Of a stretch of 64,000 nucleotides of DNA, positions 1 to 64,000 are shown piece by piece; the first letter of the stretch is position 1; every line of letters starts with the position of its first letter. The notes beneath the pieces were generated by a model. The model was not told where the DNA came from. It was given only the letters and a program-made list of their open reading frames with translations, and did no database searches. A program made the translations under genes and the position numbers. The stretch lies in sequence record NZ_CP043850.1. One strand, given 5' to 3'. This DNA is from a plasmid.

Positions 1-74
1 GGGTGTGAACCATGGGGGAGAGGTCTTTCGAGGTGACGGCCGCGGAGACGGCAGGGGTGGGGAAAACCGGCTGC

Positions 75-265
75 GGGCCGGAGTTATCCACGTGCATCTT
101 GTGACACCCGGGGGTGAGAGCCGACGAGGGCGTCGGTGGGGGACGAAAAGGGCGTAATCATGCGGATCGAGCATGTGCATCTTGTGACGCCCACCCGGTG
201 AGGGCCGGAGTTATCCACGTGCATCTTGTGACGGTGGGCGTGTGCATCTTGTGACGCCCACCCCC
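75..265. repeat. Iteron-like direct repeats: GTGCATCTTGTGAC at 92, 175, 219 and 242, embedded in two 31-bp copies of GGGCCGGAGTTATCCACGTGCATCTTGTGAC (75 and 202), plus GTGACGCCCACCC twice
   Basis: read directly in the sequence; non-coding region upstream of the minus-strand regulator gene. Confidence 0.8.
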
Positions 266-385
266 TCAGATTCCGCGCCAGCACTGGGATCGGAGAGGGC
301 CCCCATATAGGAAAACCCATGTAGTTCTCTCCTGTAGTAGGCCCGCTTGTGGTTGGGGATTGGTGGAGAACTCGACGAATGGGGG

Positions 386-1246
386 TCATGCGGCGCCCTG
401 CTGCATGAGCGACTCCCAGTCGACGGTGAGATCAGAGCGCTGCAGGGCGTAGTCCTTCAGGGCCTTGGTCAGCCGACTGCGCAGGACCGAGACGCGCTTG
501 CACAGGGCGCGACCGTTGTAGCCGCACTCCTGGCTCAGTGCAGCGCGCTCCTGGTCGTCGGCCAGCTGGTAGCGCAGGAACACCGACGCGTCTCGACTGG
601 AGAACACGGCCGTGTCGCGGGCCCAGGCGACCAGAGCACACAGCTCCAGCGTTGCCCGGTCGCCGTCCTGTTCGTCGCCGGAGGTGGTGGCGAGCTCGGG
701 CAGCCAATCAGGCAGGGTGTCGTTGCCGTCGTGGATGTCGTAGATCCGGCGCTCCAGCAGGGAGTCCTTCATCACGTCCATGGCCAGGTTGCCGATGCAC
801 GAGCCGGGCCGGTGCAGGGAGGGCTTACGCACCCAGCGCCACGCGGCGGCGATCACCGCGGCCGCCACCTCCTCCTGAGCGCTTGAGTCTCCGTGGACGG
901 TGGCCAAGCGCATGCGTGTGTGGCGGGCGGCGATCAGGGTGAACCGCGGGAGCATGAGCTGCAGTACCGCGCGCCCGCAGTGCTCATCGCCCTGCGCTGC
1001 CTGTTCCAGCAGCCCGCGCATCAGCTGCTCGCGCTCCTCCCGAGGTGCTTCGCTCACGCTCTGGCGCAGCTGGTCGCCGGTCTGCTCCCCGTGCGGCCAA
1101 GCGTGCGGGACATCGGCGTAGCGCACAGCCCACTCGGCGTTGAGTCGGTCGATCACGGTGGGGGCATAGGCCTGGGTGATGGTCATGGGGTTACCTCCTG
1201 AAGCGGTGGCCCCGGGCAGGGCCGGGCGGATCAGAATCCAGTCCAC
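386..1246 (-). CDS. sigma-70/ECF-like sigma factor or HTH regulator (region-2-like AAQGDE..AQEE..AW motif; region-4-like C-terminus LSQECGYNGRALCKRVSVLRSRLTKAL)
   Basis: 286-aa ORF; motif resemblance only. Confidence 0.45.
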   Translation of the reverse strand: MDWILIRPALPGATASGGNPMTITQAYAPTVIDRLNAEWAVRYADVPHAWPHGEQTGDQLRQSVSEAPREEREQLMRGLLEQAAQGDEHCGRAVLQLMLPRFTLIAARHTRMRLATVHGDSSAQEEVAAAVIAAAWRWVRKPSLHRPGSCIGNLAMDVMKDSLLERRIYDIHDGNDTLPDWLPELATTSGDEQDGDRATLELCALVAWARDTAVFSSRDASVFLRYQLADDQERAALSQECGYNGRALCKRVSVLRSRLTKALKDYALQRSDLTVDWESLMQQGAA

Positions 1247-1444
1247 TCAGGGGGTCGGGATACGAGTCTGGACATGAGCCAGCGCAGCGAAGATCAGCAG
1301 ATTTCCAGAAGCGATGGGTCTGGAAATCCCCGGATTCATGCGGATCTGAGGGCGCATCCGAAAATCTTGGTCACGCGGGAGGGACACCTGTGCTGCAAGG
1401 GGGGCCTTTAGGGCAGTGAGAGACCCCCCGCTAGGAGAGCCGTC

Positions 1445-1696
1445 ATGCCCGAGCAGTGCCCCCACTCCGTGTCCGACCAGGACCAGATCCCGACGCTGAC
1501 CGATCAGCAGTGGACGGAGTTCGTCAGCGACGCGCACGCGATGCGTCAGGCCGAGACCACCTTGGAGGCCGGCATGGCCGATCTGCTGGCGCGCCCGTTC
1601 GACGAGAGCGCTCAGCTCCAGCTGCGCCAGGTGCTCGACTCGGACCAGCTGCGCCGGGCCACCCAGATCGCGCGGAGCATGCAGGAGGGCCGATGA
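1445..1696 (+). CDS. small hypothetical protein, translationally coupled to the next gene (ATGATGG overlap)
   Basis: 83-aa ORF; stop overlaps the start of the downstream gene. Confidence 0.4.
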   Translation: MPEQCPHSVSDQDQIPTLTDQQWTEFVSDAHAMRQAETTLEAGMADLLARPFDESAQLQLRQVLDSDQLRRATQIARSMQEGR

Positions 1697-2739
1697 TGGC
1701 GTGGGCACGGAAGAAGCGGCCTCGGCAGGAACCGGGTGAGCTGGCGCAGGAGCAGATTCCGACGCCGGCCCGAACCAAGGTCAACGACCTGGGGTCCAAG
1801 CTTCTGGTGGGGGGCGTCTATGGCGCCATCGCGCTGGGGCTGCTGTCCGGGTGCGGCGCCCTGGGGATGTCCGTGATGTCCTCCGGCGCTGAGAAGGCTC
1901 CGGTGGTGGAGACGATGAACACGGCCACCGCCGAGGGCACCGCGGTCTCCTACGTGACGGCGTGGCTCACGGCCTCCCGGCAGGACCAGAGCCTGCTGAG
2001 CGCATACGTCAAGGAGGACTCCCGGAAGGTCCCCGAGACGCCGTTGGCCGTGCGCGACGTCGCCGTGGCCGGTGTGGAGAAGACCGAGGACCCGGACGTG
2101 ATCTCTGTGCTCGTCGCCGCTCACGTCGAACAGCGCACCGAGCTCGAGCAGGACGGGCAGACGCCCAAGAACACGACGAGCTCGGCTCCAGCCTCCGCCA
2201 GCACGGAGGCCAAGACCAGCGCCAAACCGGCTCCCACCACGTACGCGCTGCGCTACTACCAGGTGGCGGTCAAGCAGACAGAGGGCACGGTCCAGGTAAT
2301 CGGATACCCCACACCTGCGCCTGGGCCACGTCAGGGCGAGGCGGTCTCGTTGGGATACCCGCACCGGATCTCCACGACCACCGATCTGGGGACCACGCTG
2401 GAGGGCTTCCTACAGTCCTACGGCGCCGGCAAGGGGGACGTCACCCGGTACCTGGCTGCCACCGACACGCTCCAGGCGATCACCCCGGCCCCCTACACCG
2501 AACTGGTGATCGAAGACCTGCGCACGAGCACGAAGCTCGAGGAACTTCCCGACGGCGAAGCCGTCCGGGTGCTCATCCAGGCCGAGGGGGTGCTGCCGGA
2601 TGCGAACCAGTCACGCATGGGCGCCACCTTCCCGGTCACGGTCGCTCGGCGAGACGGCCGATGGGAGGTGATCTCTCTGGACCCTGCTCCTCTGCTGGCC
2701 CCTGAATCCGAGTCCCGCTCAGCTACCCCCACCTCTTGA
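1693..2739 (+). CDS. conjugal transfer membrane protein, VirB8/TcpC-like (N-terminal TM anchor, ~330-aa extracytoplasmic part)
   Basis: in-frame start MMAWARKK inside ORF 1456..2739; TM segment LLVGGVYGAIALGLLSGCGAL; sits in the T4SS operon. Confidence 0.5.
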   Translation: MMAWARKKRPRQEPGELAQEQIPTPARTKVNDLGSKLLVGGVYGAIALGLLSGCGALGMSVMSSGAEKAPVVETMNTATAEGTAVSYVTAWLTASRQDQSLLSAYVKEDSRKVPETPLAVRDVAVAGVEKTEDPDVISVLVAAHVEQRTELEQDGQTPKNTTSSAPASASTEAKTSAKPAPTTYALRYYQVAVKQTEGTVQVIGYPTPAPGPRQGEAVSLGYPHRISTTTDLGTTLEGFLQSYGAGKGDVTRYLAATDTLQAITPAPYTELVIEDLRTSTKLEELPDGEAVRVLIQAEGVLPDANQSRMGATFPVTVARRDGRWEVISLDPAPLLAPESESRSATPTS

Positions 2740-2764
2740 ACCCCCTGTCTGAAAGGAACACCCC

Positions 2765-3058
2765 ATGAACACCTCCCTCACCTCCATCACCCAGACCGCC
2801 CTGGACGGCATGGTCGTCGGCAACATCTTCGACACCGTCAACGACCTCACCTCCGAGGCGATGATCGCGCTGAAGGCCGTCATCGTCCTGTTCGGCGTCG
2901 TGGTCTTCCTCATCGGTGCCGTCGCCGCCAAGGGCAAGACCGCCGGCACGATCATGGCCGGCATCGGCGGCGGCTTCTTCATCTGGCTGGGCCTGTTCGG
3001 TGTCCAGTGGCTGGCCGAAGAGTTCGGCTCCACCGTCGCCGGCGTGCTGCTGGTCTGA
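2765..3058 (+). CDS. small polytopic membrane protein (pilin/VirB2- or TcpD-like)
   Basis: 97 aa with two or three hydrophobic helices; RBS-like GAAAGGAAC upstream. Confidence 0.55.
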   Translation: MNTSLTSITQTALDGMVVGNIFDTVNDLTSEAMIALKAVIVLFGVVVFLIGAVAAKGKTAGTIMAGIGGGFFIWLGLFGVQWLAEEFGSTVAGVLLV

Positions 3059-3078
3059 GCCAGGAAGGACACGACCGA

Positions 3079-3605
3079 TGGCCGAGACCGGACGGTTCTA
3101 CAGCAGCATCCGCCGCATCCCCACCACCTTGCACCGACTGCCCGACGGCACTCGGATCTGGGGTGGGCCCTACACGCTCGTGCAGGGCGCCGGAGCGGCG
3201 GCGGTCCTTGCTCTGCTGTGGTCCTTCCGCGGTGTCTGGGGCACCCAGACACTGATCGTCGACGTCGTCATCTCGCTGGGCTGGGCCGCCGCCGCGGTCT
3301 GGGCCCTGCGGTACGCCCCGGACAACATCCACGAACTGATCATGCTCTTCACCGGCGCGATCAACGCCTGGTCCAAGCCCAAGAACGGGCAGTACGAGGG
3401 CGTGAAGTTCGAGCTGACCCGACCGCCGAGGCACCCGCAGGACGACACCTCAGAGACCACGCCCACCGCGGCGGCGCCCCCCTCCCAGGGAGCCACTCCT
3501 GACGAGACACCCCAGCGCCCCACCTACCGGCCCCTGGGCACCTCCTCGGTAACCCGCCTCCTCCACCAGGCCACCGCCCCCACAGACCGCAAGGACCACG
3601 CATGA
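3079..3605 (+). CDS. membrane protein, PrgI/TcpE/VirB3-like, immediately upstream of the VirB4-like ATPase
   Basis: start MAETGRFYSS in the frame of ORF 2916..3605; two TM helices; ATGA overlap with the next gene. Confidence 0.5.
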
Positions 3606-6166
3606 AGAACCCGATCCTGTACATGACACAGAACCTGGTCTGGACCACCTCCGGCACGGTCTGGGCGATGTGGCGTCTGCGCGGTCTGCCCTACGGCTTC
3701 GGCAAGGGCGACCACAAGGAGCGGGCAATGCTCGCCCATCAGGCGCTGTTCCAGGGTCTGCGCGGGGAGGCACTGCTGATGGGCCTGTGCGCCGAGATCG
3801 AGCCGGCCTCCGTCGTCGAGCGCATGCTCGAGGGACTGGACCTGAGCGAGTGCGAGCACTACCTGCACGAGGCCGAGCTCGTCCTGGACGAACTGGAGCA
3901 GATCCCCGTCGGGGAACGCGCCTACTGGCTGGCCGTCCCGCTGCCGGCCCGCTCGGTCATGGACCGGGTTCGGACCCTCGCCAAGGCCGCGGACGGCAAG
4001 CTGCGCGAACAGCTGGCCCTGCCCTCCCGCCGCCCCGACGCCAACGAGATCGACGCGCTGCTCAAGGCCGCCCACCAGATCGCCCGCAACATCCCCGAGG
4101 CCTTCCACGCCAAACCCTCCAGCCCCGCGGAGGTCCTGTGGATCTACTCCCACTCCCACAACCGCGGGCTGGGCTCTGACCCCACGGCACCGGCCGGGGA
4201 ATCCTCAGCACAGCACCTCACCGGCCGCGGGGTGATCCCCGAACCCTGGATCGACGAGGGCGGCCAGTCCGAGGTCAGCGCCAAGGAGAGGCTCAACCCC
4301 TTCCGGCGCCGCTACCTCAAGGTCCGCTCCGATGCCACCGCCGGAGAGGCCAGCTACCAGGTGCTGTTGGCGCTGACCGGCGGACCGGCTGAGGGCTTCA
4401 ACTTCCCAGACGATGAGTTCATCAGCTACCTGGACAGCCTGAACGTCAACGCGGACTGGGTCATGCGGATGAACATCCTGCCGGCCAAGAAGGCCGCCTC
4501 CAGGAACAAGCGCGCTGAAGAGAAGCTCAACGACGAGTACAACCAGCAGTCCGGGGACTCCCACGCCATCACCGGCGGCTCCACCCGACTGGACCGGATC
4601 GCTGAGGACCTCACCGCCTACCACGCGGCCCTGAACAGCTCAGAGTCCGAGGTCTCCGTCGACGCCGCGGTGATCTTCGCTGTCGGCGCGCCCACGGCAG
4701 AGATCGCCCAGGACCATGCCAACGCCATCGTGCGCGCCTACGAGTCCCGCGAGTTCAAGGTCACCACCCCCCTTGGATACCAGGAGGAGCTGTGGTGGGC
4801 CGCTCTGCCTGGCACCCCGAGCTCGGCGACGGTGAAGAAGCTGGAGCTGCTGGCCACCGGGCGGCACCTGGCCTTCGGGGTCCCGCTGGTCACCGACGCG
4901 CTGGGCACCCGCAAGGGTTTCCGCCTGGGAGTGAACATCTCCAGCTCGCGCCGCTCACCGGTCTTCATGGACATCGGCGGCCTGATGGAGGCCGACATGT
5001 CCGGCTCCTTCGCCGTCACCGGAGAGAACGGCTCCGGCAAGTCCACCCTGCTCAAGATCGTCGCCGGCAACGTCTTCGACCGTGGCGGTCAGGTGGTGGC
5101 CATCGACCGCTCGGACAACACGGAATGGGCAGAGCTAGGAACACTGCTCACCGAGGCCACCGGCATCGAACCGACCGTGGTAGAGCTGAGCAACACCCAC
5201 TGGTCCCTGGACCCCCTGCGTCTGTTCCCACCGGCTAACGCCGCACGTGTGACCCGGTCCCTGTGCTCGGTCCTGCTGGGCTTCGAGGCCAACTCCCCCG
5301 AGGGCCGCCTTCTCGGCCAGGTGCTGCACCCCGACTACGCGGCCACCCATCAGATCACCTCCATGGGCGCCCTGGTGGCACACCTGCATTCCGGTCAGGG
5401 GCTGGCCGGCACCGACCCGCAGCAGGCCCGCGACATCGCCTTCGGCCTGCAGAACGTCGAATCCACAGAGTTCGGCCCCCTGCTGTTCGACGAGCAGCTT
5501 CCGACCCTGGATCTGGCCTCCCGCTTCCTGACCTTCTGCACCCGCGGGGTGGAGCTGCCCCGACGCGAGGAGCTCGAGTCCGCCGCCCTCAAAGCGGAGC
5601 TGCCGGTGGAGAAGGTCATCGGCCGCGCCCTGTACTCCCTGATCGTGGCCATCAGCCGTCTGGTGCTCTACGCCGACGACGCCATCGAGTCCCTGATGAT
5701 CGTGGACGAGGCCCACCACGCCACCGGCTCGCCCGAGACCGAGCTGGAGCTGTCGAACGTCGTGCGCTACGGCCGCAAGCACAAGGCCGCGGTCGCCCTG
5801 GGCTCGCATGACGCCTCCACCGACTTCGGTTCCGAGACCCTGCGCGGGCTGATCCCGGTGCGCATCGTCTGCCGGGCCCGGGACGCCGCCATGGCACGGC
5901 GGAACCTGGAGTGGCTGGGCGACATGGGCCAGGAGCAGTGGGTGGAGCTGGTCACCTCCGGGCTCTCGCCCATGGGCTCGGACGACAAGGTCCCTGTGGA
6001 GCGCCGCGGTGAGGCCCTGATGCGAGACGCCCACGGCAACATCGCCAAGATCAAGGTGCTGCCCCCGCTGACCCCCGAGCGAGCCAAGGCCGTGATGACG
6101 ACCCCGCCCAAGCGAGGGACCCCCGCAGCCTCCGCGGCACAGGATCGAGAGCTGGTGCAGGCATGA
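3602..6166 (+). CDS. VirB4/TrsE/TcpF-like conjugative transfer ATPase
   Basis: 854 aa; Walker A GENGSGKST; Walker B-like LMIVDEAHH. Confidence 0.85.
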   Translation: MKNPILYMTQNLVWTTSGTVWAMWRLRGLPYGFGKGDHKERAMLAHQALFQGLRGEALLMGLCAEIEPASVVERMLEGLDLSECEHYLHEAELVLDELEQIPVGERAYWLAVPLPARSVMDRVRTLAKAADGKLREQLALPSRRPDANEIDALLKAAHQIARNIPEAFHAKPSSPAEVLWIYSHSHNRGLGSDPTAPAGESSAQHLTGRGVIPEPWIDEGGQSEVSAKERLNPFRRRYLKVRSDATAGEASYQVLLALTGGPAEGFNFPDDEFISYLDSLNVNADWVMRMNILPAKKAASRNKRAEEKLNDEYNQQSGDSHAITGGSTRLDRIAEDLTAYHAALNSSESEVSVDAAVIFAVGAPTAEIAQDHANAIVRAYESREFKVTTPLGYQEELWWAALPGTPSSATVKKLELLATGRHLAFGVPLVTDALGTRKGFRLGVNISSSRRSPVFMDIGGLMEADMSGSFAVTGENGSGKSTLLKIVAGNVFDRGGQVVAIDRSDNTEWAELGTLLTEATGIEPTVVELSNTHWSLDPLRLFPPANAARVTRSLCSVLLGFEANSPEGRLLGQVLHPDYAATHQITSMGALVAHLHSGQGLAGTDPQQARDIAFGLQNVESTEFGPLLFDEQLPTLDLASRFLTFCTRGVELPRREELESAALKAELPVEKVIGRALYSLIVAISRLVLYADDAIESLMIVDEAHHATGSPETELELSNVVRYGRKHKAAVALGSHDASTDFGSETLRGLIPVRIVCRARDAAMARRNLEWLGDMGQEQWVELVTSGLSPMGSDDKVPVERRGEALMRDAHGNIAKIKVLPPLTPERAKAVMTTPPKRGTPAASAAQDRELVQA

Positions 6167-8034
6167 TCCACGCCCGCACACTGACGTTGGCCGCCGGGGT
6201 CACCGTCCTGGCCGCCCAGCTCTGGGCCGCTCCGGCCGCCCTCGCAGCCCCCAGGGACGGGGCGCCCGCGCAGGGCTCGGGGGTGATGGGCCTGGACGAG
6301 TGGCGCGCGCAGGTCACGGACACCGCCGGCGTGCCCATCGAGAAGTACCGTGCTCTGCCTCTGGACCACGGAACCGCGATCGAGCTCGACATCGAGCACT
6401 CCATGAAGCGCTCGGCTCTGGTCTCCATCCTGGACCTGCTGTGGGGGATCCACTACGAGATCGTCACCACCGTGATGTGGCTGTTGCACACCCTGCTCTC
6501 CTTCGAGTGGGTCGGCTGGTTCGCCGCCCCCATGGAGTCCTTCGGGGCTGCGGTGGGCCAGATGGTCGCACAGATCCACTGGATTCCCCTGGCCTCGATG
6601 ATCAGCGGTCTGGCGATTGCGTTGCTCTTCGCTGCCCGCAAGCGCGGAGCGGCATGGGGAGAGCTGGCTCTGAGCGTGACGATGGTCATCGTGGCCACCA
6701 ACATGGCATTGAACCCGGTGGCCTACGTCACCGGCGACAACGGCGTGCTCACCAAGGCCGAGGAGGCCGCCGGCCAGATCAGCGTCGAGATCGCCGGCGG
6801 CGCCGACCAGCTGGATTCCGGGGCCAGCGCCTCGGAGGTCATGGGGCAGACGCTCACCGCGGATCTGACCGACATGCTCATGCGCGGACCCTCGCAAGCA
6901 GTGGCGTTCGGTGAGTCCCTCACCGGGGAATGTGACGCCGTCTTCACCCAGACCATGAGCGAGTCCGACCCGATGAAGGTCGAGGAGAAGACGGTGATGG
7001 ACCCGATCAAGGACTGCAGCGAGTCCGCGGCCAGCTGGTCCGAGTCCATCTCCTTCACTCGCATCGCCCCGATGGTGATGATCAACCTGGGGTCCCTGGC
7101 GTTCAGTGCCATGGCCTTCGTGCTCGGTCTCGTACTGATCGTGGCTGTGCTGATGGCCCTGTTCTACGCGCTCTACCAAGGGTTGGCGGTGCTGGTGGCA
7201 ATCCTGCCCCTCCGCAGCCGACTGGGCTTCTTCAACGCCTTCATCGGCGTGCTGGCCTGCGCGGTGGGCATCGTGGCCGCGATCGTCACCGTGAGCCTGT
7301 GCCTGCAGCTGCTCAAGGAGCTCCTGGCGGTCACCGCGGGGCTGGGCGTGACGGTGCAGATGCTGCTGATGGTCATCGTGCTCGTCGTGCTGTGCTTCCT
7401 GATCTTCCGCGCCTATGGGGCATCCCGGGCCAAGGGGCGCGCTCTGGCCCGGTGGCTGTCGGGGCTGGGCCTGTCCAAGCAGGGCGGCAGCAACAAGGTC
7501 AAGGCACTGGCCGGCGCCGGCGGCGCCGCTGCGGCCGGATACAAGGCCCGCAAGTGGATCGAGCAGCGCAGAGGCAAGACCGAGACCGAGGAGACCGGCC
7601 GACCTCGGGCGGGCCTGCGCACGGCCGGCGGAGGACCAGATGCCGCAGCCCAGCCTGGCGCCGGACCACGGCGTCCAGGGCCTGGGCCCACCCGTCCGGG
7701 GCTGCCGACAGCCCCGGTGCTGCGGGCCGTCGGCACGGGCGCGGCCGGCGTGGGCGGCCCCTGGGGAGCGGCCGCCGGCGCAGCCGCTCACCTTGCAGCG
7801 TCTCGCCTCGAGAGGGGGGCGCACCGTCGTGAGCTGGCGGCCCCGCGGCCGCGCAAGGTCGAGCGCTTCTCCCGCATCCAGATCGACAAGAACGGGCAGG
7901 CGGTCGTGAACCCTCCTCGCCGCGAGGTCGTCGAAGGCACTGTCGTGCCCCCGCATCAGGGACCGCGGCCTCGGCAGCAGTCCTCCGAGGCGACTCGGCG
8001 CATGCGTGAGCGGCTGCACCAGGAGCATCCGTGA
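6163..8034 (+). CDS. VirB6/TrbL/TcpH-like polytopic conjugal transfer membrane protein with a Gly/Ala/Pro/Arg-rich disordered C-terminal tail
   Basis: 623 aa; signal sequence plus 6 or more TM helices; overlaps its neighbours. Confidence 0.7.
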   Translation: MIHARTLTLAAGVTVLAAQLWAAPAALAAPRDGAPAQGSGVMGLDEWRAQVTDTAGVPIEKYRALPLDHGTAIELDIEHSMKRSALVSILDLLWGIHYEIVTTVMWLLHTLLSFEWVGWFAAPMESFGAAVGQMVAQIHWIPLASMISGLAIALLFAARKRGAAWGELALSVTMVIVATNMALNPVAYVTGDNGVLTKAEEAAGQISVEIAGGADQLDSGASASEVMGQTLTADLTDMLMRGPSQAVAFGESLTGECDAVFTQTMSESDPMKVEEKTVMDPIKDCSESAASWSESISFTRIAPMVMINLGSLAFSAMAFVLGLVLIVAVLMALFYALYQGLAVLVAILPLRSRLGFFNAFIGVLACAVGIVAAIVTVSLCLQLLKELLAVTAGLGVTVQMLLMVIVLVVLCFLIFRAYGASRAKGRALARWLSGLGLSKQGGSNKVKALAGAGGAAAAGYKARKWIEQRRGKTETEETGRPRAGLRTAGGGPDAAAQPGAGPRRPGPGPTRPGLPTAPVLRAVGTGAAGVGGPWGAAAGAAAHLAASRLERGAHRRELAAPRPRKVERFSRIQIDKNGQAVVNPPRREVVEGTVVPPHQGPRPRQQSSEATRRMRERLHQEHP

Positions 8035-9797
8035 GCACGGGTAAGCAGGAAGAGCACCACGAGCCAACCGGTGCCGCAGGGGCACGAGCGCGCCGGGCGG
8101 TGATCATGGTCGCCGCCTCGATCGTCCTCTGCATCGGACTGCTCATCGTGCTGGTGCTGGGCCTGGTCATGTTCACCGGCGCCGGCCTGGAGAAGAAGCG
8201 ACAGCAGGATCTGGCCGCGAGCACCTGTCTGGCCCCGGAGGTGGCAGCAGGGGTCGCCGGCGACGGCTCGGTCGCGGTGCCCGTGGCGGGGATCGTCACC
8301 AGCATGTTCGGCCCCCGAGACAACCCGTTCGGCCCGGGCGGCGGTGGAGGCGGCTCCGGGCTGACCAACCACGTCGCCGTGGACATCGGGGCGCCGGAAG
8401 GCACCCCGATCTACGCGGCCATGGACGGCACCGTGGACGTGGTCTCTCTCGGCGGGCAGGAGGACGGCAACGGCGTTCTCATCGACAGCGGGGGAGGGGT
8501 GAAGATCCTGTACTGGCACGCAGCCAACAACACGATCCGGGTCAAGGAAGGCGACGTCGTCAAGGTCGGTCAGCACATCGCCGGAGTCGGAGACACCGGC
8601 GTCGCCACCGGCTACCACCTGCACATGGAGGTGCGAGTCAATGGGGAGAAGATCGACCCGGCGGCCTTCTTCCGGGAGCGCGGTCTGATCTTCGAGCTGC
8701 GCAAGCCTCCCCGGCTGGTGGAGACCGCACGCAAGACGGGCGCCAGCGCCTCATCCTCGGCCACGTCCGCCTCGGCTGAACCCTCTCAGGGGCAGAACGA
8801 TCCCACCCAGCTGCAGACCGAGCAGGTGAAGGTGATGTTGCCCGAGGGCATCGAGTACGAGCTCAAGCCCGAGCAGATCCGCAACGCCGCGGCCATCATC
8901 GGCGCCGGCCAGGCCGCGGAGGTCTCCGACCAGGCGATCATCGTGGCGCTGATGACGGCGCTGCAGGAGAGCATGCTCTACAACCTCGCCTCCCCTGCGG
9001 TCCCGGAGTCGCTGGCCTACCCTCACGACCGGCAAGCGGTGAACAAGGCCTCGGTCGGGTTGTTCCAGCAGCAGTACACGATGGGGTGGGGTCCGGTGGC
9101 GGACCTGATGCAGCCGTCGATCTCAGCGCGGACCTTCTACCTAGGGAGGGAGAACCCGAATGATGCGCCAGCGCTGGGGCTGCTGGACTACCCCGGATGG
9201 GAGAGCATGCACCCGGGAGTGGCCGCGCAGGTCGTGCAGAAGAGCGCCCACCCCGACGCCTACATCAAGTGGGAGCAGACCGCCACGCAGATCCTCTCGC
9301 AGGTGACCGGAACCGCGCCGGTGCCCTCGGCCTGTTCAGGTCCGGCGGTGCCTGCAGGCGAACAGCCCGGCCCAGCCGATGGAGCTCGCGCCCGGGACGA
9401 GAGCACCCTGGACCTGCAGATCCCTGCTGGTCTCAGCCGTGAGGACATCGTCGCGGCCGCGGAGTCCGGTGTGGGCGGGGCCTTCACGTACGGCGCCGCC
9501 GACTTCCAGTCCTGGGACTCCAGCGGGTTCGTCTACTGGGTCTACCGGGATCAGGGAATCGAGATGCCGCGCACCTCCCCGTGGGCGGCCGGTGAGCGCA
9601 CGCAGACGCCCCAGCCCGGCGACCTGGTCGCTCAGCAGTGGAACGCCCAGCGCCAGCGGTGGGACCACGTCGGGATCTACGTGGGCGACGGGATGATGAT
9701 CTCCGCCATCAACGAGGACGCCGGTACCCGCAAGCACCCGGTCACCCAGACCGGTGAGTCTCCCGTCTACTTCACCATCCTCAAGGAGCAGCAGTGA
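8031..9797 (+). CDS. bifunctional cell-wall hydrolase: M23 (LytM) peptidase domain plus C-terminal NlpC/P60-like domain (TcpG/TraG-like)
   Basis: M23 motifs HVAVDIGAPEGTPIYAAMDG and GYHLHMEV; NlpC/P60 pattern WDSSGFVYWVY..MPRTS..DHVGIYVGDG, with Ser where the catalytic Cys is expected. Confidence 0.85.
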   Translation: MSTGKQEEHHEPTGAAGARARRAVIMVAASIVLCIGLLIVLVLGLVMFTGAGLEKKRQQDLAASTCLAPEVAAGVAGDGSVAVPVAGIVTSMFGPRDNPFGPGGGGGGSGLTNHVAVDIGAPEGTPIYAAMDGTVDVVSLGGQEDGNGVLIDSGGGVKILYWHAANNTIRVKEGDVVKVGQHIAGVGDTGVATGYHLHMEVRVNGEKIDPAAFFRERGLIFELRKPPRLVETARKTGASASSSATSASAEPSQGQNDPTQLQTEQVKVMLPEGIEYELKPEQIRNAAAIIGAGQAAEVSDQAIIVALMTALQESMLYNLASPAVPESLAYPHDRQAVNKASVGLFQQQYTMGWGPVADLMQPSISARTFYLGRENPNDAPALGLLDYPGWESMHPGVAAQVVQKSAHPDAYIKWEQTATQILSQVTGTAPVPSACSGPAVPAGEQPGPADGARARDESTLDLQIPAGLSREDIVAAAESGVGGAFTYGAADFQSWDSSGFVYWVYRDQGIEMPRTSPWAAGERTQTPQPGDLVAQQWNAQRQRWDHVGIYVGDGMMISAINEDAGTRKHPVTQTGESPVYFTILKEQQ

Positions 9798-10600
9798 CCA
9801 CTCAGAGCCCCGCCCCCCAGGAGCCTGCTGGCCATGGCCGCGTGTGGCCCTACCTCGCCGGTGCCGCCGCCGCGGCAGCCCTCGGGGTCAGCCTGTTCGC
9901 CATGGGATCAGACCCGGAGCCCTCACCGACCCCAGCGGCCTCCGCGGGGTCAGCGCAGGCGCGCGTCAGCGAGGCGCCCACGGCGCCGGTCACCTCCCCG
10001 GCGACCTCGGCTGCCCCGTCCAGTTCCCCCTCCCCGGCCTCGAGCAGTCGGGACACGGGTCGGGAAAAAAGCTCGCAGACCCCGATCGACCTGTCTGGAA
10101 AAGGCCAGGTCAGCGAGGAATCGGTCAGTCCTGAGCGGGAGGCGCAGATGCAGGTGGAACAGCAGGCTCAGGCCCGGGCCGTAGCGGGCGCAGACGCCTC
10201 GAGCCGGCAGCGGGCGGAGCAGGTGGCCGAGGCCTTCGTGCTCGCCTCGAATGAGCGCACCTGGCAGACCGGGCGGCAGCAGTGGGTGCAGCGACTGCAG
10301 CAGCTGGCGACCCCTGGGGTGGTGGAGAGCGTGAACGTGGACCAGGACTGGGAGTCGGACAGCCAGCGCCGCTACGTCGAAGCCAAGGCCGAGACCACCA
10401 CGCAGATCCAGCAAGTCCAGGCGCAGACGCTCACCAACGATGGGCAGATCGAGGTGGAGGTCGAGTTCGTCACCGAGACCGACAGCGAGGACCCCTGGGT
10501 GAGCAACCCTCCGGTGCGCAAGTCCTTGGTTCTGGTGGTCGATCCAGCCCAGGGCATGGTCGTCGACCAGCTGGACATGACCCCCAGAGGCGGTTTGTGA
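9794..10600 (+). CDS. secreted/anchored Ala-Ser-Pro-rich protein of the transfer operon (hypothetical)
   Basis: 268 aa; N-terminal hydrophobic segment; ATGA-type overlap with the hydrolase gene. Confidence 0.55.
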   Translation: MTTQSPAPQEPAGHGRVWPYLAGAAAAAALGVSLFAMGSDPEPSPTPAASAGSAQARVSEAPTAPVTSPATSAAPSSSPSPASSSRDTGREKSSQTPIDLSGKGQVSEESVSPEREAQMQVEQQAQARAVAGADASSRQRAEQVAEAFVLASNERTWQTGRQQWVQRLQQLATPGVVESVNVDQDWESDSQRRYVEAKAETTTQIQQVQAQTLTNDGQIEVEVEFVTETDSEDPWVSNPPVRKSLVLVVDPAQGMVVDQLDMTPRGGL

Positions 10601-10690
10601 GCGCCGACTGAGGCCCCTCGTCTAGGGCGTCCACTCGCACAGGGTGGGCGCCCTTGATGCTGTCCGGGCTGTGGCGATGGGGGACGGCGT

Positions 10691-10719
10691 GGTCAAGCCC
10701 CTCGTGATGGCGTAGACGG
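10691..10719. repeat. solo IS256-family-like terminal inverted repeat, GGTCAAGCCCCTCGTGATGGCGTAGACGG
   Basis: about 25 of 29 bp match the reverse complement of the right end (21388..21417) of the IS256-family element downstream. Confidence 0.6.
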
Positions 10720-10756
10720 CCAGGAGCGCCAGGGGTCCTGGGGCCGGGCGAAGCGG

Positions 10757-10847
10757 GGCACGGGGGAAGGCGCGCCGGTTGTCGAGATGCAGCGAAGAGT
10801 TCACACGACGCGCGGTGAACTCTTCGCATATCAGGCGGGATCCGGTC
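10757..10847 (+). repeat. cassette-boundary repeat, A form, copy 1 (core GTTGTCGAGATGCAGCGAAGAGTTCACACGACGCGCGGTGAACTCTTCG, then GGCGGGATCCGGT); holds a perfect 12-bp stem / 10-nt loop hairpin at 10793..10826
   Basis: shared with loci at 30527, 33038, 49788 and, inverted, at 32879 and 51134. Confidence 0.8.
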
Positions 10848-11067
10848 GGCGTGAAATCTGGGTGTCCCGGTGGGCGCTCCCGCGCGCCCCAGGGCCCGCC
10901 AGAAACGTACGGGCGGCTGCCGCTCTGGCGGGTCGGTTGTGGCGAGTCATGTGGCGGGCGGACAGGGTCGGATGTGGCGCGCACGGCGCATGGCGGGGTT
11001 GTCAACGTCGGCCGAATATTGACCCCTTATCGTCGTTGAATTTTGACCCCCTCGAATTGATGTGTTG

Positions 11068-11846
11068 TTACTTGCCCGCGGGTTGTGCGGGGGTCTTGAG
11101 GAGCTCGCGGCGTGCCCTGGTGCGGTAGGAGTCCCCGCCGAGGGTGAGGACTTCCGCGTGGTGAACGAGTCGGTCGATCATCGCGGCCGCGACGATGTCG
11201 TCGGAGAAGATCTCACCCCATCTGCCGAAGGGCATGTTGCTGGTGAGCACGATCGAGCCTTGCTCGTAGCGGGACGCGATGAGTTGGAAGAACAGGTTCG
11301 CGGCGTCCGCGTCGAATGGCAGGTAGCCGACCTCGTCGATGATCAGCATCCGGTAGCGGCGGAGTCGTTTCAGCTCATGCTCGAGCCGGCCGGCTGCGTG
11401 CGCGGCCTGGAGTCGGCCAGCCCAGCCGGTCGCGGTATCGAACAACACCGGGTATCCAGCGTGCGCGGCTTTGATGCCGAGGCCGATCGCGAGGTGTGTT
11501 TTGCCGACACCGGGTGGGCCGAGCAGGATCACGTTCTCCGCTTTCGGGATGAACGTTGTCGTCGCGAGGTGAGCGAGGACATCGCGACGCAGCGAGGGCT
11601 GATGGTCGGCGTTGAAGTCGTCCAGGGTCTTCACCGCGGGGAAGTGAGCGCCCGCGATTCGCAGTGTCGTTCCGTTCGCTTCCCGGTCCGCGACCTGGCG
11701 TTACAGGACCGCGGTGAGGTATTCCTCGTGGGACCAGCCCTCGGTGCGGGCTTGATCGCCGAGGGTCTCCCAGACCCGGCCGATCGTGGGGGTCTTCAAC
11801 GCCCGGGTCAGGTATCCCATCGTCGCCGCGATCTCCGTTTCGGGCA
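11068..11846 (-). pseudogene. istB: istB (IS21 helper ATPase) inactivated by a nonsense mutation (TTACAG here versus TTGCAG in copy 2, near 11702), leaving a 188-aa ORF
   Basis: copy 2 encodes the intact 259-aa IstB with Walker A GPPGVGKTHLAIGLG; the only difference seen is one base. Confidence 0.8.
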
Positions 11847-13106
11847 TCAGAGGACCTCACCGGTTCGAGGATCGACAGGGAAATCGACGCCGAACAACTC
11901 GTCGTAGTCGGGCAGTTCCCGAAACACCACGCTGGCCGCTGGCTGCCCGCGATGGTGCAGTCGTTCTCGGTCGCGTTTCGCGGCGCTGAACGTGGAGCGC
12001 AGCCCCCTCGCGATCTCGACGTGGACAGGGTCGATGACGGTCGCGTGTTTCGCCCAACAGCGTTCGTGGTCAGCGACGGTGCGGCCATCGCAGATCACGA
12101 TCACTCGTGTCAGCGTGGCCGTCACATCCACCAGCCGCCCAATCACGCGAGGGTCAACGGAGTAGTCGTTGGCATCGATGCGGACGTAGTAGTCCCGCGC
12201 CAATCGGACCCGGTTTCGCAGCCCCGTCACCGGCGGCAGCGGCGGCAACACGGTCATCGCCTGCAGATCCCGCTCCACCACGTCGATAGGTCGCCCGCCC
12301 AGCGAGCGGATCGTGCGGGAGTTCGCCCGCGGGAGCCACTCCGCGAGTTGGCTGTTGAAACTGTCCGGTGACGCGAACGACCGCCCGGGCAGGAACGATG
12401 TCTCCATGTACTGGTTGTTGCGTTCGGTCATGCCCTTGAACTCCGGATCCCGCGGAGGGGCGAGCACGATCCTCGTCGCCAACGTTCCCGCGAACGCGGC
12501 CGCGGCCTGCGTGACAGTCCCCTTCCCCCCGATCGCGGCCTCACGATCCCAGACGAGCGTCTTCGAGACCCGCCCGACACGAGAGATCAGCTGCCACATC
12601 CCCGCGACCAGATCGCCCGCCTGCCGGGACGGGAGCATCACCGCGGACAGGAACCGGGAGAACGTCAACGTCATCACGAGCACCGGCAGCATCAACGCTT
12701 GCCCATGCCCGACAGGGATCCGCGGCTCCGGGAACCACAGATCCATCTGCGCGCTCTCGCCAGGAAGATGAATCAGACGATCCGCGGGATCGACCCCGGC
12801 ATACTCCGGACGAATCGTCCGGATCCGATCCTTCAGAATCGTGATCGAGTGTTCCCACCCGATCCGCTCCGCGATCACCGTCGCCGGCATCCTCGCATCC
12901 ACCACCAAGAGCTTGCGGATCTCGGGCTCCGCAGCGTCAACGAGTGACCCTTTCCCTGCCCGCTGATACGACGGCGGCGTCTCTGACGCCAACGCCGACC
13001 GCACCGTATTTCGCGCCACACCGAGCCGACGCACGATCTCCTTGATCGACACGCCCTCCGCCCGATGCAACCGCCTGATCTCTGCCCACTGTTCCAAATT
13101 GATCAC
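11847..13106 (-). CDS. istA: IS21-family transposase IstA
   Basis: 419 aa; N-terminal HTH; identical to copy 2. Confidence 0.9.
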   Translation of the reverse strand: MINLEQWAEIRRLHRAEGVSIKEIVRRLGVARNTVRSALASETPPSYQRAGKGSLVDAAEPEIRKLLVVDARMPATVIAERIGWEHSITILKDRIRTIRPEYAGVDPADRLIHLPGESAQMDLWFPEPRIPVGHGQALMLPVLVMTLTFSRFLSAVMLPSRQAGDLVAGMWQLISRVGRVSKTLVWDREAAIGGKGTVTQAAAAFAGTLATRIVLAPPRDPEFKGMTERNNQYMETSFLPGRSFASPDSFNSQLAEWLPRANSRTIRSLGGRPIDVVERDLQAMTVLPPLPPVTGLRNRVRLARDYYVRIDANDYSVDPRVIGRLVDVTATLTRVIVICDGRTVADHERCWAKHATVIDPVHVEIARGLRSTFSAAKRDRERLHHRGQPAASVVFRELPDYDELFGVDFPVDPRTGEVL

Positions 13107-13949
13107 CCTCCAAAGGATGCCCGGAAGGGGTCAAAATTCCCCGACGCTCAGGGGTCAGTATTCACGCGTCGTCGACAGCACCCGCTCGGAAAGCCACCCG
13201 TCGCTCCGCTTCTGTCGGCCGTCGCCGCGGAGGCTGCGGGCACGTTCGTCCTCGTGTTCGGAGTCATCGGAGCGGCGACCTTCTCCGCATCCTTTTCGAA
13301 GTCGGATGTCGCGGTGAACATCGGATTCCTCGGCGTCGCCTTCGCGCTCGGGCTCAGCGTGCTCGTCGGCGCCATCGCCTGGGGCCCCGTGTCGGGCGGC
13401 CACTTCAACCCTGCCGTCACGCTCGGATTGGCGACCGCCGGATTCTTCTCGTGGCGCCGCGTCCCGGCCTACATCGCGTCGCAGTTCGTGGGTGGGCTAC
13501 TCGCGTCCACCGCACTTGTTCTCGTTGCGGCGGGCACCAGCACGGAATTCCTGTCAGACGCTCGAAAGAGCGGATTCGCGTCCACCGGCTGGGGACCGCT
13601 CTCACCAAGCGGGGCCTCCTGGGAGGCGGCGTTCCTCATCGAGGCGGTCACCACGGCCGTGCTCATGGCGGTCGTCCTCGCCGTCTCCACTCGTCGCACG
13701 GACGCGACGCTCGCGCCGCTGGCCATCGGGTTCACGCTGACGGTGGCGGCGCTCGTCGCGATCCCGATCTCGAACGGCTCTTTCAACCCGGCCCGCTCGA
13801 TAGCGACCGCCGTCTACGGGGGCCCTGTCGCGCTCGAGCAGTTGTGGCTCTCGCTCGTCGCGCCAACCCTCGGCGCGGCGCTGGTCGGCCTCGTCGTGAC
13901 AGCGGTCCGCCACCTCGCGCCGCGAGCGAGGAGAAGCTCCTACATCTGA
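13065..13949 (+). CDS. MIP-family channel (aquaporin / glycerol facilitator); the first 38 codons lie inside the IS21 end and the native start appears lost
   Basis: two NPA boxes (HFNPAVT, SFNPARS); six TM helices; no ATG/GTG/TTG between the IS end (13178) and the conserved AAEAAGTF N-terminal motif. Confidence 0.7.
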   Translation: MQPPDLCPLFQIDHPPKDARKGSKFPDAQGSVFTRRRQHPLGKPPVAPLLSAVAAEAAGTFVLVFGVIGAATFSASFSKSDVAVNIGFLGVAFALGLSVLVGAIAWGPVSGGHFNPAVTLGLATAGFFSWRRVPAYIASQFVGGLLASTALVLVAAGTSTEFLSDARKSGFASTGWGPLSPSGASWEAAFLIEAVTTAVLMAVVLAVSTRRTDATLAPLAIGFTLTVAALVAIPISNGSFNPARSIATAVYGGPVALEQLWLSLVAPTLGAALVGLVVTAVRHLAPRARRSSYI

Positions 13950-13993
13950 GTGCGGTGCGTGTTCCATCCCGGAGATCCGGGACGGCGTGACGC

Positions 13994-14209
13994 TTATGCG
14001 GCCGCGTCGACGACCTTCGTCGCGCGGTATGTACTCACGGCGCGGAGGACGGCAGGTGTTGCATGCTGGACGACCCTCAAAGCGCCGGTCGCGATCTGGA
14101 GCCGGCGCTGCACGGCCGCGTCGGCAGCCATCTTCAGGCCGATCTCTATGCCACGTTCGATCCCAACGGCAACGCCGCGGTTGAAGCCGAGACCGTAAAC
14201 AGGACTTCC
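13994..14209 (-). CDS. small hypothetical protein (MGSPVYGLGFNRGVAVGIERGIEIGLKMAADAAV...)
   Basis: only the C-terminal 72 codons of ORF 13994..14539 look protein-like. Confidence 0.25.
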   Translation of the reverse strand, partial: GSPVYGLGFNRGVAVGIERGIEIGLKMAADAAVQRRLQIATGALRVVQHATPAVLRAVSTYRATKVVDAAA

Positions 14210-14301
14210 CATGAGTGCTCCCCAGATTGAGTGGTGCTGTCGAGCGTAGTGAGATCCGGGAGCGCCAGACCGTGAGGTGGCTGGGACTTCAGGCGGAATC
14301 G

Positions 14302-14709
14302 TCAGGCTGTCGGCGCATCCTCGTTCACCGACGGAGGCACCGGCCCACGAGCGGCACGTACGCCAGCCCTGTACGCGCGCATCTCCCGTCGCGCGAATCG
14401 CTGATGGACGAACCATTCCCGAATGGTTCGTCCCAGACGGCGGCGGCGGACGTCGTCGACAAACATCAGCCATCCCACCCGAACCGACCGTGCCCGCTGC
14501 GTGACCTTGTTGTCGGACGGGTCCGAGACGAGCAACCATCGTTGCACCTGCACGTCCGGGCTGGAGCGCGGCTCCGCGAGCTCGTCAACATGGTCTTCCA
14601 AAACCCCGACGATGACGTTGCGGCGTTGCTCCGGGTATGCCCATTCCCTCGTGACGCGTTGCGCGCGAGCGAGGGTGAATTCGTACTCCGTGCGCGCAAT
14701 CGGTTCCAT
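14302..14709 (-). CDS. hypothetical protein
   Basis: 135-aa ORF with protein-like composition; overlaps the 3' end of ORF 14585..15070. Confidence 0.35.
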   Translation of the reverse strand: MEPIARTEYEFTLARAQRVTREWAYPEQRRNVIVGVLEDHVDELAEPRSSPDVQVQRWLLVSDPSDNKVTQRARSVRVGWLMFVDDVRRRRLGRTIREWFVHQRFARREMRAYRAGVRAARGPVPPSVNEDAPTA

Positions 14710-15070
14710 GCCCGGTCGGCAGTGCGGGTAGCAACTGCTCCGCGGTGTGACCCAGCTTCCGGAGGAACGCCTCGACCTCGCCCCGCTGACGTTGCGCGCG
14801 AGGAGACGTCACGCGGTCACTCCACAATCGCACCGCGTCACCGTACTGACGGGCGAAGTCCGACCGCGCCAGCCCGTCTTCGCGGCCGGCGAGCGACAAC
14901 GCCGACACGGCGATGGCGAACTCGTCTCCGACAGACCGGTCGAGCTGGAAGTCACGATTGGAGCGAGCCTCGCGGCTGGCGTCGCGTGCGATGACCAATC
15001 CGACCAGAGCAAGGATCACCGACAGCAGAGACGCGATGACCTGGATCCAGGTCGCGAAGGCGTTGTCCAC
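14585..15070 (-). CDS. hypothetical membrane-anchored protein (N-terminal TM IQVIASLLSVILALVGLVIA); may be one frameshifted gene with 14302..14709
   Basis: 161-aa ORF; the C-terminal 40 aa look like out-of-frame junk. Confidence 0.3.
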   Translation of the reverse strand: MDNAFATWIQVIASLLSVILALVGLVIARDASREARSNRDFQLDRSVGDEFAIAVSALSLAGREDGLARSDFARQYGDAVRLWSDRVTSPRAQRQRGEVEAFLRKLGHTAEQLLPALPTGHGTDCAHGVRIHPRSRATRHEGMGIPGATPQRHRRGFGRPC

Positions 15071-15167
15071 AGACGAACAGTATCGTCAGGACGCCGCATT
15101 CTTCCTTCCAAGAATGCAGAAGAGGTGCACCCGGATCCCGGGTGCACCTCTTCTACTGCGCCGCTTC

Positions 15168-16004
15168 TTACTTCTGGATGAAGGCGAGGAGGTCAGGGTT
15201 GATGACCTCGGCGTGCGTGGTCAGCATGCCGTGCGGGTAGCCGGCGTACAGCTTCAGCTCAGAGTTCTGGAGGAGCTCGTGCTGCAGGAGCGCGGCGGCC
15301 TTGTAGGGAACGACCTGGTCGTCGTCGCCCTGCATGACGAGAACGGGGACCGTGATGGCCTTGAGGTCTTCGGTCTGGTCGGTCTCGGAGAAGGCCTTGA
15401 TGCCCTCGTAGTGAGCGAGCGCGCTGCCCGTCATGCCCTGACGCCACCAGTTCGCGACGACCGGCTCGGACACCTCGACACCGTCGCGGTTGAAGCCGTA
15501 GAACGGACCCGACGCCACGGCCTGGAAGAACTCGGCACGGTTGGCGGCGAGAGCGGAACGGAAACCGTCGAGGACCTCGATGGGCGTGCCCTCGGGGTTG
15601 CTGTCGGACTTCAGCATGATGGGAGGAACCGAGGAGACGAGCACGGCCTTGGCGACACGACCCTGGGGCTGACCGTACTTGGCGACGTAGCGAGCGACCT
15701 GGCCGCCGCCGGTGGAGTGGCCGATGTGGATGGCGTTCTGCAGGTCGAGGTGCTCGACGACGGCGTTCACGTCGCTGGCGTAGTGGTCCATGTCGTGGCC
15801 GGTGCTGATCTGCGACGAACGTCCGTGGCCGCGGCGGTCGCTGGCGACGACGCGGTAGCCCTTCGAGAGGAAGTAGAGCATCTGTGCGTCCCAGTCGTCG
15901 GACGACAGCGGCCAGCCGTGGTGGAACACGATGGGCTGGGCGTTCTTGTCGCCCCAGTCCTTGAAGTAGATCTCTGCGCCGTCTTCGGTGGTGATGTATC
16001 CCAT
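15168..16004 (-). CDS. alpha/beta-hydrolase of the non-haem chloroperoxidase / bromoperoxidase type
   Basis: start MGYITTEDGAEIYFKDWG..PIVFHHGWPLSSDDWD; nucleophile elbow GHSTGGG; SD-like AAGGA upstream; the ORF's upstream 29 codons judged not translated. Confidence 0.8.
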   Translation of the reverse strand: MGYITTEDGAEIYFKDWGDKNAQPIVFHHGWPLSSDDWDAQMLYFLSKGYRVVASDRRGHGRSSQISTGHDMDHYASDVNAVVEHLDLQNAIHIGHSTGGGQVARYVAKYGQPQGRVAKAVLVSSVPPIMLKSDSNPEGTPIEVLDGFRSALAANRAEFFQAVASGPFYGFNRDGVEVSEPVVANWWRQGMTGSALAHYEGIKAFSETDQTEDLKAITVPVLVMQGDDDQVVPYKAAALLQHELLQNSELKLYAGYPHGMLTTHAEVINPDLLAFIQK

Positions 16005-16181
16005 GATGAGTCCTTTGTCATGTCGTCGAACGAGCAAGCCCGCGCGACTGGTGGGTAGTTTGCGCCTCGACGATGTGGCGACTGCATTCACGGTAACTTT
16101 CGGGCGCCCGCGATGTCAACGTCGGCCGAATATTGACCCCTTATCGTCGTTGAATTTTGACCCCCTCGAATTGATGTGTTG

Positions 16182-16961
16182 TTACTTGCCCGCGGGTTGT
16201 GCGGGGGTCTTGAGGAGCTCGCGGCGTGCCCTGGTGCGGTAGGAGTCCCCGCCGAGGGTGAGGACTTCCGCGTGGTGAACGAGTCGGTCGATCATCGCGG
16301 CCGCGACGATGTCGTCGGAGAAGATCTCACCCCATCTGCCGAAGGGCATGTTGCTGGTGAGCACGATCGAGCCTTGCTCGTAGCGGGACGCGATGAGTTG
16401 GAAGAACAGGTTCGCGGCGTCCGCGTCGAATGGCAGGTAGCCGACCTCGTCGATGATCAGCATCCGGTAGCGGCGGAGTCGTTTCAGCTCATGCTCGAGC
16501 CGGCCGGCTGCGTGCGCGGCCTGGAGTCGGCCAGCCCAGCCGGTCGCGGTATCGAACAACACCGGGTATCCAGCGTGCGCGGCTTTGATGCCGAGGCCGA
16601 TCGCGAGGTGTGTTTTGCCGACACCGGGTGGGCCGAGCAGGATCACGTTCTCCGCTTTCGGGATGAACGTTGTCGTCGCGAGGTGAGCGAGGACATCGCG
16701 ACGCAGCGAGGGCTGATGGTCGGCGTTGAAGTCGTCCAGGGTCTTCACCGCGGGGAAGTGAGCGCCCGCGATTCGCAGTGTCGTTCCGTTCGCTTCCCGG
16801 TCCGCGACCTGGCGTTGCAGGACCGCGGTGAGGTATTCCTCGTGGGACCAGCCCTCGGTGCGGGCTTGATCGCCGAGGGTCTCCCAGACCCGGCCGATCG
16901 TGGGGGTCTTCAACGCCCGGGTCAGGTATCCCATCGTCGCCGCGATCTCCGTTTCGGGCAT
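16182..16961 (-). CDS. istB: IS21 helper ATPase IstB (intact)
   Basis: 259 aa; Walker A GPPGVGKTHLAIGLG. Confidence 0.9.
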   Translation of the reverse strand: MPETEIAATMGYLTRALKTPTIGRVWETLGDQARTEGWSHEEYLTAVLQRQVADREANGTTLRIAGAHFPAVKTLDDFNADHQPSLRRDVLAHLATTTFIPKAENVILLGPPGVGKTHLAIGLGIKAAHAGYPVLFDTATGWAGRLQAAHAAGRLEHELKRLRRYRMLIIDEVGYLPFDADAANLFFQLIASRYEQGSIVLTSNMPFGRWGEIFSDDIVAAAMIDRLVHHAEVLTLGGDSYRTRARRELLKTPAQPAGK

Positions 16962-18220
16962 CAGAGGACCTCACCGGTTCGAGGATCGACAGGGAAATCG
17001 ACGCCGAACAACTCGTCGTAGTCGGGCAGTTCCCGAAACACCACGCTGGCCGCTGGCTGCCCGCGATGGTGCAGTCGTTCTCGGTCGCGTTTCGCGGCGC
17101 TGAACGTGGAGCGCAGCCCCCTCGCGATCTCGACGTGGACAGGGTCGATGACGGTCGCGTGTTTCGCCCAACAGCGTTCGTGGTCAGCGACGGTGCGGCC
17201 ATCGCAGATCACGATCACTCGTGTCAGCGTGGCCGTCACATCCACCAGCCGCCCAATCACGCGAGGGTCAACGGAGTAGTCGTTGGCATCGATGCGGACG
17301 TAGTAGTCCCGCGCCAATCGGACCCGGTTTCGCAGCCCCGTCACCGGCGGCAGCGGCGGCAACACGGTCATCGCCTGCAGATCCCGCTCCACCACGTCGA
17401 TAGGTCGCCCGCCCAGCGAGCGGATCGTGCGGGAGTTCGCCCGCGGGAGCCACTCCGCGAGTTGGCTGTTGAAACTGTCCGGTGACGCGAACGACCGCCC
17501 GGGCAGGAACGATGTCTCCATGTACTGGTTGTTGCGTTCGGTCATGCCCTTGAACTCCGGATCCCGCGGAGGGGCGAGCACGATCCTCGTCGCCAACGTT
17601 CCCGCGAACGCGGCCGCGGCCTGCGTGACAGTCCCCTTCCCCCCGATCGCGGCCTCACGATCCCAGACGAGCGTCTTCGAGACCCGCCCGACACGAGAGA
17701 TCAGCTGCCACATCCCCGCGACCAGATCGCCCGCCTGCCGGGACGGGAGCATCACCGCGGACAGGAACCGGGAGAACGTCAACGTCATCACGAGCACCGG
17801 CAGCATCAACGCTTGCCCATGCCCGACAGGGATCCGCGGCTCCGGGAACCACAGATCCATCTGCGCGCTCTCGCCAGGAAGATGAATCAGACGATCCGCG
17901 GGATCGACCCCGGCATACTCCGGACGAATCGTCCGGATCCGATCCTTCAGAATCGTGATCGAGTGTTCCCACCCGATCCGCTCCGCGATCACCGTCGCCG
18001 GCATCCTCGCATCCACCACCAAGAGCTTGCGGATCTCGGGCTCCGCAGCGTCAACGAGTGACCCTTTCCCTGCCCGCTGATACGACGGCGGCGTCTCTGA
18101 CGCCAACGCCGACCGCACCGTATTTCGCGCCACACCGAGCCGACGCACGATCTCCTTGATCGACACGCCCTCCGCCCGATGCAACCGCCTGATCTCTGCC
18201 CACTGTTCCAAATTGATCAC
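16961..18220 (-). CDS. istA: IS21-family transposase IstA
   Basis: 419 aa; identical to copy 1. Confidence 0.9.
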   Translation of the reverse strand: MINLEQWAEIRRLHRAEGVSIKEIVRRLGVARNTVRSALASETPPSYQRAGKGSLVDAAEPEIRKLLVVDARMPATVIAERIGWEHSITILKDRIRTIRPEYAGVDPADRLIHLPGESAQMDLWFPEPRIPVGHGQALMLPVLVMTLTFSRFLSAVMLPSRQAGDLVAGMWQLISRVGRVSKTLVWDREAAIGGKGTVTQAAAAFAGTLATRIVLAPPRDPEFKGMTERNNQYMETSFLPGRSFASPDSFNSQLAEWLPRANSRTIRSLGGRPIDVVERDLQAMTVLPPLPPVTGLRNRVRLARDYYVRIDANDYSVDPRVIGRLVDVTATLTRVIVICDGRTVADHERCWAKHATVIDPVHVEIARGLRSTFSAAKRDRERLHHRGQPAASVVFRELPDYDELFGVDFPVDPRTGEVL

Positions 18221-18365
18221 CCTCCAAAGGATGCCCGGAAGGGGTCAAAATTCCCCGACGCTCAGGGGTCAGTATTCACGCGTCGTCGACAGGGGTCCCT
18301 CGCCACAAACGACCGAATCTGTCGAGTCAGTTGCAGAGCGCCGGGGTCAAGGGAACGACTCCGCC

Positions 18366-18932
18366 TTAGCGGGGATGGCGGAGGCCGCGTGACCGTGCGA
18401 TGAGGCAGACCAGCAGCCCGAGGGCTGCTGCCGTACTGGCAAGGTGGATCGGCCACGCCCACGGGCTGTGGTCGCCCCCGGAGATCATGTAGGTGTCGGC
18501 CAGGCCCAATCCCATACCGAAGGAGGCCACCCAGTAGGCAGGGGCCGCGGCGGTAAGCAATCCCAGGCCCATGGTCAGGAGCATCAGAGGGTCGATCCGT
18601 GGCCGGCGCCGGGCCAGGCGACCCAGCACGAGGGCGCCGCCGATTCCTGCGAAGAAAGCGAGCGCGGGGAAGGCCGCCAGCTCGAACACGCTGACCTGCG
18701 GGGCCAAGTCAGCATAGATCTGGGTGAGGCTACGGTCTGCGGGTGCTGCGGCCAGCGGGTTGAGGACGAGGGTCTGCAATGCCCCGAGGAGGGCCAACAT
18801 CGCCAGGAGGGAGGGGATCGCAGTGCGTGTCGCCGGACCCATCCACGCAGGCCTAGCGGAGGCGGGTGAGCCGCCAGCGGTGCGGGGCTCGACCGGGCCC
18901 GGGCGGGCAGAAGGCGGGAAAGGGCGCGACAT
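18366..18932 (-). CDS. hypothetical integral membrane protein
   Basis: 188 aa with several hydrophobic helices. Confidence 0.5.
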   Translation of the reverse strand: MSRPFPPSARPGPVEPRTAGGSPASARPAWMGPATRTAIPSLLAMLALLGALQTLVLNPLAAAPADRSLTQIYADLAPQVSVFELAAFPALAFFAGIGGALVLGRLARRRPRIDPLMLLTMGLGLLTAAAPAYWVASFGMGLGLADTYMISGGDHSPWAWPIHLASTAAALGLLVCLIARSRGLRHPR

Positions 18933-19084
18933 GGGCTCACTCTAGGGCCATCCCCGCGCCTGGCCCTCGGTGACCAAGCAGGGTGCAGGCGCATTGGCTG
19001 GGCATCTGGCTGAGTTGCAGCGGATGGCCCAACTGGCTTCGCCCACTGGCGCGTCTTCGGGACGACGCAAACGACCGAATCTGC

Positions 19085-19582
19085 CTAATCGACGGGCTGG
19101 AATCCAAGTTTCTGGTAGATCCCCATGGCCGCCTCGGAGGTGCCCTCGCCGAAGCGCAGACTCAGGGCGGGGTCGCCGGCGGCGGAGCAGACGTCGACGG
19201 CGTGCTGCACCAGGGCGCGCCCGACCCCCTTCCCGCGCGCGGCGGGATCGGTGAAGAGGTCAATGATGAACGGCCCCGCGAGGTCCGCGTCCCAGATCGA
19301 GTGGGTGACCACCATGATCGCCCCGGCCAGGCGGCCGTCCACCCACGCCGAGGCGCTCGCGTCGGCGCGCAGCTCCCCGTAGTCGCCGCGGAAGGTCGCC
19401 TCCATCTCCTCCCGCGCTTCGGCCAGGTCGGAGGCGGCGACGCCCGGTGGGTAGGCGGCGAGGTAGCACCGGGCCAGGTCATCGGCCGTCCCCGCGTCCA
19501 GTCCTCGGAGCTCGAGGCTTCCAGGGGCGTGGTCAGCGGAGTGGGTCGGCGGCAGGTGAAGGGTCAGCAGGTCAGTAGACAC
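19085..19582 (-). CDS. GNAT-family N-acetyltransferase
   Basis: acetyl-CoA-binding motif RGKGVGRALVQHAV; C-terminal YQKLGF. Confidence 0.75.
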   Translation of the reverse strand: MSTDLLTLHLPPTHSADHAPGSLELRGLDAGTADDLARCYLAAYPPGVAASDLAEAREEMEATFRGDYGELRADASASAWVDGRLAGAIMVVTHSIWDADLAGPFIIDLFTDPAARGKGVGRALVQHAVDVCSAAGDPALSLRFGEGTSEAAMGIYQKLGFQPVD

Positions 19583-19994
19583 AGGGGTTCCTCTCGTGAT
19601 GGTTGGCTACTCACAGTGATGCCGTCACAGAGTGAACATGGTCAGAACGATAACAGCGCACACCTGCTCTCGGAATGAGTCGAGTCGGTCGGAACATGAG
19701 TGACCTATGCATGTCCAAGCAATGCACGCGCTGGCAGTTCGTTTCGGTGGCGGGGATTGGGCCAGCCACAAACAACCGATATGGGCGTTCAGCGAGGGGG
19801 TGAGTCGGTCTCTGCGGATCGGGGGGTCACCGCGGGGAGGTCACAGGGGAGCTTCACGACTGTCCGACTCGCGGCGACGCTTGGTGATCGCAGTCCGAAA
19901 GATGAGCGGCACGATCCCGAGGACGAAAAGACCCCAGCCCACCAGGGCGCGCCATTCCATCTGCGAGTTGGAGAGAACAAGGCTCCCGGCGAGA

Positions 19995-21417
19995 GTTGAG
20001 TCCCGCATAGTGGTGTAGCGCCCGGTGGTCGGGCGTGTCGTCTCAGACGTGGACGCGGCCACCGTGTGATCCGTCGAGTCAACCTTCCACAGAATCCTCG
20101 AATGGAGTCATCACGATGACCGCTCCTCATATTCTCGACCCTGCCGGCCTGCTCGGAGAAGCCCTGTCTGAAGCGTCCCCGGACATGATGCGCCATCTGC
20201 TGCAGACCATGATCAACACCTTGCTGTCCGCGGATGCCGACGCGGTGGTCGGTGCCGAATGGGGCAAGCCCAGCTCCTCGCGCACTGCTCAGCGGAACGG
20301 GTACCGCCACCGGGACCTGGACACCCGGGTCGGCACCCTGGACGTGGCCATCCCCAAGCTCAGATCGGGCACGTACTTCCCGGACTGGCTACTTGAACGC
20401 AGGAAGAGAGCGGAGTCGGCGCTGATCACCGTGGTCGCTGACTGCTACCTCGCCGGGGTCTCGACCCGACGGATGGACAAGCTGGTCAAGACTCTGGGCG
20501 TCAACGCCCTGTCCAAGTCCCAAGTCTCCCGGATGGCCACCGAGCTCGACGAGCAGGTGGAGGCCTTCCGCCACCGGCCGCTCGGGGAGGCGGGACCGTT
20601 CACGTTCGTTGCCGCGGACGCGTTGACGATGAAGGTGCGTGAGGGCGGGCGTGTGGTCAACGCGGTGGTGCTCATCGCCACCGGGGTCAACGGCGACGGC
20701 CACCGCGAAGTGTTGGGCCTGCGGGTGGCCACCAGCGAGACCGGGGCGGCGTGGAACGAGTTCTTCGCCGACCTGGTCGCCCGGGGCCTGGCCGGGGTCC
20801 GGCTGGTCACCTCTGATGCCCACCCCGGGCTCAAGGACGCCATCGCCGCGAACCTGCCCGGTGCGGTGTGGCAACGCTGCCGCACCCACTACGCGGCGAA
20901 CCTGATGGGCATCACCCCGAAGAGCATGTGGCCGGCGGTGAAGGCCATGCTCCACTCGGTCTACGACCAGCCCGATGCCGCCAGCGTCAACGCCCAGTTC
21001 GACCGGCTGCTGGACTACGTGAGCGAGAAACTGCCGGTGGTGGCCGAGCACCTCGATGCTGCCCGGGCCGACATCCTGGCGTTCACCACATTCCCCAAGG
21101 ACGTCTGGACCCAGATCTGGTCGAACAACCCGGCCGAGCGGCTCAACCGCGAGATCCGCCGCCGCACCGACGCGGTGGGCATCTTCCCCAACCGGGCGGC
21201 CATCGTCAGGCTAGTGGGTGCGGTGCTGGCCGAGCAGACCGATGAATGGGCCGAGGGTCGACGCTACCTCGGTCTCGAAGTCCTGGCCCGCTGCCGACTC
21301 ACCACCGTGACCAACACCGGAGACGAGGTGGACCCCGACACCGAACTCAACCTCGGCCTCAGCGCCTGACCCCCATGAAGGATCAGACCGCTACACCATC
21401 ACGAGGGGCTTGACCCC
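19995..21417 (+). mobile_element. IS256-family insertion sequence (right IR 21388..21417; left IR degenerate, only the inner core TGGTGTAGCG recognisable at 20011..20020)
   Basis: transposase gene plus a terminal repeat on the right; left boundary approximate. Confidence 0.65.
20116..21369 (+). CDS. IS256-family (mutator-type) transposase
   Basis: start MTAPHILDPAGLLGE; typical IS256 transposase sequence throughout (..AIPKLRSGTYFPDWLLERRKR.., DDE region). Confidence 0.9.
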   Translation: MTAPHILDPAGLLGEALSEASPDMMRHLLQTMINTLLSADADAVVGAEWGKPSSSRTAQRNGYRHRDLDTRVGTLDVAIPKLRSGTYFPDWLLERRKRAESALITVVADCYLAGVSTRRMDKLVKTLGVNALSKSQVSRMATELDEQVEAFRHRPLGEAGPFTFVAADALTMKVREGGRVVNAVVLIATGVNGDGHREVLGLRVATSETGAAWNEFFADLVARGLAGVRLVTSDAHPGLKDAIAANLPGAVWQRCRTHYAANLMGITPKSMWPAVKAMLHSVYDQPDAASVNAQFDRLLDYVSEKLPVVAEHLDAARADILAFTTFPKDVWTQIWSNNPAERLNREIRRRTDAVGIFPNRAAIVRLVGAVLAEQTDEWAEGRRYLGLEVLARCRLTTVTNTGDEVDPDTELNLGLSA

Positions 21418-21467
21418 GGCGAGCCATAGCGCCATGGTCAGCAAGGTGAGGCCCCAGTAGGTTCGCT

Positions 21468-22790
21468 GTGATTTTCTCATGTCTCCACAGCAGAAGAGTG
21501 GGAGAGGCCATGGGGAAAGGGCCCGGTGGGAGCATGCAGCAGCGACCGATCCGGGCAGAGACGTGGAGACTCCGTTTCGGGGCCAGCATGGTGGGGGATG
21601 GGCCTGGCACCGCGGATCTGGCCCTCGACGAAGCCTGCGGGCCGGGGGAGGATGGGCCGATGAAGGCGAGCGTGCAGGACCTGCTGGCCGGCCCGCGTGG
21701 GCGGCGTCTGTGTCTGGAGGCGACGAGGATGCTCAGCCTCCGGGTTGCCGAGCTGGTGTTCTGGCTGGGCTATGAGCTGGATCCGGGCCGGGGCACCTCC
21801 CTGGTCGTGTGGTCCCCGGGCGGCGGTGCCCTGGAGGCGGGCGCGCGTCCTGCCGTGTCCATCGAGCAGGCGGCGCAAGCGATGGCCGACCTCGACCTCT
21901 CGGGCCTGACGGATGAGGTGGTCCAGGCGGCCCTGGTCGGTACGGTCATGTCGGCCCGGTACTGGCAGGAGCCCGACGGCGAGGATGTGCTCGCCGGGCA
22001 TCCGGCCGTCCAGGCCGCCCTGGAACCGGTGGCCGAGGGCGTGCTGGGCTCGGCAGTGGCCCGGCACTGGGGGAGTCCGCGCGCAGCGGCGCAGTGGGTG
22101 ATCGACTGGCGGGCGTTCGAGGATCCGGCCCCGGTGTCCCGGGATGCTCAAGGGGTCCTGGCGGCCTGGGCTCGGGAAGAACGGCGGCAGGAAGTCCGGG
22201 CTGCCACTGAGCATCCTGCTGATCCGACGGCGAACTTCTCCGGGACCTGGTGGTCCATCCCGCAGGGGGCCGTCGTCAGCGTCGGGCAGATCCCGGCTGG
22301 GTTGGACCTCGTCGAGGACGACATCGGCGCGGAGGCGGCCACGGTGATCCCGGTGCGGGGAGCGGGTCGGACGTATGAGGTCCGTGGCCCCGGTGACTGG
22401 GTCCGGCTGTGTCGGTGGTTCCCGCTGGAGGTCAGTGCCTCGCGTCGGCACGACTGGTACCGGGTGACCGGCCGGTCCGGGCGGTGGGTCATCCCGGACT
22501 GGGAGCAGGTCGCTTCCGAGTGGGACGCGGTGCACCTGACCACCTTGGGCTATCTCGGCGCGGCCACGCGCGCTCTGCCCGTGGACGCGGACATGGCCAC
22601 GGTGCTCGCCGGGTGGAACCCGGACACCACCGTGTGGCTCACCGACACGGTCCGTGAGTCGGAGGAGCCCCGCCAATGTTGGCAGCGCGTATCCGGCGAC
22701 GACGGATGGGCCCGTTGCTTGCCCGTCCGTGATGTCGGCTCGGAGGGCCCCGCGCGGGGACGCGGGGCCAGCCCGCCGGTGGAGGGGTGA
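21468..22790 (+). CDS. hypothetical protein, no recognisable domain; true start may be the internal MGKGPGGSM near 21510
   Basis: long high-GC ORF; translationally coupled to the next ORF. Confidence 0.5.
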   Translation: MIFSCLHSRRVGEAMGKGPGGSMQQRPIRAETWRLRFGASMVGDGPGTADLALDEACGPGEDGPMKASVQDLLAGPRGRRLCLEATRMLSLRVAELVFWLGYELDPGRGTSLVVWSPGGGALEAGARPAVSIEQAAQAMADLDLSGLTDEVVQAALVGTVMSARYWQEPDGEDVLAGHPAVQAALEPVAEGVLGSAVARHWGSPRAAAQWVIDWRAFEDPAPVSRDAQGVLAAWAREERRQEVRAATEHPADPTANFSGTWWSIPQGAVVSVGQIPAGLDLVEDDIGAEAATVIPVRGAGRTYEVRGPGDWVRLCRWFPLEVSASRRHDWYRVTGRSGRWVIPDWEQVASEWDAVHLTTLGYLGAATRALPVDADMATVLAGWNPDTTVWLTDTVRESEEPRQCWQRVSGDDGWARCLPVRDVGSEGPARGRGASPPVEG

Positions 22791-23161
22791 GCAAGCGCGG
22801 GCCTTCTGCGTCGGGCCAGATGCCTTCCACGGAGGCTGTGCTCAGCATCCTTCGGCGTCTGGAGCGGCGTCACTTCAGCCGTGATGTCTATGCGCGGTTG
22901 CTTGACGCCGACGTGACCGGGGAGGTGCTCACGGTGGTGGCCTGGCAGGGGGGTCCTTCCCCGGCGGACCCGGAGCGGGTGATCGCTCACCGCACGGACC
23001 TGCGCCAGCGTCTGACCGAATGCCGTGGCGATCTCGAGGCGGTGCTGATGGATGCGTTGCAGTTCGGTGTGTACGAACCAAGCTCGCCGGGCAGGCCGCC
23101 GGCGGGGGATGAGCCTGCCCGGCTGCTGGAGAAGTATCCCGAGGCCACCTGGTACGAGTGA
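22787..23161 (+). CDS. hypothetical protein (124 aa) coupled to the upstream gene
   Basis: GTGA overlap with the upstream stop; protein-like composition. Confidence 0.45.
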   Translation: MSKRGPSASGQMPSTEAVLSILRRLERRHFSRDVYARLLDADVTGEVLTVVAWQGGPSPADPERVIAHRTDLRQRLTECRGDLEAVLMDALQFGVYEPSSPGRPPAGDEPARLLEKYPEATWYE

Positions 23162-23304
23162 GGAAGCTGGAGCGACGCGCGGCAACATCTGGTCAGCGTC
23201 CAGTCGGGTATACCCCTTTACACACCCCCCGCCGCCACGAGAGGATCACGTCAGAGTGGGTTCATTTTGGACCCGTTGGACATACCTGACGGAGGGTCTT
23301 AGAC

Positions 23305-23883
23305 GTGGTTGGACAGACTGTGGGGTACGTGCGGGTGAGCTCGGCGGAGCAGAACCTGGACCGCCAGCTCGAGGCGGTGGGGGAGTGCGACCGTGTCTTC
23401 CAGGACAAGATCTCCGGCAGCTCCCGCGCCAAGCGCGCCGGGCTGGCGGAGCTGATGCGGTACGTCCGCGAGGGGGATCTGGTGAAGGTCGCCTCCATGG
23501 ACCGGCTGGGCCGGGACACCCGGGACCTGTACGCCATCGTGGACGAACTGACCGACAAGGGGTGCGCGGTGCAGTTCGTGTCCGAGCGGATCACCGTGGA
23601 CAAGTCCGGCACCTCCCCGGTGGACGGGCTCATGCTGGGCATCCTGGCCGCGTTCGCTGAGTTCGAGCGTCGACGGATCAAGGAGCGCCAGGCAGAAGGC
23701 ATCGCCCTGGCCAAGACGAGAGGCAAGTACGTGCAGGCCCCGAAGCTCTCGGACACCGACGTGGAGCAGGCCCGGGTGATGATCGAGATGGGGATCCCGA
23801 AGGCTGAGGTCGCTCGCACCTTCGGGGTCAGCCGGCAAACCCTGTACACCTCCCTCGCTCGCGGAGCAACGATGTTGCCTTGA
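23305..23883 (+). CDS. serine recombinase (resolvase/invertase family)
   Basis: catalytic-serine motif GYVRVSSAEQNLDRQ; C-terminal HTH VARTFGVSRQTLY. Confidence 0.9.
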   Translation: MVGQTVGYVRVSSAEQNLDRQLEAVGECDRVFQDKISGSSRAKRAGLAELMRYVREGDLVKVASMDRLGRDTRDLYAIVDELTDKGCAVQFVSERITVDKSGTSPVDGLMLGILAAFAEFERRRIKERQAEGIALAKTRGKYVQAPKLSDTDVEQARVMIEMGIPKAEVARTFGVSRQTLYTSLARGATMLP

Positions 23884-23884
23884 G

Positions 23885-26080
23885 TGCCCCAAGGGGAGAG
23901 TCAGACCCCTGCTAGTAAGCTTCACGGGTAGGGGTAATGGTGAACCACCAACGGCTCGACTGTAGGGCATTTTTGTGCAGTCCGTGCATTTACCAAATTG
24001 GTTTAGAAAATCCTACGGACCCGCCCGACGCAGATATCTTTATATCGGTCCTCTCCTCCTTTAATCTCCATGCCCCTTGGGTCACGGCAGTCGGCGTGGC
24101 GGCTATGAAATACCCCAGCGCTTTAGCGACACGCTGACGAACATCGAAAGATCAATCAGTCGCCATCTCATTGAGCTTCTGCAGCCAACTCTTCACGTCC
24201 CCCGCAGGGTCTGCTTCTTTTAATCTATCCAATGTCATTTTTTCAAATGCTTCGTCCGCGAGGCGCCTCTTTACGATTTCCTCCTTTATGGGTCTGTGAT
24301 CAGGCGCGTTTTTGGTAGCGTCGCTTACGAGCTTAGGGACGTTGCAGTCGTCTGTAACTTCAACCCGCACCCCCAGCGCTTCGAAAATGGCCTCCGGGTG
24401 TAGATAGTTCTCCATCATCTTCTTTGAAGTGAGTGTTGCAAACGATCCGTCACCGCGATTGTTTACCGCGTCGACGGATTGTTGGTATTTACTAACGTCA
24501 TTGTCATAAAGATGAAACTCGCGGCGTCGTAAATCTTTTAGGTACCGCTTGCTTACCCACTGGCCCAGAGTGCCCCCTCCCTGGGGAACAAATGCAAAAC
24601 GATGGTCTGCCATGAGATCTGGGTACGCTCCGGGATCTTCCTCATGCAACTTTCTAGAGATCTTCTGGAGCGACGTAACGTCATGTGGGCCCTCAACGCA
24701 TATGAGAACTTTAACTCGATTGTCCGGCTGCACACCGAGTTCATCAGCGAGCTCTGCCCACATATCGTCATTTCCTTGTAAGATTGAGGGCTCTTCTGAG
24801 TAAATGTCCTTACGTATATACCGAATACTCTTTGCTGGCAAATGGGAAACGAATCCGGGACTATGGGAAGTGAGGATGACCTGAGTTCCGGGAACTTCGG
24901 CCATGAGCTGGAATGAGTCGAGCAGGATTTTCTGATTACGGGGGTGCTGTGATGTCTCTGGCTCTTCGAGTGCGTAGATTACAGATGATTTATCACTGGA
25001 CTCAAGCATGCGCTGGGCCTCAGCTTTGAAGAAGCTCACCAGGATTAGCCGACGAACTCCAGAGCCACGCTTGTTTATGGCCACCCCATTGGAGCCATGC
25101 AATGCGACAGAGAAGAGACTATGCCAGCGAGGGTCACTCTTAAACTCGGGGACTAACCCTTCGGCGATAGCGGGGTCGATCTCTGAGAGGGCCTCGTGAG
25201 TTCGAGACGCCAAATCCGTCGCCTTGCCTCGAACTGCTTCTACGACCTCCTCCAGGAGCTTCTGGACAGAGTCTTCAGCTAGCGCGGCTGTGATCGCCAT
25301 TTTCATGGGTTCCTGGACTTCGTCATCTGCATCAGTACTTTTGCGATCTGACTGGAACAGGGCAAAGTAAGGCAGATAACCGGTCAATTTGGTGAATATT
25401 TTACCGCCATCTTCTTTACCTAGAGAGATTTCGGATTCTGACAAATTTAGATCTTCGCATCCCCATAGGGCGGCTCTTAGGTCAGGGTTAGAAGCCTTGT
25501 TGACATGGTTGTATTCTGACGGGTCAAGACGAGTTCTGGCCAGTGACTTAAGTGCCGTATTTGTTAGAGAGAGTAGGTTATCTAGCTCCTTATTTATAGG
25601 ATGTTGGCATACTACATACGTCTCTTCTTTCGGCTTGGAGCTGGTGCATACCCACCGCTTTCTGAGCTGAAGGCATCCGTCCTTGTCCAACAGGTGTTCC
25701 TGGGCGAGGCTCGTTTCTGCCTGCGCATCGAGGACTAGGGAAGGGGGAAGCTCGGAAAACTTACATGTAATTTGGAAAAAATTTTCCGATGTGGAGACAT
25801 TTTTATCGGTGATATCCGGTTTTACGACATTTCCTCCAAAGAATATATCTAGAGCCTCTAGTATCGTTGACTTGCCAACGTCGTTACGGCCAACGATTGT
25901 GGTCAGGTCTTCGAAGCTAACCCATTTCTCTTCTCGGTAGCCACGGAAATTTTTTAATGAGACGGCAATGAGCTTCATCGAGGGCCTGAATTCTTTGAAG
26001 GTGGCGGTACTTTGCGTGGGTTGTGTGAGTATAAAAGAACGATGACGGAAGGCCTGTTGAAAAATCACGACACTACATGC
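23885..26080. other. low-GC (~40-45%) island in a ~70% GC background, carrying a single gene
   Basis: base composition read directly, e.g. 24/60 GC at 25381..25440. Confidence 0.8.
24152..25978 (-). CDS. OLD-family / GajA-like ATP-dependent nuclease (N-terminal ABC-type ATPase plus C-terminal Toprim)
   Basis: start MKLIAVSLKNFRGY; Walker A GRNDVGKSTILEAL; D-loop ALEEPETSQHP; H-loop ILTSHSP; Toprim VLICVEGPHD. Confidence 0.7.
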   Translation of the reverse strand: MKLIAVSLKNFRGYREEKWVSFEDLTTIVGRNDVGKSTILEALDIFFGGNVVKPDITDKNVSTSENFFQITCKFSELPPSLVLDAQAETSLAQEHLLDKDGCLQLRKRWVCTSSKPKEETYVVCQHPINKELDNLLSLTNTALKSLARTRLDPSEYNHVNKASNPDLRAALWGCEDLNLSESEISLGKEDGGKIFTKLTGYLPYFALFQSDRKSTDADDEVQEPMKMAITAALAEDSVQKLLEEVVEAVRGKATDLASRTHEALSEIDPAIAEGLVPEFKSDPRWHSLFSVALHGSNGVAINKRGSGVRRLILVSFFKAEAQRMLESSDKSSVIYALEEPETSQHPRNQKILLDSFQLMAEVPGTQVILTSHSPGFVSHLPAKSIRYIRKDIYSEEPSILQGNDDMWAELADELGVQPDNRVKVLICVEGPHDVTSLQKISRKLHEEDPGAYPDLMADHRFAFVPQGGGTLGQWVSKRYLKDLRRREFHLYDNDVSKYQQSVDAVNNRGDGSFATLTSKKMMENYLHPEAIFEALGVRVEVTDDCNVPKLVSDATKNAPDHRPIKEEIVKRRLADEAFEKMTLDRLKEADPAGDVKSWLQKLNEMATD

Positions 26081-26420
26081 GCGACGATCAAGACCATCTG
26101 GTATGGGCCATCGTGCCAGGCGCCCTGAGTAGAGGCAAGACTTTGGTGAGGGGAGTTCTGAGAGCGGGTGCTGTTCCTTCAGATCGAGTGGCGACAGCGG
26201 CGACGCTCGTGTAGGTCGAGGCCCACCTGAAGGGCCTGCATAACTGGCCGGGGCGAGTATCTGAGGATGCCGTCGCCTGCTTGCCCCGGGTAAGAGCGTC
26301 AGAGGGCAGCGGCAACTCGAAGAGGGGACGCTGTAAAAAAATGCACTTCAGAAGAGGAGCGCATTTGACCCGTGCGGGCACAACTCGAGCACCAACCTGC
26401 TCCTGCTACTCCCATGGGTG

Positions 26421-29261
26421 TCAGGCCGTTAACTCGGCGTAGCGGGTGAAGAGCAGTTCCTGACGCTCCAGCTCGGTGCGGCAACGCCGTGCGGCGCCGA
26501 AGGCCTTGTCCACCTCCGTGTCCAGCGCGTCGTGGGCCTTCACCAAAGCCGGGTCCATGCCTAGTGCCGTGTAGTGCTGAGCTAGGGAGCGTCCGGGGTG
26601 CAGAGCGCGTGCGGCCAGCACCTTCTGGCCGGCGGCAATGATCTTCTCCCGTTGTCCCTCGGCCAGAGGCGGTAGGGGCAGGGTGGTCCACGTCAACGTG
26701 GAACCGAACCGCAAGTCCGACTTGAGGCGGCCGCCGACGGTCTTCTGCCAGGTCAGGAACATGCTCGAGGAGAGCATGGCGAACTGGAACCCGTCTGGGT
26801 CCGGGCACTGGAAGGTCGCATCGCTGGCGATCACCGTCTGCGGCAGTAACTGAACGGGGAAGTAGGGACGTTCCTCGGAGACATGGCGTGGGATGCACAC
26901 GTAATCCGTGGCCAACGCCTGCACCTGACGGAACAGGTGGTGATGACGGTAATCGCGGGTAGACGCTGCGGCAGAGCGGCCCCGGAACTGTCGGACCGCC
27001 TCCACGCGCTCGTGCAACACCGGGGAGGCGTGGATCTCCGCCCCGGTCGCCTGGACCAGCCACAGGCACCATCGCTCTTCAGAATGCAACAGCTCACGGG
27101 CACCGACGTAGGGCCGCAGGTACTTCGCGGCGATCGGATCTGCTCGTACCTGCTCCACCTCCGTAGCACCGACCAGCAGATGCCCATCGTCCGTGGGCTT
27201 GGATCCGTACATCGGCATGTTTAGCTCCGCCGAGATCGGCCGGCTGCGCTTGGTCACCAACACGTTGGGCCCGTCCACCAGGTAGGCGTTGATCGTCTTC
27301 ACCCCGGGCACTTCGCGGGCCTCACTGCGCGCGTGCTCGTATTTGAACAGGCGCGCCTTGGCATCGGGGTCGCGGGTGAAGCCGATGATCACGCAGTGCA
27401 CCGCGGCCTTGCCGGGGGCCTGGGAGTCCCACGCGAAAGTGCGGTGGGCGAACTTGATCCGCCAGCCGGCGGCGAAGATCGGGGCGAACAATCGAGCCGG
27501 CTGGTCCCCCTGCACGATCGAGTTCGTGGTCACGAACGCCCACTCCCCATCCCGATCGGTGAACAAGCGCAAGGTGAGCGCGTGCCAGGCGGTGACGTAG
27601 TCCAGGCGAGAGAGATCCTTGTTGCCACCCCAGGCGGCGTGCATCAAGGCGAGCTGCGCCCTGGTTCGGGTGGTGTCACCCAGGAACGGGGGGTTGCCGA
27701 ACACGAACGTGCGCCCGGCCGGGGCGGGGAGGGCCTGAGACCAGTCGAGGGTGAGCGCGTCGTGCTGGTAGATCGTGGCGGTGATCTTGATCGGCAGACG
27801 CACCGGGGCCTGGCCGAGCGCGGCGGCCAGCTGCCGATTGGCCTGATGGTCCACGAGGAACATGGCGGTCTCGGCGATCTTGGCCGGCCACCAGTTGATC
27901 TCGACCCCGTAGAACCGGTCGATGTGGATCCGCTGGTCCAAGCTCACGTCCAGGGACAGGTCCAGGGACCCGGTGCGGCGGCGCTGGTCGGCCAGCAGGT
28001 CCGTCTCGATCTCGCGCAGCTTGGCGTAGGCCAGGTTCAAGAAGTTGCCGGCCCCGCAGGCCGGGTCGACGTAGATGTTGGCGGCCATCTCCTCGATCAG
28101 CCCGATCACCTCACGCCGGGTGGTGGTCTTGTTCTGGATGAGCCGGTCCGCGCGGGCGCGGTACTCGTCCAGGAAGAGCGGGCCGATGGTCTTGAGGATG
28201 TTCTCCTCGGAGGTGTAGTGCTCCCCGTCCCCGCGGCGGGCCTGCTTGGACTTGACCAGTTGGAACATGGAGCCGAATACGGCCGGGGAGATCTGGGTCC
28301 ACCGGAACCGGCAGGCTGCCACGAGCGCGTCCCGGAAGTCGTTGGTGAGGAAGCCGGCCGTGGAGGTGCCGTCGAAGATGCCGCCGTTGACGTAGGGGAA
28401 GCGGGCCAGAGAGTCCGGCACACCGCGGCGCCGGTTCTCGGGGGTGTTGAGCACGCGGAAGAGCGCGTCGAGCTGGGGGCCGAGGTTGTCGGCGGTGGTG
28501 TCCCACTCCACCCAACGCTGGAACAGGTCGGCCTCCCACAGGCCGGCGTCGTCTCCGTAGAGCAGGAACAGCAGCCGGGTGAGCAGGATCGAGGCCTGCT
28601 GGGTGGCGAACTCCTCCTCTTCGGCGTCCTCGGGGGCCTCCTCGCCCACGGGTACGTCCACCTCGTCCCCGACGAGGGCGGTGAACATGGAGGCCATCAG
28701 CTGCGCGGCCGCGATGGAGGCCTCTTGTTCCTCGGTCTTGGTCACGGTGTCCCGGCCGGCCAGGAACATCAGCTGGTCCACGTGATCGGTGGCCTCTTGC
28801 ACGGTGAACTCGGACACCCAGCCGGCCTCGCCCAGACGTTCGACGCGGATGCGGGCGAAGTCTGTGACGAGCACGTACTTGGGCCACTCGTGCTGACCGA
28901 TGGATCCGCCGGCCAGGTAGTCCAGGGCCTGGGCGTGGGCGACGTCGAGGTCGGCACCCAGGGACTTGGCCTCGCCCAGGGCGACGCCGGACCAGAAGAA
29001 GTCGATGTAGCCGGCCCCGCCGGTGGAGGCGCGCGCGGCCCCGCGCTCGAACAGGTCGATGCGCTCGGGGATCACCCCGAAGGTTCGCAGCAGGTCGGAC
29101 CAGAACTGCTGGGCGAAGGACTTCTCCGTGTGGGTCTGTCCATCGGCGCGCCAGCGGTCGATGCGCTGACCCCAGGCATGTCCGAAGTCGTCCAGGGCTG
29201 TGCGGATGACGCCGCGATCTGCAAGTTGCTCCACAGGCACAACGTACAGCGACCTGAGCAA
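26421..29261 (-). CDS. MmeI-family type IIL (IIG) restriction-modification enzyme (fused PD-ExK nuclease, gamma-class N6-adenine methyltransferase and specificity region)
   Basis: 946 aa; N-terminal D..EAK motif (YIDFFWSGVALGEAKS); SAM motif VDPACGAGNFL; catalytic motif FGNPPF. Confidence 0.7.
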   Translation of the reverse strand: MLRSLYVVPVEQLADRGVIRTALDDFGHAWGQRIDRWRADGQTHTEKSFAQQFWSDLLRTFGVIPERIDLFERGAARASTGGAGYIDFFWSGVALGEAKSLGADLDVAHAQALDYLAGGSIGQHEWPKYVLVTDFARIRVERLGEAGWVSEFTVQEATDHVDQLMFLAGRDTVTKTEEQEASIAAAQLMASMFTALVGDEVDVPVGEEAPEDAEEEEFATQQASILLTRLLFLLYGDDAGLWEADLFQRWVEWDTTADNLGPQLDALFRVLNTPENRRRGVPDSLARFPYVNGGIFDGTSTAGFLTNDFRDALVAACRFRWTQISPAVFGSMFQLVKSKQARRGDGEHYTSEENILKTIGPLFLDEYRARADRLIQNKTTTRREVIGLIEEMAANIYVDPACGAGNFLNLAYAKLREIETDLLADQRRRTGSLDLSLDVSLDQRIHIDRFYGVEINWWPAKIAETAMFLVDHQANRQLAAALGQAPVRLPIKITATIYQHDALTLDWSQALPAPAGRTFVFGNPPFLGDTTRTRAQLALMHAAWGGNKDLSRLDYVTAWHALTLRLFTDRDGEWAFVTTNSIVQGDQPARLFAPIFAAGWRIKFAHRTFAWDSQAPGKAAVHCVIIGFTRDPDAKARLFKYEHARSEAREVPGVKTINAYLVDGPNVLVTKRSRPISAELNMPMYGSKPTDDGHLLVGATEVEQVRADPIAAKYLRPYVGARELLHSEERWCLWLVQATGAEIHASPVLHERVEAVRQFRGRSAAASTRDYRHHHLFRQVQALATDYVCIPRHVSEERPYFPVQLLPQTVIASDATFQCPDPDGFQFAMLSSSMFLTWQKTVGGRLKSDLRFGSTLTWTTLPLPPLAEGQREKIIAAGQKVLAARALHPGRSLAQHYTALGMDPALVKAHDALDTEVDKAFGAARRCRTELERQELLFTRYAELTA

Positions 29262-29397
29262 GCCCCCTCATCTGAGATAACCGGTTCGGGAGCCACGCCG
29301 CCGGCGTAGAGGGGGCAGGGGGGTGGTGTAGCTCTGCCTAGGATCGGTGGCGATGCACCCTCGCATCGCGTCATCTGCTCGAGCAAGGAACTCGCCC

Positions 29398-30063
29398 ATG
29401 TCACGACGCTCTCTGGCTTCTCTGGCCACTGCTGCTGCTTTAGTCGCCACCGCTGTCCTCGGGGGTGCGGGATCGGCGGCAGCCGGCACCACGTACTCGG
29501 CCCCGTTGCGCACGGCTGTGGCGTCGTTGCCGGTCGCGGCGGAGAACAATGCCGGCTATGACCGGGCCGCCCAGTTCGGGGACTGGAAGGATGCGAACAG
29601 GGACTGCCAGAACACTCGGGCAGAGGTGTTGATCGCAGAGTCCAAGACCACCCCGAAGTTCACGACGGCCCGTAAGTGCACGGTGGCCACGGGCAAGTGG
29701 GTGAGCAGCTGGGATCTGCGCACGCACACGTCTGCATCGACGGTGCAGATCGATCACATGGTGCCCGTGCATGAGGCGTGGGGCTCGGGAGCCCGGTACT
29801 GGACCAAGGCCAAGCGGGTGGCGTTCTACAACGACTTGGGGGATGCCCGGTCGCTGAACGCGCAGACCTCGGCGTTGAACTCGGCCAAGCAGGCCCGCGG
29901 TCCGGAGCAGTGGCTGCCGCCGAAGAACCAGTGCAAGTACATCGCTGACTGGACCGCGGTGAAGATCCGCTGGGGGTTGAAGGCTGACGCCACGGAGAAG
30001 GCGTTCTTGGTGAAGAAGGCCGCCTCCTGCGCAAACACCACCCTGAAGGTGACCCGGTACTGA
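29398..30063 (+). CDS. secreted HNH-like nuclease-domain protein (DUF1524 / GmrSD C-terminal-domain-like)
   Basis: signal peptide MSRRSLASLATAAALVATAVLGGAGSAAA; motifs DWKDANRDCQNTR, IDHMVPVHEAW, NS.K. Confidence 0.5.
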   Translation: MSRRSLASLATAAALVATAVLGGAGSAAAGTTYSAPLRTAVASLPVAAENNAGYDRAAQFGDWKDANRDCQNTRAEVLIAESKTTPKFTTARKCTVATGKWVSSWDLRTHTSASTVQIDHMVPVHEAWGSGARYWTKAKRVAFYNDLGDARSLNAQTSALNSAKQARGPEQWLPPKNQCKYIADWTAVKIRWGLKADATEKAFLVKKAASCANTTLKVTRY

Positions 30064-30526
30064 GGCTGCACGGCCGCAATGGTGCCCATTCCCTAGACGT
30101 TGACGGCTGCGCGTGTGGGCATTGGTCTGTACGGGGGCTGGCTCGAGGACTTGTGTTCGTACGCATGTCTGTCAGCGCCGCCCCTCTCCTGGAGCTTGCC
30201 GAGAGTCGAGGCGTCTGCTTCCTGCTGCGAGCCCGTCGGCTACCCCCGCCACCCTGTCCAGAGGTCTCGAGGCACCCGCCGTATGGGGCTTCTGCCGTCT
30301 TGAGCAGGCGTGGTCCTGGAGCTCCGGTCGTCCGGAGAGCGCGAACCTGCTACGGGGGTCTTACCTCGCGGCAGGGGACCGCTTCACCGTGCGGGTCGGG
30401 GTGTCGTTGTCGGCATTGGGAAGGTGGCGGTGCAGGACGCGTGGAGTCGGGGCGGCCCGCGGCAGGAGGCCCGGAACGCCGGCCACAAACGACCGTTTGC
30501 GGCGCTCGAGGGGGAGTGGTGGCTGA

Positions 30527-30580
30527 CTGTCAAGACGCGGCGAAGATCGCACGCGACTCGTGAAGGGCAGTTCCTTGGAG
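30527..30580 (+). repeat. cassette-boundary repeat, A form, degenerate copy (CTGTCAAGACGCGGCGAAGATCGCACGCGACTCGTGAAGGGCAGTTCCTTGGAG)
   Basis: aligns to the A core at 10778, 33038 and 49788. Confidence 0.55.
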
Positions 30581-30608
30581 GGCTCTGGGGCGGAGAGTGT
30601 CAGACGAC

Positions 30609-31226
30609 TCAGCTCCGGTTGGACTCGATCCATCCGTGGCGGCGTACGCCGGCGTCCTGCCGTGTGCCACAGTCGAGCACGGTGAATCCCGCCGTGATCA
30701 ACAGGCGGGAGAGCCCATCGACCGGCCAGTGCCACGCCGTGGTGACGGCGTGGTCGAAGGCCTCCACCTGGTTTGACGCGAAGAAGCCCAGCAGCAGTGA
30801 CCCGCCAGGGCGCAGTGCCTGGTGCGCGCGCTCCAGGAGGGTAGGCATCTCCACCGGCGGCGTGTGGATGATTGAGTACCAGCCCAGGATCCCGTTGAAG
30901 GCGGCTACGGGCAGGGTCTGGAACGAGCCCGGCTCCACGCGTACCTCCGGGTGGGTTCGGTGTGCGTGGGTCACGAACTCTTCGACCGGCTCGATGCCCG
31001 TCACCTCATGGCCCCGCGAGGCCAGGTGCGCGGTCCAGTGGGCCGGCCCGCAGCCGACGTCGGCCAGAACCCCATCCACCCGGTCGGCCCAGGCTTCGAC
31101 CAGGAGCCTGTCGTCCTCGGCGACGGCGGCCATGGTCCCCAGCAGCTCCGTGTACTCGGCCGCGCGGGCGTCATAGGCGGCCGAGCTGGTGGAAAGTCCT
31201 TCCCGGGCGGCGTCGTCAGGGGTCAC
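30609..31226 (-). CDS. class I SAM-dependent methyltransferase (small-molecule type)
   Basis: motif I VLADVGCGPAHWTAHLA; post-I acidic residue; LRPGGSLLL. Confidence 0.75.
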   Translation of the reverse strand: MTPDDAAREGLSTSSAAYDARAAEYTELLGTMAAVAEDDRLLVEAWADRVDGVLADVGCGPAHWTAHLASRGHEVTGIEPVEEFVTHAHRTHPEVRVEPGSFQTLPVAAFNGILGWYSIIHTPPVEMPTLLERAHQALRPGGSLLLGFFASNQVEAFDHAVTTAWHWPVDGLSRLLITAGFTVLDCGTRQDAGVRRHGWIESNRS

Positions 31227-31758
31227 CGCTGCCCCCCCCCGCCGGCGCGAGGACCTGCCAGAGCTCGTGGTCCTGCCAGCGACCGGCGATCTTCAGGTAC
31301 TGCGGGGCCAGGCCGTAACGCTCGAACCCGTGGCGCTGCAGCACCCGACGCGACGCATGGTTGTGGTGCAGGATCTCAGCCTGCACCCGGTGCAGTCCGA
31401 GCTCGCCGAAGGCGACCTCCAGGGCCTGCCCGACGGCGGCGGTCGCCACGCCGCGGCCCGTCGCCTCGCGGGCGACCCAGTAGCCGATCGAGCAGAACTG
31501 GCCGGCCCCGCGGACCACGCTGGCCAGGGTGAGACGACCGAAGATCGAGCCCACCTCGTCGGTGATGAGGTACGCGTAGGAGCGGTCCGCGGCGCGGTCA
31601 CGGTCTGCCTGCTCGAGGGTCTCGCGTTGGCCGGCCTCGGTGAACCATCGGGCGGGGCGCTTCGGCTCCCACGGGGCCAGATGCTCGCGCTGCGACACGG
31701 CCAGCGCCGCGAGAGTCGGGGCGTCTGCGGGAACGGCGGGACGCAGATGGATGGTCAT
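31216..31758 (-). CDS. GNAT-family N-acetyltransferase (RimJ/RimL-like)
   Basis: start MTIHLRPAVPADAP; motif VAREATGRGVATAAVGQALEVAF. Confidence 0.75.
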   Translation of the reverse strand: MTIHLRPAVPADAPTLAALAVSQREHLAPWEPKRPARWFTEAGQRETLEQADRDRAADRSYAYLITDEVGSIFGRLTLASVVRGAGQFCSIGYWVAREATGRGVATAAVGQALEVAFGELGLHRVQAEILHHNHASRRVLQRHGFERYGLAPQYLKIAGRWQDHELWQVLAPAGGGSGDP

Positions 31759-32309
31759 GGTCGGAGTGTAAGGACCCGCCGCGGTTGGGCAGAGACGCCC
31801 GTGGGCCGCGTCAGGAGGATTCCGACGCCGCCGTCGAACTCGATGCCGGCGAAGCGCGGACCGGTCTCCAGGGTCGTGAAGCCGAGCGAGTGGTGCAACG
31901 CGAGCGATGGTGCATTGCGGGCATTCACAACGCTGTGGAGGGTGTCTCCGTGGAGCGCTCCGACGGCCTCGATCACAGCCTGCAGCAGACGGTGACCGAT
32001 GCCTCGGTGGCGAAAGGCGGGATCCACGGTGAGCCCGGCAGTGAGCCACTGCGCTGGGCCTCCAGGATGCAGAGGGGTCCGGGTGGCACCAGACCAGCCC
32101 ACGACCTCGGTCCCCTCGGGCAGGGCGGCCTCGGCCACGACCAGGACGGGGGCCCGGTCGAGCAACCAGTGAGCGGCCGGAGCGTGGTCCGACGGTGTGC
32201 CGCCACGGGCCGCCATGACGACCGCCAGGGCCGGGCCGTCGTCAGGACGTGCCGGACGGATCGCCACGTTCGGTTGCGGGGCGATGTGATTCTGCGGCTG
32301 CGTGGTCAT
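31755..32309 (-). CDS. GNAT-family N-acetyltransferase
   Basis: motif VDPAFRHRGIGHRLLQAVIEAV; 4-bp overlap with the downstream GNAT gene. Confidence 0.75.
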   Translation of the reverse strand: MTTQPQNHIAPQPNVAIRPARPDDGPALAVVMAARGGTPSDHAPAAHWLLDRAPVLVVAEAALPEGTEVVGWSGATRTPLHPGGPAQWLTAGLTVDPAFRHRGIGHRLLQAVIEAVGALHGDTLHSVVNARNAPSLALHHSLGFTTLETGPRFAGIEFDGGVGILLTRPTGVSAQPRRVLTLRP

Positions 32310-32320
32310 GCCGAGGGAAT

Positions 32321-32800
32321 CTACGCGTGGAGCAGGATGCGCTCCACGACCTCCTCCGGGGTCTCTGCAGCCGTGATGCGGTGCTCGGCCACGAAGTCGA
32401 GGGGCTGCCAGCCGTGGTGCCAGCTGGCCATCTCCTCGGCGCTGAAGTCGCCGGCCTTGGGGCGTGTTGCGTGGCGGCGGACGGTCTCCGCGAAGGTGAG
32501 GTCGAAGGCGTAGAAGCGGGCGTCGTCGCTGGCGGCGGCGATCCGTTGGAGCATTGGCCCGTAGCGGCCGGCGTGGAAGATTCCGTCCAGGATCACGTGA
32601 TGGCCCCGGGCCAGGCAGTGGCGCGCGGCCGCCTCGAGCAGGTCCGCATGGGCGAGGCTCTCCTGCTCCCGCTCGGCGTACACATCCCGTCGGAAGTGGT
32701 CCTGGCTGAGCACGGCGACCGGACCGTCCAACTGGGATTGGAGCAGACGGGCGACGGTGGTCTTGCCGGAGGCCGCGTTGCCGCGGAGCACGACGAGCAT
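32321..32800 (-). CDS. P-loop kinase / AAA-type ATPase (predicted small-molecule kinase)
   Basis: N-terminal Walker A MLVVLRGNAASGKTTVARLL. Confidence 0.6.
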   Translation of the reverse strand: MLVVLRGNAASGKTTVARLLQSQLDGPVAVLSQDHFRRDVYAEREQESLAHADLLEAAARHCLARGHHVILDGIFHAGRYGPMLQRIAAASDDARFYAFDLTFAETVRRHATRPKAGDFSAEEMASWHHGWQPLDFVAEHRITAAETPEEVVERILLHA

Positions 32801-32878
32801 TCAGTGAATCTCCAGTTCTATGTGCGGTTCCGGGAGTTCGTCAATGACACCCGGGTCTACAGAGCGTCAAGCGTTCAG

Positions 32879-32998
32879 GCGCTTCCTGGCGTATGAAACA
32901 TATTTGCGCGTTTCTGAAATCTTCACTGCATCTCGACAGGCGCTTCCTGGCGTATGAAACATATTTGCGCGTTTCTGAAATCTTCACTGCATCTCGAC
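32879..32998 (-). repeat. cassette-boundary repeat, B form: exact 60-bp tandem duplication (GGCGCTTCCTGGCGTATGAAACATATTTGCGCGTTTCTGAAATCTTCACTGCATCTCGACA, twice)
   Basis: reverse complement shares the core TGTCGAGATGCAG(T/C)GAAGATTTCA with the A-form copies. Confidence 0.85.
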
Positions 32999-33012
32999 AT
33001 GGGCGATGGCGC

Positions 33013-33090
33013 AGGGCACAAGGGAAGGCGAGGTGGTGTTGTAGAGATGCAGCGAAGATTTCACACGACACGCGGTGAACCCTTCTCGGA
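33013..33090 (+). repeat. cassette-boundary repeat, A form, copy 3, facing the B tandem across ~40 bp
   Basis: GGGCACAAGGGAAGGCG..GTTGTAGAGATGCAGCGAAGATTTCACACGACACGCGGTGAACCCTTCTCGGAG. Confidence 0.8.
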
Positions 33091-33462
33091 GCAAAACCTT
33101 CAGCGGGGTCTGTGAAATGTACCCCTCGGCCGCCGAGAGAGTCATCAACGCCCAGGGTCAGTACATCTAGCCGACCACCCTGACCGCTGCGTCGCGGACA
33201 TGTCCCAGGCGCGCGCCTGACAGTGCGCTCATGCCGGGAAGGCGATTCTGAGGCCGTGCCACCTGCCGCTCGACTTCCGCCTCAGGCACCGGGTGCAGAG
33301 GAGTCACCTCTCGTGGTCGACGGCGGGCTATCAGTCGGGGATGCTCTCGCGTGCAGCCTTGCGAATCTGTGCTGAAGCGTGCTGCGAGGCAAAGGTCAGC
33401 AGTTGAGAAACAGCTGGCGGGCGTGAAGCAGGAACTGGTGACAGCTGATCGTTAGTGCCGGG

Positions 33463-33580
33463 AGGCTGAGGATGAGTCGTTGGCGGCCGTGCATCCGGTG
33501 AGCAGGAAAGCACCGACCACGACGGTGATTGCAGCGGTTTTCGTTCCGCCGTACTTCGGGAATGGCCTGAAGTTTTTCAT
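33463..33580 (-). CDS. tiny ORF (39 aa) encoding a lipoprotein-type signal peptide plus a short tail (MKNFRPFPKYGGTKTAAITVVVGAFLLTGCTAANDSSSASRH)
   Basis: SD GGAAGGAAT 7 bp upstream; lipobox LTGC; CsoR-type operator 45 bp upstream; below the ORF-track length cut-off. Confidence 0.3.
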
Positions 33581-33623
33581 GGGATTCCTTCCCGTGTCTG
33601 CCCGTGGTGCCAATTGGCCTTAC

Positions 33624-33638
33624 TACCCCATAGGGGTA
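33624..33638. promoter_or_regulatory. CsoR-type operator palindrome TACCCCATAGGGGTA
   Basis: perfect dyad of the TACCC-N-GGGTA class; one of four similar sites in the window. Confidence 0.55.
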
Positions 33639-33700
33639 GTGCCTACCTGCGTGACGCGGAAGCGCCCCCGCCCGGAACGAGCCCGGGAGGGGCACTGCGT

Positions 33701-34642
33701 TCAGTCGTGCTTGCTGATTTCCGGTTCATGTTCGGCAATGTGCTCGGTCTCGATCTGGAAGGTCGAGTGATGGATGGAGACCTCGAAGTGTCCTGCGACG
33801 CAATCTTTGATCTCGTGGAGCGTCTGCGCGGCACGACCGTCGGTGAAACACTCGTCCTCGACGACGACGTGGGCGGTCAGGATCGGCAGGCCGGTCGCCA
33901 CAGTGGAGGCGTGCAGGTCATGGACATCTTTGACATGGTCAAGTTCGAGGATGTGCGAACGCACCTTGTCGAGGTCGAGGCCCTTGGGAGTGAACTCCAT
34001 AAGGACGCCAGTGGTCTCGCGCATGAGCTTGAACGCGCGAGGCACGATCAATGCGGCGATAAGCAGTCCGGCGATGGCATCGGCCTGCATGAACCCGGTC
34101 GTGGCGATGACGATCGCCGCGATGATCACTCCGAGCGACCCGAGGGCATCATTGAGAACTTCGAGGAACGCGGCACGCATGTTGAAGTTCGAGCCGCGGC
34201 TGGAGGCGAGGATGGTGATGGCGATGATGTTCGCGACCAGGCCGATGATGCCGAATATCAGCAGTTCGCTTGCGGGCACCTCCGGCGGCTCGAACAGTCG
34301 CCGGATGCCTTCGATGGCGGCGTAGGTGCCCACCGCCAGCAGCAGTGCCGACTGTCCGAGGGCTGCGATCACTTCAATACGCCGGAACCCCCAGGTGCGC
34401 TTGGAGTTGGCGGGCTTGAGCATCAGCGTCGCGGCGATCAGTGCGACCAGCAGGCCGGACGCATCGGTAATGGCATGGGCGGTGTCGGTCAGCAATGCGA
34501 GGCTGCCGGTGATGACCGAGCCCATGGCCTGGGCAACGACGATCGTCGCGGTGATCGAGAATGCGATCCAGAGTTTCTTGCGGAAATCTCCGGGGTGACC
34601 GGTCTCGCTGGCGGCGGGGCCGTGATTGTGTCCTGCGCCCAT
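33701..34642 (-). CDS. cation diffusion facilitator (CDF) heavy-metal efflux transporter, CzcD-like
   Basis: start MGAGHNHGPAAS (His-rich); six TM helices; C-terminal cytoplasmic domain; ORF-track N-terminal extension judged untranslated. Confidence 0.8.
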   Translation of the reverse strand: MGAGHNHGPAASETGHPGDFRKKLWIAFSITATIVVAQAMGSVITGSLALLTDTAHAITDASGLLVALIAATLMLKPANSKRTWGFRRIEVIAALGQSALLLAVGTYAAIEGIRRLFEPPEVPASELLIFGIIGLVANIIAITILASSRGSNFNMRAAFLEVLNDALGSLGVIIAAIVIATTGFMQADAIAGLLIAALIVPRAFKLMRETTGVLMEFTPKGLDLDKVRSHILELDHVKDVHDLHASTVATGLPILTAHVVVEDECFTDGRAAQTLHEIKDCVAGHFEVSIHHSTFQIETEHIAEHEPEISKHD

Positions 34643-34644
34643 GT

Positions 34645-35034
34645 CTACTTCTTGTCCGTATCTGACGCGTGGTGGGTATGTGGGAGTCGCAGGTGCGTGC
34701 AGAGCAGGGCCTGCGTGCCGGTGGCATCGAGGAGGCGTTCGGCAGCGGCGATGAGGGTACGCAGGAGCTCGGACTGTGCCAGCGAGTACCAGGTGGAGCG
34801 CCCTTCCGGGCGCATCGTCGCCAGGCCGCACTCGACGAGGAAGCCGACATGCTTGCTCACCGTGGACTGGGCCAGGCCCATGTGCTCGACCAGGTCCCGG
34901 ACCCGGTGCTCCCCGGAGGCGAGGTGCTGCACGATCGCTAACCTCGTCGGCTCCGCAAATGCCTGGAACAGGTGGGCGTACGCTACCGTCGCCACTTCGT
35001 CGAGGGTTGCCCCCTTCTCTTGAATCATCGCCAT
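34645..35034 (-). CDS. ArsR/SmtB-family metal-responsive repressor
   Basis: HTH EPTRLAIVQHLASGEHRVRDLVEHMGLAQSTVSKHVGFL; 3 bp upstream of the CDF gene. Confidence 0.8.
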   Translation of the reverse strand: MAMIQEKGATLDEVATVAYAHLFQAFAEPTRLAIVQHLASGEHRVRDLVEHMGLAQSTVSKHVGFLVECGLATMRPEGRSTWYSLAQSELLRTLIAAAERLLDATGTQALLCTHLRLPHTHHASDTDKK

Positions 35035-35170
35035 AAGCCGATCATATCGCTCTAGAGCGATATTGTCGAGTGTGATATGTCGCTCCGACGCGGAATGAAG
35101 CTCAGGGGTCCCGTCGCACCCGAGGATGGGCTACCTGGGGGATGGTCGGTCGCATAGCTGCAGTGGGAAG

Positions 35171-35673
35171 CTACGCCAGCTGACCATCGGCCCCGGTGGA
35201 GAGCAGGCGGGGTGGGGAGCCGATGTCGATGAGTCGGGTGAAGTAGTCCTGTGCGCAGGTGGCGACGACCCCCACCTGCGGGTGGCTCCTCCTCTGCCCT
35301 GGCCAGGTCAGCGCCACGGTCACCGGTGGGGCATCCTCGATGGGCAGATAGACCACCTCCGGCGCGCGGTGATTGTGCGTTGTCGCCTCTGCAGTGATGC
35401 CGATGGCGTCGCCGACAGCGATGCGGGTTAACCACTCGCCCGTGTTCGCCACCGAGATCGTGCGCGGCATGTGAGCAGTCGTACTCCACAGCTCCCCGGT
35501 GGCCGTCGGAGCGGTCGCGCAGACCGCCACCGGCCCGTCAGCGAGATCGGCTAGGGTCACCGACTCCTGCCGGGCACGGGAGTCGCTGCTCGTCACCGAT
35601 ACAACCAGGCGTTCGGTGAACAGCGGTAACCGCTCCAAACCCGGACCAATGGCACGTTTGGGTGGAGAGGGAC
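35171..35673 (-). pseudogene. fragment of a LysR-type regulator (substrate-binding domain only), 5' part removed by the IS3 insertion
   Basis: protein-like C-terminal segment; the upstream part of ORF 35171..36019 runs antisense into the IS. Confidence 0.4.
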
Positions 35674-35700
35674 TGATGCACCCATAGGTGACAGCCGTCT

Positions 35701-36600
35701 TCACGCCGCGTCTGCGGGCGTGTGGTCCATGATCAACTCGTACTCGACCGGCGTCAATCGGCCCAGGCGCACCTGCCGGCGGCGGCGGTGGTAGGTCCGC
35801 TCGATCCAGGTGATGATCCCGGCCCGCAGCTCGTCCCGGGTGTCCCAGTCGCGTCGGTCCAGCACGTTCTTCTGCAGCAACGCGAAGAAGGACTCCATAG
35901 CCGCGTTGTCCCCTGCAGCACCGACCTGTCCCATGGACCCGATCAGCCCGTGGGCGGTCAGGGCGTCCTGGAATAGGGCCGAGCGGAATTGCGAGCCGCG
36001 GTCCGAGTGCACGATGCACCCGGCCACCACGTCGGTGCCTCCGCGGCGGGCCACGGCCTGCTCGAGCGCGTTCACGGCCAACGAGGCCTGCATCCGGTCG
36101 GCCATGGAGTACCCCACGATCCGTCCGGCGTAGAGATCCTTGATCGCGCAGAGGTAGAGCTTGCCCTCACCGGTGGGGTGTTCGGTGATGTCGGTCAACC
36201 ACAGCCGGTTGGGCTCCTCGGCAGAGAAGTCCCGGCGGACGTGGTCATCGTGCACGGGCGGGCCTGGGCGGGTCCCGTTCTTGCCGCGCTTGGCCCCGAA
36301 CGCGCAGTGCCACTGGTTCTCGTGGCAGAGCCGCCAGGCGGTACGGGCCGCCATCGGAGCGCCAGCATTCTCGGCCTCGTCGCGCAGCAGCCGGTACCCG
36401 AACTCGGGATCGTTCTGGTGGGCGTCGTGGAGGGCGTTGGCCCGGTGAGCGGCCTCCACCTCCGCGGTGGTGACAGGGTTCTGGAGCCAGCGGTAGTAGG
36501 GCTGGCGGGCGAGCTTGAGGACCCGCAAGGACACCACGACCGGGATCTGGTCGGCGGCGAGCTCGGACACGAGCGGGTACATCATTTTTTCGGCAGGTTC
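35701..36600 (-). CDS. IS3 OrfB (DDE integrase-type transposase catalytic part, made as an OrfAB fusion)
   Basis: ..KMMYPLVSELAADQIPVVVSLRVL..; rve-type core. Confidence 0.8.
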   Translation of the reverse strand, partial: EPAEKMMYPLVSELAADQIPVVVSLRVLKLARQPYYRWLQNPVTTAEVEAAHRANALHDAHQNDPEFGYRLLRDEAENAGAPMAARTAWRLCHENQWHCAFGAKRGKNGTRPGPPVHDDHVRRDFSAEEPNRLWLTDITEHPTGEGKLYLCAIKDLYAGRIVGYSMADRMQASLAVNALEQAVARRGGTDVVAGCIVHSDRGSQFRSALFQDALTAHGLIGSMGQVGAAGDNAAMESFFALLQKNVLDRRDWDTRDELRAGIITWIERTYHRRRRQVRLGRLTPVEYELIMDHTPADAA

Positions 36601-36875
36601 GCCTGGGAGAGGTAGGCCGCGGCGCGGCGTAGGACTTCGTTCTCCTGCTCGAGCAGCCGGATCCTGCGGCGGGCTGCGCGGAGTTCTTCGGCCTCGGCCT
36701 TGGTGGGGCCGGGCTTGTTCCCAGCTTCGATCTCGGCCTGGCGCATCCAGTTCGTCAGACAAGAGAAGCTGATCCCGAAGTCCTTCGCGATCTGCTTCAA
36801 GTGGGTGCCGGGCTCACGGTTCTGGGCGACGCGGACGACGTCATCGCGGAACTCTTGGGGGTAGGGGGCGGGCAT
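36582..36875 (-). CDS. IS3 OrfA (HTH transposase N-terminal part)
   Basis: start MPAPYPQEFRDDVVRVAQN; ends at the GAAAAAATG slippery run. Confidence 0.8.
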   Translation of the reverse strand: MPAPYPQEFRDDVVRVAQNREPGTHLKQIAKDFGISFSCLTNWMRQAEIEAGNKPGPTKAEAEELRAARRRIRLLEQENEVLRRAAAYLSQANLPKK

Positions 36876-36935
36876 GGTGCACATCCTTCCCTGCGGTGTG
36901 GGAACACCACAGATCGTATGTCACCTATACGTGCA

Positions 36936-37217
36936 TCAGTCCCGTTCAAGTGAGTAGATCCTGGAACGGCCGAACTTCAGACGGATGCCGTAGCCGCCGT
37001 TGGGTCCGTCAGGCAGAAACTCTGCCCCCAATTCTTCGAGGGCGGCCCGCACACGCTCCTGCTTCTTCTCCGACAAGTCGTGTCGCCCCTTCTCGAAGTC
37101 GCGCAACTCTTCCTTGGTCACGTTGGCTTCGCGGGCGATATATTGGGCGCTCACCTTCACGAGGATGCGCGCGGCGCGTGTCATGTCCCCGTTGGAGATG
37201 TGCTGGCTCTCCATCAC
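36936..37217 (-). CDS. XRE-family HTH transcriptional regulator
   Basis: motif ISNGDMTRAARILVKVSAQYIAREANVT. Confidence 0.6.
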   Translation of the reverse strand: MMESQHISNGDMTRAARILVKVSAQYIAREANVTKEELRDFEKGRHDLSEKKQERVRAALEELGAEFLPDGPNGGYGIRLKFGRSRIYSLERD

Positions 37218-37258
37218 TCGCCTCCTGCGACGTGTGTCCTATTGGGCTCAGCGGGAAG

Positions 37259-37332
37259 TGGAGGTGCCTACGGGATTCGAACCCGTGTAAACGGTTTTGC
37301 AGGCCGCTGCCTATCCTCTCGGCCAAGGCACC
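37259..37332 (-). tRNA. tRNA-Cys (anticodon GCA), CCA encoded
   Basis: 5'-GGTGCCT..CTGCAAA..ACGGGTTCGAATCCCGT AGGCACC T CCA-3' folds as a cloverleaf; anticodon loop CT-GCA-AA. Confidence 0.85.
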
Positions 37333-37347
37333 AAGTCGCCGGCGAAG

Positions 37348-37866
37348 TCAGTCGCCCGGCGTGAGGCCAGCAACCAGGTTGAAGGCGCCGGTGAGAATGT
37401 TCAGCGACACGACCCCGACGACATCAGAGATCTCACGGTCGCTGTACCCGTATCCCCGAAGCTCGTCAATCTGCTCGTCGGTGATCGACGTAGGCTCACG
37501 GTAGACCTGGAGGCCGAGCGCGATCATCGCCGCGACCGGGCTGGTCATCGCCGTACCCTGCTGGGCGAGTGCGATCTCGTCATCGCTGACCCCGAGCGAT
37601 CGTGCCGCGCTGATGTGCGAGGCCAGGCACATTCCGCATCCCTGCTTCGACTGCACGGCGATCGAAACGAGCTCGCTGACTTTACGGTCGAGCTTGGCGC
37701 GACGCATGGCTTTGCTCAGGTCGAGATAACCGCCGAGCACCGCCGGGGAGTGCGCCATCGTCGAGACCATGTCTCCGACCTGGCCGTGCCGCTCGACGAG
37801 ATCGCCGAGCAAGTCTCGTGAGGCCCCCACTGCGGTCTCAGGGGTTAATCGGGAAAAACGGGGCAT
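37348..37866 (-). CDS. AhpD-like / carboxymuconolactone-decarboxylase-family peroxidase-related protein
   Basis: CxxCxxxH signature CGMCLASH; start MPRFSRL with a GGAGG SD. Confidence 0.7.
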   Translation of the reverse strand: MPRFSRLTPETAVGASRDLLGDLVERHGQVGDMVSTMAHSPAVLGGYLDLSKAMRRAKLDRKVSELVSIAVQSKQGCGMCLASHISAARSLGVSDDEIALAQQGTAMTSPVAAMIALGLQVYREPTSITDEQIDELRGYGYSDREISDVVGVVSLNILTGAFNLVAGLTPGD

Positions 37867-37879
37867 GATGCCTCCTCTG

Positions 37880-38251
37880 TCAGTTCGGTCGCAAGTTCGA
37901 GGTGGGAGAACCTGCACGAGTGCGTTCCTGCTGCTGATGTTCGGCATGGAAGATCGCAGCCTCAGCCAGCGCCCCGGCATGCACACCGTTCAATAGGTAG
38001 AAGTCGCGGGACTCGCGTCGCTGCCGACTCACGATCCCGGCCGACTCCAGGCGGTGAAGCTCGTGGGAGGTCTGGTCGACGGGAAGGTCGACGATGTCCG
38101 CCAGATGATTGGCAGAGACCTCGATGTCGCGAATGGCGAGGATCATCTTCACACTCACCAGATTCGCCAGCAACGCGAAGACTCCGACCGCCGCATTCAG
38201 ATGCGGTGTGTCATACGTGGCGTGCGCGTGCTCAACCTCTTTCATAGTCAT
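37880..38251 (-). CDS. winged-helix transcriptional regulator (ArsR/SmtB-like)
   Basis: HTH NHLADIVDLPVDQTSHELHRLESAGIV; operator palindrome directly upstream. Confidence 0.5.
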   Translation of the reverse strand: MTMKEVEHAHATYDTPHLNAAVGVFALLANLVSVKMILAIRDIEVSANHLADIVDLPVDQTSHELHRLESAGIVSRQRRESRDFYLLNGVHAGALAEAAIFHAEHQQQERTRAGSPTSNLRPN

Positions 38252-38257
38252 TAATAC

Positions 38258-38279
38258 TACCCTATACCCCTATAGGGTA
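38258..38279. promoter_or_regulatory. CsoR-type operator palindrome TACCCTATACCCCTATAGGGTA
   Basis: near-perfect dyad 7 bp upstream of the start codon at 38251. Confidence 0.55.
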
Positions 38280-38286
38280 TCAAGGG

Positions 38287-38952
38287 TTATTCAATCGATG
38301 TGACGGACTTGGAGACGCGTGGCCGGGTGCGGCGGATCGGGGTGAGGCCAGAGGCGACGGGTCCGCGCAGGAGCACGTGTCCAGTCGGGAGGGTCAACCG
38401 CGTCCAACGGCCGGCGGTTGAGATCGTGGCCCCGTTTCCTCGGCTGAGGAACCCGAAGACGTAGGCGGCGAACGCAACGCCTTGTGGCAGCGATGCGAGT
38501 GCCGTGTCCGGGGTGCCCCAGACCGTGCCCCGGATCTTGCGGACGACATCGTCGCCGGGTTTGTCGGGAAGTGCTTGGGCGACGGCCTCGATGCCGGCAC
38601 GGGCGCTGCGCATCAGCGTCAGGCTGGTCACATCGGCAATAAGTCTCCACCCGTGTTGCGGGGGTTCGACGCTGGTCCAGGCGGGTGCCAGCGCGGTCTC
38701 CGGCAGCGCCAGGGTCAGGGGGTCGGCGGTCGCGGTCAGGGTGTCGACGGTGACGTCGCACTGCAGCTCGGGGTCGGAGCGGAGCGTGCGAAGGACGAGG
38801 ATCGTAGGAGTGCGGTCGAGCGGGCCACGGGGCGTTAGCGCGGCTGCGGCCTGCAAGCGCACGCCATGGGCACCGGCCTGCGCGGCCCGCTGAGCGAAGG
38901 TGAGCGCGTCGCGGGCGGGCGGCGCGTCGGCGAGGATCAAGCGCGCTGGCAT
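38287..38952 (-). CDS. hypothetical protein
   Basis: 221-aa ORF, no recognised motif. Confidence 0.4.
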   Translation of the reverse strand: MPARLILADAPPARDALTFAQRAAQAGAHGVRLQAAAALTPRGPLDRTPTILVLRTLRSDPELQCDVTVDTLTATADPLTLALPETALAPAWTSVEPPQHGWRLIADVTSLTLMRSARAGIEAVAQALPDKPGDDVVRKIRGTVWGTPDTALASLPQGVAFAAYVFGFLSRGNGATISTAGRWTRLTLPTGHVLLRGPVASGLTPIRRTRPRVSKSVTSIE

Positions 38953-39004
38953 CCTGAGGGTTTGTGCCCGCCGTGTCCTGGAACGCGGTGGTCAGGGGCC
39001 GGGT

Positions 39005-39316
39005 TCAGGAGCGAACGAGCCGGTTGATGGCGTCGGTGGCTTCCTGGATCTTCTCGACGGCCGCCTCGTCGCTGAGCTTGGCGGCATCAAGCACGCAGTG
39101 CTTGAGATGGTCGTCGAGCAGACCAGTCGCGACCCCCTGGAGGGCACGGGTCAGGGCGGAGACCTGGGTGAGGATGTCGATGCAGTACTTCTCCTCATCG
39201 ATCATCTTCGCGATCCCACGCGCCTGTCCTTCGATGCGCTTCATGCGGCCGAGATAGCGCTCCTTGTCGCTGATGTAGCCGTGCTGGTGGGAATCGTTAT
39301 CGACAGACATGGGCAT
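39005..39316 (-). CDS. csoR: CsoR/RcnR-family copper-sensing repressor
   Basis: start MPMSVDN; motif HGYISDKERY..RIEGQARGIAKMIDEEKYCIDILTQV..HLKHC. Confidence 0.85.
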   Translation of the reverse strand: MPMSVDNDSHQHGYISDKERYLGRMKRIEGQARGIAKMIDEEKYCIDILTQVSALTRALQGVATGLLDDHLKHCVLDAAKLSDEAAVEKIQEATDAINRLVRS

Positions 39317-39320
39317 GTCC

Positions 39321-41558
39321 TTACTTCTGGCGCTCCAGGACGGAACGCGTGCTAGCTTCGGGTGTAAGGTCGATGCGCCGCAGCAGCTGGGCGTTGAGCG
39401 CGACAACCACGGTGGAGGCTGACATCAGGATCGCGCCGATCGACATTGGCAGGACGAGTCCCACCGGTGCGAGGATACCGGCCGCCAACGGCACCGAAAG
39501 AAGGTTGTAGCCGGCGGCCCACCACAGGTTCTGCTTCATCTTGCCGTATGCGCGTCGCGACAGCTGGATGATCGAGAGCACGCTGCGTGGGTCGGAACTG
39601 GCCAGGATCACCCCGGCCGAGGCGATGGCGACATCGGTGCCAGCGCCGATCGCGATGCCGACATCGGCCTGCGCCAGAGCCGGGGCGTCGTTGACGCCGT
39701 CGCCGACCATCGCGACCCTCTTGCCCTCTTCCTGCAGCTGGGAGACCTTCGCGGACTTGTCCTCCGGGCGCACGCCGGCGAAGACGCGGTCGATGCCGAG
39801 CTCCTTGCCGACCTCGTTCGCGACCGCCTCGGCATCGCCGGTGATCATGACGACCTCGACGCCGAGGGCGTGGAGGGCGTCGACGGCGTAGCGGGATTCT
39901 GGCCGGACCTCGTCGGCGAGCCTCAGCCCGCCGACCACCTGGCCGCCGCGGAGAACGTGCAGAATGATCGCGCCCTCGGAGCGCCATGCCTCGGCCGTGC
40001 CGACCTCGTGCTGACCGGTCTCCTCGAGCAGCCGGGGCCCGCCGACGCGGACCTCCTGGCCGGAGACGGTCGCAGTGACGCCGACGGCGGGCGAGGATGA
40101 GAAGCCGCTGGCCTGCTGGAGGGCAAAACCCTTGTCCTTGGCGGCGGTGACGATGGCCTTGGCGAGCGGGTGCTCGCTGTCGGCCTCGGCCGAGGCAGCG
40201 AGGGCGAGGACCTGGTCGGCGTCGAGTTCGCCGGTCGGCTCGACGCCGGTGACGGTGGGCTCGCCCTTGGTCAGCGTGCCGGTCTTGTCGAACAGGACCG
40301 CGTCGACCTGCCGCATGGACTCCAGCGCCAGGCGGTCCTTCACTAGGACGCCGCCGCGGGCGGCTCGCTCGGTGGCGATGGAGACGACCAGCGGGATCGC
40401 CAGGCCGAGGGCGTGGGGGCAGGCGATGACGAGCACGGTGATGGTGCGCACGACGGCCTCGTCGGGCATGCCGATGAGCGTCCAGACGACCGCAGTGACC
40501 AGCGCCGCGCCAAGAGCGAACCAGAACAGCCAGGCCGCGGCCTTGTCGGCGATCCGCTGGGCGCGGGAGGATGAGTTCTGCGCCTCGGCGACGAGCCGGT
40601 TGATGCCGGCCAGGGCGGTGTCGTCACCGGTGGCGGTGATCTCCACCCGCAGGCCGGAGTCGGTGGCGACGGTGCCGGCGGTGACGGTCTGGCCCTCGCC
40701 GCGAGAGACCGGGCGGGACTCGCCGGTGATCATGGACTCGTCCATCTCGGCGCGGCCGTCGACGATGGTTCCGTCAGCCGGGACGCTGCCGCCGGGGCGC
40801 ACGAGGACCACGTCGCCCACGTCGAGGTCGGCTGGGGCCACCTTGACGACGTTCTCGCCCTCGACGCGCTCGGCCTCGTCTGGCAGCAGTGCCGCCAACG
40901 AGTCGAGCGCCGAGGTGGTCTGGGCCAGGGAGCGCATCTCGATCCAATGGCCCAGCAGCATGATTACGATCAGCAGCGCCAGTTCCCACCAGAATTCGAG
41001 CTCATGATGGACGAGCCCGAGCGTGGCGGCCCAGGAAGCGAAGAAGGCCACCGTGATCGCCAGAGCGATGAGCAGCATCATCCCGGGCTTGCGGGACTTC
41101 AACTCGCTGACGGCACCGGTGAGGAAGGGCCTGCCGCCCCAGACGTACATGACGGTGCCCAGTGCCGCGGCGACCCAGCCCGCCCAGCCGGGGACCTCGT
41201 AGCCCAGCAGCATGGCGAACATCGGTGAGAGGGCGACCGCGGGGATGGCGATGACGAGGTTGATCCAAAACAGTCGGCGGAACTGGCCAACGTGGTCCCC
41301 GTGCCCGCCATGGCCGCTGTGATCTCCGTACCCACCGTGCTGGGCATGCTCATCGTGGCCGCCGTGCTCGTCGAGGCCCGTGTGGCCTGAGTGCTGCCCG
41401 TGGTCCATGGCGTGGCCCTGATGCCCGGTGTGCTGACCCTCGCGCGTGCCGTGCGCATCCGCCGAGGCGTGCGCGGACACAGACCCGTGGTGATGCTCGC
41501 CGTGGGCGGGTGTATCGGTTTCGTGACCGTGATGCTGTTGTGAGTTCGGGTCCGTCAT
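39321..41558 (-). CDS. copB: P1B-type heavy-metal ATPase of the CopB type (His-rich N-terminus, CPH motif)
   Basis: His-rich N-terminus (HHGHETD..HGEHHHGS..); CPH motif IACPHALGLAIP; DKTGT and GDGVNDAP motifs. Confidence 0.85.
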   Translation of the reverse strand: MTDPNSQQHHGHETDTPAHGEHHHGSVSAHASADAHGTREGQHTGHQGHAMDHGQHSGHTGLDEHGGHDEHAQHGGYGDHSGHGGHGDHVGQFRRLFWINLVIAIPAVALSPMFAMLLGYEVPGWAGWVAAALGTVMYVWGGRPFLTGAVSELKSRKPGMMLLIALAITVAFFASWAATLGLVHHELEFWWELALLIVIMLLGHWIEMRSLAQTTSALDSLAALLPDEAERVEGENVVKVAPADLDVGDVVLVRPGGSVPADGTIVDGRAEMDESMITGESRPVSRGEGQTVTAGTVATDSGLRVEITATGDDTALAGINRLVAEAQNSSSRAQRIADKAAAWLFWFALGAALVTAVVWTLIGMPDEAVVRTITVLVIACPHALGLAIPLVVSIATERAARGGVLVKDRLALESMRQVDAVLFDKTGTLTKGEPTVTGVEPTGELDADQVLALAASAEADSEHPLAKAIVTAAKDKGFALQQASGFSSSPAVGVTATVSGQEVRVGGPRLLEETGQHEVGTAEAWRSEGAIILHVLRGGQVVGGLRLADEVRPESRYAVDALHALGVEVVMITGDAEAVANEVGKELGIDRVFAGVRPEDKSAKVSQLQEEGKRVAMVGDGVNDAPALAQADVGIAIGAGTDVAIASAGVILASSDPRSVLSIIQLSRRAYGKMKQNLWWAAGYNLLSVPLAAGILAPVGLVLPMSIGAILMSASTVVVALNAQLLRRIDLTPEASTRSVLERQK

Positions 41559-41628
41559 GATTCCTCTCCTCCGTCATCGAGCCAGGCCGATTGCCGCTCA
41601 CCCGGTGGCCGGGCAAGCGAACGTCGGC

Positions 41629-42246
41629 TCAGGACGCTGGTTGGATCTCGCTCTCGACGACCCACTTGTGGTTCGTCATCTTCATGCCGTCCGTCTCGTA
41701 GTCGACCATGTAGACCGTCTCATCGGTGGACGAAGCAATGATGGCCTTTACGCCTTCCATGCCTTCCATGTGCTCGGCGAGCAGAGTCACCTCTGTGCCG
41801 TCGGCCAGGCGCGCGTCGCCGGCATCCTCAATTTCTTCCTGCACGACCCACTTGTGATCAGTGACGGGGTCGCCGCCACCTGCGGGCGTGTAGTTCACGG
41901 AGTACGTGTACGTGTCGAATGCGCCGGAAATCGTTGCTGTAGCCCCTTCCATGCCTTCCATGTGGTCGGCCGTGAGCTGCACCTCGGTACCGACAGGGTA
42001 GGTGGGCTCACTGGCTTCGGCGATACCCTCGGGTGCCGGTCCGCCGTCCATCGGGTGCTCCATCTCTTCATCACCGCTTTCTGCGTTGTTGCCGCCGTGG
42101 CCCTGATGCTCCTCAGTAGCCGAGGGGTCGGTCTGCTGGTTGTCGTCTGCTCCGCTGGCGCAACCGGCGAGCACGAGCGCCACTCCGAGGGCTCCCGCTG
42201 CCAGTCCTGTTCGCAGTCTCCTCTGCATGTCATTTCCTTTCATCAA
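41629..42246 (-). CDS. lipoprotein with two DUF1541/YdhK-like repeats and His/Met-rich motifs (HMEGMEG twice), putative copper-binding
   Basis: signal peptide plus lipobox LAGCASG; internal duplication ..TDHKWVV.EEI.. Confidence 0.6.
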   Translation of the reverse strand: MMKGNDMQRRLRTGLAAGALGVALVLAGCASGADDNQQTDPSATEEHQGHGGNNAESGDEEMEHPMDGGPAPEGIAEASEPTYPVGTEVQLTADHMEGMEGATATISGAFDTYTYSVNYTPAGGGDPVTDHKWVVQEEIEDAGDARLADGTEVTLLAEHMEGMEGVKAIIASSTDETVYMVDYETDGMKMTNHKWVVESEIQPAS

Positions 42247-42252
42247 TATGCC

Positions 42253-42274
42253 TACCCTATACCCCTAGGGGGTA
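42253..42274. promoter_or_regulatory. CsoR-type operator palindrome TACCCTATACCCCTAGGGGGTA, with a TTGACT -35-like box on the gene strand
   Basis: 7 bp upstream of the lipoprotein start codon; shares GTACTAGTCAA with the site at 49355. Confidence 0.6.
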
Positions 42275-42325
42275 CTAGTCAAGACTTGTGTGTTGTGTCG
42301 GTATGGATCAATCGGAAACCCCTTC

Positions 42326-42655
42326 TCAGAGGGTCTGCTCGTGTTGGATGGGCAATGCGGCGATGAGGGGATGGTCGAAGCCCGTCGGTCCGGTCTTCGC
42401 GGCTCCTCCGGGAGAACCCAACTCGTCGAAGAACTCGACGTTGGCCTTGGAGTAGTCAGACCATTCGTCGGGCAGGTCGTCTTCGTAGTAGATGGCCTCG
42501 ACGGGGCAGACCGGTTCGCAGGCTCCGCAGTCGACGCATTCGTCGGGGTGGATGTAGAGCGAGCGTTCGCCCTCGTAGATGCAGTCGACAGGACATTCGT
42601 CGATGCAGGCGCGGTCCTTGACGTCCACGCAGGGAAGCGCGATCACGTAGGTCAT
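42326..42655 (-). CDS. fdxA: ferredoxin (7Fe FdxA-type)
   Basis: Cys clusters CIDECPVDC and [12 protein letters not shown]. Confidence 0.85.
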
Positions 42656-43929
42656 GGCTGCTCCTCTCGGTCGGGTGCGGATCGGCGGTGAGAGCCGGTG
42701 GGAGGCTCGGGGAAGTCGTCAGCCTCTGCCGGGCCTGCGGCCGGGTGCGGGATGCGCAGGCGCAGGACGGTGGCGACGAGGCTGAGGGCGATGATGATCG
42801 CACCGAGGATCGTCATCGTCCCCGACAGGGTGAGCACCGGCACGAGCAATCCGGCGACGATGGTGGGCACGCCGAATGCCAGGTAGGCAACTGTGTAGAT
42901 CACAGCCATCACGGCGGCGCGTTCCGACGATGCCGTGTGGGGCATGAGTGTGCGCAGTACCCCGAGGAACGCTGTGCCGAACCCGGAACCGACGATCGCG
43001 ACCGAGGCGACATAGGCTGGGTAGGAACCGAGTGCGAGGGCGCCGATGCTCACTGCGGTGCCGAACGCCAGGGCACTGGTCGCATACAGGCTGATGGTGC
43101 GGGCGGAACGCCGCTGTAGGACGGAGGAGGCGGTGACTCCGGAGATCGCCAGTGCGAAGAGGACGATCCCAGCTTGGGTGTGCGTGGAGCCCCCAAGCTC
43201 ACTGCCGACGAGGTCGGCTCCGAGCGCAAGGAAGAGTCCGTTGGTCGCCCACCCGGCGATGATCACGGGCACTCCGACGGTGAACATGCGGCGTAGGTGC
43301 GGTGGCACGGTGAACCGCGGACGGAGGTCGCCACGTCGTATCTGGGTCTTCGGGACCAGTTCCGGTGTGCTCCACACGACCGTTGCCACGATGAGGAAGG
43401 CAAGCACGAGCGACCCGAAGACGGCAGTTGTCGGTTCGGAGGTGAGATCGAGGAGAAGTGCAGCACCGAGAGCCCCGGCCCCAAGGCCAATCATCGGGCC
43501 GATCGTGTTCCACAGGGCTGCGATGTTCCGATGTGACGGGGACTCGAAGTCGATCATCATCGCCGACAGCGCCGGGATCAGCAGACCCGCTGCGAGCCCT
43601 TGCAAGGCTCGGGCGACCAGGAGCGCCGCGAGGCTACCGGCGAACCAGAACATGGCCACGCTCAGCGCCAGCGCCAAAGAACCGGCGGCCACGACCGGAC
43701 GTCGGCCGACGTGGTCGGAGAGTGGTCCGAGGTAGAGCAGCGCGGCCAGGAGGGTGAAGGTGTAGACCGCGAACACGAGTGTGGTGGCGACGGGGATGAG
43801 TCCGAGCCGTTCGGCGATCTGGGGATAGAACAAGGACGGCGCGCTGGCAGCGGCCATCATGAGAATGGTCGCTGCCAGCGAGAGCACGAAGCCCCACCGT
43901 GGGATCTGCCTAATACAGTCTCCCGCCAT
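42652..43929 (-). CDS. MFS transporter
   Basis: 425 aa; 12 predicted TM helices. Confidence 0.7.
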
Positions 43930-43932
43930 TGC

Positions 43933-45078
43933 CTATGCCCGCACGCCGTGGAGCTGCTGCCCCCACTGGTAGACGGTGCCGACTGCGTCGATGCCAGTGA
44001 CGCCGACGACGATGCCGTCGATCTCGTGGCGGACGATGAACTCCTCACCCGCTTCCAGGTGGGCGTCTGCGCCGGCTGTGTACCCGACTCCGGAGATCAT
44101 CTGACCGTAGACCATTGCCATGTAAGGGCTGCGTGGCAGGTAGGCGCCCGGATCGTCGCTAACGCCGAGGTCGTGCAATGCGGCCCGCGCGGCATGCGCA
44201 CCCTGTGCGGCGGCGTCTTCCCAATGGTCGATGCGCCAGGCGTCCAGTGCTTCGTCGTGGTGCGTGGCCACGCCTCCGGCTGCGTAGACGTGGTCTGCCG
44301 CGGCGCGGAGGTGATCGTCGACGTCGATACCGTTCGTCCACGGTGACGGGGCTGCGGGCGTCGTGCCGAGCGCGAGGAGAAGGAAGTCAGCCACGACGGG
44401 ATTTCCGTCGTTGAGGGTGATGGTGACACCGGATTCTGTTTCGTCGACATGCTGGAGAGTGCGACCGAATCGGGCCTGCACCTTGGCGGCATGGTCGGCG
44501 GCGAGGCGCTCAGCCACGGGCGCCCCAAACGCTCCGACGCCGGGAACTGAACTGCGGGAGACCAGCGTGACCATGTGTCCGTCGGCTTGCAGAGACGAGG
44601 CCGTCTCGGCTGCGATGATTCCACCGCCGTAGATCGCTACCCGCGCGGGTCGCCCCAGTCCGGTCAGCAGCTTTCGGATGCCCAGGGCATCCCCCACGGA
44701 GTGAAGAGCGGTGACCCGCCCTTGTCCGGCGTCGTCGCCGCCGAACACGTCAGCGGGCAGGGAGCGGGGCATGCTCCCGGTCGCGACGATGAGCGCGTCG
44801 TAGGAGACTTGTGCGCCGGAGGTCAACTGGGCCTGCTTCGCCGAGGTATCGACTTTAAGCACGGTGTCGGCGATGACCTCGATCTGAGGCAGCGGGAGCT
44901 TGATCATCTCCGGCGGTGTCTGACCGAACGCGATTCCCTTGATGAGCATCCGCGTATAGGGCGTCTCCCCGGTGCGGGTCACCAGCGTCACCCGGACATC
45001 GTCGCGTGAGGCGAGAGTGCGGGCGGCTGCGGCCCCGGCTGCTCCCGATCCGAGGATGAGGACGTGCTGTGGGGTCAT
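43933..45078 (-). CDS. FAD-dependent pyridine-nucleotide-disulfide oxidoreductase (ferredoxin-reductase-like)
   Basis: two Rossmann dinucleotide motifs (ILGSGAAGAAAA and VAIYGGGIIAAE). Confidence 0.7.
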   Translation of the reverse strand: MTPQHVLILGSGAAGAAAARTLASRDDVRVTLVTRTGETPYTRMLIKGIAFGQTPPEMIKLPLPQIEVIADTVLKVDTSAKQAQLTSGAQVSYDALIVATGSMPRSLPADVFGGDDAGQGRVTALHSVGDALGIRKLLTGLGRPARVAIYGGGIIAAETASSLQADGHMVTLVSRSSVPGVGAFGAPVAERLAADHAAKVQARFGRTLQHVDETESGVTITLNDGNPVVADFLLLALGTTPAAPSPWTNGIDVDDHLRAAADHVYAAGGVATHHDEALDAWRIDHWEDAAAQGAHAARAALHDLGVSDDPGAYLPRSPYMAMVYGQMISGVGYTAGADAHLEAGEEFIVRHEIDGIVVGVTGIDAVGTVYQWGQQLHGVRA

Positions 45079-45124
45079 AGAAGAACTCCTGGATGCTGGT
45101 CGTGATCGAACTGATGCGCCGGCG

Positions 45125-45478
45125 TCAGGAGCGCACGAGGCGGGCGATGGCCTCGGACGCCTCGCCGAGCCTCTGCTCGCTGACTGGTCCGCCGGCGAGT
45201 GCGGCGTCGAGGACGCAATGCTTGAGGTGATCGTCGAGCAGGCCGAGGGCGACGTTTTCGAGTGCCCTGGTGACTGCGGAGATCTGGGTGAGGATGTCGA
45301 TGCAGTAGCGGTCCTCGTCGACCATCCGATCGATGCCGCGGATTTGGCCTTCCAGGCGGCGCAGGCGATTGCGGTACTTCGTCTTATCGCTGATGTATCC
45401 GTGGACGGACGCGTCGCCGTCGCCTCCTGCGGGGCAGGTGTCGAGATGGGTTTCGGTGGTGGGAGTCGTAGTGGTCAT
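45125..45478 (-). CDS. csoR: CsoR-family copper-sensing repressor (second copy)
   Basis: motif HGYISDKTKY..RLEGQIRGIDRMVDEDRYCIDILTQ..HLKHC. Confidence 0.85.
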   Translation of the reverse strand: MTTTTPTTETHLDTCPAGGDGDASVHGYISDKTKYRNRLRRLEGQIRGIDRMVDEDRYCIDILTQISAVTRALENVALGLLDDHLKHCVLDAALAGGPVSEQRLGEASEAIARLVRS

Positions 45479-45544
45479 GTCGGCTCGCTCCGATCAGGTG
45501 GCGGGGTGCCGCAGCGGTGCCGCGGCACCCCGCACGCTGGTGGA

Positions 45545-45853
45545 TTACGCCATGTTGGCGGCGTACTTGGCTGGGTCCGAATCGAACGCGGGCCCACAGC
45601 CAGCGCAGCAGAAGTAGTAGCGCTCATCCTCGAAGTCGCGGTAGAGGCCGGCGGCCTCGGCGGTCTTCTTGCTGACCGGGGTGCCGACCATGACCGGGCA
45701 GGTAGTCATGTCATCGGCGCCCCCGCCAAGAAGGTTCTCGCGTCCACCGTTCTCCACGGCCGGGTTGGTCTCGTTCGTGCTGCAGCAGCTGCTCATTCTC
45801 TGGTGTTCCTTCGTTATTGGATTCGTGTGGATGGGTGGGTTCTCGTACGTCAC
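45545..45853 (-). CDS. YHS-domain (TRASH-like) metal-binding protein
   Basis: motif [17 protein letters not shown]; overlaps the copA stop. Confidence 0.7.
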
Positions 45854-48120
45854 TTCGAGGCGACGCTCGTGAACCCGCGCAGGCGGAGGCTGTTGCCGAC
45901 GACGAAGACGCTGGAGAACGCCATCGCCGCACCTGCGAGCATGGGGTTGAGCATGCCGAGCGCAGCGACCGGGATCGCGGCGGTGTTGTAAGCGAATGCC
46001 CAGAACAGGTTGGTCTTGATCGTCGACAGGGTCTTCCTGGACAGGCGGATCGCGTCGACGGCGGCCCGCAGGTCACCGCGCACGAGCGTGATGTCGGAGG
46101 CCTCGATCGCGACGTCCGTGCCGGTGCCCATCGCGAGGCCCAGGTCGGCCTGCGCGAGCGCGGGGGCGTCGTTGACGCCGTCGCCGACCATCGCGACGAT
46201 CTTGCCCTCTTCCTGGAGGCGGGTGACGACGTCGACCTTGTCCTTGGGTAGCACTTCGGCGATGACCTCGTCGATGCCGACCTCGGACGCGATCTGGCGG
46301 GCCACGGCCTCGTTGTCACCGGTGAGCAGCACCGGGGTCAGGCCGATCTCCTTGAGCCCGCGGATCGCCTCGGCGCTCGTGGGCTTGACGGTGTCGGCGA
46401 CGACCAGGATGCCACGCGCAGCACCGTCCCAGCCGATCGCGACGACCGTCTTGCCCTCGCCCTCGGCCTGGGCCTTCGCCTGTGCGACCTCCGGAGAGAG
46501 CTTCTGCGACCAGTCCGCCAGCAGAGACTCGCGGCCGACGACGACCGGGGTCCCCTCGACGATGCCCTGCACGCCCTTGCCCTCGACATTGGCGAAGTCC
46601 TCTGGAGTAGGCAGCTGGCCGACTTCCTGGGTCGCGCCCTTGGCGATCGCCTGCGCAATCGGATGCTCGGAAGAGTCTTCCAGTGCACCGGCGAAACGCA
46701 GCAGCTCCGCACGATCCACACCGGGCTCAGTGATCACGTCGGTCAGAGTCATCTTGCCGCTGGTGACGGTGCCGGTCTTATCGAGCACGACGGTGTCGAC
46801 CTTGCGAGTGGACTCCAGCACCTCCGGACCCTTGATGAGGACGCCCATCTGCGCACCGCGCCCGGTGCCGACGAGCAGCGCGGTCGGGGTTGCCAGACCC
46901 AGCGCGCAGGGGCAGGCGATGACGAGCACGGCGACCGCTGCGGTGAACGCGGCGGCGACGGGGAACCCGCCTCCCAGCCAGGCGCCGAGGGTGATGAACG
47001 CGACGACGATGACGATCGGCACGAAGATGCCGGAGATGCGATCGGCCAGACGCTGCACCTCGGCCTTGCCGGTCTGCGCGTCCTCGACGAGCTTCGCCAT
47101 CTGTGCGAGCTGTGTGTCCGAACCCACACGAGTCGCCCGCACGACCAGGCGGCCGCCGGCGTTGACGGTGGCACCGGTGACCGAGTCGCCCTCGCGGACC
47201 TCGACCGGCACGGACTCGCCGGTGAGCATCGAGGCGTCCACCGCGGAGGAGCCGGAGGTCACGAGACCGTCGGTGGCGATCTTCTCGCCTGGACGGACGA
47301 TGAACTCGTCGCCGACCGCCAGCTCAGAGGTGGGGATCTTCACCTCTACGCCGTCGCGGAGTACGGCGACTTCCTTCGCGCCCAGCTCCAGGAGGGCGCG
47401 CAGCGCGGCCCCGGCCTGGCGCTTGGATCGCTTCTCGAAGTAGCGGCCGGCGAGGATGAACATCGTCACGCCCGCGCCGACTTCGAGGTAGATGTTCGCC
47501 GCGCCATCCGACGGAGCGATCGTGAACTCGAAGGGGTGCGTCATGCCGGGAGTGCCGGCAGTGCCGAGGAAGAGCGCGTAGAGCGACCAGAGCAGTGCGA
47601 CGGAGGTGCCCATCGAGATGAGCGTGTCCATCGTCGCCGCACCGTGCTTGAGGTTTGTCCACGCCGCCTTGTGGAACGGCCAAGCTCCCCAGATGATCAC
47701 CGGTGCGGCCAGGGCGAGTGAGGCCCACTGCCAATACGTGAACTGCAGCGCGGGGATCATCGCCATCGCGATTACGGGAACAGTGAGCACGATCGCGCCG
47801 ATCAGCCGATGCCGCAGCGAGGTGAGCTCACTGTCTTCCTCCTCCCCGGCCTCGGTCTCCGACGTGTTCGCCGTAGTGTCCTTGGGCTTGGGCAGTGCGG
47901 CCGTGTACCCGGTCTTCTCGACCTCGGCGACCAGCAGTGACGGATCGTAGCCGGCAGGCACGGTGACCTTAGCCTTCTCAGTGGCGTAGTTGACGGTGGC
48001 CGCGACGCCATCGAGCTTGTTCAGCTTCTTCTCGATCCGGTTCGCGCAGGAGGCGCAGGTCATCCCGCCGATCTCCAACTCGATGTCCGGCCCACCCGTT
48101 GGGGGCGCTGATGTGCTCAT
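45850..48120 (-). CDS. copA: copper-translocating P1B-1-type ATPase CopA
   Basis: HMA domain [15 protein letters not shown]; CPC motif; [13 protein letters not shown]. Confidence 0.9.
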
Positions 48121-48166
48121 CCTCTTCCTTCTTTCTCAGCTCTCGTGCGACGCCGGGCCCTGCGGG

Positions 48167-49108
48167 TCAGTGGCCGTCGGAATGCGAATCGTCTGTCTTC
48201 GTGCCGTCACCATGCTCGGCGTCGATCACGAACTCGGCGGTGTGCACCTGCCCGTCGACCTGGAAGTCCAGGTAGAGCAGGTAACGGTCGGCGGTCGGGG
48301 CCTCCGCTGCGAATCCGATGTCGGGTCCGGCCGTGTCCCCGGCCTGGGGCTGGTCGCCCTCGGCGTGGACGTGCAGGTAGGCGAGGTCACCCTCGCGCAG
48401 CGCCACTAAGTGGCCGAACGCGCCCAGGTAAGGCTCCAGCGTGGTCACCGGCTGACCGTCACGCTCGACCGAGATGGTGAGCTCGCTTGAGGTGCCCGCA
48501 GTGAGGTCGCCGTTGAGGGAGACGGTGTATCCGTCGACCTCGTCGGTGGGCTGCGCCTCGGTCTCGACAGGGGTGAAGTCGCCCGCGACCTCGATTGCGC
48601 GGGTGAGAGTGATGCCTTCGGCTTCCTCGCCCGCGGGTGTGAAGTCGGCGTACACGCGGTAGGTGCCCGCCTCGTCCCAGGTCCACGGCACCGACCAGGT
48701 GCCTGTGCTCGTGTCGAGTTCGGGGTGCACGTGCTGGAAGCCGGCGCCGTCGGTGCGCACGGCGATCAGGTGCAGGTCCTTCTCGTGCGCGGTGGTGTAT
48801 TCGGTCACCGGTTCGCCGGACTCGTCGAGGATCTGGAAGCTCAGGTCTCCATCCTCGCCTGCGGCCGTGGGGGCCTGGACCGGAGAGAGCACGAAGCCGT
48901 CCGCGCTTGCGGAGACCCCGTTCAGAGCGGGCTCCGCGGTTTCCTGCGCAGCGTCGCCGTGCCCTTCACCGTGTGCGTTCACGCCGCTTCCTTCTGCCCA
49001 TGCTGCTGCGAAGCTATCGGGAATGACGGCGCCGGCGAGGCCGAAGGCCCCGCCGAACGCCACCACCAACCCGGCCCCGTAGAGCGCGAGCCGTCCTCCG
49101 GCCTTCAT
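48167..49108 (-). CDS. secreted acidic protein with His-containing motifs, putative metal-binding (hypothetical)
   Basis: signal peptide; lies between copZ and copA in the same operon. Confidence 0.45.
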   Translation of the reverse strand: MKAGGRLALYGAGLVVAFGGAFGLAGAVIPDSFAAAWAEGSGVNAHGEGHGDAAQETAEPALNGVSASADGFVLSPVQAPTAAGEDGDLSFQILDESGEPVTEYTTAHEKDLHLIAVRTDGAGFQHVHPELDTSTGTWSVPWTWDEAGTYRVYADFTPAGEEAEGITLTRAIEVAGDFTPVETEAQPTDEVDGYTVSLNGDLTAGTSSELTISVERDGQPVTTLEPYLGAFGHLVALREGDLAYLHVHAEGDQPQAGDTAGPDIGFAAEAPTADRYLLYLDFQVDGQVHTAEFVIDAEHGDGTKTDDSHSDGH

Positions 49109-49317
49109 CAGACGCGCACCGCCGAGTAGCCGGCCTCCTCGACCGCCGCGAGGACCTTGGCGTCGTCGATCTCGCCCTCGGCGGTGACGTTGAGCTTGCC
49201 GGTCTGCGCGCTGACTTGGATGTCCTGGACGCCGGGGATCTCGCTGACCTCCTCGCGGATCGACATCTCGCAGTGGCCGCAGGTCATGCCCGTCACCTGG
49301 TAATCGTTCGAAGCCAT
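49108..49317 (-). CDS. copZ: copper chaperone CopZ (heavy-metal-associated domain)
   Basis: motif MTCGHCEMSIREEV. Confidence 0.85.
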   Translation of the reverse strand: MASNDYQVTGMTCGHCEMSIREEVSEIPGVQDIQVSAQTGKLNVTAEGEIDDAKVLAAVEEAGYSAVRV

Positions 49318-49354
49318 CAGGTGTCCTCCTTGTATGTCGGGTTGTACGTCGGGA

Positions 49355-49371
49355 GTACCCCTACCGGGTAC
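49355..49371. promoter_or_regulatory. CsoR-type operator palindrome GTACCCCTACCGGGTAC upstream of the copZ-copA-csoR operon
   Basis: dyad read in sequence; followed by the shared GTACTAGTCAA segment. Confidence 0.55.
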
Positions 49372-49787
49372 GTGTACTAGTCAAACGTATACCCATGTCA
49401 GGTATTCCGCAAGGAGGGAGGCGATCGTGTGAGCTGCATTGCGCAAGTGCTGCAAACAATGGTTGGAGCGTCCGAGGTGTGCCTTGTGGTGCACCGATGC
49501 TGCGGGGCGATCCGCTGGGTTCTGGCGCTGCGCGTCGGAGAGTAGTGACCCCTCGGCTCATCAGAACCGTGGACTGCCTTGCCGCATCGACGAAGGCAGC
49601 GAAGACTGGTACGAAACCGACTCGCGCCCAGACCCGTCAGTGAGTGGGGTCAACGCTCGGGAAGCGCGGTGCCGGAGACCCCAGGCAGGGGTCTCTGACG
49701 GTGACCCTGGTGAAGGCGCGCGGGCGCAGCAGCACGGGGACAGTCAGTGGCCGGGCCGATCCCGTGGAGGACGTCGTCACCCTCGGG

Positions 49788-49856
49788 GTTGTCGAGATGC
49801 AGCAAAGACTGCACGCGACTCGCCGTGAACCGTTCGGAGAGGGGGCGGGATCCGGT
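49788..49856 (+). repeat. cassette-boundary repeat, A form, copy 4 (GTTGTCGAGATGCAGCAAAGACTGCACGCGACTCGCCGTGAACCGTTCGGAGAGGGGGCGGGATCCGGT)
   Basis: ~75 bp homology with copy 1, including the GGCGGGATCCGGT tail. Confidence 0.75.
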
Positions 49857-49942
49857 GTGTGAGGGAGCCTGGCCGGACGCCCCTGCCGTGCTGGGGCGGG
49901 GAGCAGGCTGGGGTATCGAGTCGACAACTCTAGGCTGTCACC

Positions 49943-50299
49943 GTGACCACTGTTTTAGATCACCTCCGCGCTGATGACCGCGAGCACGTCGGGTACATCG
50001 AGATGACCGACGAAGGCCTCTTCATCCCCTACGACCTCCTGCGTCGGCGATGCGGTGAACCCATGGAGTCGACCGAGGCCGAAGAACTGCTTGACACCGT
50101 CGGTTTGCAGGCGTTGGGCGAACAGTGGCTGCTTCGCACCGAGGGTGACGCATGGGTGCCCGTGGGCATCCAGGAGTTCTCACGAGAGGCCGTCACAGTG
50201 GCGCCGCGGCTCGATGACAGGGCGGTGGCCAAGGCGCCGGATCTCACCGCGACGGTGATGTTGTCGTTGCCGACGGATCGGCTCCGTTCCGCCGAATGA
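49943..50299 (+). CDS. hypothetical protein
   Basis: 118-aa ORF. Confidence 0.4.
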   Translation: MTTVLDHLRADDREHVGYIEMTDEGLFIPYDLLRRRCGEPMESTEAEELLDTVGLQALGEQWLLRTEGDAWVPVGIQEFSREAVTVAPRLDDRAVAKAPDLTATVMLSLPTDRLRSAE

Positions 50300-50317
50300 G
50301 GCTGGGCGGTTCCCTTC

Positions 50318-51064
50318 TCAGGCGAAGATCTCCCGCAAGGGTGTCCACCCCACGGGAAGCGGCCCGCAGATGGCGGCTCGTTGCCTGTCTGCCTCATGGG
50401 ACCAGCCCTGAGCTTGTCCCGGGCTGCCGACCAGACCCCGGGCCAGGCGGAGTCCCACGTCCTCCAGGACGGCGTCCGGGGCGCTGCCCCGGCGCACTGA
50501 GGCGCGCACGCTCCAGGGTTCATCCGCCCAGCCACCCCCGCGCAGACTGCGGTAGTCGCCGTAGCGGGCGGGATCGGCGTAGTCCCAGCACCATTCCCAG
50601 ATGTTGCCGAGCATGTCGTGCAGACCGTGCGGGTTGGCTTTCTTCATGCCGACGGGCTGGGGGCCCTCAAGGTGGTCGAGGCTGGTCCAGGCGATGTCTT
50701 CAAGCGGCCCGTAGGTGGGCGAGGTCGTTCCGGCGCGGCAGGCGTACTCCCACTCGGCCTCGGTGGGCAATCGGTACCCGTCAGCGCTCGTGTTCCAGGT
50801 GACGGAGCGTCCGTCCCCAGCATGCGTGTAGGCCGGCTGCAGCTCTTCAGCATTGGATAGCTCGTTGCAGAGGTTGATGGTCTCGAACCATGTCAGAGGC
50901 GTGAGCGGGCGTCCGGTGCTCCGGTCACGGAGGGGGTGCACGGCCATCTCGAAGGGCTCCAGTTCCACATCCCGTGTGGTCCCGCGACGGGCGTCACGCA
51001 GGGTGATTTTTCCCGAAGACAGGGTGGCCATGGAGGGCTGGTTCATGGCGTCAGCGTCGCACAC
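50318..51064 (-). CDS. formylglycine-generating-enzyme (FGE/SUMF1)-family protein
   Basis: motifs WEYACRAGTTSPTYG, GLHDMLGNIWEWCWDY, RSLRGGGW. Confidence 0.8.
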   Translation of the reverse strand: MCDADAMNQPSMATLSSGKITLRDARRGTTRDVELEPFEMAVHPLRDRSTGRPLTPLTWFETINLCNELSNAEELQPAYTHAGDGRSVTWNTSADGYRLPTEAEWEYACRAGTTSPTYGPLEDIAWTSLDHLEGPQPVGMKKANPHGLHDMLGNIWEWCWDYADPARYGDYRSLRGGGWADEPWSVRASVRRGSAPDAVLEDVGLRLARGLVGSPGQAQGWSHEADRQRAAICGPLPVGWTPLREIFA

Positions 51065-51133
51065 GGGCTGACTGGAGAACCACGAGCTGCACCCGGACAG
51101 GGTTCAACTGTCAATACCTAAGTGGCTCGTGGT

Positions 51134-51206
51134 CGTATGAAACATATTTGCGCGTTTGTGAAATCTTCGCTGCATCTCGACAGGTGTCCATGCCAGAACC
51201 GGCGCC
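51134..51206 (-). repeat. cassette-boundary repeat, B form, copy 5 (CGTATGAAACATATTTGCGCGTTTGTGAAATCTTCGCTGCATCTCGACA..CCGGCGCC)
   Basis: inverted relative to the A copy at 49788; reverse complement shares the core and the GGCGCCGGTT segment with copy 1. Confidence 0.8.
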
Positions 51207-51477
51207 AGTCTGAGGCGTGATCTCCCGCCCCATCCCTGAGGGAAATGAGGCAGGAAGTCGCGGGATATTTCCCTCTGGAACGGGCTGGCCTGGAGGTGGT
51301 CGCTTGCGTCCGTTCGACTGCGTCGCTCAGCCGCAAGCGTACCCCCCATGTCAAGCGCGTGGAAGGGGGTGGGACCGGATCTGCCCTGGACGAGGGACAT
51401 CACGGCGAGGATCGGGCCTTCTGGCTGGTGAGGGGCCCGTGCCCCGCGGTCATCGTCAAGAAGTGGAAGGGCAGAAG

Positions 51478-53640
51478 ATGAGCACCTCCGTGCAAGCCCC
51501 TGTGGGGCACGTGGAAGTTGACGCCGGCATTCGCCGCCTTGTCCCGCAGCCCCAGCCGATGCGGTACGTGGGGGTGGCCACTGGGCTGGGAGCGTGCGCG
51601 TGCGTGGGGATGGGCATCCTCTCGATGGGCGACCCGTCGGCGGCGTATGGGATCGGTGGAGCTTCGGCCGTGGTCTCGGCCGGAGCTCTCGTGGCGGGGG
51701 AGCGCTCGCGGCAGCGCGCGGAGATCGCGGATCACCTCACCGAACAGGTCTGCCCGGCGATGGCGCTGGGGCGTCCGGCGCGGGCCGCGGTTCGGCTCTC
51801 GAAGTGGTCGGGTGGGTTCGTGGGGCAGCCGGCGAGGGTGCAGCTGATCTATCACGCCTCGGTGGTGCCGGACCTGGAGTGGCTGGGGAAGGTGGTCCAC
51901 ATCGTGCAGACCAGCCTGGGCGGCCGGTACACCGTGGCCAAGCACCACGAGCGCAAGCACAGGTTGTGGTTGGAGATGGTGCCCGAGGAGGCCGGTCAGG
52001 GGCCCGAGCAGGCGCCGGTGGTGGAGCGGACCACCACGGTGGTTCAGGAGCTGCTGGGGGAGTCCGCGCGGGTGCAGGTCGATCTGGACGAGGACGGGCA
52101 GGCCCAGCGGATCACGGTGCGCCACAACCAGGGCACCAACATGGCCTTCGGGAACAAGCGCCAGAGGGTGGAACGGGTGATGGCCACGCGCATCCCGGGG
52201 GACTGGGTGCCGAAGTGGGATCTGCAGAACGATGTGGTCGAGTTCGTCACCCGGGTGCCGATGCCTACCCTGGTGCTGCCGCCTACGGCGCACTCCCCGC
52301 TGGCCACCACCCATGAGGACTACTCGGATTTCCAGATCCCGCTGGGCATCGACGAAGACAACGAGCAGCTGTCCTGGACCCCGCGGAAACAGCCCCACGC
52401 CGTGGTGGTAGGCACGACGGGCTCTGGAAAAACCGTGGTGCAGCACAACGTGGTGCAGCGGGTGACCCAGGCCGGCTGGCGGGTCTGGATTCTCGACGGC
52501 AAGCGCATCGAGTTCATCGGATTCCGGCACTGGCCGAACGTGGAGCGGATCGCCTCCCGCATCGAGCACCAGGTGAAGATGATCTACGACGCCCACCAGC
52601 TGATGGAGGAGCGGTACGGGCTGATCGAACAGGGCGAAGCCACTGTCGCTGACTTCGAGCCCCTGGTGCTCGTGATCGACGAGGCCACCACGTTCCTCGA
52701 AGGCGCGGACCGCTGGTGGAAGGAGGTCAAGCCCAAGGGCGGCACGGCCAAGGCCCCCTGCCTCGGGTTGATCGCCGACATCGCCCGCCTGGGCCGCTCA
52801 GCGAAGATCCACATGCTCATCGGACTGCAGCGCCCGGACACCGCGTTCATCTCCGGTGAGATGCGCGACAACCTGTCCATGCGCGTGGCCATGAGCAGGC
52901 TCAGCCCCGACGGGGCCAAGATGATGTGGGAGTCCTACGCCATCGGCACCGCCATCCCCCGGCACATCAAGGGCCGGGGTATGGCGATGAACGCCGCCGG
53001 CGTTCCGGTGCAGATCCAGACCATCTACGCCCCCAACCCCGACCCGGGCTCTCCCGACTTCGACCCGGCCAAGACCGCCGCGGTGCGCCCGCGCACCCTG
53101 CTGCACAAGAAGATGCTCGTGGAGATCCTCGAACCGGCCCCGGATCTCGACGATGAGGTCCAGCCGCTGGGGTACTGGGACTACATGCAGGCCCGGGTGT
53201 ACGAGGACCCTGACCAGCCCGAGGTGCAGGGCCCTGCGATTGCTGGGGCTCAGCCGCCGGCCGCCGCCCTGGCGGCGCTGCGCTCTTTGAACACCGGCCC
53301 GGCGGCAGTGTCCGAGCAGCAGGAGGGGGGGTCGAGCTCGCCGGTGATCGCCGAGCGAGCTGCTGCTGCGGTTGATCCCGGGACGTACCAGGGCGCCGAG
53401 GACGACGACTTCGAGGGCTATGGGGAGGAGTCGGTCTGCGCAGCTGGCGAGCTCGAGCCGGGGGACCTGGCCCAGGTCGATCCCGACGGCGGGTGGGTGG
53501 TGATCACCGAGTACCCCGAGGCCGACGGGGACGACGTCTATCTGGAGTACACCGACCGGTTCACCGGCGAACCGGCGACCTGCACCATCTCCGCCCAGGA
53601 GATGGTGCCGACCATGCATGTGATGCAGGAGGAGAACTGA
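51478..53640 (+). CDS. FtsK/SpoIIIE-family DNA translocase (TcpA/TraB-like coupling protein)
   Basis: start MSTSVQAPVGH; Walker A VVVGTTGSGKT; Walker B LVLVIDEATTF. Confidence 0.85.
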   Translation: MSTSVQAPVGHVEVDAGIRRLVPQPQPMRYVGVATGLGACACVGMGILSMGDPSAAYGIGGASAVVSAGALVAGERSRQRAEIADHLTEQVCPAMALGRPARAAVRLSKWSGGFVGQPARVQLIYHASVVPDLEWLGKVVHIVQTSLGGRYTVAKHHERKHRLWLEMVPEEAGQGPEQAPVVERTTTVVQELLGESARVQVDLDEDGQAQRITVRHNQGTNMAFGNKRQRVERVMATRIPGDWVPKWDLQNDVVEFVTRVPMPTLVLPPTAHSPLATTHEDYSDFQIPLGIDEDNEQLSWTPRKQPHAVVVGTTGSGKTVVQHNVVQRVTQAGWRVWILDGKRIEFIGFRHWPNVERIASRIEHQVKMIYDAHQLMEERYGLIEQGEATVADFEPLVLVIDEATTFLEGADRWWKEVKPKGGTAKAPCLGLIADIARLGRSAKIHMLIGLQRPDTAFISGEMRDNLSMRVAMSRLSPDGAKMMWESYAIGTAIPRHIKGRGMAMNAAGVPVQIQTIYAPNPDPGSPDFDPAKTAAVRPRTLLHKKMLVEILEPAPDLDDEVQPLGYWDYMQARVYEDPDQPEVQGPAIAGAQPPAAALAALRSLNTGPAAVSEQQEGGSSSPVIAERAAAAVDPGTYQGAEDDDFEGYGEESVCAAGELEPGDLAQVDPDGGWVVITEYPEADGDDVYLEYTDRFTGEPATCTISAQEMVPTMHVMQEEN

Positions 53641-53942
53641 TGGCACAGGACAACGGACAGCTGGACCCCGCGGAGACCATGGCGATGGTCTTCATGGGCA
53701 TGCTCATCCTGGGCTCAGGGGCCGGGGCCGCGCTGGCCGCGCGGTTCCTGACCCCCGTGCAGCAGGCACTGCTCGAGTACGGCGTGCTCGTGCCAGCCGG
53801 AGAGGCAGCGTTCCCCCTGGGAGAGACCGGCCTGGGCGTGCCGTTGTGGGTGGCCCTGACCCTGGTGCTGGTGCTGGTGGCAGGCATGGGCCTGATGTTC
53901 TACGTGTTCGCGCGCAAGCGGGCTGCGCAGGCCCAGCGCTGA
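53640..53942 (+). CDS. small membrane protein (two TM helices), coupled to the FtsK-like gene (ATGA overlap)
   Basis: start MAQDNGQLDP in the frame of ORF 53493..53942. Confidence 0.55.
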   Translation: MAQDNGQLDPAETMAMVFMGMLILGSGAGAALAARFLTPVQQALLEYGVLVPAGEAAFPLGETGLGVPLWVALTLVLVLVAGMGLMFYVFARKRAAQAQR

Positions 53943-54045
53943 GGGCGTCTGCCCCACCTGATGATTCTGATGGCCGCTCGGGACATCCCGGGCGGCCATC
54001 GGGCTTTCTGCCAGAGGAAGCAGGTCGAGCAGAAGAGGTGGGCAG

Positions 54046-55278
54046 ATGTGCAGGGCGGCGGGATCACCGGGGGCACCGCATGGCAGGCGGTGCAACCTCT
54101 CCCAGCACAAGCGGGACGCTGCGCAGCAGCGGCGTCGGGAGAACCGGGCCATCGCCCAGCAGATCAACCGCTGGGCCAAGGACGCCGGCCGGGGAGACGA
54201 GCTCGCAGCGCTGCAGGCCGCGCGCAAGCCGGTGAACGAGATCAAGGAGTGGGCGGAGGCTGCAGGGGCGCCGACGGCGGTGTACGCCCGGGCTGCGGCG
54301 CCGGCGAAGAAGGGCTGGGCTGCCCGGGCCGAGAAGGTGGACGCCGCGGCGCAGGCGGTCCCCTCGGCACAACGGCCGCAGCCGCAGCGACCGGCGCCCA
54401 TCGCCCGCAAGAAGGACCCGGCCGTCCAGACGCTCTCGCCTGAAGAGCGCGCCGAGGCGGCACGCCGGAGTCTGGAGGCGCAGGAGCGAGAGGAGCTGAC
54501 GGGCCAGTTCGGTGCGGAAGAGGCTGAGCGCATCCAGCGGTTGCGTGCTCGGCAGGGCGCAGACGCCCAGGAGCAGCAGCTGCTGGCCACACACGAGGCG
54601 CACGAGAACACCTCCAGCTACCTCGGAGGCGTCAACGACGTGAAGCAGCTGCGGTACAACGACGGCACGATCGGCTACTTCAAGGGCTACGACGACATCG
54701 ACTCCAGCACCGCCCTCGCCTACGGGCACAACAGCTCCTACCTGCAGCCCACCCATGAGGTGGCCGCCTCCCAGTTCGCACAAGCCCTGGGGCCGCGGTA
54801 CGGGGCGCTGGTGCCGCCGGCCGTGATCGCCGAGTACGACGGGCAGTGGGGGTCGATCTCCTACGGGGTGCCCGGCCAGCCGGTGCGCACCATGCCCCAG
54901 CTGAGCAAGCTCAACGAGCACTCCTCCCAGGCCAGCGACCTCGCCTTCTTCGACTGCCTGATCGGACAAGTCGACCGCCACGGCGGCAACGTGCTGATGG
55001 ACCGCCGCGGGATCAGCGCCATCGACCACGGCTTCGCCTTCACCGACGGCGTCGGCGGGGTCAACGCCTCCCTGTTCGTCATGGCCCGATCAAAGAACAG
55101 CGCCGACGCCCGTCTCACCCCGGAGGAGCGCCAGGTCCTGCAGCGGTTCCTGGACTCCGGCGACGGCCTGGGCCTACGCGGAACGATCCAGGATGACCGC
55201 TTTTTCGAGGTCCGCCGGCGGGCCAAGCTCATGCTGACCAAGGGGAGGGTCTTCGCGCTCGAAGAGCTCTACAGATAA
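54046..55278 (+). CDS. protein with a C-terminal PI3/PI4-kinase-like catalytic region (DRHGGN catalytic loop and IDHG activation-loop motif) and an Ala/Arg/Glu-rich N-terminal half
   Basis: CLIGQVDRHGGNVLMD...ISAIDHGFAFTD seen in the translation. Confidence 0.5.
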   Translation: MCRAAGSPGAPHGRRCNLSQHKRDAAQQRRRENRAIAQQINRWAKDAGRGDELAALQAARKPVNEIKEWAEAAGAPTAVYARAAAPAKKGWAARAEKVDAAAQAVPSAQRPQPQRPAPIARKKDPAVQTLSPEERAEAARRSLEAQEREELTGQFGAEEAERIQRLRARQGADAQEQQLLATHEAHENTSSYLGGVNDVKQLRYNDGTIGYFKGYDDIDSSTALAYGHNSSYLQPTHEVAASQFAQALGPRYGALVPPAVIAEYDGQWGSISYGVPGQPVRTMPQLSKLNEHSSQASDLAFFDCLIGQVDRHGGNVLMDRRGISAIDHGFAFTDGVGGVNASLFVMARSKNSADARLTPEERQVLQRFLDSGDGLGLRGTIQDDRFFEVRRRAKLMLTKGRVFALEELYR

Positions 55279-55308
55279 GATTAGGCAAGATCAACATAAG
55301 GAGGGGCC

Positions 55309-55563
55309 ATGCCCACCATCACCATCCGCGAGCTAGACGCCCACGGCGACGCGCAAGAGGTCGCCTGGGTTCACATCGACGGCGACCAGGTCACCATCAA
55401 GGACCCCGAGGGCCACCTTGACACCTCTGTGCCCACCCCCGTCATCGACGACCTCGGCCGCGGCGACCGTCGCCGCGTTCGTTTCGAGGAGGACCAGAAG
55501 CTGTGGGCCTGGAACCTGCCCTACCTGCTGCGCGGGCCCTACCTGCTGGCCACTCGCGCCTGA
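55309..55563 (+). CDS. small hypothetical protein
   Basis: 84-aa ORF; SD-like AAGGAGG upstream. Confidence 0.5.
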   Translation: MPTITIRELDAHGDAQEVAWVHIDGDQVTIKDPEGHLDTSVPTPVIDDLGRGDRRRVRFEEDQKLWAWNLPYLLRGPYLLATRA

Positions 55564-55688
55564 GCCCTCGGCAAGGAGGGGACGTGTCGCCAAGATGCGA
55601 CGCTTGCACCGCTCGCGCCAGACATGTATAGTTGGACATGTCAGCGGGGCCCAGCAGGGGCCCTGCACCCCAGTGAAGGGAGCCGGCC

Positions 55689-55931
55689 ATGCCGCGCAAC
55701 ATCGAAGACCGGATCTACAACCTCACCGCCCCGGATGCCGCCGACATCGAGTGCACCTGCCCGACCTGCGGCGCCGTGGACTACGTGACCGTCACCGAGG
55801 AGGAGGGTGACCGCCTGATCGACGGCGAGCTGATCCAGGATGTCCTGCCCCATCGCTCCATCGTGGAGCGCGAGCGCATCATCTCCGGCATGTGCCCGAC
55901 CTGCCAGGACGTGCTGACCCCGGCCGCATGA
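55689..55931 (+). CDS. small zinc-ribbon protein (CxxC...CxxC)
   Basis: CTCPTCG ... CPTCQ. Confidence 0.5.
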   Translation: MPRNIEDRIYNLTAPDAADIECTCPTCGAVDYVTVTEEEGDRLIDGELIQDVLPHRSIVERERIISGMCPTCQDVLTPAA

Positions 55932-56105
55932 GCCTCACGGGAGGGGGCCGCCGCCCAGCGGCCCTCTCCGCCCGGTTAGACGGAACCGAAAAGAGCACCC
56001 GTCGAAGACTTGCGCACCCGCATAACAGGTGTGTATGGTTAGACATGCCAAAGGAACCCGGGCGGGAACCGGCGGCACCGACAACCGAACAGAGAACGGA
56101 GCCGC

Positions 56106-56306
56106 ATGGCGAACAAGGAACTCAAGAAGCTCCTGAAGTCACTCGAAGCCCAAGGCTGGCGAGTGGAACGCCGGAAGAAGGGCTGGATGGCCTACCCGCC
56201 AGACACCGATCAGACGATGGTGACCATCCACGAAACGCTCTCCGACCACCGCTCCTGGAAGAACCAAATGGCCCAGCTGAAACGGGCCGGATACCAGGAA
56301 CCGTGA
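56106..56306 (+). CDS. HicA/YcfA-like small protein (candidate toxin of a type II TA pair)
   Basis: LKKLLKSLEAQGWRVERRKKGWMAYPPDTDQTMVTIHETLSDH fits the HicA pattern. Confidence 0.45.
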   Translation: MANKELKKLLKSLEAQGWRVERRKKGWMAYPPDTDQTMVTIHETLSDHRSWKNQMAQLKRAGYQEP

Positions 56307-56396
56307 CCGGCACCCCCCGGGGGCGGGCCACCCGCCCACCCCCGGGGCACCCCCGCTCCACGCGGCCCCACTCCCACCACCACCGGAGGAACCCCC

Positions 56397-56981
56397 ATGA
56401 CCACCACCGACCAGGACTGGTACGTCGACATCACCTGCACCCTGAGCGCCCCCATCGACGCCGACGACGCCCTGACGATCACCGAACAGCTCGCCCACGT
56501 CTACGCCGTCGCCGCGCTCGCGGACAACGGCACCCGCCTGGAGCTGTCCATGACCGTGCCGGCACCCAACGCCGTCTCCGCGGCCACCCGTGCCCGCGCG
56601 CTCGTCTATAGCCTCGAGCTGGCCCAGGTGGACACCCTCACCGCATTGGAGATCCGCACCGAAGCCGAGCGGGCCCGCCAGCTGGCCGAACCGACCGTGC
56701 CCGCGCTCGTGGGTACCTCGGAGATCGCGGACATGGCCGGGGTGAGCCGCCAGCAGGTGTTCTACCTGGCCAAGCGGCCCGGGTTCCCGGTTGCCGTGCA
56801 GAAGATCGGCGGACGGGTGCTGCGTCGCCGCGATGCTGTGGAGCACTGGCTCAGCACCCGCCGGCATGAGCGTTCCGAGCAGTCCGCGCCGGCCGGTGGT
56901 GGTGCTGTCCCGGGCGAGTGCACGGGCAACCCGAAGACCGGCGCGGACCGGGGGCAGAAGACCTCGCACCTCCACGCCTGA
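56397..56981 (+). CDS. HicB-like antitoxin candidate with a C-terminal HTH (AlpA/XRE-type)
   Basis: HTH TSEIADMAGVSRQQVFYLAKRPGFP; adjacent to the HicA-like gene. Confidence 0.4.
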   Translation: MTTTDQDWYVDITCTLSAPIDADDALTITEQLAHVYAVAALADNGTRLELSMTVPAPNAVSAATRARALVYSLELAQVDTLTALEIRTEAERARQLAEPTVPALVGTSEIADMAGVSRQQVFYLAKRPGFPVAVQKIGGRVLRRRDAVEHWLSTRRHERSEQSAPAGGGAVPGECTGNPKTGADRGQKTSHLHA

Positions 56982-57123
56982 ACTGGCATCGGCTGGAGGC
57001 CGGCGCGGCCTCGTGGGAGACTGAACGCACCCCGCCCGGGTTCAGCACGAGGGCCCCGATCCTGATGGATCGGGGCCCTCGTGCGTCATGGTGGCGACAC
57101 CATCGGCGTACGGGGACGTGTCG

Positions 57124-57507
57124 TCAAGACGAGCCGGCAGCCTGTCGCCGCATCACCGCGCCGCCAGGGCGTCGCCACGTCGGGGGATCAGCGCGCCCAC
57201 AGCCATCGTCAGCCTCGGCAGCGCTGTCATCGACTGCAGCCACCAAGGAACGGAATCCACCGGGGAAGACGTCGCCAAGGCAGAAGAGAATCAGCACGGC
57301 GCCCATCGTCTTCTCCCCAGCCGGGGCAGATCCAGTGCGCCGCAGCTCACGAACAGCGAGCACAGTCGGGGCCAGGGCCGCCCAAGCCAGCACTTTCCAC
57401 GCCAGATCAGGGGCGGCATCCACCACGCCCGGGGTGTGCCGCAACACGGTCAAGACGGCCACGATGACCGACAGGATGGAGAGCAGGGTCTGGATGCGAA
57501 TCTTCAT
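57124..57507 (-). CDS. small integral membrane protein
   Basis: 127 aa; three hydrophobic helices. Confidence 0.45.
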   Translation of the reverse strand: MKIRIQTLLSILSVIVAVLTVLRHTPGVVDAAPDLAWKVLAWAALAPTVLAVRELRRTGSAPAGEKTMGAVLILFCLGDVFPGGFRSLVAAVDDSAAEADDGCGRADPPTWRRPGGAVMRRQAAGSS

Positions 57508-57730
57508 GTGGTCCTCTCAGGGCTCAGTGCGTCTACTTACGTTGTGTTCCGGGATGGAGGCGTGGCGCACCACGAAACGGGACAGCTCTGCCCAGGCATC
57601 GGCAGGGTGGACCGCACCGCCGGCCCAGCAATCCCGAGACGAAGAACGCTGATCCTCAGCTGCCGGCAGTGCCAGCAGGCGGGGACATGCCGCCAAGACG
57701 ACAGCGACGCCAGCCGAAGACGCGCCCGGG

Positions 57731-58687
57731 GTGGATACGATCAGGGCCCCACTGGAGCTGGAGAAGGACGCCATGACCCACGCTGTACTGACTGCCCTGC
57801 GCGACCGCGTCATCGACGACACCCAGCCCCTGCCGGGACTGTTGCGCACCTGCCTGATGCTCGGCGCCGAGACCGGCTCCCAGAGCCTGCGGGAGTGGGC
57901 GCGCTATGAGCTCAACGGCTACACCGCCGACGCCGAACTACCTCCCTACCGGCGCATCTATGCCGGGATGCGCATCTCCTACGTCAGCGGCTACAACGTG
58001 GTCAGCGGCCAGGCCTACGCCTGGTACAACTTGCCGAGCAAAGCGCGGGAGATCGTCCCCGAGCAACTGGAACTGCGCGGCCCGCTGGCCGAACTCGAGC
58101 AGATGGCCGCCCAGGACTCCGCCAGCTTCGGAACTGGCCCACTGAGCGTCGCCCTGCAGATCATCAACAAGGACCTGCCCTTCGGCCAACAAGTCCACCA
58201 GCTGGCCTACTCCGTCCCCGGTGCCACCCTCATAGGCATCGTCGACCGCATCCGCACGACTCTCGTCGAACTCGTCGCCGACCTCACCGCCGACACCCCC
58301 CTCGACCAGCTTCCCAGCAGCGCCACCATCGACGCCGCCGTCAAGACCCATGTCGGCGTGCAGTACAACACCACCATCCACGCCCCCGCCGGCCCCCTCG
58401 CCATCGGCGACGGCGCCCACGCCCAGACCACCGTCGACGACCTCGTCCGCGCGCTCGCGGCCCTGCGCACCATGGCGGAGCAGGAGGGAGAGCAGGAGAT
58501 CCTAGAGGCGGTCGACGACCTCCGGCAGACACTCGAAGAGGGTGAACCCGCCCCCGGACCCGTGGCCGAGAAGACCAGCCGACTGCGCAAGGCGGCGGCC
58601 AACGTGGGCAGCGCGGCCCTGGGCTCCGCAGTCACGGGTTTCGTGGAGACCGTCACCACCATGGCTTTCGGCGGCCTCTTCGGCTGA
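57731..58687 (+). CDS. hypothetical protein (318 aa; start may be the internal MTHAV at 57773)
   Basis: protein-like ORF, no recognised motif. Confidence 0.45.
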   Translation: MDTIRAPLELEKDAMTHAVLTALRDRVIDDTQPLPGLLRTCLMLGAETGSQSLREWARYELNGYTADAELPPYRRIYAGMRISYVSGYNVVSGQAYAWYNLPSKAREIVPEQLELRGPLAELEQMAAQDSASFGTGPLSVALQIINKDLPFGQQVHQLAYSVPGATLIGIVDRIRTTLVELVADLTADTPLDQLPSSATIDAAVKTHVGVQYNTTIHAPAGPLAIGDGAHAQTTVDDLVRALAALRTMAEQEGEQEILEAVDDLRQTLEEGEPAPGPVAEKTSRLRKAAANVGSAALGSAVTGFVETVTTMAFGGLFG

Positions 58688-58866
58688 GCACCCCGCGCCG
58701 GCGGCGGCCAGGCCTCACGGGGGGCCTGGCACGGAAGCGGCTGAGCAGCAGGTAGAGCCCGGGCCCGGGTCCCCTCAGTGCCGCCGATGAGCGGGAGTGG
58801 GCCGCGAGCGCGGGTGGGGATGACGATGGGCGCGGACCGTGTGGTCCGCGCCCGTCGGGTACGTGC

Positions 58867-59112
58867 TCAGATCTGAGTGTGGTCGAGCTCGTGAGCGGTC
58901 AGAGCATCCAGGGTCCTGACCAGGTCGGGGAAGAGGGTGGTCAGCACCTGGATGGAGCGGGGGCCCTTGGGGTGCTCGGGGAGGGAGCGCCAGTGGCGTG
59001 CCACGGTGTGAGCGTGGCGGCCGCGGCGGGTGTAGAAGGCCTGGGCGTGCTGGTAGCCGGCCTTGTAGCCCTCGCTGTAGTCCGAGGCCGTGGTGTGCTG
59101 CTCCATGAGCAA
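58867..59112 (-). CDS. small hypothetical protein
   Basis: 81-aa ORF. Confidence 0.35.
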   Translation of the reverse strand: MLMEQHTTASDYSEGYKAGYQHAQAFYTRRGRHAHTVARHWRSLPEHPKGPRSIQVLTTLFPDLVRTLDALTAHELDHTQI

Positions 59113-59222
59113 CCTCCTTGGGTTGGGGTGCAGGGGGCCTGGACATGGCGGGAGGGCGCAGGCAGCCCGCGGGTGGGTGGGGAGCGCGCGGAGGGGGTGT
59201 TCGTGGGCCTAGCCTCGGGGCT

Positions 59223-60056
59223 ATGAGTGCGGATTGGTGGGTTCCCCTGGTGGGGGCGTTGGTTGGCGCTGTATCGGCGTTTGTGGTGTCGAGGAGGACG
59301 TTGAAGGGACAGGCCGACCAAGCGGCGGTGCAGCGGCTCGAGGCGGCCCTGGCGGAGCTGATTCTGGGAGTCCAGGCGCTGTACGACCCCCGGTCGTACA
59401 ACTCGAAGGAGGCGCCGCCGGTCCCAGATGAGCCGCGGGTGCGCCTGCTGTTGTTGACCGGCTCCGAGGAGCTCGACGAGCAGCTGAGGTGGGTGTGCGT
59501 CGGATGGCTCAGCCGTTGGCGGGTGATGAACGATTTCGCCTGGGACCTTGCTGGGGAGACCGGGGATGAGGACATGCGCGCACTGGGGCACAAGCTGCGC
59601 CGCCTGGCCGGAGAGTTGGTGCCGGCACTGCGCAAGCTCAAGTCCCCGAAGCCGAAGCACGTGAGGGCGACGCTACGTGCCCTGGGGGAGTGGCGGGGCC
59701 GTCTGGAGGACCTGGAGGCCAAACACCGCAATGACGCCGAACTGTGGTCCTTTCAGGTCAACTCGGTCCCCCTCAATGAGGAGACGGAGGCGGCCCTGGA
59801 CAGCCGGGAGGGACTGAGTGAGATGACCGCGCTGGCTTGCAAGCGTGAGCTGAACGTGACCGAGCAGGAGGAGCTGAATCGCCGTCGCCGGGCGGTGCGG
59901 TTGCTGGACCTCCAGGAGTGGGGGTGGGCCAATCCGTTGAGTCCGGCAGAGGTGGCCGAACGGGAGGGGCTAGAGCCGGTTGTTGAGGAGGACTGGGTGG
60001 TGCAGCGCGAAGTGAATGTCCGGCGGCGTGCGGGGCAGGCTAAGCCGGAGGGTTAG
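59223..60056 (+). CDS. hypothetical membrane-anchored protein (start MSADWWVPLVGALVGAVSAFVV)
   Basis: in the frame of ORF 59118..60056; N-terminal TM helix. Confidence 0.45.
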   Translation: MSADWWVPLVGALVGAVSAFVVSRRTLKGQADQAAVQRLEAALAELILGVQALYDPRSYNSKEAPPVPDEPRVRLLLLTGSEELDEQLRWVCVGWLSRWRVMNDFAWDLAGETGDEDMRALGHKLRRLAGELVPALRKLKSPKPKHVRATLRALGEWRGRLEDLEAKHRNDAELWSFQVNSVPLNEETEAALDSREGLSEMTALACKRELNVTEQEELNRRRRAVRLLDLQEWGWANPLSPAEVAEREGLEPVVEEDWVVQREVNVRRRAGQAKPEG

Positions 60057-60107
60057 TAGGCAGAGGGTGCCTGGGTGGCCGGGCCCTCGGGCAAGGCGGG
60101 CCGGCCG

Positions 60108-60170
60108 CGAGCGCGGCTCGGGCGGGGACGTGTCGTGGAGATGGCGGGCCGGCTGCAGCACCCCGCAGCG
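60108..60170 (+). repeat. upstream-module repeat, copy a (GCGAGCGCGGCTCGGGCGGGGACGTGTCGTGGAGATGGCGGGCCGGCTGCAGC...)
   Basis: shares GAGCGCGG..GGGGACGTGTCG..GCCGG with four more copies. Confidence 0.7.
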
Positions 60171-60200
60171 TCGGCTGGGCCTGGCCCACGGGAGGGAGGC

Positions 60201-60806
60201 TCAGCGGCAGCGACGGCCCGCGACGAAAGAACCGATCACGAGCGCTGGCCATGCGGCGTCCCGCAGCGTCAATCGCCTGCGTTCCTCCCGGGGTGTGGAG
60301 TCCTGGGGAGCTGCCACGATGGTGGGGGGTGCGGCCTGCTCCGCATTTGGAGGGCTGGGGAGGAGGGCGCGGAAGAGGACAAATAAGCCCAGGGCGCATA
60401 TAGACAAGGTTTTCTGCCAGTTATTGGGGTTTGGAACTGGGTCCGTCCCAAGAGCCGCGAGCGCTGTCAGGAGCAGAGCGAGAGGGAGCAGGATCATCAT
60501 CGTGAAGAGCAGGGCCTTACGTCGGAGGTTCTTCGTCTTGCCGGCCTGCATGTCCGCAATGAGGCGATCCCAGGCGGGGAAGCCGGATAGAGCGAAGAGG
60601 CCGACGGCGGCGATCAGGCCCAGCCAGAAGTTGGCTGGGTCGGTCGGCATCTGGATGACCTCTACGGGCATGGGGGTTGGGGTGACCTCTACGGGCATGG
60701 GATCCATGGGCCACATGATGCCCTGGTGCACGTCGGCAGTCGGCCTCGGTGAGGGGGCCGCGGAGGCACTCCTGGAGCCGAGAGTGCTGGAGATGGTCTG
60801 CGACAT
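60201..60806 (-). CDS. hypothetical membrane protein (start MSQTISSTLG; could extend to the GTG at 61052)
   Basis: repeat copy b lies directly upstream of this start. Confidence 0.45.
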   Translation of the reverse strand: MSQTISSTLGSRSASAAPSPRPTADVHQGIMWPMDPMPVEVTPTPMPVEVIQMPTDPANFWLGLIAAVGLFALSGFPAWDRLIADMQAGKTKNLRRKALLFTMMILLPLALLLTALAALGTDPVPNPNNWQKTLSICALGLFVLFRALLPSPPNAEQAAPPTIVAAPQDSTPREERRRLTLRDAAWPALVIGSFVAGRRCR

Positions 60807-60817
60807 GAGCCGGCCCG

Positions 60818-60900
60818 CGAGCGCGGGCAGGGCGGGGACGTGTCGCTGAGGGCCGGTTGCAGCTGCCGGCTGCGGGAGGGGGGCCATTGAGTTGGCGCAG
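60818..60900 (+). repeat. upstream-module repeat, copy b (~100 bp near-identical to copy c)
   Basis: GCGAGCGCGGGCAGGGCGGGGACGTGTCGCTGAGGGCCGGTTGCAGCTGCCGGCTGCGG. Confidence 0.75.
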
Positions 60901-61095
60901 CCCCGGAGGCGCGCGATCAGCTTGGAACGGGGCAGGCCTGCTTGCGGGCCGTCGTCGGCGCCTGGCGGGGGTCCGAGGGGTGGCTGCCCGTCCGTCGTAA
61001 CGGGGGGATGCCGAGAGTCTACGAGGCTGGGAGGCGTGCCGGTCTTCCGCACCCCCGGCTCGATCGTCAGGCTCCCCCGGGCCGCCGCGGGGCCC

Positions 61096-61190
61096 GCGAG
61101 CGCGGTCAGGGCGGGGACGTGTCGCCGAGGGCCGGCTGCAGCTGCCGGCTGCGGCGCCGGCTGGGTGTCGTCGAGCTGGCGCAGCCCCCA
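61096..61190 (+). repeat. upstream-module repeat, copy c
   Basis: GCGAGCGCGGTCAGGGCGGGGACGTGTCGCCGAGGGCCGGCTGCAGCTGCCGGCTGCGG. Confidence 0.75.
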
Positions 61191-61223
61191 CCGGGGCGGC
61201 GGGGGCTGCGCGGGTGCTCGCGG

Positions 61224-61712
61224 TCAGTGGGGCAGGGGGATGGGGGCAGGGGGCAGGACGGCGGGCAGGGCGTTGGTCAGGGCGAGGGACTCGCGGAGGT
61301 CGATGTGGTTGATGATCCGGTGGAAGGTGTGCGGGGTCCATGCGGCGGCGAGCTCGGCTGCGGGGTCGTGGGCGGGCCGGTAGAGGGTGAGCACCTGGTG
61401 GGCAAGGTTCGCGGGGACGTCGCCGCCGTTGGGGCCGGTGAGGATCATGGGGCCGAGTACGACGGCGCGCGCCTCGGGCAAGGTGCGGGCGAGGAAGACG
61501 GTGGCCTCGGCGTTCACGGCGTCCTCGTCGATCAGCTCGGACTGCCGGGCGCAGGTGTGCGCGGTCCACGTGGGCGTGGTCAGGGCCTGGGAGCGCCCGT
61601 AGAGGGCGGCGTCGATCTGTCCGGGCGCGGTGATGGTCACGTAGCTCGGGCGCGGGAGCGGGGCGTTCTCGGGGTCGGCGGGGCGGGCGGGGAAGAGGAT
61701 GGCGACGGGCAT
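61224..61712 (-). CDS. hypothetical protein (start MPVAILFP), immediately downstream of repeat copy d
   Basis: 162-aa ORF. Confidence 0.5.
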   Translation of the reverse strand: MPVAILFPARPADPENAPLPRPSYVTITAPGQIDAALYGRSQALTTPTWTAHTCARQSELIDEDAVNAEATVFLARTLPEARAVVLGPMILTGPNGGDVPANLAHQVLTLYRPAHDPAAELAAAWTPHTFHRIINHIDLRESLALTNALPAVLPPAPIPLPH

Positions 61713-61730
61713 GGGTGCGGCCTTTCTGGG

Positions 61731-61810
61731 AGCGCGGTCAGGAGGGGGACGTGTCGTGGAGAGCCGGCACCGGGGCCGGGGCGTTGCACGTGGCGTACAG
61801 CGCTCCGGCC
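61731..61810 (+). repeat. upstream-module repeat, copy d (with imperfect hairpin)
   Basis: GAGCGCGGTCAGGAGGGGGACGTGTCGTGGAGAGCCGGCACCGGGGCCGGGGCGTTGCACGTGGCGTACAGCGCTCCGGCC. Confidence 0.75.
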
Positions 61811-61834
61811 CATGTCGCCGAGTCGGCGGCGGAC

Positions 61835-62209
61835 TCAGGCGTCCGAGCTTGCGGCCTGGAGCAGCTCCAGGTCCTCGGGCTCGCTCAGGTGCTGGGTGAG
61901 CTCGACGGGAAGGGGATTGGCGGTGAGCTTCGGGCGGCAGGCCAGCAGCACCGGCCCGCGCAGGAACGTGTCCCAGTCCGTGCGTCCGTTGGCGGCGTGC
62001 GCGTTCAGGAACGCGGCGGCCTGGTGGTTGCGGTCCTCGGGGGTGTAGGCGCGGGGCTGGGGGTCGGTCCAGAAGTAGACCGTCCAGCCCTGGCCGTGTA
62101 CGGCGTCGAACTGGTCGCAGAAGAACGCCGAAAGGTCCTCGGGGCCGTCGAGTTCGAGCAGCTCGACGGGGTCGGCGGGGTCGGTGGGGAAGTGGATCAT
62201 CTGGGCCAT
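61835..62209 (-). CDS. hypothetical protein (start MAQMIHFPTDPADP), immediately downstream of repeat copy e
   Basis: in the frame of ORF 61835..62287. Confidence 0.5.
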   Translation of the reverse strand: MAQMIHFPTDPADPVELLELDGPEDLSAFFCDQFDAVHGQGWTVYFWTDPQPRAYTPEDRNHQAAAFLNAHAANGRTDWDTFLRGPVLLACRPKLTANPLPVELTQHLSEPEDLELLQAASSDA

Positions 62210-62227
62210 AGCGGGCACCTTCCAGGG

Positions 62228-62309
62228 AGCGCGGTCAAGAGGGGGACGTGTCGCGGAGAGCCGGCGGCCCGGGGCCGGGCGCTGCACACGCGGTGCAGCG
62301 CCCCGGCCC
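62228..62309 (+). repeat. upstream-module repeat, copy e, with an 11-bp-stem hairpin GGGCGCTGCAC-ACGCG-GTGCAGCGCCC
   Basis: GAGCGCGGTCAAGAGGGGGACGTGTCGCGGAGAGCCGGCGGCCCGGGGCCGGGCGCTGCACACGCGGTGCAGCGCCCCGGCC. Confidence 0.75.
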
Positions 62310-62379
62310 GTGTCGCCGAGTCCCCGACACGGCGGGGGCCGCGTGCTCGCGCTCGCGGCCCCCGCGCGGGCGGGGTCGG

Positions 62380-63341
62380 TCAGCCCCGGGAGGGCTTCCA
62401 GGCGTGGGCCCGGTCAGCGGCAATGGCGGCCACCGGCGTTGCAGTGGTCAGAGCAGACACGGCGCGCACATGCGCGTGCCCCGGCGTGCACGCGGCGGCC
62501 TGGCCCAGCCGATCGGCGGCCTGCGTACCCTGGCCACGGAGCCAGGCCACGTAGGCCAGCACGGCCAGCGCCCCGGCGGCGGCCTCGCGCGGCCCCATGG
62601 CCACGGCGGCATTGAGCACCGTCTCCGCTTCCTCCGTGGCCGCCCAGTCCAGCCCGTGCGGGAACGTCCCCGTCAGGAAGTCCACCGTCTCCAGCCGCTG
62701 GGGCGCGGTCACGGCCACCATGGCCGCGTGCAGGTACTCGGGGTCCGGGTGATCCAGGGTCGCCAGCACGACGGCGGCGGCGTTGCGGTCCGCCCGATCC
62801 CGCAGAAGACGGGACATGCCACGCCCCAGCACGCGGATGTCAGTGAGGAAGTCCCCCATGCGCTCGCGGGCGGCGGTGATCAGCGGAGCCAGCGCGGCGG
62901 TGTCCTGCGGCGCGGCGGTCGGGTGCTGGACCGGCGCGCCCCCCTCGACAGCCACGGTCAGCCCGAGGTCAGAGGCCCCCGGCGCGTAGGGTTCGCTCTC
63001 ACCCGTGCTCAGGTTGGTGCAGTTCTTCCCGTCCACCGTCACCAGCGTCTCGACGGGCAACCCGTGATCGACCATGGCGGCCTCCACCTCGAACCAGCGC
63101 AGGGCGCGGTCCTCGGGGCCGTATCCGATCAGGATGGCGCGCTCATGGCCGCTGTCACGCAGGGACTGGGCCAGAAACGTGCCCAGGAAGCCGGCAGGGG
63201 CGGCATCGTCGACGCGCATCACCGCACCCAGCCGGGTGCCGGTCATGCCGATGGCCACCAGGGAATCAGCGGGGGTCTTGCGCAGGGCGGCGGCCGCGTA
63301 GTCGGCCAGCGCGAGCGGAGAAGAGGCCTTGAGGGTCTTCA
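62380..63341 (-). CDS. hypothetical protein (start MKTLKASSPLALADYAAAAL; 320 aa)
   Basis: C-terminal 320 codons of ORF 62380..63951 are protein-like; the upstream part is a Pro/Arg-rich frame artefact. Confidence 0.5.
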
Positions 63342-63439
63342 TGGTGTCCTCCTTGGGGACTGGGGGTGCGGGGCCCCTGATGGGTCCTGCGGGGGTGTGG
63401 TGGGCGGTGCCCTCCAACGTGTCTAACCATACACGTTTG

Positions 63440-63615
63440 GGGCGGGGGTGTCTACTGGGGGTGTGGCGCAGTTTATGGCGTGGTTTATTGCGTAGAGTGT
63501 GGCGTGTGTGTGGTGTGGGGTGTGGTGCGGCGTCCCGTGCGCCCGGTCGTGCCGTCGGGCCGCTGCCCGGCCCGGGCCGCCGTCGGGCCGGTCGGGCCGT
63601 CGGGGCCGGGCGCGC
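63440..63615. repeat. GT-rich block (GTGTGGCG / GTGTGGTG / GTGGTTTATTGCG) followed by four GTCGGGCCG-type direct repeats
   Basis: read in sequence; non-coding. Confidence 0.6.
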
Positions 63616-64000
63616 GTGTGCTCGGCCTCCCGGGGGGTGCTCGGAGTGCGCCGGCCCTCGGCGGGGCCGCGTCGGGGGTTGGGGGAGGGCGGGGCGGCTG
63701 TGTGGGCGTGTGCGGGCCGTTCGTGGGGCCGGTGGGCGTGAGTGCCGGATCGGTGGTGCCCGCGCCTGAGGGGGCGTGTGGGCCGTCCTGGCGGGGGTGC
63801 CCTTGTTCGGCCCGAACCGGCCCGGGGGAGTGTTAGCGCCAGCCCCACCCCCACCGTCCCAGGCCCTGCCGTCTGGCAGCTCGCCCGGCGGCGCGTCAGC
63901 GCCCGCCGTGCCCCGCTGTACGCCGGGGCACTCAACGGGAGGGGCACCCAACCGGCGCGCGGAGCGCGCCCAGGCCCCGCGTCAGCGGGGCGGTCGGCCC

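Follow-up and report, generated by a model that had tools for sequence, protein, structure and literature searches.

Five similar modules set between small genes near the right end of this linear plasmid are genuine copies of an undescribed 19-base box with a hairpin, placed at gene boundaries. The window, by which we mean the whole stretch of 64,000 nt analysed here, covers the rightmost ~64 kb of a pJD12/pCW.Ay-family linear plasmid with terminal proteins, and stops ~90 nt before the telomere. A putative plasmid-encoded, sequence-specific DNA-binding regulator most likely recognizes the box, which is not itself a promoter. We tentatively read the module as a whole as a lineage-specific cis-element that would combine operator-like or roadblock (‘stoperator’-like) sites with gene-boundary hairpins. 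The features are collected in Table 1.

Table 1. Boxes, hairpins, promoter-like site and array genes in the last 9 kb of the window
Feature	Position	Strand	Details
Solo box	55578..55596	+	15 nt past stop of gene 55309-55563
Solo box	57112..57130	+	abuts stop codon of minus-strand ORF 57124-57507
Decayed module (GAGCGCGCGGAGGGGGTGTTCGTGG)	59175..59203	+	upstream of minus-strand gene 58867-59106
Copy a	60109..60142	+	arm GAGCGCGG 60109-60116, 7-nt spacer, 19-nt box GGGGACGTGTCGTGGAGAT 60124-60142
GC-rich hairpin directly 3' of box a	60147..60176	+	fold of 60136-60203
Membrane-protein gene	60201..60806	-	last gene of array
Copy b	60819..60852	+	arm and box, core 60834-60845
Copy c	61098..61131	+	arm and box, core 61113-61124
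Small gene, no known family	61224..61712	-	third-codon-position GC 0.96
Copy d	61730..61763	+	arm and box, core 61745-61756; 18 nt from ATG 61712
Hairpin	61773..61811		between box d and stop of gene 61835-62209
Small gene, no known family	61835..62209	-	third-codon-position GC 0.94
Copy e	62227..62260	+	arm and box, core 62242-62253; 18 nt from ATG 62209
Two hairpins, degenerate inverted core, right outer arm CGCGCTCGCGG (62348-62358)	62254..62375		
DUF4192 gene	62380..63342	-	first gene inward from telomere
Sigma-70-like site TAGACA-N17-TATGGT	63426..63454	-	upstream of DUF4192 gene

The pattern GAGCGCGG-N7-GGGGACGTGTCG has exactly five matches in the window, all on the + strand and beginning at the starts given for copies a to e, against a chance expectation of 0.02 by shuffling, with no shuffle reaching five; the five same-orientation copies of the preliminary description are thus real. 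The 12-mer core GGGGACGTGTCG has two additional perfect + strand copies, at 55578 and 57112, both without the GAGCGCGG half and both outside the range first reported, bringing the window to seven perfect cores, all within its last 9 kb. Judged from its sequence, the module is a composite of an outer palindromic arm, an asymmetric box and a variable GC-rich hairpin. The arm, CCGCGAGCGCGG, is a hairpin-stem sequence common to the entire plasmid superfamily, the 19-bp box, GGGGACGTGTCG-YGGAGAT, is restricted to one plasmid lineage, and the hairpin differs in sequence between copies. Copies b and c are near-identical, as had been noted (95% identity over 64 nt and about 76% in the ~33 nt that follow a 5-nt indel). 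Between copies d and e, identity is 79-80% across ~150 nt, taking in a hairpin and, in the downstream gene, the first ~15 codons, and the N-termini of the products of 61224-61712 and 61835-62209 are weakly paralogous. The hairpins originally seen at d and e are also borne out. At e, the arms are 62254-62287/62293-62326, with a fold of -50.9 kcal/mol, and 62322-62346/62351-62375; with copy e, this region makes up a complete palindromic element of ~134 nt past the DUF4192 stop (62380).

The element is found in Micrococcus and Kocuria linear plasmids, with orthologous sites kept in Kocuria palustris. Plasmids of this kind are conjugative carriers of resistance and stress genes (PMC11707576). Exact cores number 13 in pJD12, where 0.04 would be expected, and 24 in pCW.Ay; non-coding sequence, 16% of pJD12, contains nine of its 13 cores (p=3e-5). 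The 12-nt core is unchanged across more than 50 distinct contexts (55+10), with A at position +15 conserved at 100%. Backbone proteins of the window and pJD12 are 48-78% identical, yet 7/7 window cores are perfect. Moreover, the orthologous element e has kept its box around a wholly different central hairpin sequence. Where elements are paired, both arms hold the same letters with no compensatory change, and the cores have no covariation. Boxes also occur singly, for example in the Tad operon, and solo boxes within coding sequence have no hairpin partner, so structure alone does not explain the conservation.

The box is also specific to its lineage. The related plasmid pLMV7 shares its backbone, promoters and CGCGAGCGC hairpins with the box-bearing plasmids, and contains no box, a pattern that fits a co-evolving protein/site pair. 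No core copy occurs in positions 1-55 kb of the window, in the 16-kb T4SS block or in cargo. Absence from 55 kb of the window and from pLMV7 argues against a general high-GC genome repeat. Searches of Rfam, at gathering and permissive thresholds, gave no match for the module, and a phage collection and viral contigs gave none for the box. A 14-base exact pattern had single chance matches only in genome contigs, among the matches listed, and the metagenome scan returned mostly chance matches, the true relatives being only those contigs with the N7 spacing. The box is not described in the papers on Micrococcus/Kocuria linear plasmids that were searched, nor did a literature search for the sequence itself find it. 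All intragenic boxes are read in a single frame, L-[HR]-D-T-S-P; a peptide-coding motif was rejected, since no other frame puts G/C at each third codon position and the majority of boxes are outside coding sequence. An in-frame TGA closes copies c, d and e.

The modules had been proposed as promoters of the genes that follow, possibly for leaderless transcripts, a reading we now consider very unlikely. In its favor, each of copies b, d and e is followed by a start codon 12-18 nt away, and all three have a single orientation (12 nt from the end of copy b to ATG 60806 of the minus-strand membrane-protein gene), and in relatives the module belongs to a promoter region. However, copies b-e and the sequence after them contain neither a -10 nor a -35, and not even a TANNNT lies between box and ATG in b, d or e. 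Furthermore, ribosome-binding sites (GGAAGG/GAAAGG) at both d and e contradict leaderless transcripts. Copy a has no downstream gene, lying between the convergent stops of a + strand gene (60056) and a - strand gene (60201), in agreement with the original observation that no minus-strand start codon is near it. The claim that start codons follow the modules holds for b, d and e and is in question for c, where the proposed GTG start at 61052 is doubtful. GC by codon position across 60807-61052 is 0.82/0.66/0.79, versus 0.72/0.45-0.53/0.94-0.96 in the two clear genes; this region has no codon-position signal, so that no genuine coding sequence encloses copy b, contrary to the longer reading of 60201..61052. 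Copy c itself is found ~100 nt beyond the stop of gene 61224-61712, followed by non-coding sequence, and has no downstream gene bearing coding signal. The first gene of the array, the DUF4192 gene, is without a module.

A sigma-70 scan of 55-64 kb returned a single site, 63454->63426 on the minus strand, embedded in the near-palindrome ACGTGTATGGTTAGACACGT. In relatives, the promoter TTGYGC-N17-TATGGT is a separate neighboring unit, 44 or 75 nt after the box, and this unit is absent from window copies b, d and e. Two other promoter types, an ECF-sigma promoter on the + strand (GGGAGC-N16-CGTGTC) and a T7-like promoter, were considered and set aside: the upstream half is present in some boxes only, neither a sigma-factor nor a polymerase gene was seen, and the transcripts would be antisense.

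The placement of the box relative to the promoters of relatives is what points to a regulator. Upstream of the conserved promoter's -10, forward boxes lie at 37/38 or 68 nt and reverse boxes at 44 or 75 nt. In both spacing classes the step is ~31 nt, or roughly three turns of the helix, across unrelated inserted sequences, an estimate based on two spacing pairs, and the classes hold in Micrococcus, Kocuria and the window lineage. Such phased steps indicate a DNA-bound regulator, and the fixed spacing fits a regulator-binding site. Within the window, box 55578 lies 37 nt upstream of the -10 of the promoter TTGCAC-N17-TATAGT, at a site whose orthologs are kept in Kocuria and Micrococcus plasmids, and at the position homologous to the decayed module, pJD12 and the relative L151 have an intact module plus promoter. 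The early suggestion of an operator survives in spirit through the fixed, phased promoter spacing of relatives; copies b, d and e are without that promoter.

The constraint on the box sequence and the positions, spacing classes and lineage specificity of the box are observed directly; binding of a protein to it and an effect of such binding on transcription are what we infer. In relatives, a box at fixed, helically phased distances upstream of a sigma-70-type promoter would have an operator or activator role. In the window, copies b-e are without the promoter part and the elements occupy short gaps of a co-oriented gene array that would be served by the single telomere-proximal promoter 63454->63426; here, bound protein and the adjacent hairpin may gate or block read-through into the next gene. 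The arrangement would be akin to the operator-plus-‘stoperator’ organization of Cluster A mycobacteriophages. That system has a ~13 bp asymmetric site in more than 20 copies per replicon and a monomeric immunity repressor of the L5 gp71 type. Like Cluster A stoperators, the box is asymmetric and of similar size, with 13 to more than 20 copies on an actinobacterial mobile replicon of 50-90 kb (exact cores: 13 in pJD12, 24 in pCW.Ay and 7 in the window). Its sites lie both in promoter regions, with fixed spacing classes to the -10, and in short intergenic gaps or gene boundaries (9/13 in pJD12), and its consensus is lineage-specific. Whereas the orientation of Cluster A sites correlates strictly with the direction of transcription, most box copies, though not all, have one orientation relative to it. 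The pattern matches the published description of stoperators as asymmetric, multi-copy, intergenic-plus-promoter sites (PMC9283540). In contrast to Cluster A, the sequences are unrelated (GGTGGMTGTCAAG versus GGGGACGTGTCGYGGAGAT), the replicon is a plasmid rather than a phage, most box copies have an adjacent hairpin, and box orientation tracks the replicon strand perfectly and transcription in about three quarters of contexts.

A search of ~35 proteins of the window and of pJD12/pCW.Ay against Pfam, PHROGs and NCBIfam identified no binding protein, nor, in the same set, a match to the Cluster A repressor (helix-turn-helix plus stoperator domain). A candidate binder is a 98-aa winged-helix MarR/ArsR-like protein, encoded between the Tad operon and parA, that is present in pJD12 and pCW.Ay, was undetected in pLMV7 and has no gene in the window. 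A BTAD-domain protein was rejected as the binder, having no DNA-binding domain by Pfam. Likewise, a 410-aa neighbor gene was dismissed as a relaxase, its conserved C-terminal DRHxxN and IDNG motifs being kinase-like; its product had no match among solved structures or NCBIfam families. Several points weigh against the regulator: the window copies have no promoter to regulate, box orientation relative to transcription is not uniform, no regulator model explains the confinement of YGGAGR boxes to one strand, and strong hairpins after stops could yield part of the pattern without any protein.

This last point leads to an alternative that we judge unlikely, in which the elements are purely structural gene-boundary palindromes, either factor-independent terminators or stabilizers of mRNA 3' ends, with the box as the base of a stem. 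Many elements lie 1-40 nt after stops (57112 and 55578 here; 36187, 44045 and 32762 in pJD12; 11638 in Kocuria), there is roughly one per array gene, and copy a sits between convergent genes. Paired elements fold as 74-nt hairpins of -48 to -57 kcal/mol, and in pLMV7 analogous hairpins with CGCGAGCGC stems stand between each stop and the next promoter. Yet no U-tract or T-run follows any element, and a terminator scan calls none at the modules; actinobacterial terminators without a U-tract do exist, so the hairpins may still terminate transcription. Box 57112 is found 27 nt after a terminator hairpin (57045-57084). Fold z-scores are modest (-2.3 to -2.6), and the cores without covariation and the unpartnered solo boxes, some in coding sequence, do not suit a stem. 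Post-stop boxes occur in both orientations, so that an RNA reader must recognize both strands, and efficient termination at the hairpins would silence the promoterless genes after b, d and e. Of the initial idea of a terminator between genes, the siting and the strong hairpins stand, and the U-tract is missing.

The gene content around the modules suggests another possibility, that they are junction repeats at whose conserved flanks gene-sized cassettes are exchanged, duplicated or lost. The route envisaged is homologous recombination, or an unknown site-specific or single-strand recombinase resembling that of integron attC sites. Relative to the window, L157 has an extra 1.47 kb adjoining module c, L151 is without 57163-58693 and without the + strand gene 59223-60056, and in L189 58912 is joined to 60951; these cassette-sized indels have junctions at or near modules. 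Additionally, homology between the window and pJD12 resumes exactly at module e (62227), and the b/c and d/e duplications take in the module. Nested conserved inverted ends, a variable hairpin and an asymmetric internal loop make up the anatomy of attC, which the module may resemble by analogy. As in integrons, the elements lie 3' of co-oriented promoterless small genes with one upstream promoter, and the genes between repeats vary among relatives. Unlike attC, however, the modules have no GTTRRRY/RYYYAAC (GTT/AAC) cores, no intI or attI was seen nearby, with no integrase among the genes scanned at 50-64 kb, and genes of relatives each have their own promoter after the element. Since homologous recombination will act on any conserved repeat, the junctions may be a by-product and not the function, and phased promoter spacing and solo boxes in the Tad operon are left unexplained. 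We find recombination improbable as the role of the module; what remains of that early proposal is the indel junctions, without the attC cores.

Other repeat families offer partial likenesses. REP/BIME elements are likewise imperfect palindromes at gene 3' ends, in many repeats and sometimes inverted pairs, with a short conserved head adjoining the stem. The box elements differ from them in that the GTAG head is absent and a REP-associated tyrosine transposase (RAYT) was not seen, in their limitation to one plasmid lineage, in a conserved part of 19 invariant nt and in intragenic copies without any palindrome; an HUH Y1 transposase appears in none of the annotation tables for pJD12, pCW.Ay and pLMV7. 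The box resembles DNA uptake sequences (Neisseria DUS, Haemophilus USS) in its invariant 12-nt core with semi-conserved flanks, in inverted pairs that form hairpins after genes, and in intragenic copies in one reading frame. A Tad pilus, too, is encoded by the box-bearing plasmid family; transformation in M. luteus depends on Tad/Flp pili (PMC4322843). In contrast to the dense, replicon- and genome-wide distribution of uptake sequences, the boxes are few, clustered, strand-polar and absent from cargo and the T4SS block, and this group of bacteria is not known for uptake specificity. An orientation skew is shared with the translocase-orienting motifs KOPS, SRS and TraB TRS, which are 8-bp, frequent and evenly spread, whereas the box is 19 bp, clustered and absent from long stretches. 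A TnpB guide or target was rejected, since TnpB is also present in box-free pLMV7 (78% identical) and the boxes are not beside element ends.

Without exception, boxes that carry the YGGAGR extension sit on the same strand throughout the replicon, regardless of gene direction: 12/12 in pJD12, 7/7 in the window, 8/8 in L202, 5/5 in L177, 5/5 in L240 and about 20 exact copies in pCW.Ay. By comparison, CGACACGTCCCC is on the sense strand in ~17 of 22 unique contexts family-wide and in 6/7 in the window, and promoter-upstream boxes are found in either orientation. Such polarity raises the prospect, which we rate as quite improbable, that the box is a strand-specific signal on single-stranded DNA, marking the strand handled unidirectionally in transfer or establishment, for example in end-first priming of the transferred strand from one telomere. 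Primase and single-strand initiation sites usually consist of a conserved single-strand motif followed by a hairpin, an anatomy that the box and its hairpin may parallel. The plasmid family encodes conjugation machinery of the type IV secretion (T4SS) kind. Transfer that begins with one end has been suggested for these plasmids (PMC11707576). On the other hand, the boxes are clustered and absent from the 16-kb T4SS block and cargo, they form only 3-4 independent clusters, which makes the polarity statistics weaker than raw counts imply, and no primase was identified. Folding has no convincing strand asymmetry: the bias in hairpin stability is 2.2 kcal/mol, explicable by G-richness, and none exists in paired elements.

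The least probable of the readings is that the boxes are dispersed centromere-like sites for a ParA/ribbon-helix-helix partition system. The sites are exact, multi-copy, intergenic as well as intragenic, and lineage-specific; ParA and its partner, a weak ribbon-helix-helix match, are only 34-41% identical between pJD12 and box-free pLMV7. However, no box is near parA, the site is single and asymmetric rather than an array of short repeats, and phased promoter spacing is not predicted.

Were the box only a terminator stem, the result would be an ordinary one, yet useful for annotating these plasmids. Because the strand polarity is strict, a unidirectional DNA process can be tested by experiment and, if the box does mark such a process, this would be the first sequence-level evidence on transfer of Micrococcales linear plasmids. 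For the putative regulator, a 19-bp box invariant amid diverging proteins is a bait with which to find it, and the box would define a plasmid regulon comprising telomere-proximal gene arrays, the Tad pilus operon and coupling-protein neighbors.

In the window, the composite repeat GAGCGCGG-N7-GGGGACGTGTCG occurs five times, always on the + strand (copies a to e, see table), against 0.02 copies expected by shuffling, and its 12-mer core has two further perfect copies (solo boxes). The repeat reported in the preliminary description is thus real, as is the near-identity claimed for b and c (95% across 64 nt); d and e share ~80% identity across about 150 nt, strong hairpin and first codons of the downstream gene included. 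Starts indeed follow closely, with an ATG 12-18 nt beyond the module end at b, d and e and ribosome-binding sites (GGAAGG/GAAAGG) at d and e. However, 60807-61052 lacks any codon-position signal, which places copy b outside any real gene, contrary to the proposed longer reading 60201..61052, and leaves the suggested GTG at 61052 doubtful; third-position GC is 0.94-0.96 in genes 61224-61712 and 61835-62209. A further, decayed module copy is also present, and the homologous position in the linear Micrococcus plasmid pJD12 and in contig L151 holds an intact module and promoter.

Features of the window
Feature	Position	Strand	Remarks
FtsK-type coupling protein gene	51217-53640		near repeats
Kinase-like protein gene	54046-55278	+	410 aa; Micrococcus/Kocuria only
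HTH_17 protein gene			near repeats
AbiTii-family (abortive infection) gene	57731-58687	+	
DUF4192 protein gene	62380-63342	minus	adjoins telomere
Conserved promoter/near-palindrome	63421-63440	minus	
Conserved promoter/near-palindrome	56031-56044	+	
Conserved promoter/near-palindrome	55624-55637	+	
Copies a, b, c, d, e	60109, 60819, 61098, 61730, 62227	+	
Solo boxes	55578, 57112	+	
Decayed module copy	59175-59203		upstream of minus-strand gene 58867-59106; + strand gene 59223-60056 starts 20 nt to its right
27-nt tandem repeat	60653-60701		in gene 60201-60806; encodes PMPVEVT twice
Border repeats	32876-32997, 51120-51180; 10777-10846, 33037-33106, 49787-49856, 30528-30560		
Perfect 300-nt direct repeat	11000-11299, 16114-16413		5114 nt apart
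Identical 428-aa ORFs	11847-13130, 16961-18244		accompany the direct repeat
tRNA-Cys gene	37259-37332	minus	in cargo region
Low-GC segment	24001-26000		GC 0.50, against 0.65-0.70 around
Subtelomeric region	63460-64000		75% GC, non-coding

The 55-64 kb segment aligns patchily (72-87% identity) with the terminal region of the linear Micrococcus plasmids pJD12, pLMA7, pLMV7 and pCW.Ay, whose T4SS block matches 3-10 kb; protein identity to pJD12 is 48-78%. Position 63975 aligns with pJD12 75896 (total 75989), so the window ends about 90 nt before a telomere. The subtelomeric region aligns with the final ~330 nt of pJD12, the alignment reaching to within 93 nt of its terminus, and the window therefore stops just before the protein-capped telomere. 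Linear plasmids of this family carry 5' terminal proteins and are conjugative (PMC2974207; PMC11707576). The 410-aa protein has a Cys/His-rich basic N-terminal region and PI3K/PI4K-like kinase motifs (DRHxxN, IDNG) in its C-terminal part; its family has just 33 members, on Micrococcus and Kocuria plasmids, and the gene, missing from pLMV7, invariably adjoins that of the FtsK-type coupling protein. The AbiTii gene, likewise near the repeats, keeps its position in Micrococcus and Kocuria plasmids and has been lost by deletion from L151, a close metagenomic relative.

The segment from 10 to 50 kb is cargo, made up of insertion sequences and metal-resistance genes. Two related ~60-70 nt repeat families, one including a perfect 61-nt tandem, lie where backbone blocks meet cargo and may be transposon ends or insertion hot-spots; one copy (51134-51183) has further matches in pJD12 and at three pCW.Ay sites. 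The 300-nt repeat and its twin ORFs suggest an insertion sequence present in duplicate on either side of ~3 kb, perhaps as a composite transposon, and the low-GC segment is a foreign island.

K-mer counts resolve the motif into two separate repeat families. The first, CCGCGAGCGCGG and its complement, lies on both strands and is the top-frequency 11-mer in pCW.Ay and pLMV7, forming in pLMV7 the stems of hairpins that separate every stop codon from the promoter after it. The second, GGGGACGTGTCG followed by YGGAGAT (the box), has an invariant core in 55 distinct contexts, with positions +13 to +16 conserved at 87-100%. Exact copies number 13 in pJD12 and 24 in pCW.Ay, and the box also occurs at the pLMA7 end, in a Kocuria palustris plasmid contig and in several metagenome contigs; pLMV7 has none with one mismatch allowed, and phage and viral collections gave no match. 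Neither the box sequence nor any such motif was found in papers on these linear plasmids. The box module is a real, previously undescribed, lineage-specific cis-element.

Comparisons among these sequences provide evidence for selection on the box itself. For example, the pJD12 cores compare with 0.04 expected, nine of the 13 lie in non-coding DNA, which is 16% of the plasmid (p=3e-5), and the window copies are perfect (7/7) despite a diverged backbone. In pCW.Ay and contig L216, convergent box pairs 62 nt apart fold as 74-nt hairpins (-48 to -57 kcal/mol), keeping identical letters in both arms and the GAGAT extension within an internal loop. Moreover, in the element after the DUF4192 stop, the window and the pJD12 lineage agree in outer arm and box, while their central hairpins are completely different in sequence. 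Solo boxes within Tad-operon genes have no hairpin partner. They read L-[HR]-D-T-S-P, and since only this frame has G/C at every third position, their frame preference needs no appeal to the peptide.

Along the minus strand, the order is promoter, DUF4192 gene, e, gene, d, gene, c, about 250 nt of non-coding DNA, b, gene, a and the convergent gene's stop. An element follows the last gene and none separates the promoter from the first; the elements therefore go with gene 3' ends or boundaries rather than starts, which explains the seemingly orphan copy a. Boxes likewise lie 1-40 nt past stop codons at both solo sites, at pJD12 36187, 44045 and 32762 and at Kocuria 11638. Such placement would suit purely structural terminator palindromes, a reading that is unlikely; a terminator scan found no U-tract after the module hairpins, and fold z-scores are modest. 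Additionally, the close metagenomic relatives L157, L151 and L189 differ from the window by gene-sized indels with junctions at or beside modules, and pJD12 homology resumes exactly at e. The modules are thus at least passive recombination points, and to that extent the recombination element first suggested stands; that recombination or cassette junctions are what the modules are, as these indels might suggest, is rather improbable.

Common to the plasmids is a conserved promoter, TTGYGC-N17-TATGGT, which lies within the near-palindrome ACGTGTATGGTTAGACACGT. This palindrome overlaps the -10, resembles an independent operator and has GACACGTC in common with the box. pCW.Ay (L125/L126) carries this promoter at both ends, upstream of the first gene at each telomere, and at about 14 more sites, and nearly all its right-end array genes have it upstream. 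Wherever a box lies upstream of a conserved-type promoter, the distance from core end to -10 is 37 nt (window), 38 nt (Kocuria), 68 nt (Micrococcus lineage) or, in one case, 82 nt for forward boxes, and 44 or 75 nt for reversed ones. Both classes step by ~31 nt, roughly three helical turns, through mutually unrelated inserted sequences, as would be expected of a DNA-bound protein held on one helix face relative to RNA polymerase. In the window, such a promoter (TTGCAC-N17-TATAGT) accompanies just one box, the solo copy at 55578. Copies b, d and e have no promoter unit and no TANNNT after them, and very little separates their modules from the ribosome-binding site and ATG; the one sigma-70-like site in a scan of 55-64 kb (63454->63426) lies upstream of the DUF4192 gene. 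Genuine promoters are therefore very unlikely. The anatomy given in the preliminary description holds and its promoter mechanism fails for this window, while its operator alternative, like the terminator and recombination ones, survives in part, favored by the phased spacing but not by the missing promoter unit.

We tentatively favor the best-supported reading, in which a putative plasmid-lineage-specific DNA-binding regulator recognizes the box. The regulator's targets would be promoters in related plasmids and, in the window, the promoterless gaps between cistrons, where it and the neighboring hairpin would jointly form a gate or roadblock. A candidate binder is a 98-aa winged-helix protein, encoded outside the window, in pJD12 and pCW.Ay and not detected in pLMV7. 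Among known systems, operator/stoperator control in Cluster A mycobacteriophages comes closest, its asymmetric site occurring in >20 copies at promoters and in short intergenic gaps (PMC9283540). However, the plasmid box does not belong to that family, differing in sequence and following the orientation rule only partly, and no Cluster A-related repressor was found among the plasmid proteins tested. Partition sites are hardly to be expected.

A simple regulator model does not account for the replicon-wide strand polarity. YGGAGR-extended boxes all lie on one strand per replicon (pJD12 12/12, window 7/7, L202 8/8, L177 5/5, L240 5/5, and all of about 20 exact copies in pCW.Ay). Gene direction switches between segments, promoter-upstream boxes are found in either orientation with respect to the promoter, and orientation agrees with transcription in only about 17/22 unique contexts. 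The shared strand would fit a transfer-linked, strand-polar signal in single-stranded DNA, but with the boxes grouped in just three or four clusters, the polarity carries less statistical weight than the raw counts suggest, and such a signal is decidedly improbable. The element resides in a little-studied plasmid family; its function is one we infer, and the invariant box, phased spacing and replicon-wide strand polarity are concrete, testable features.
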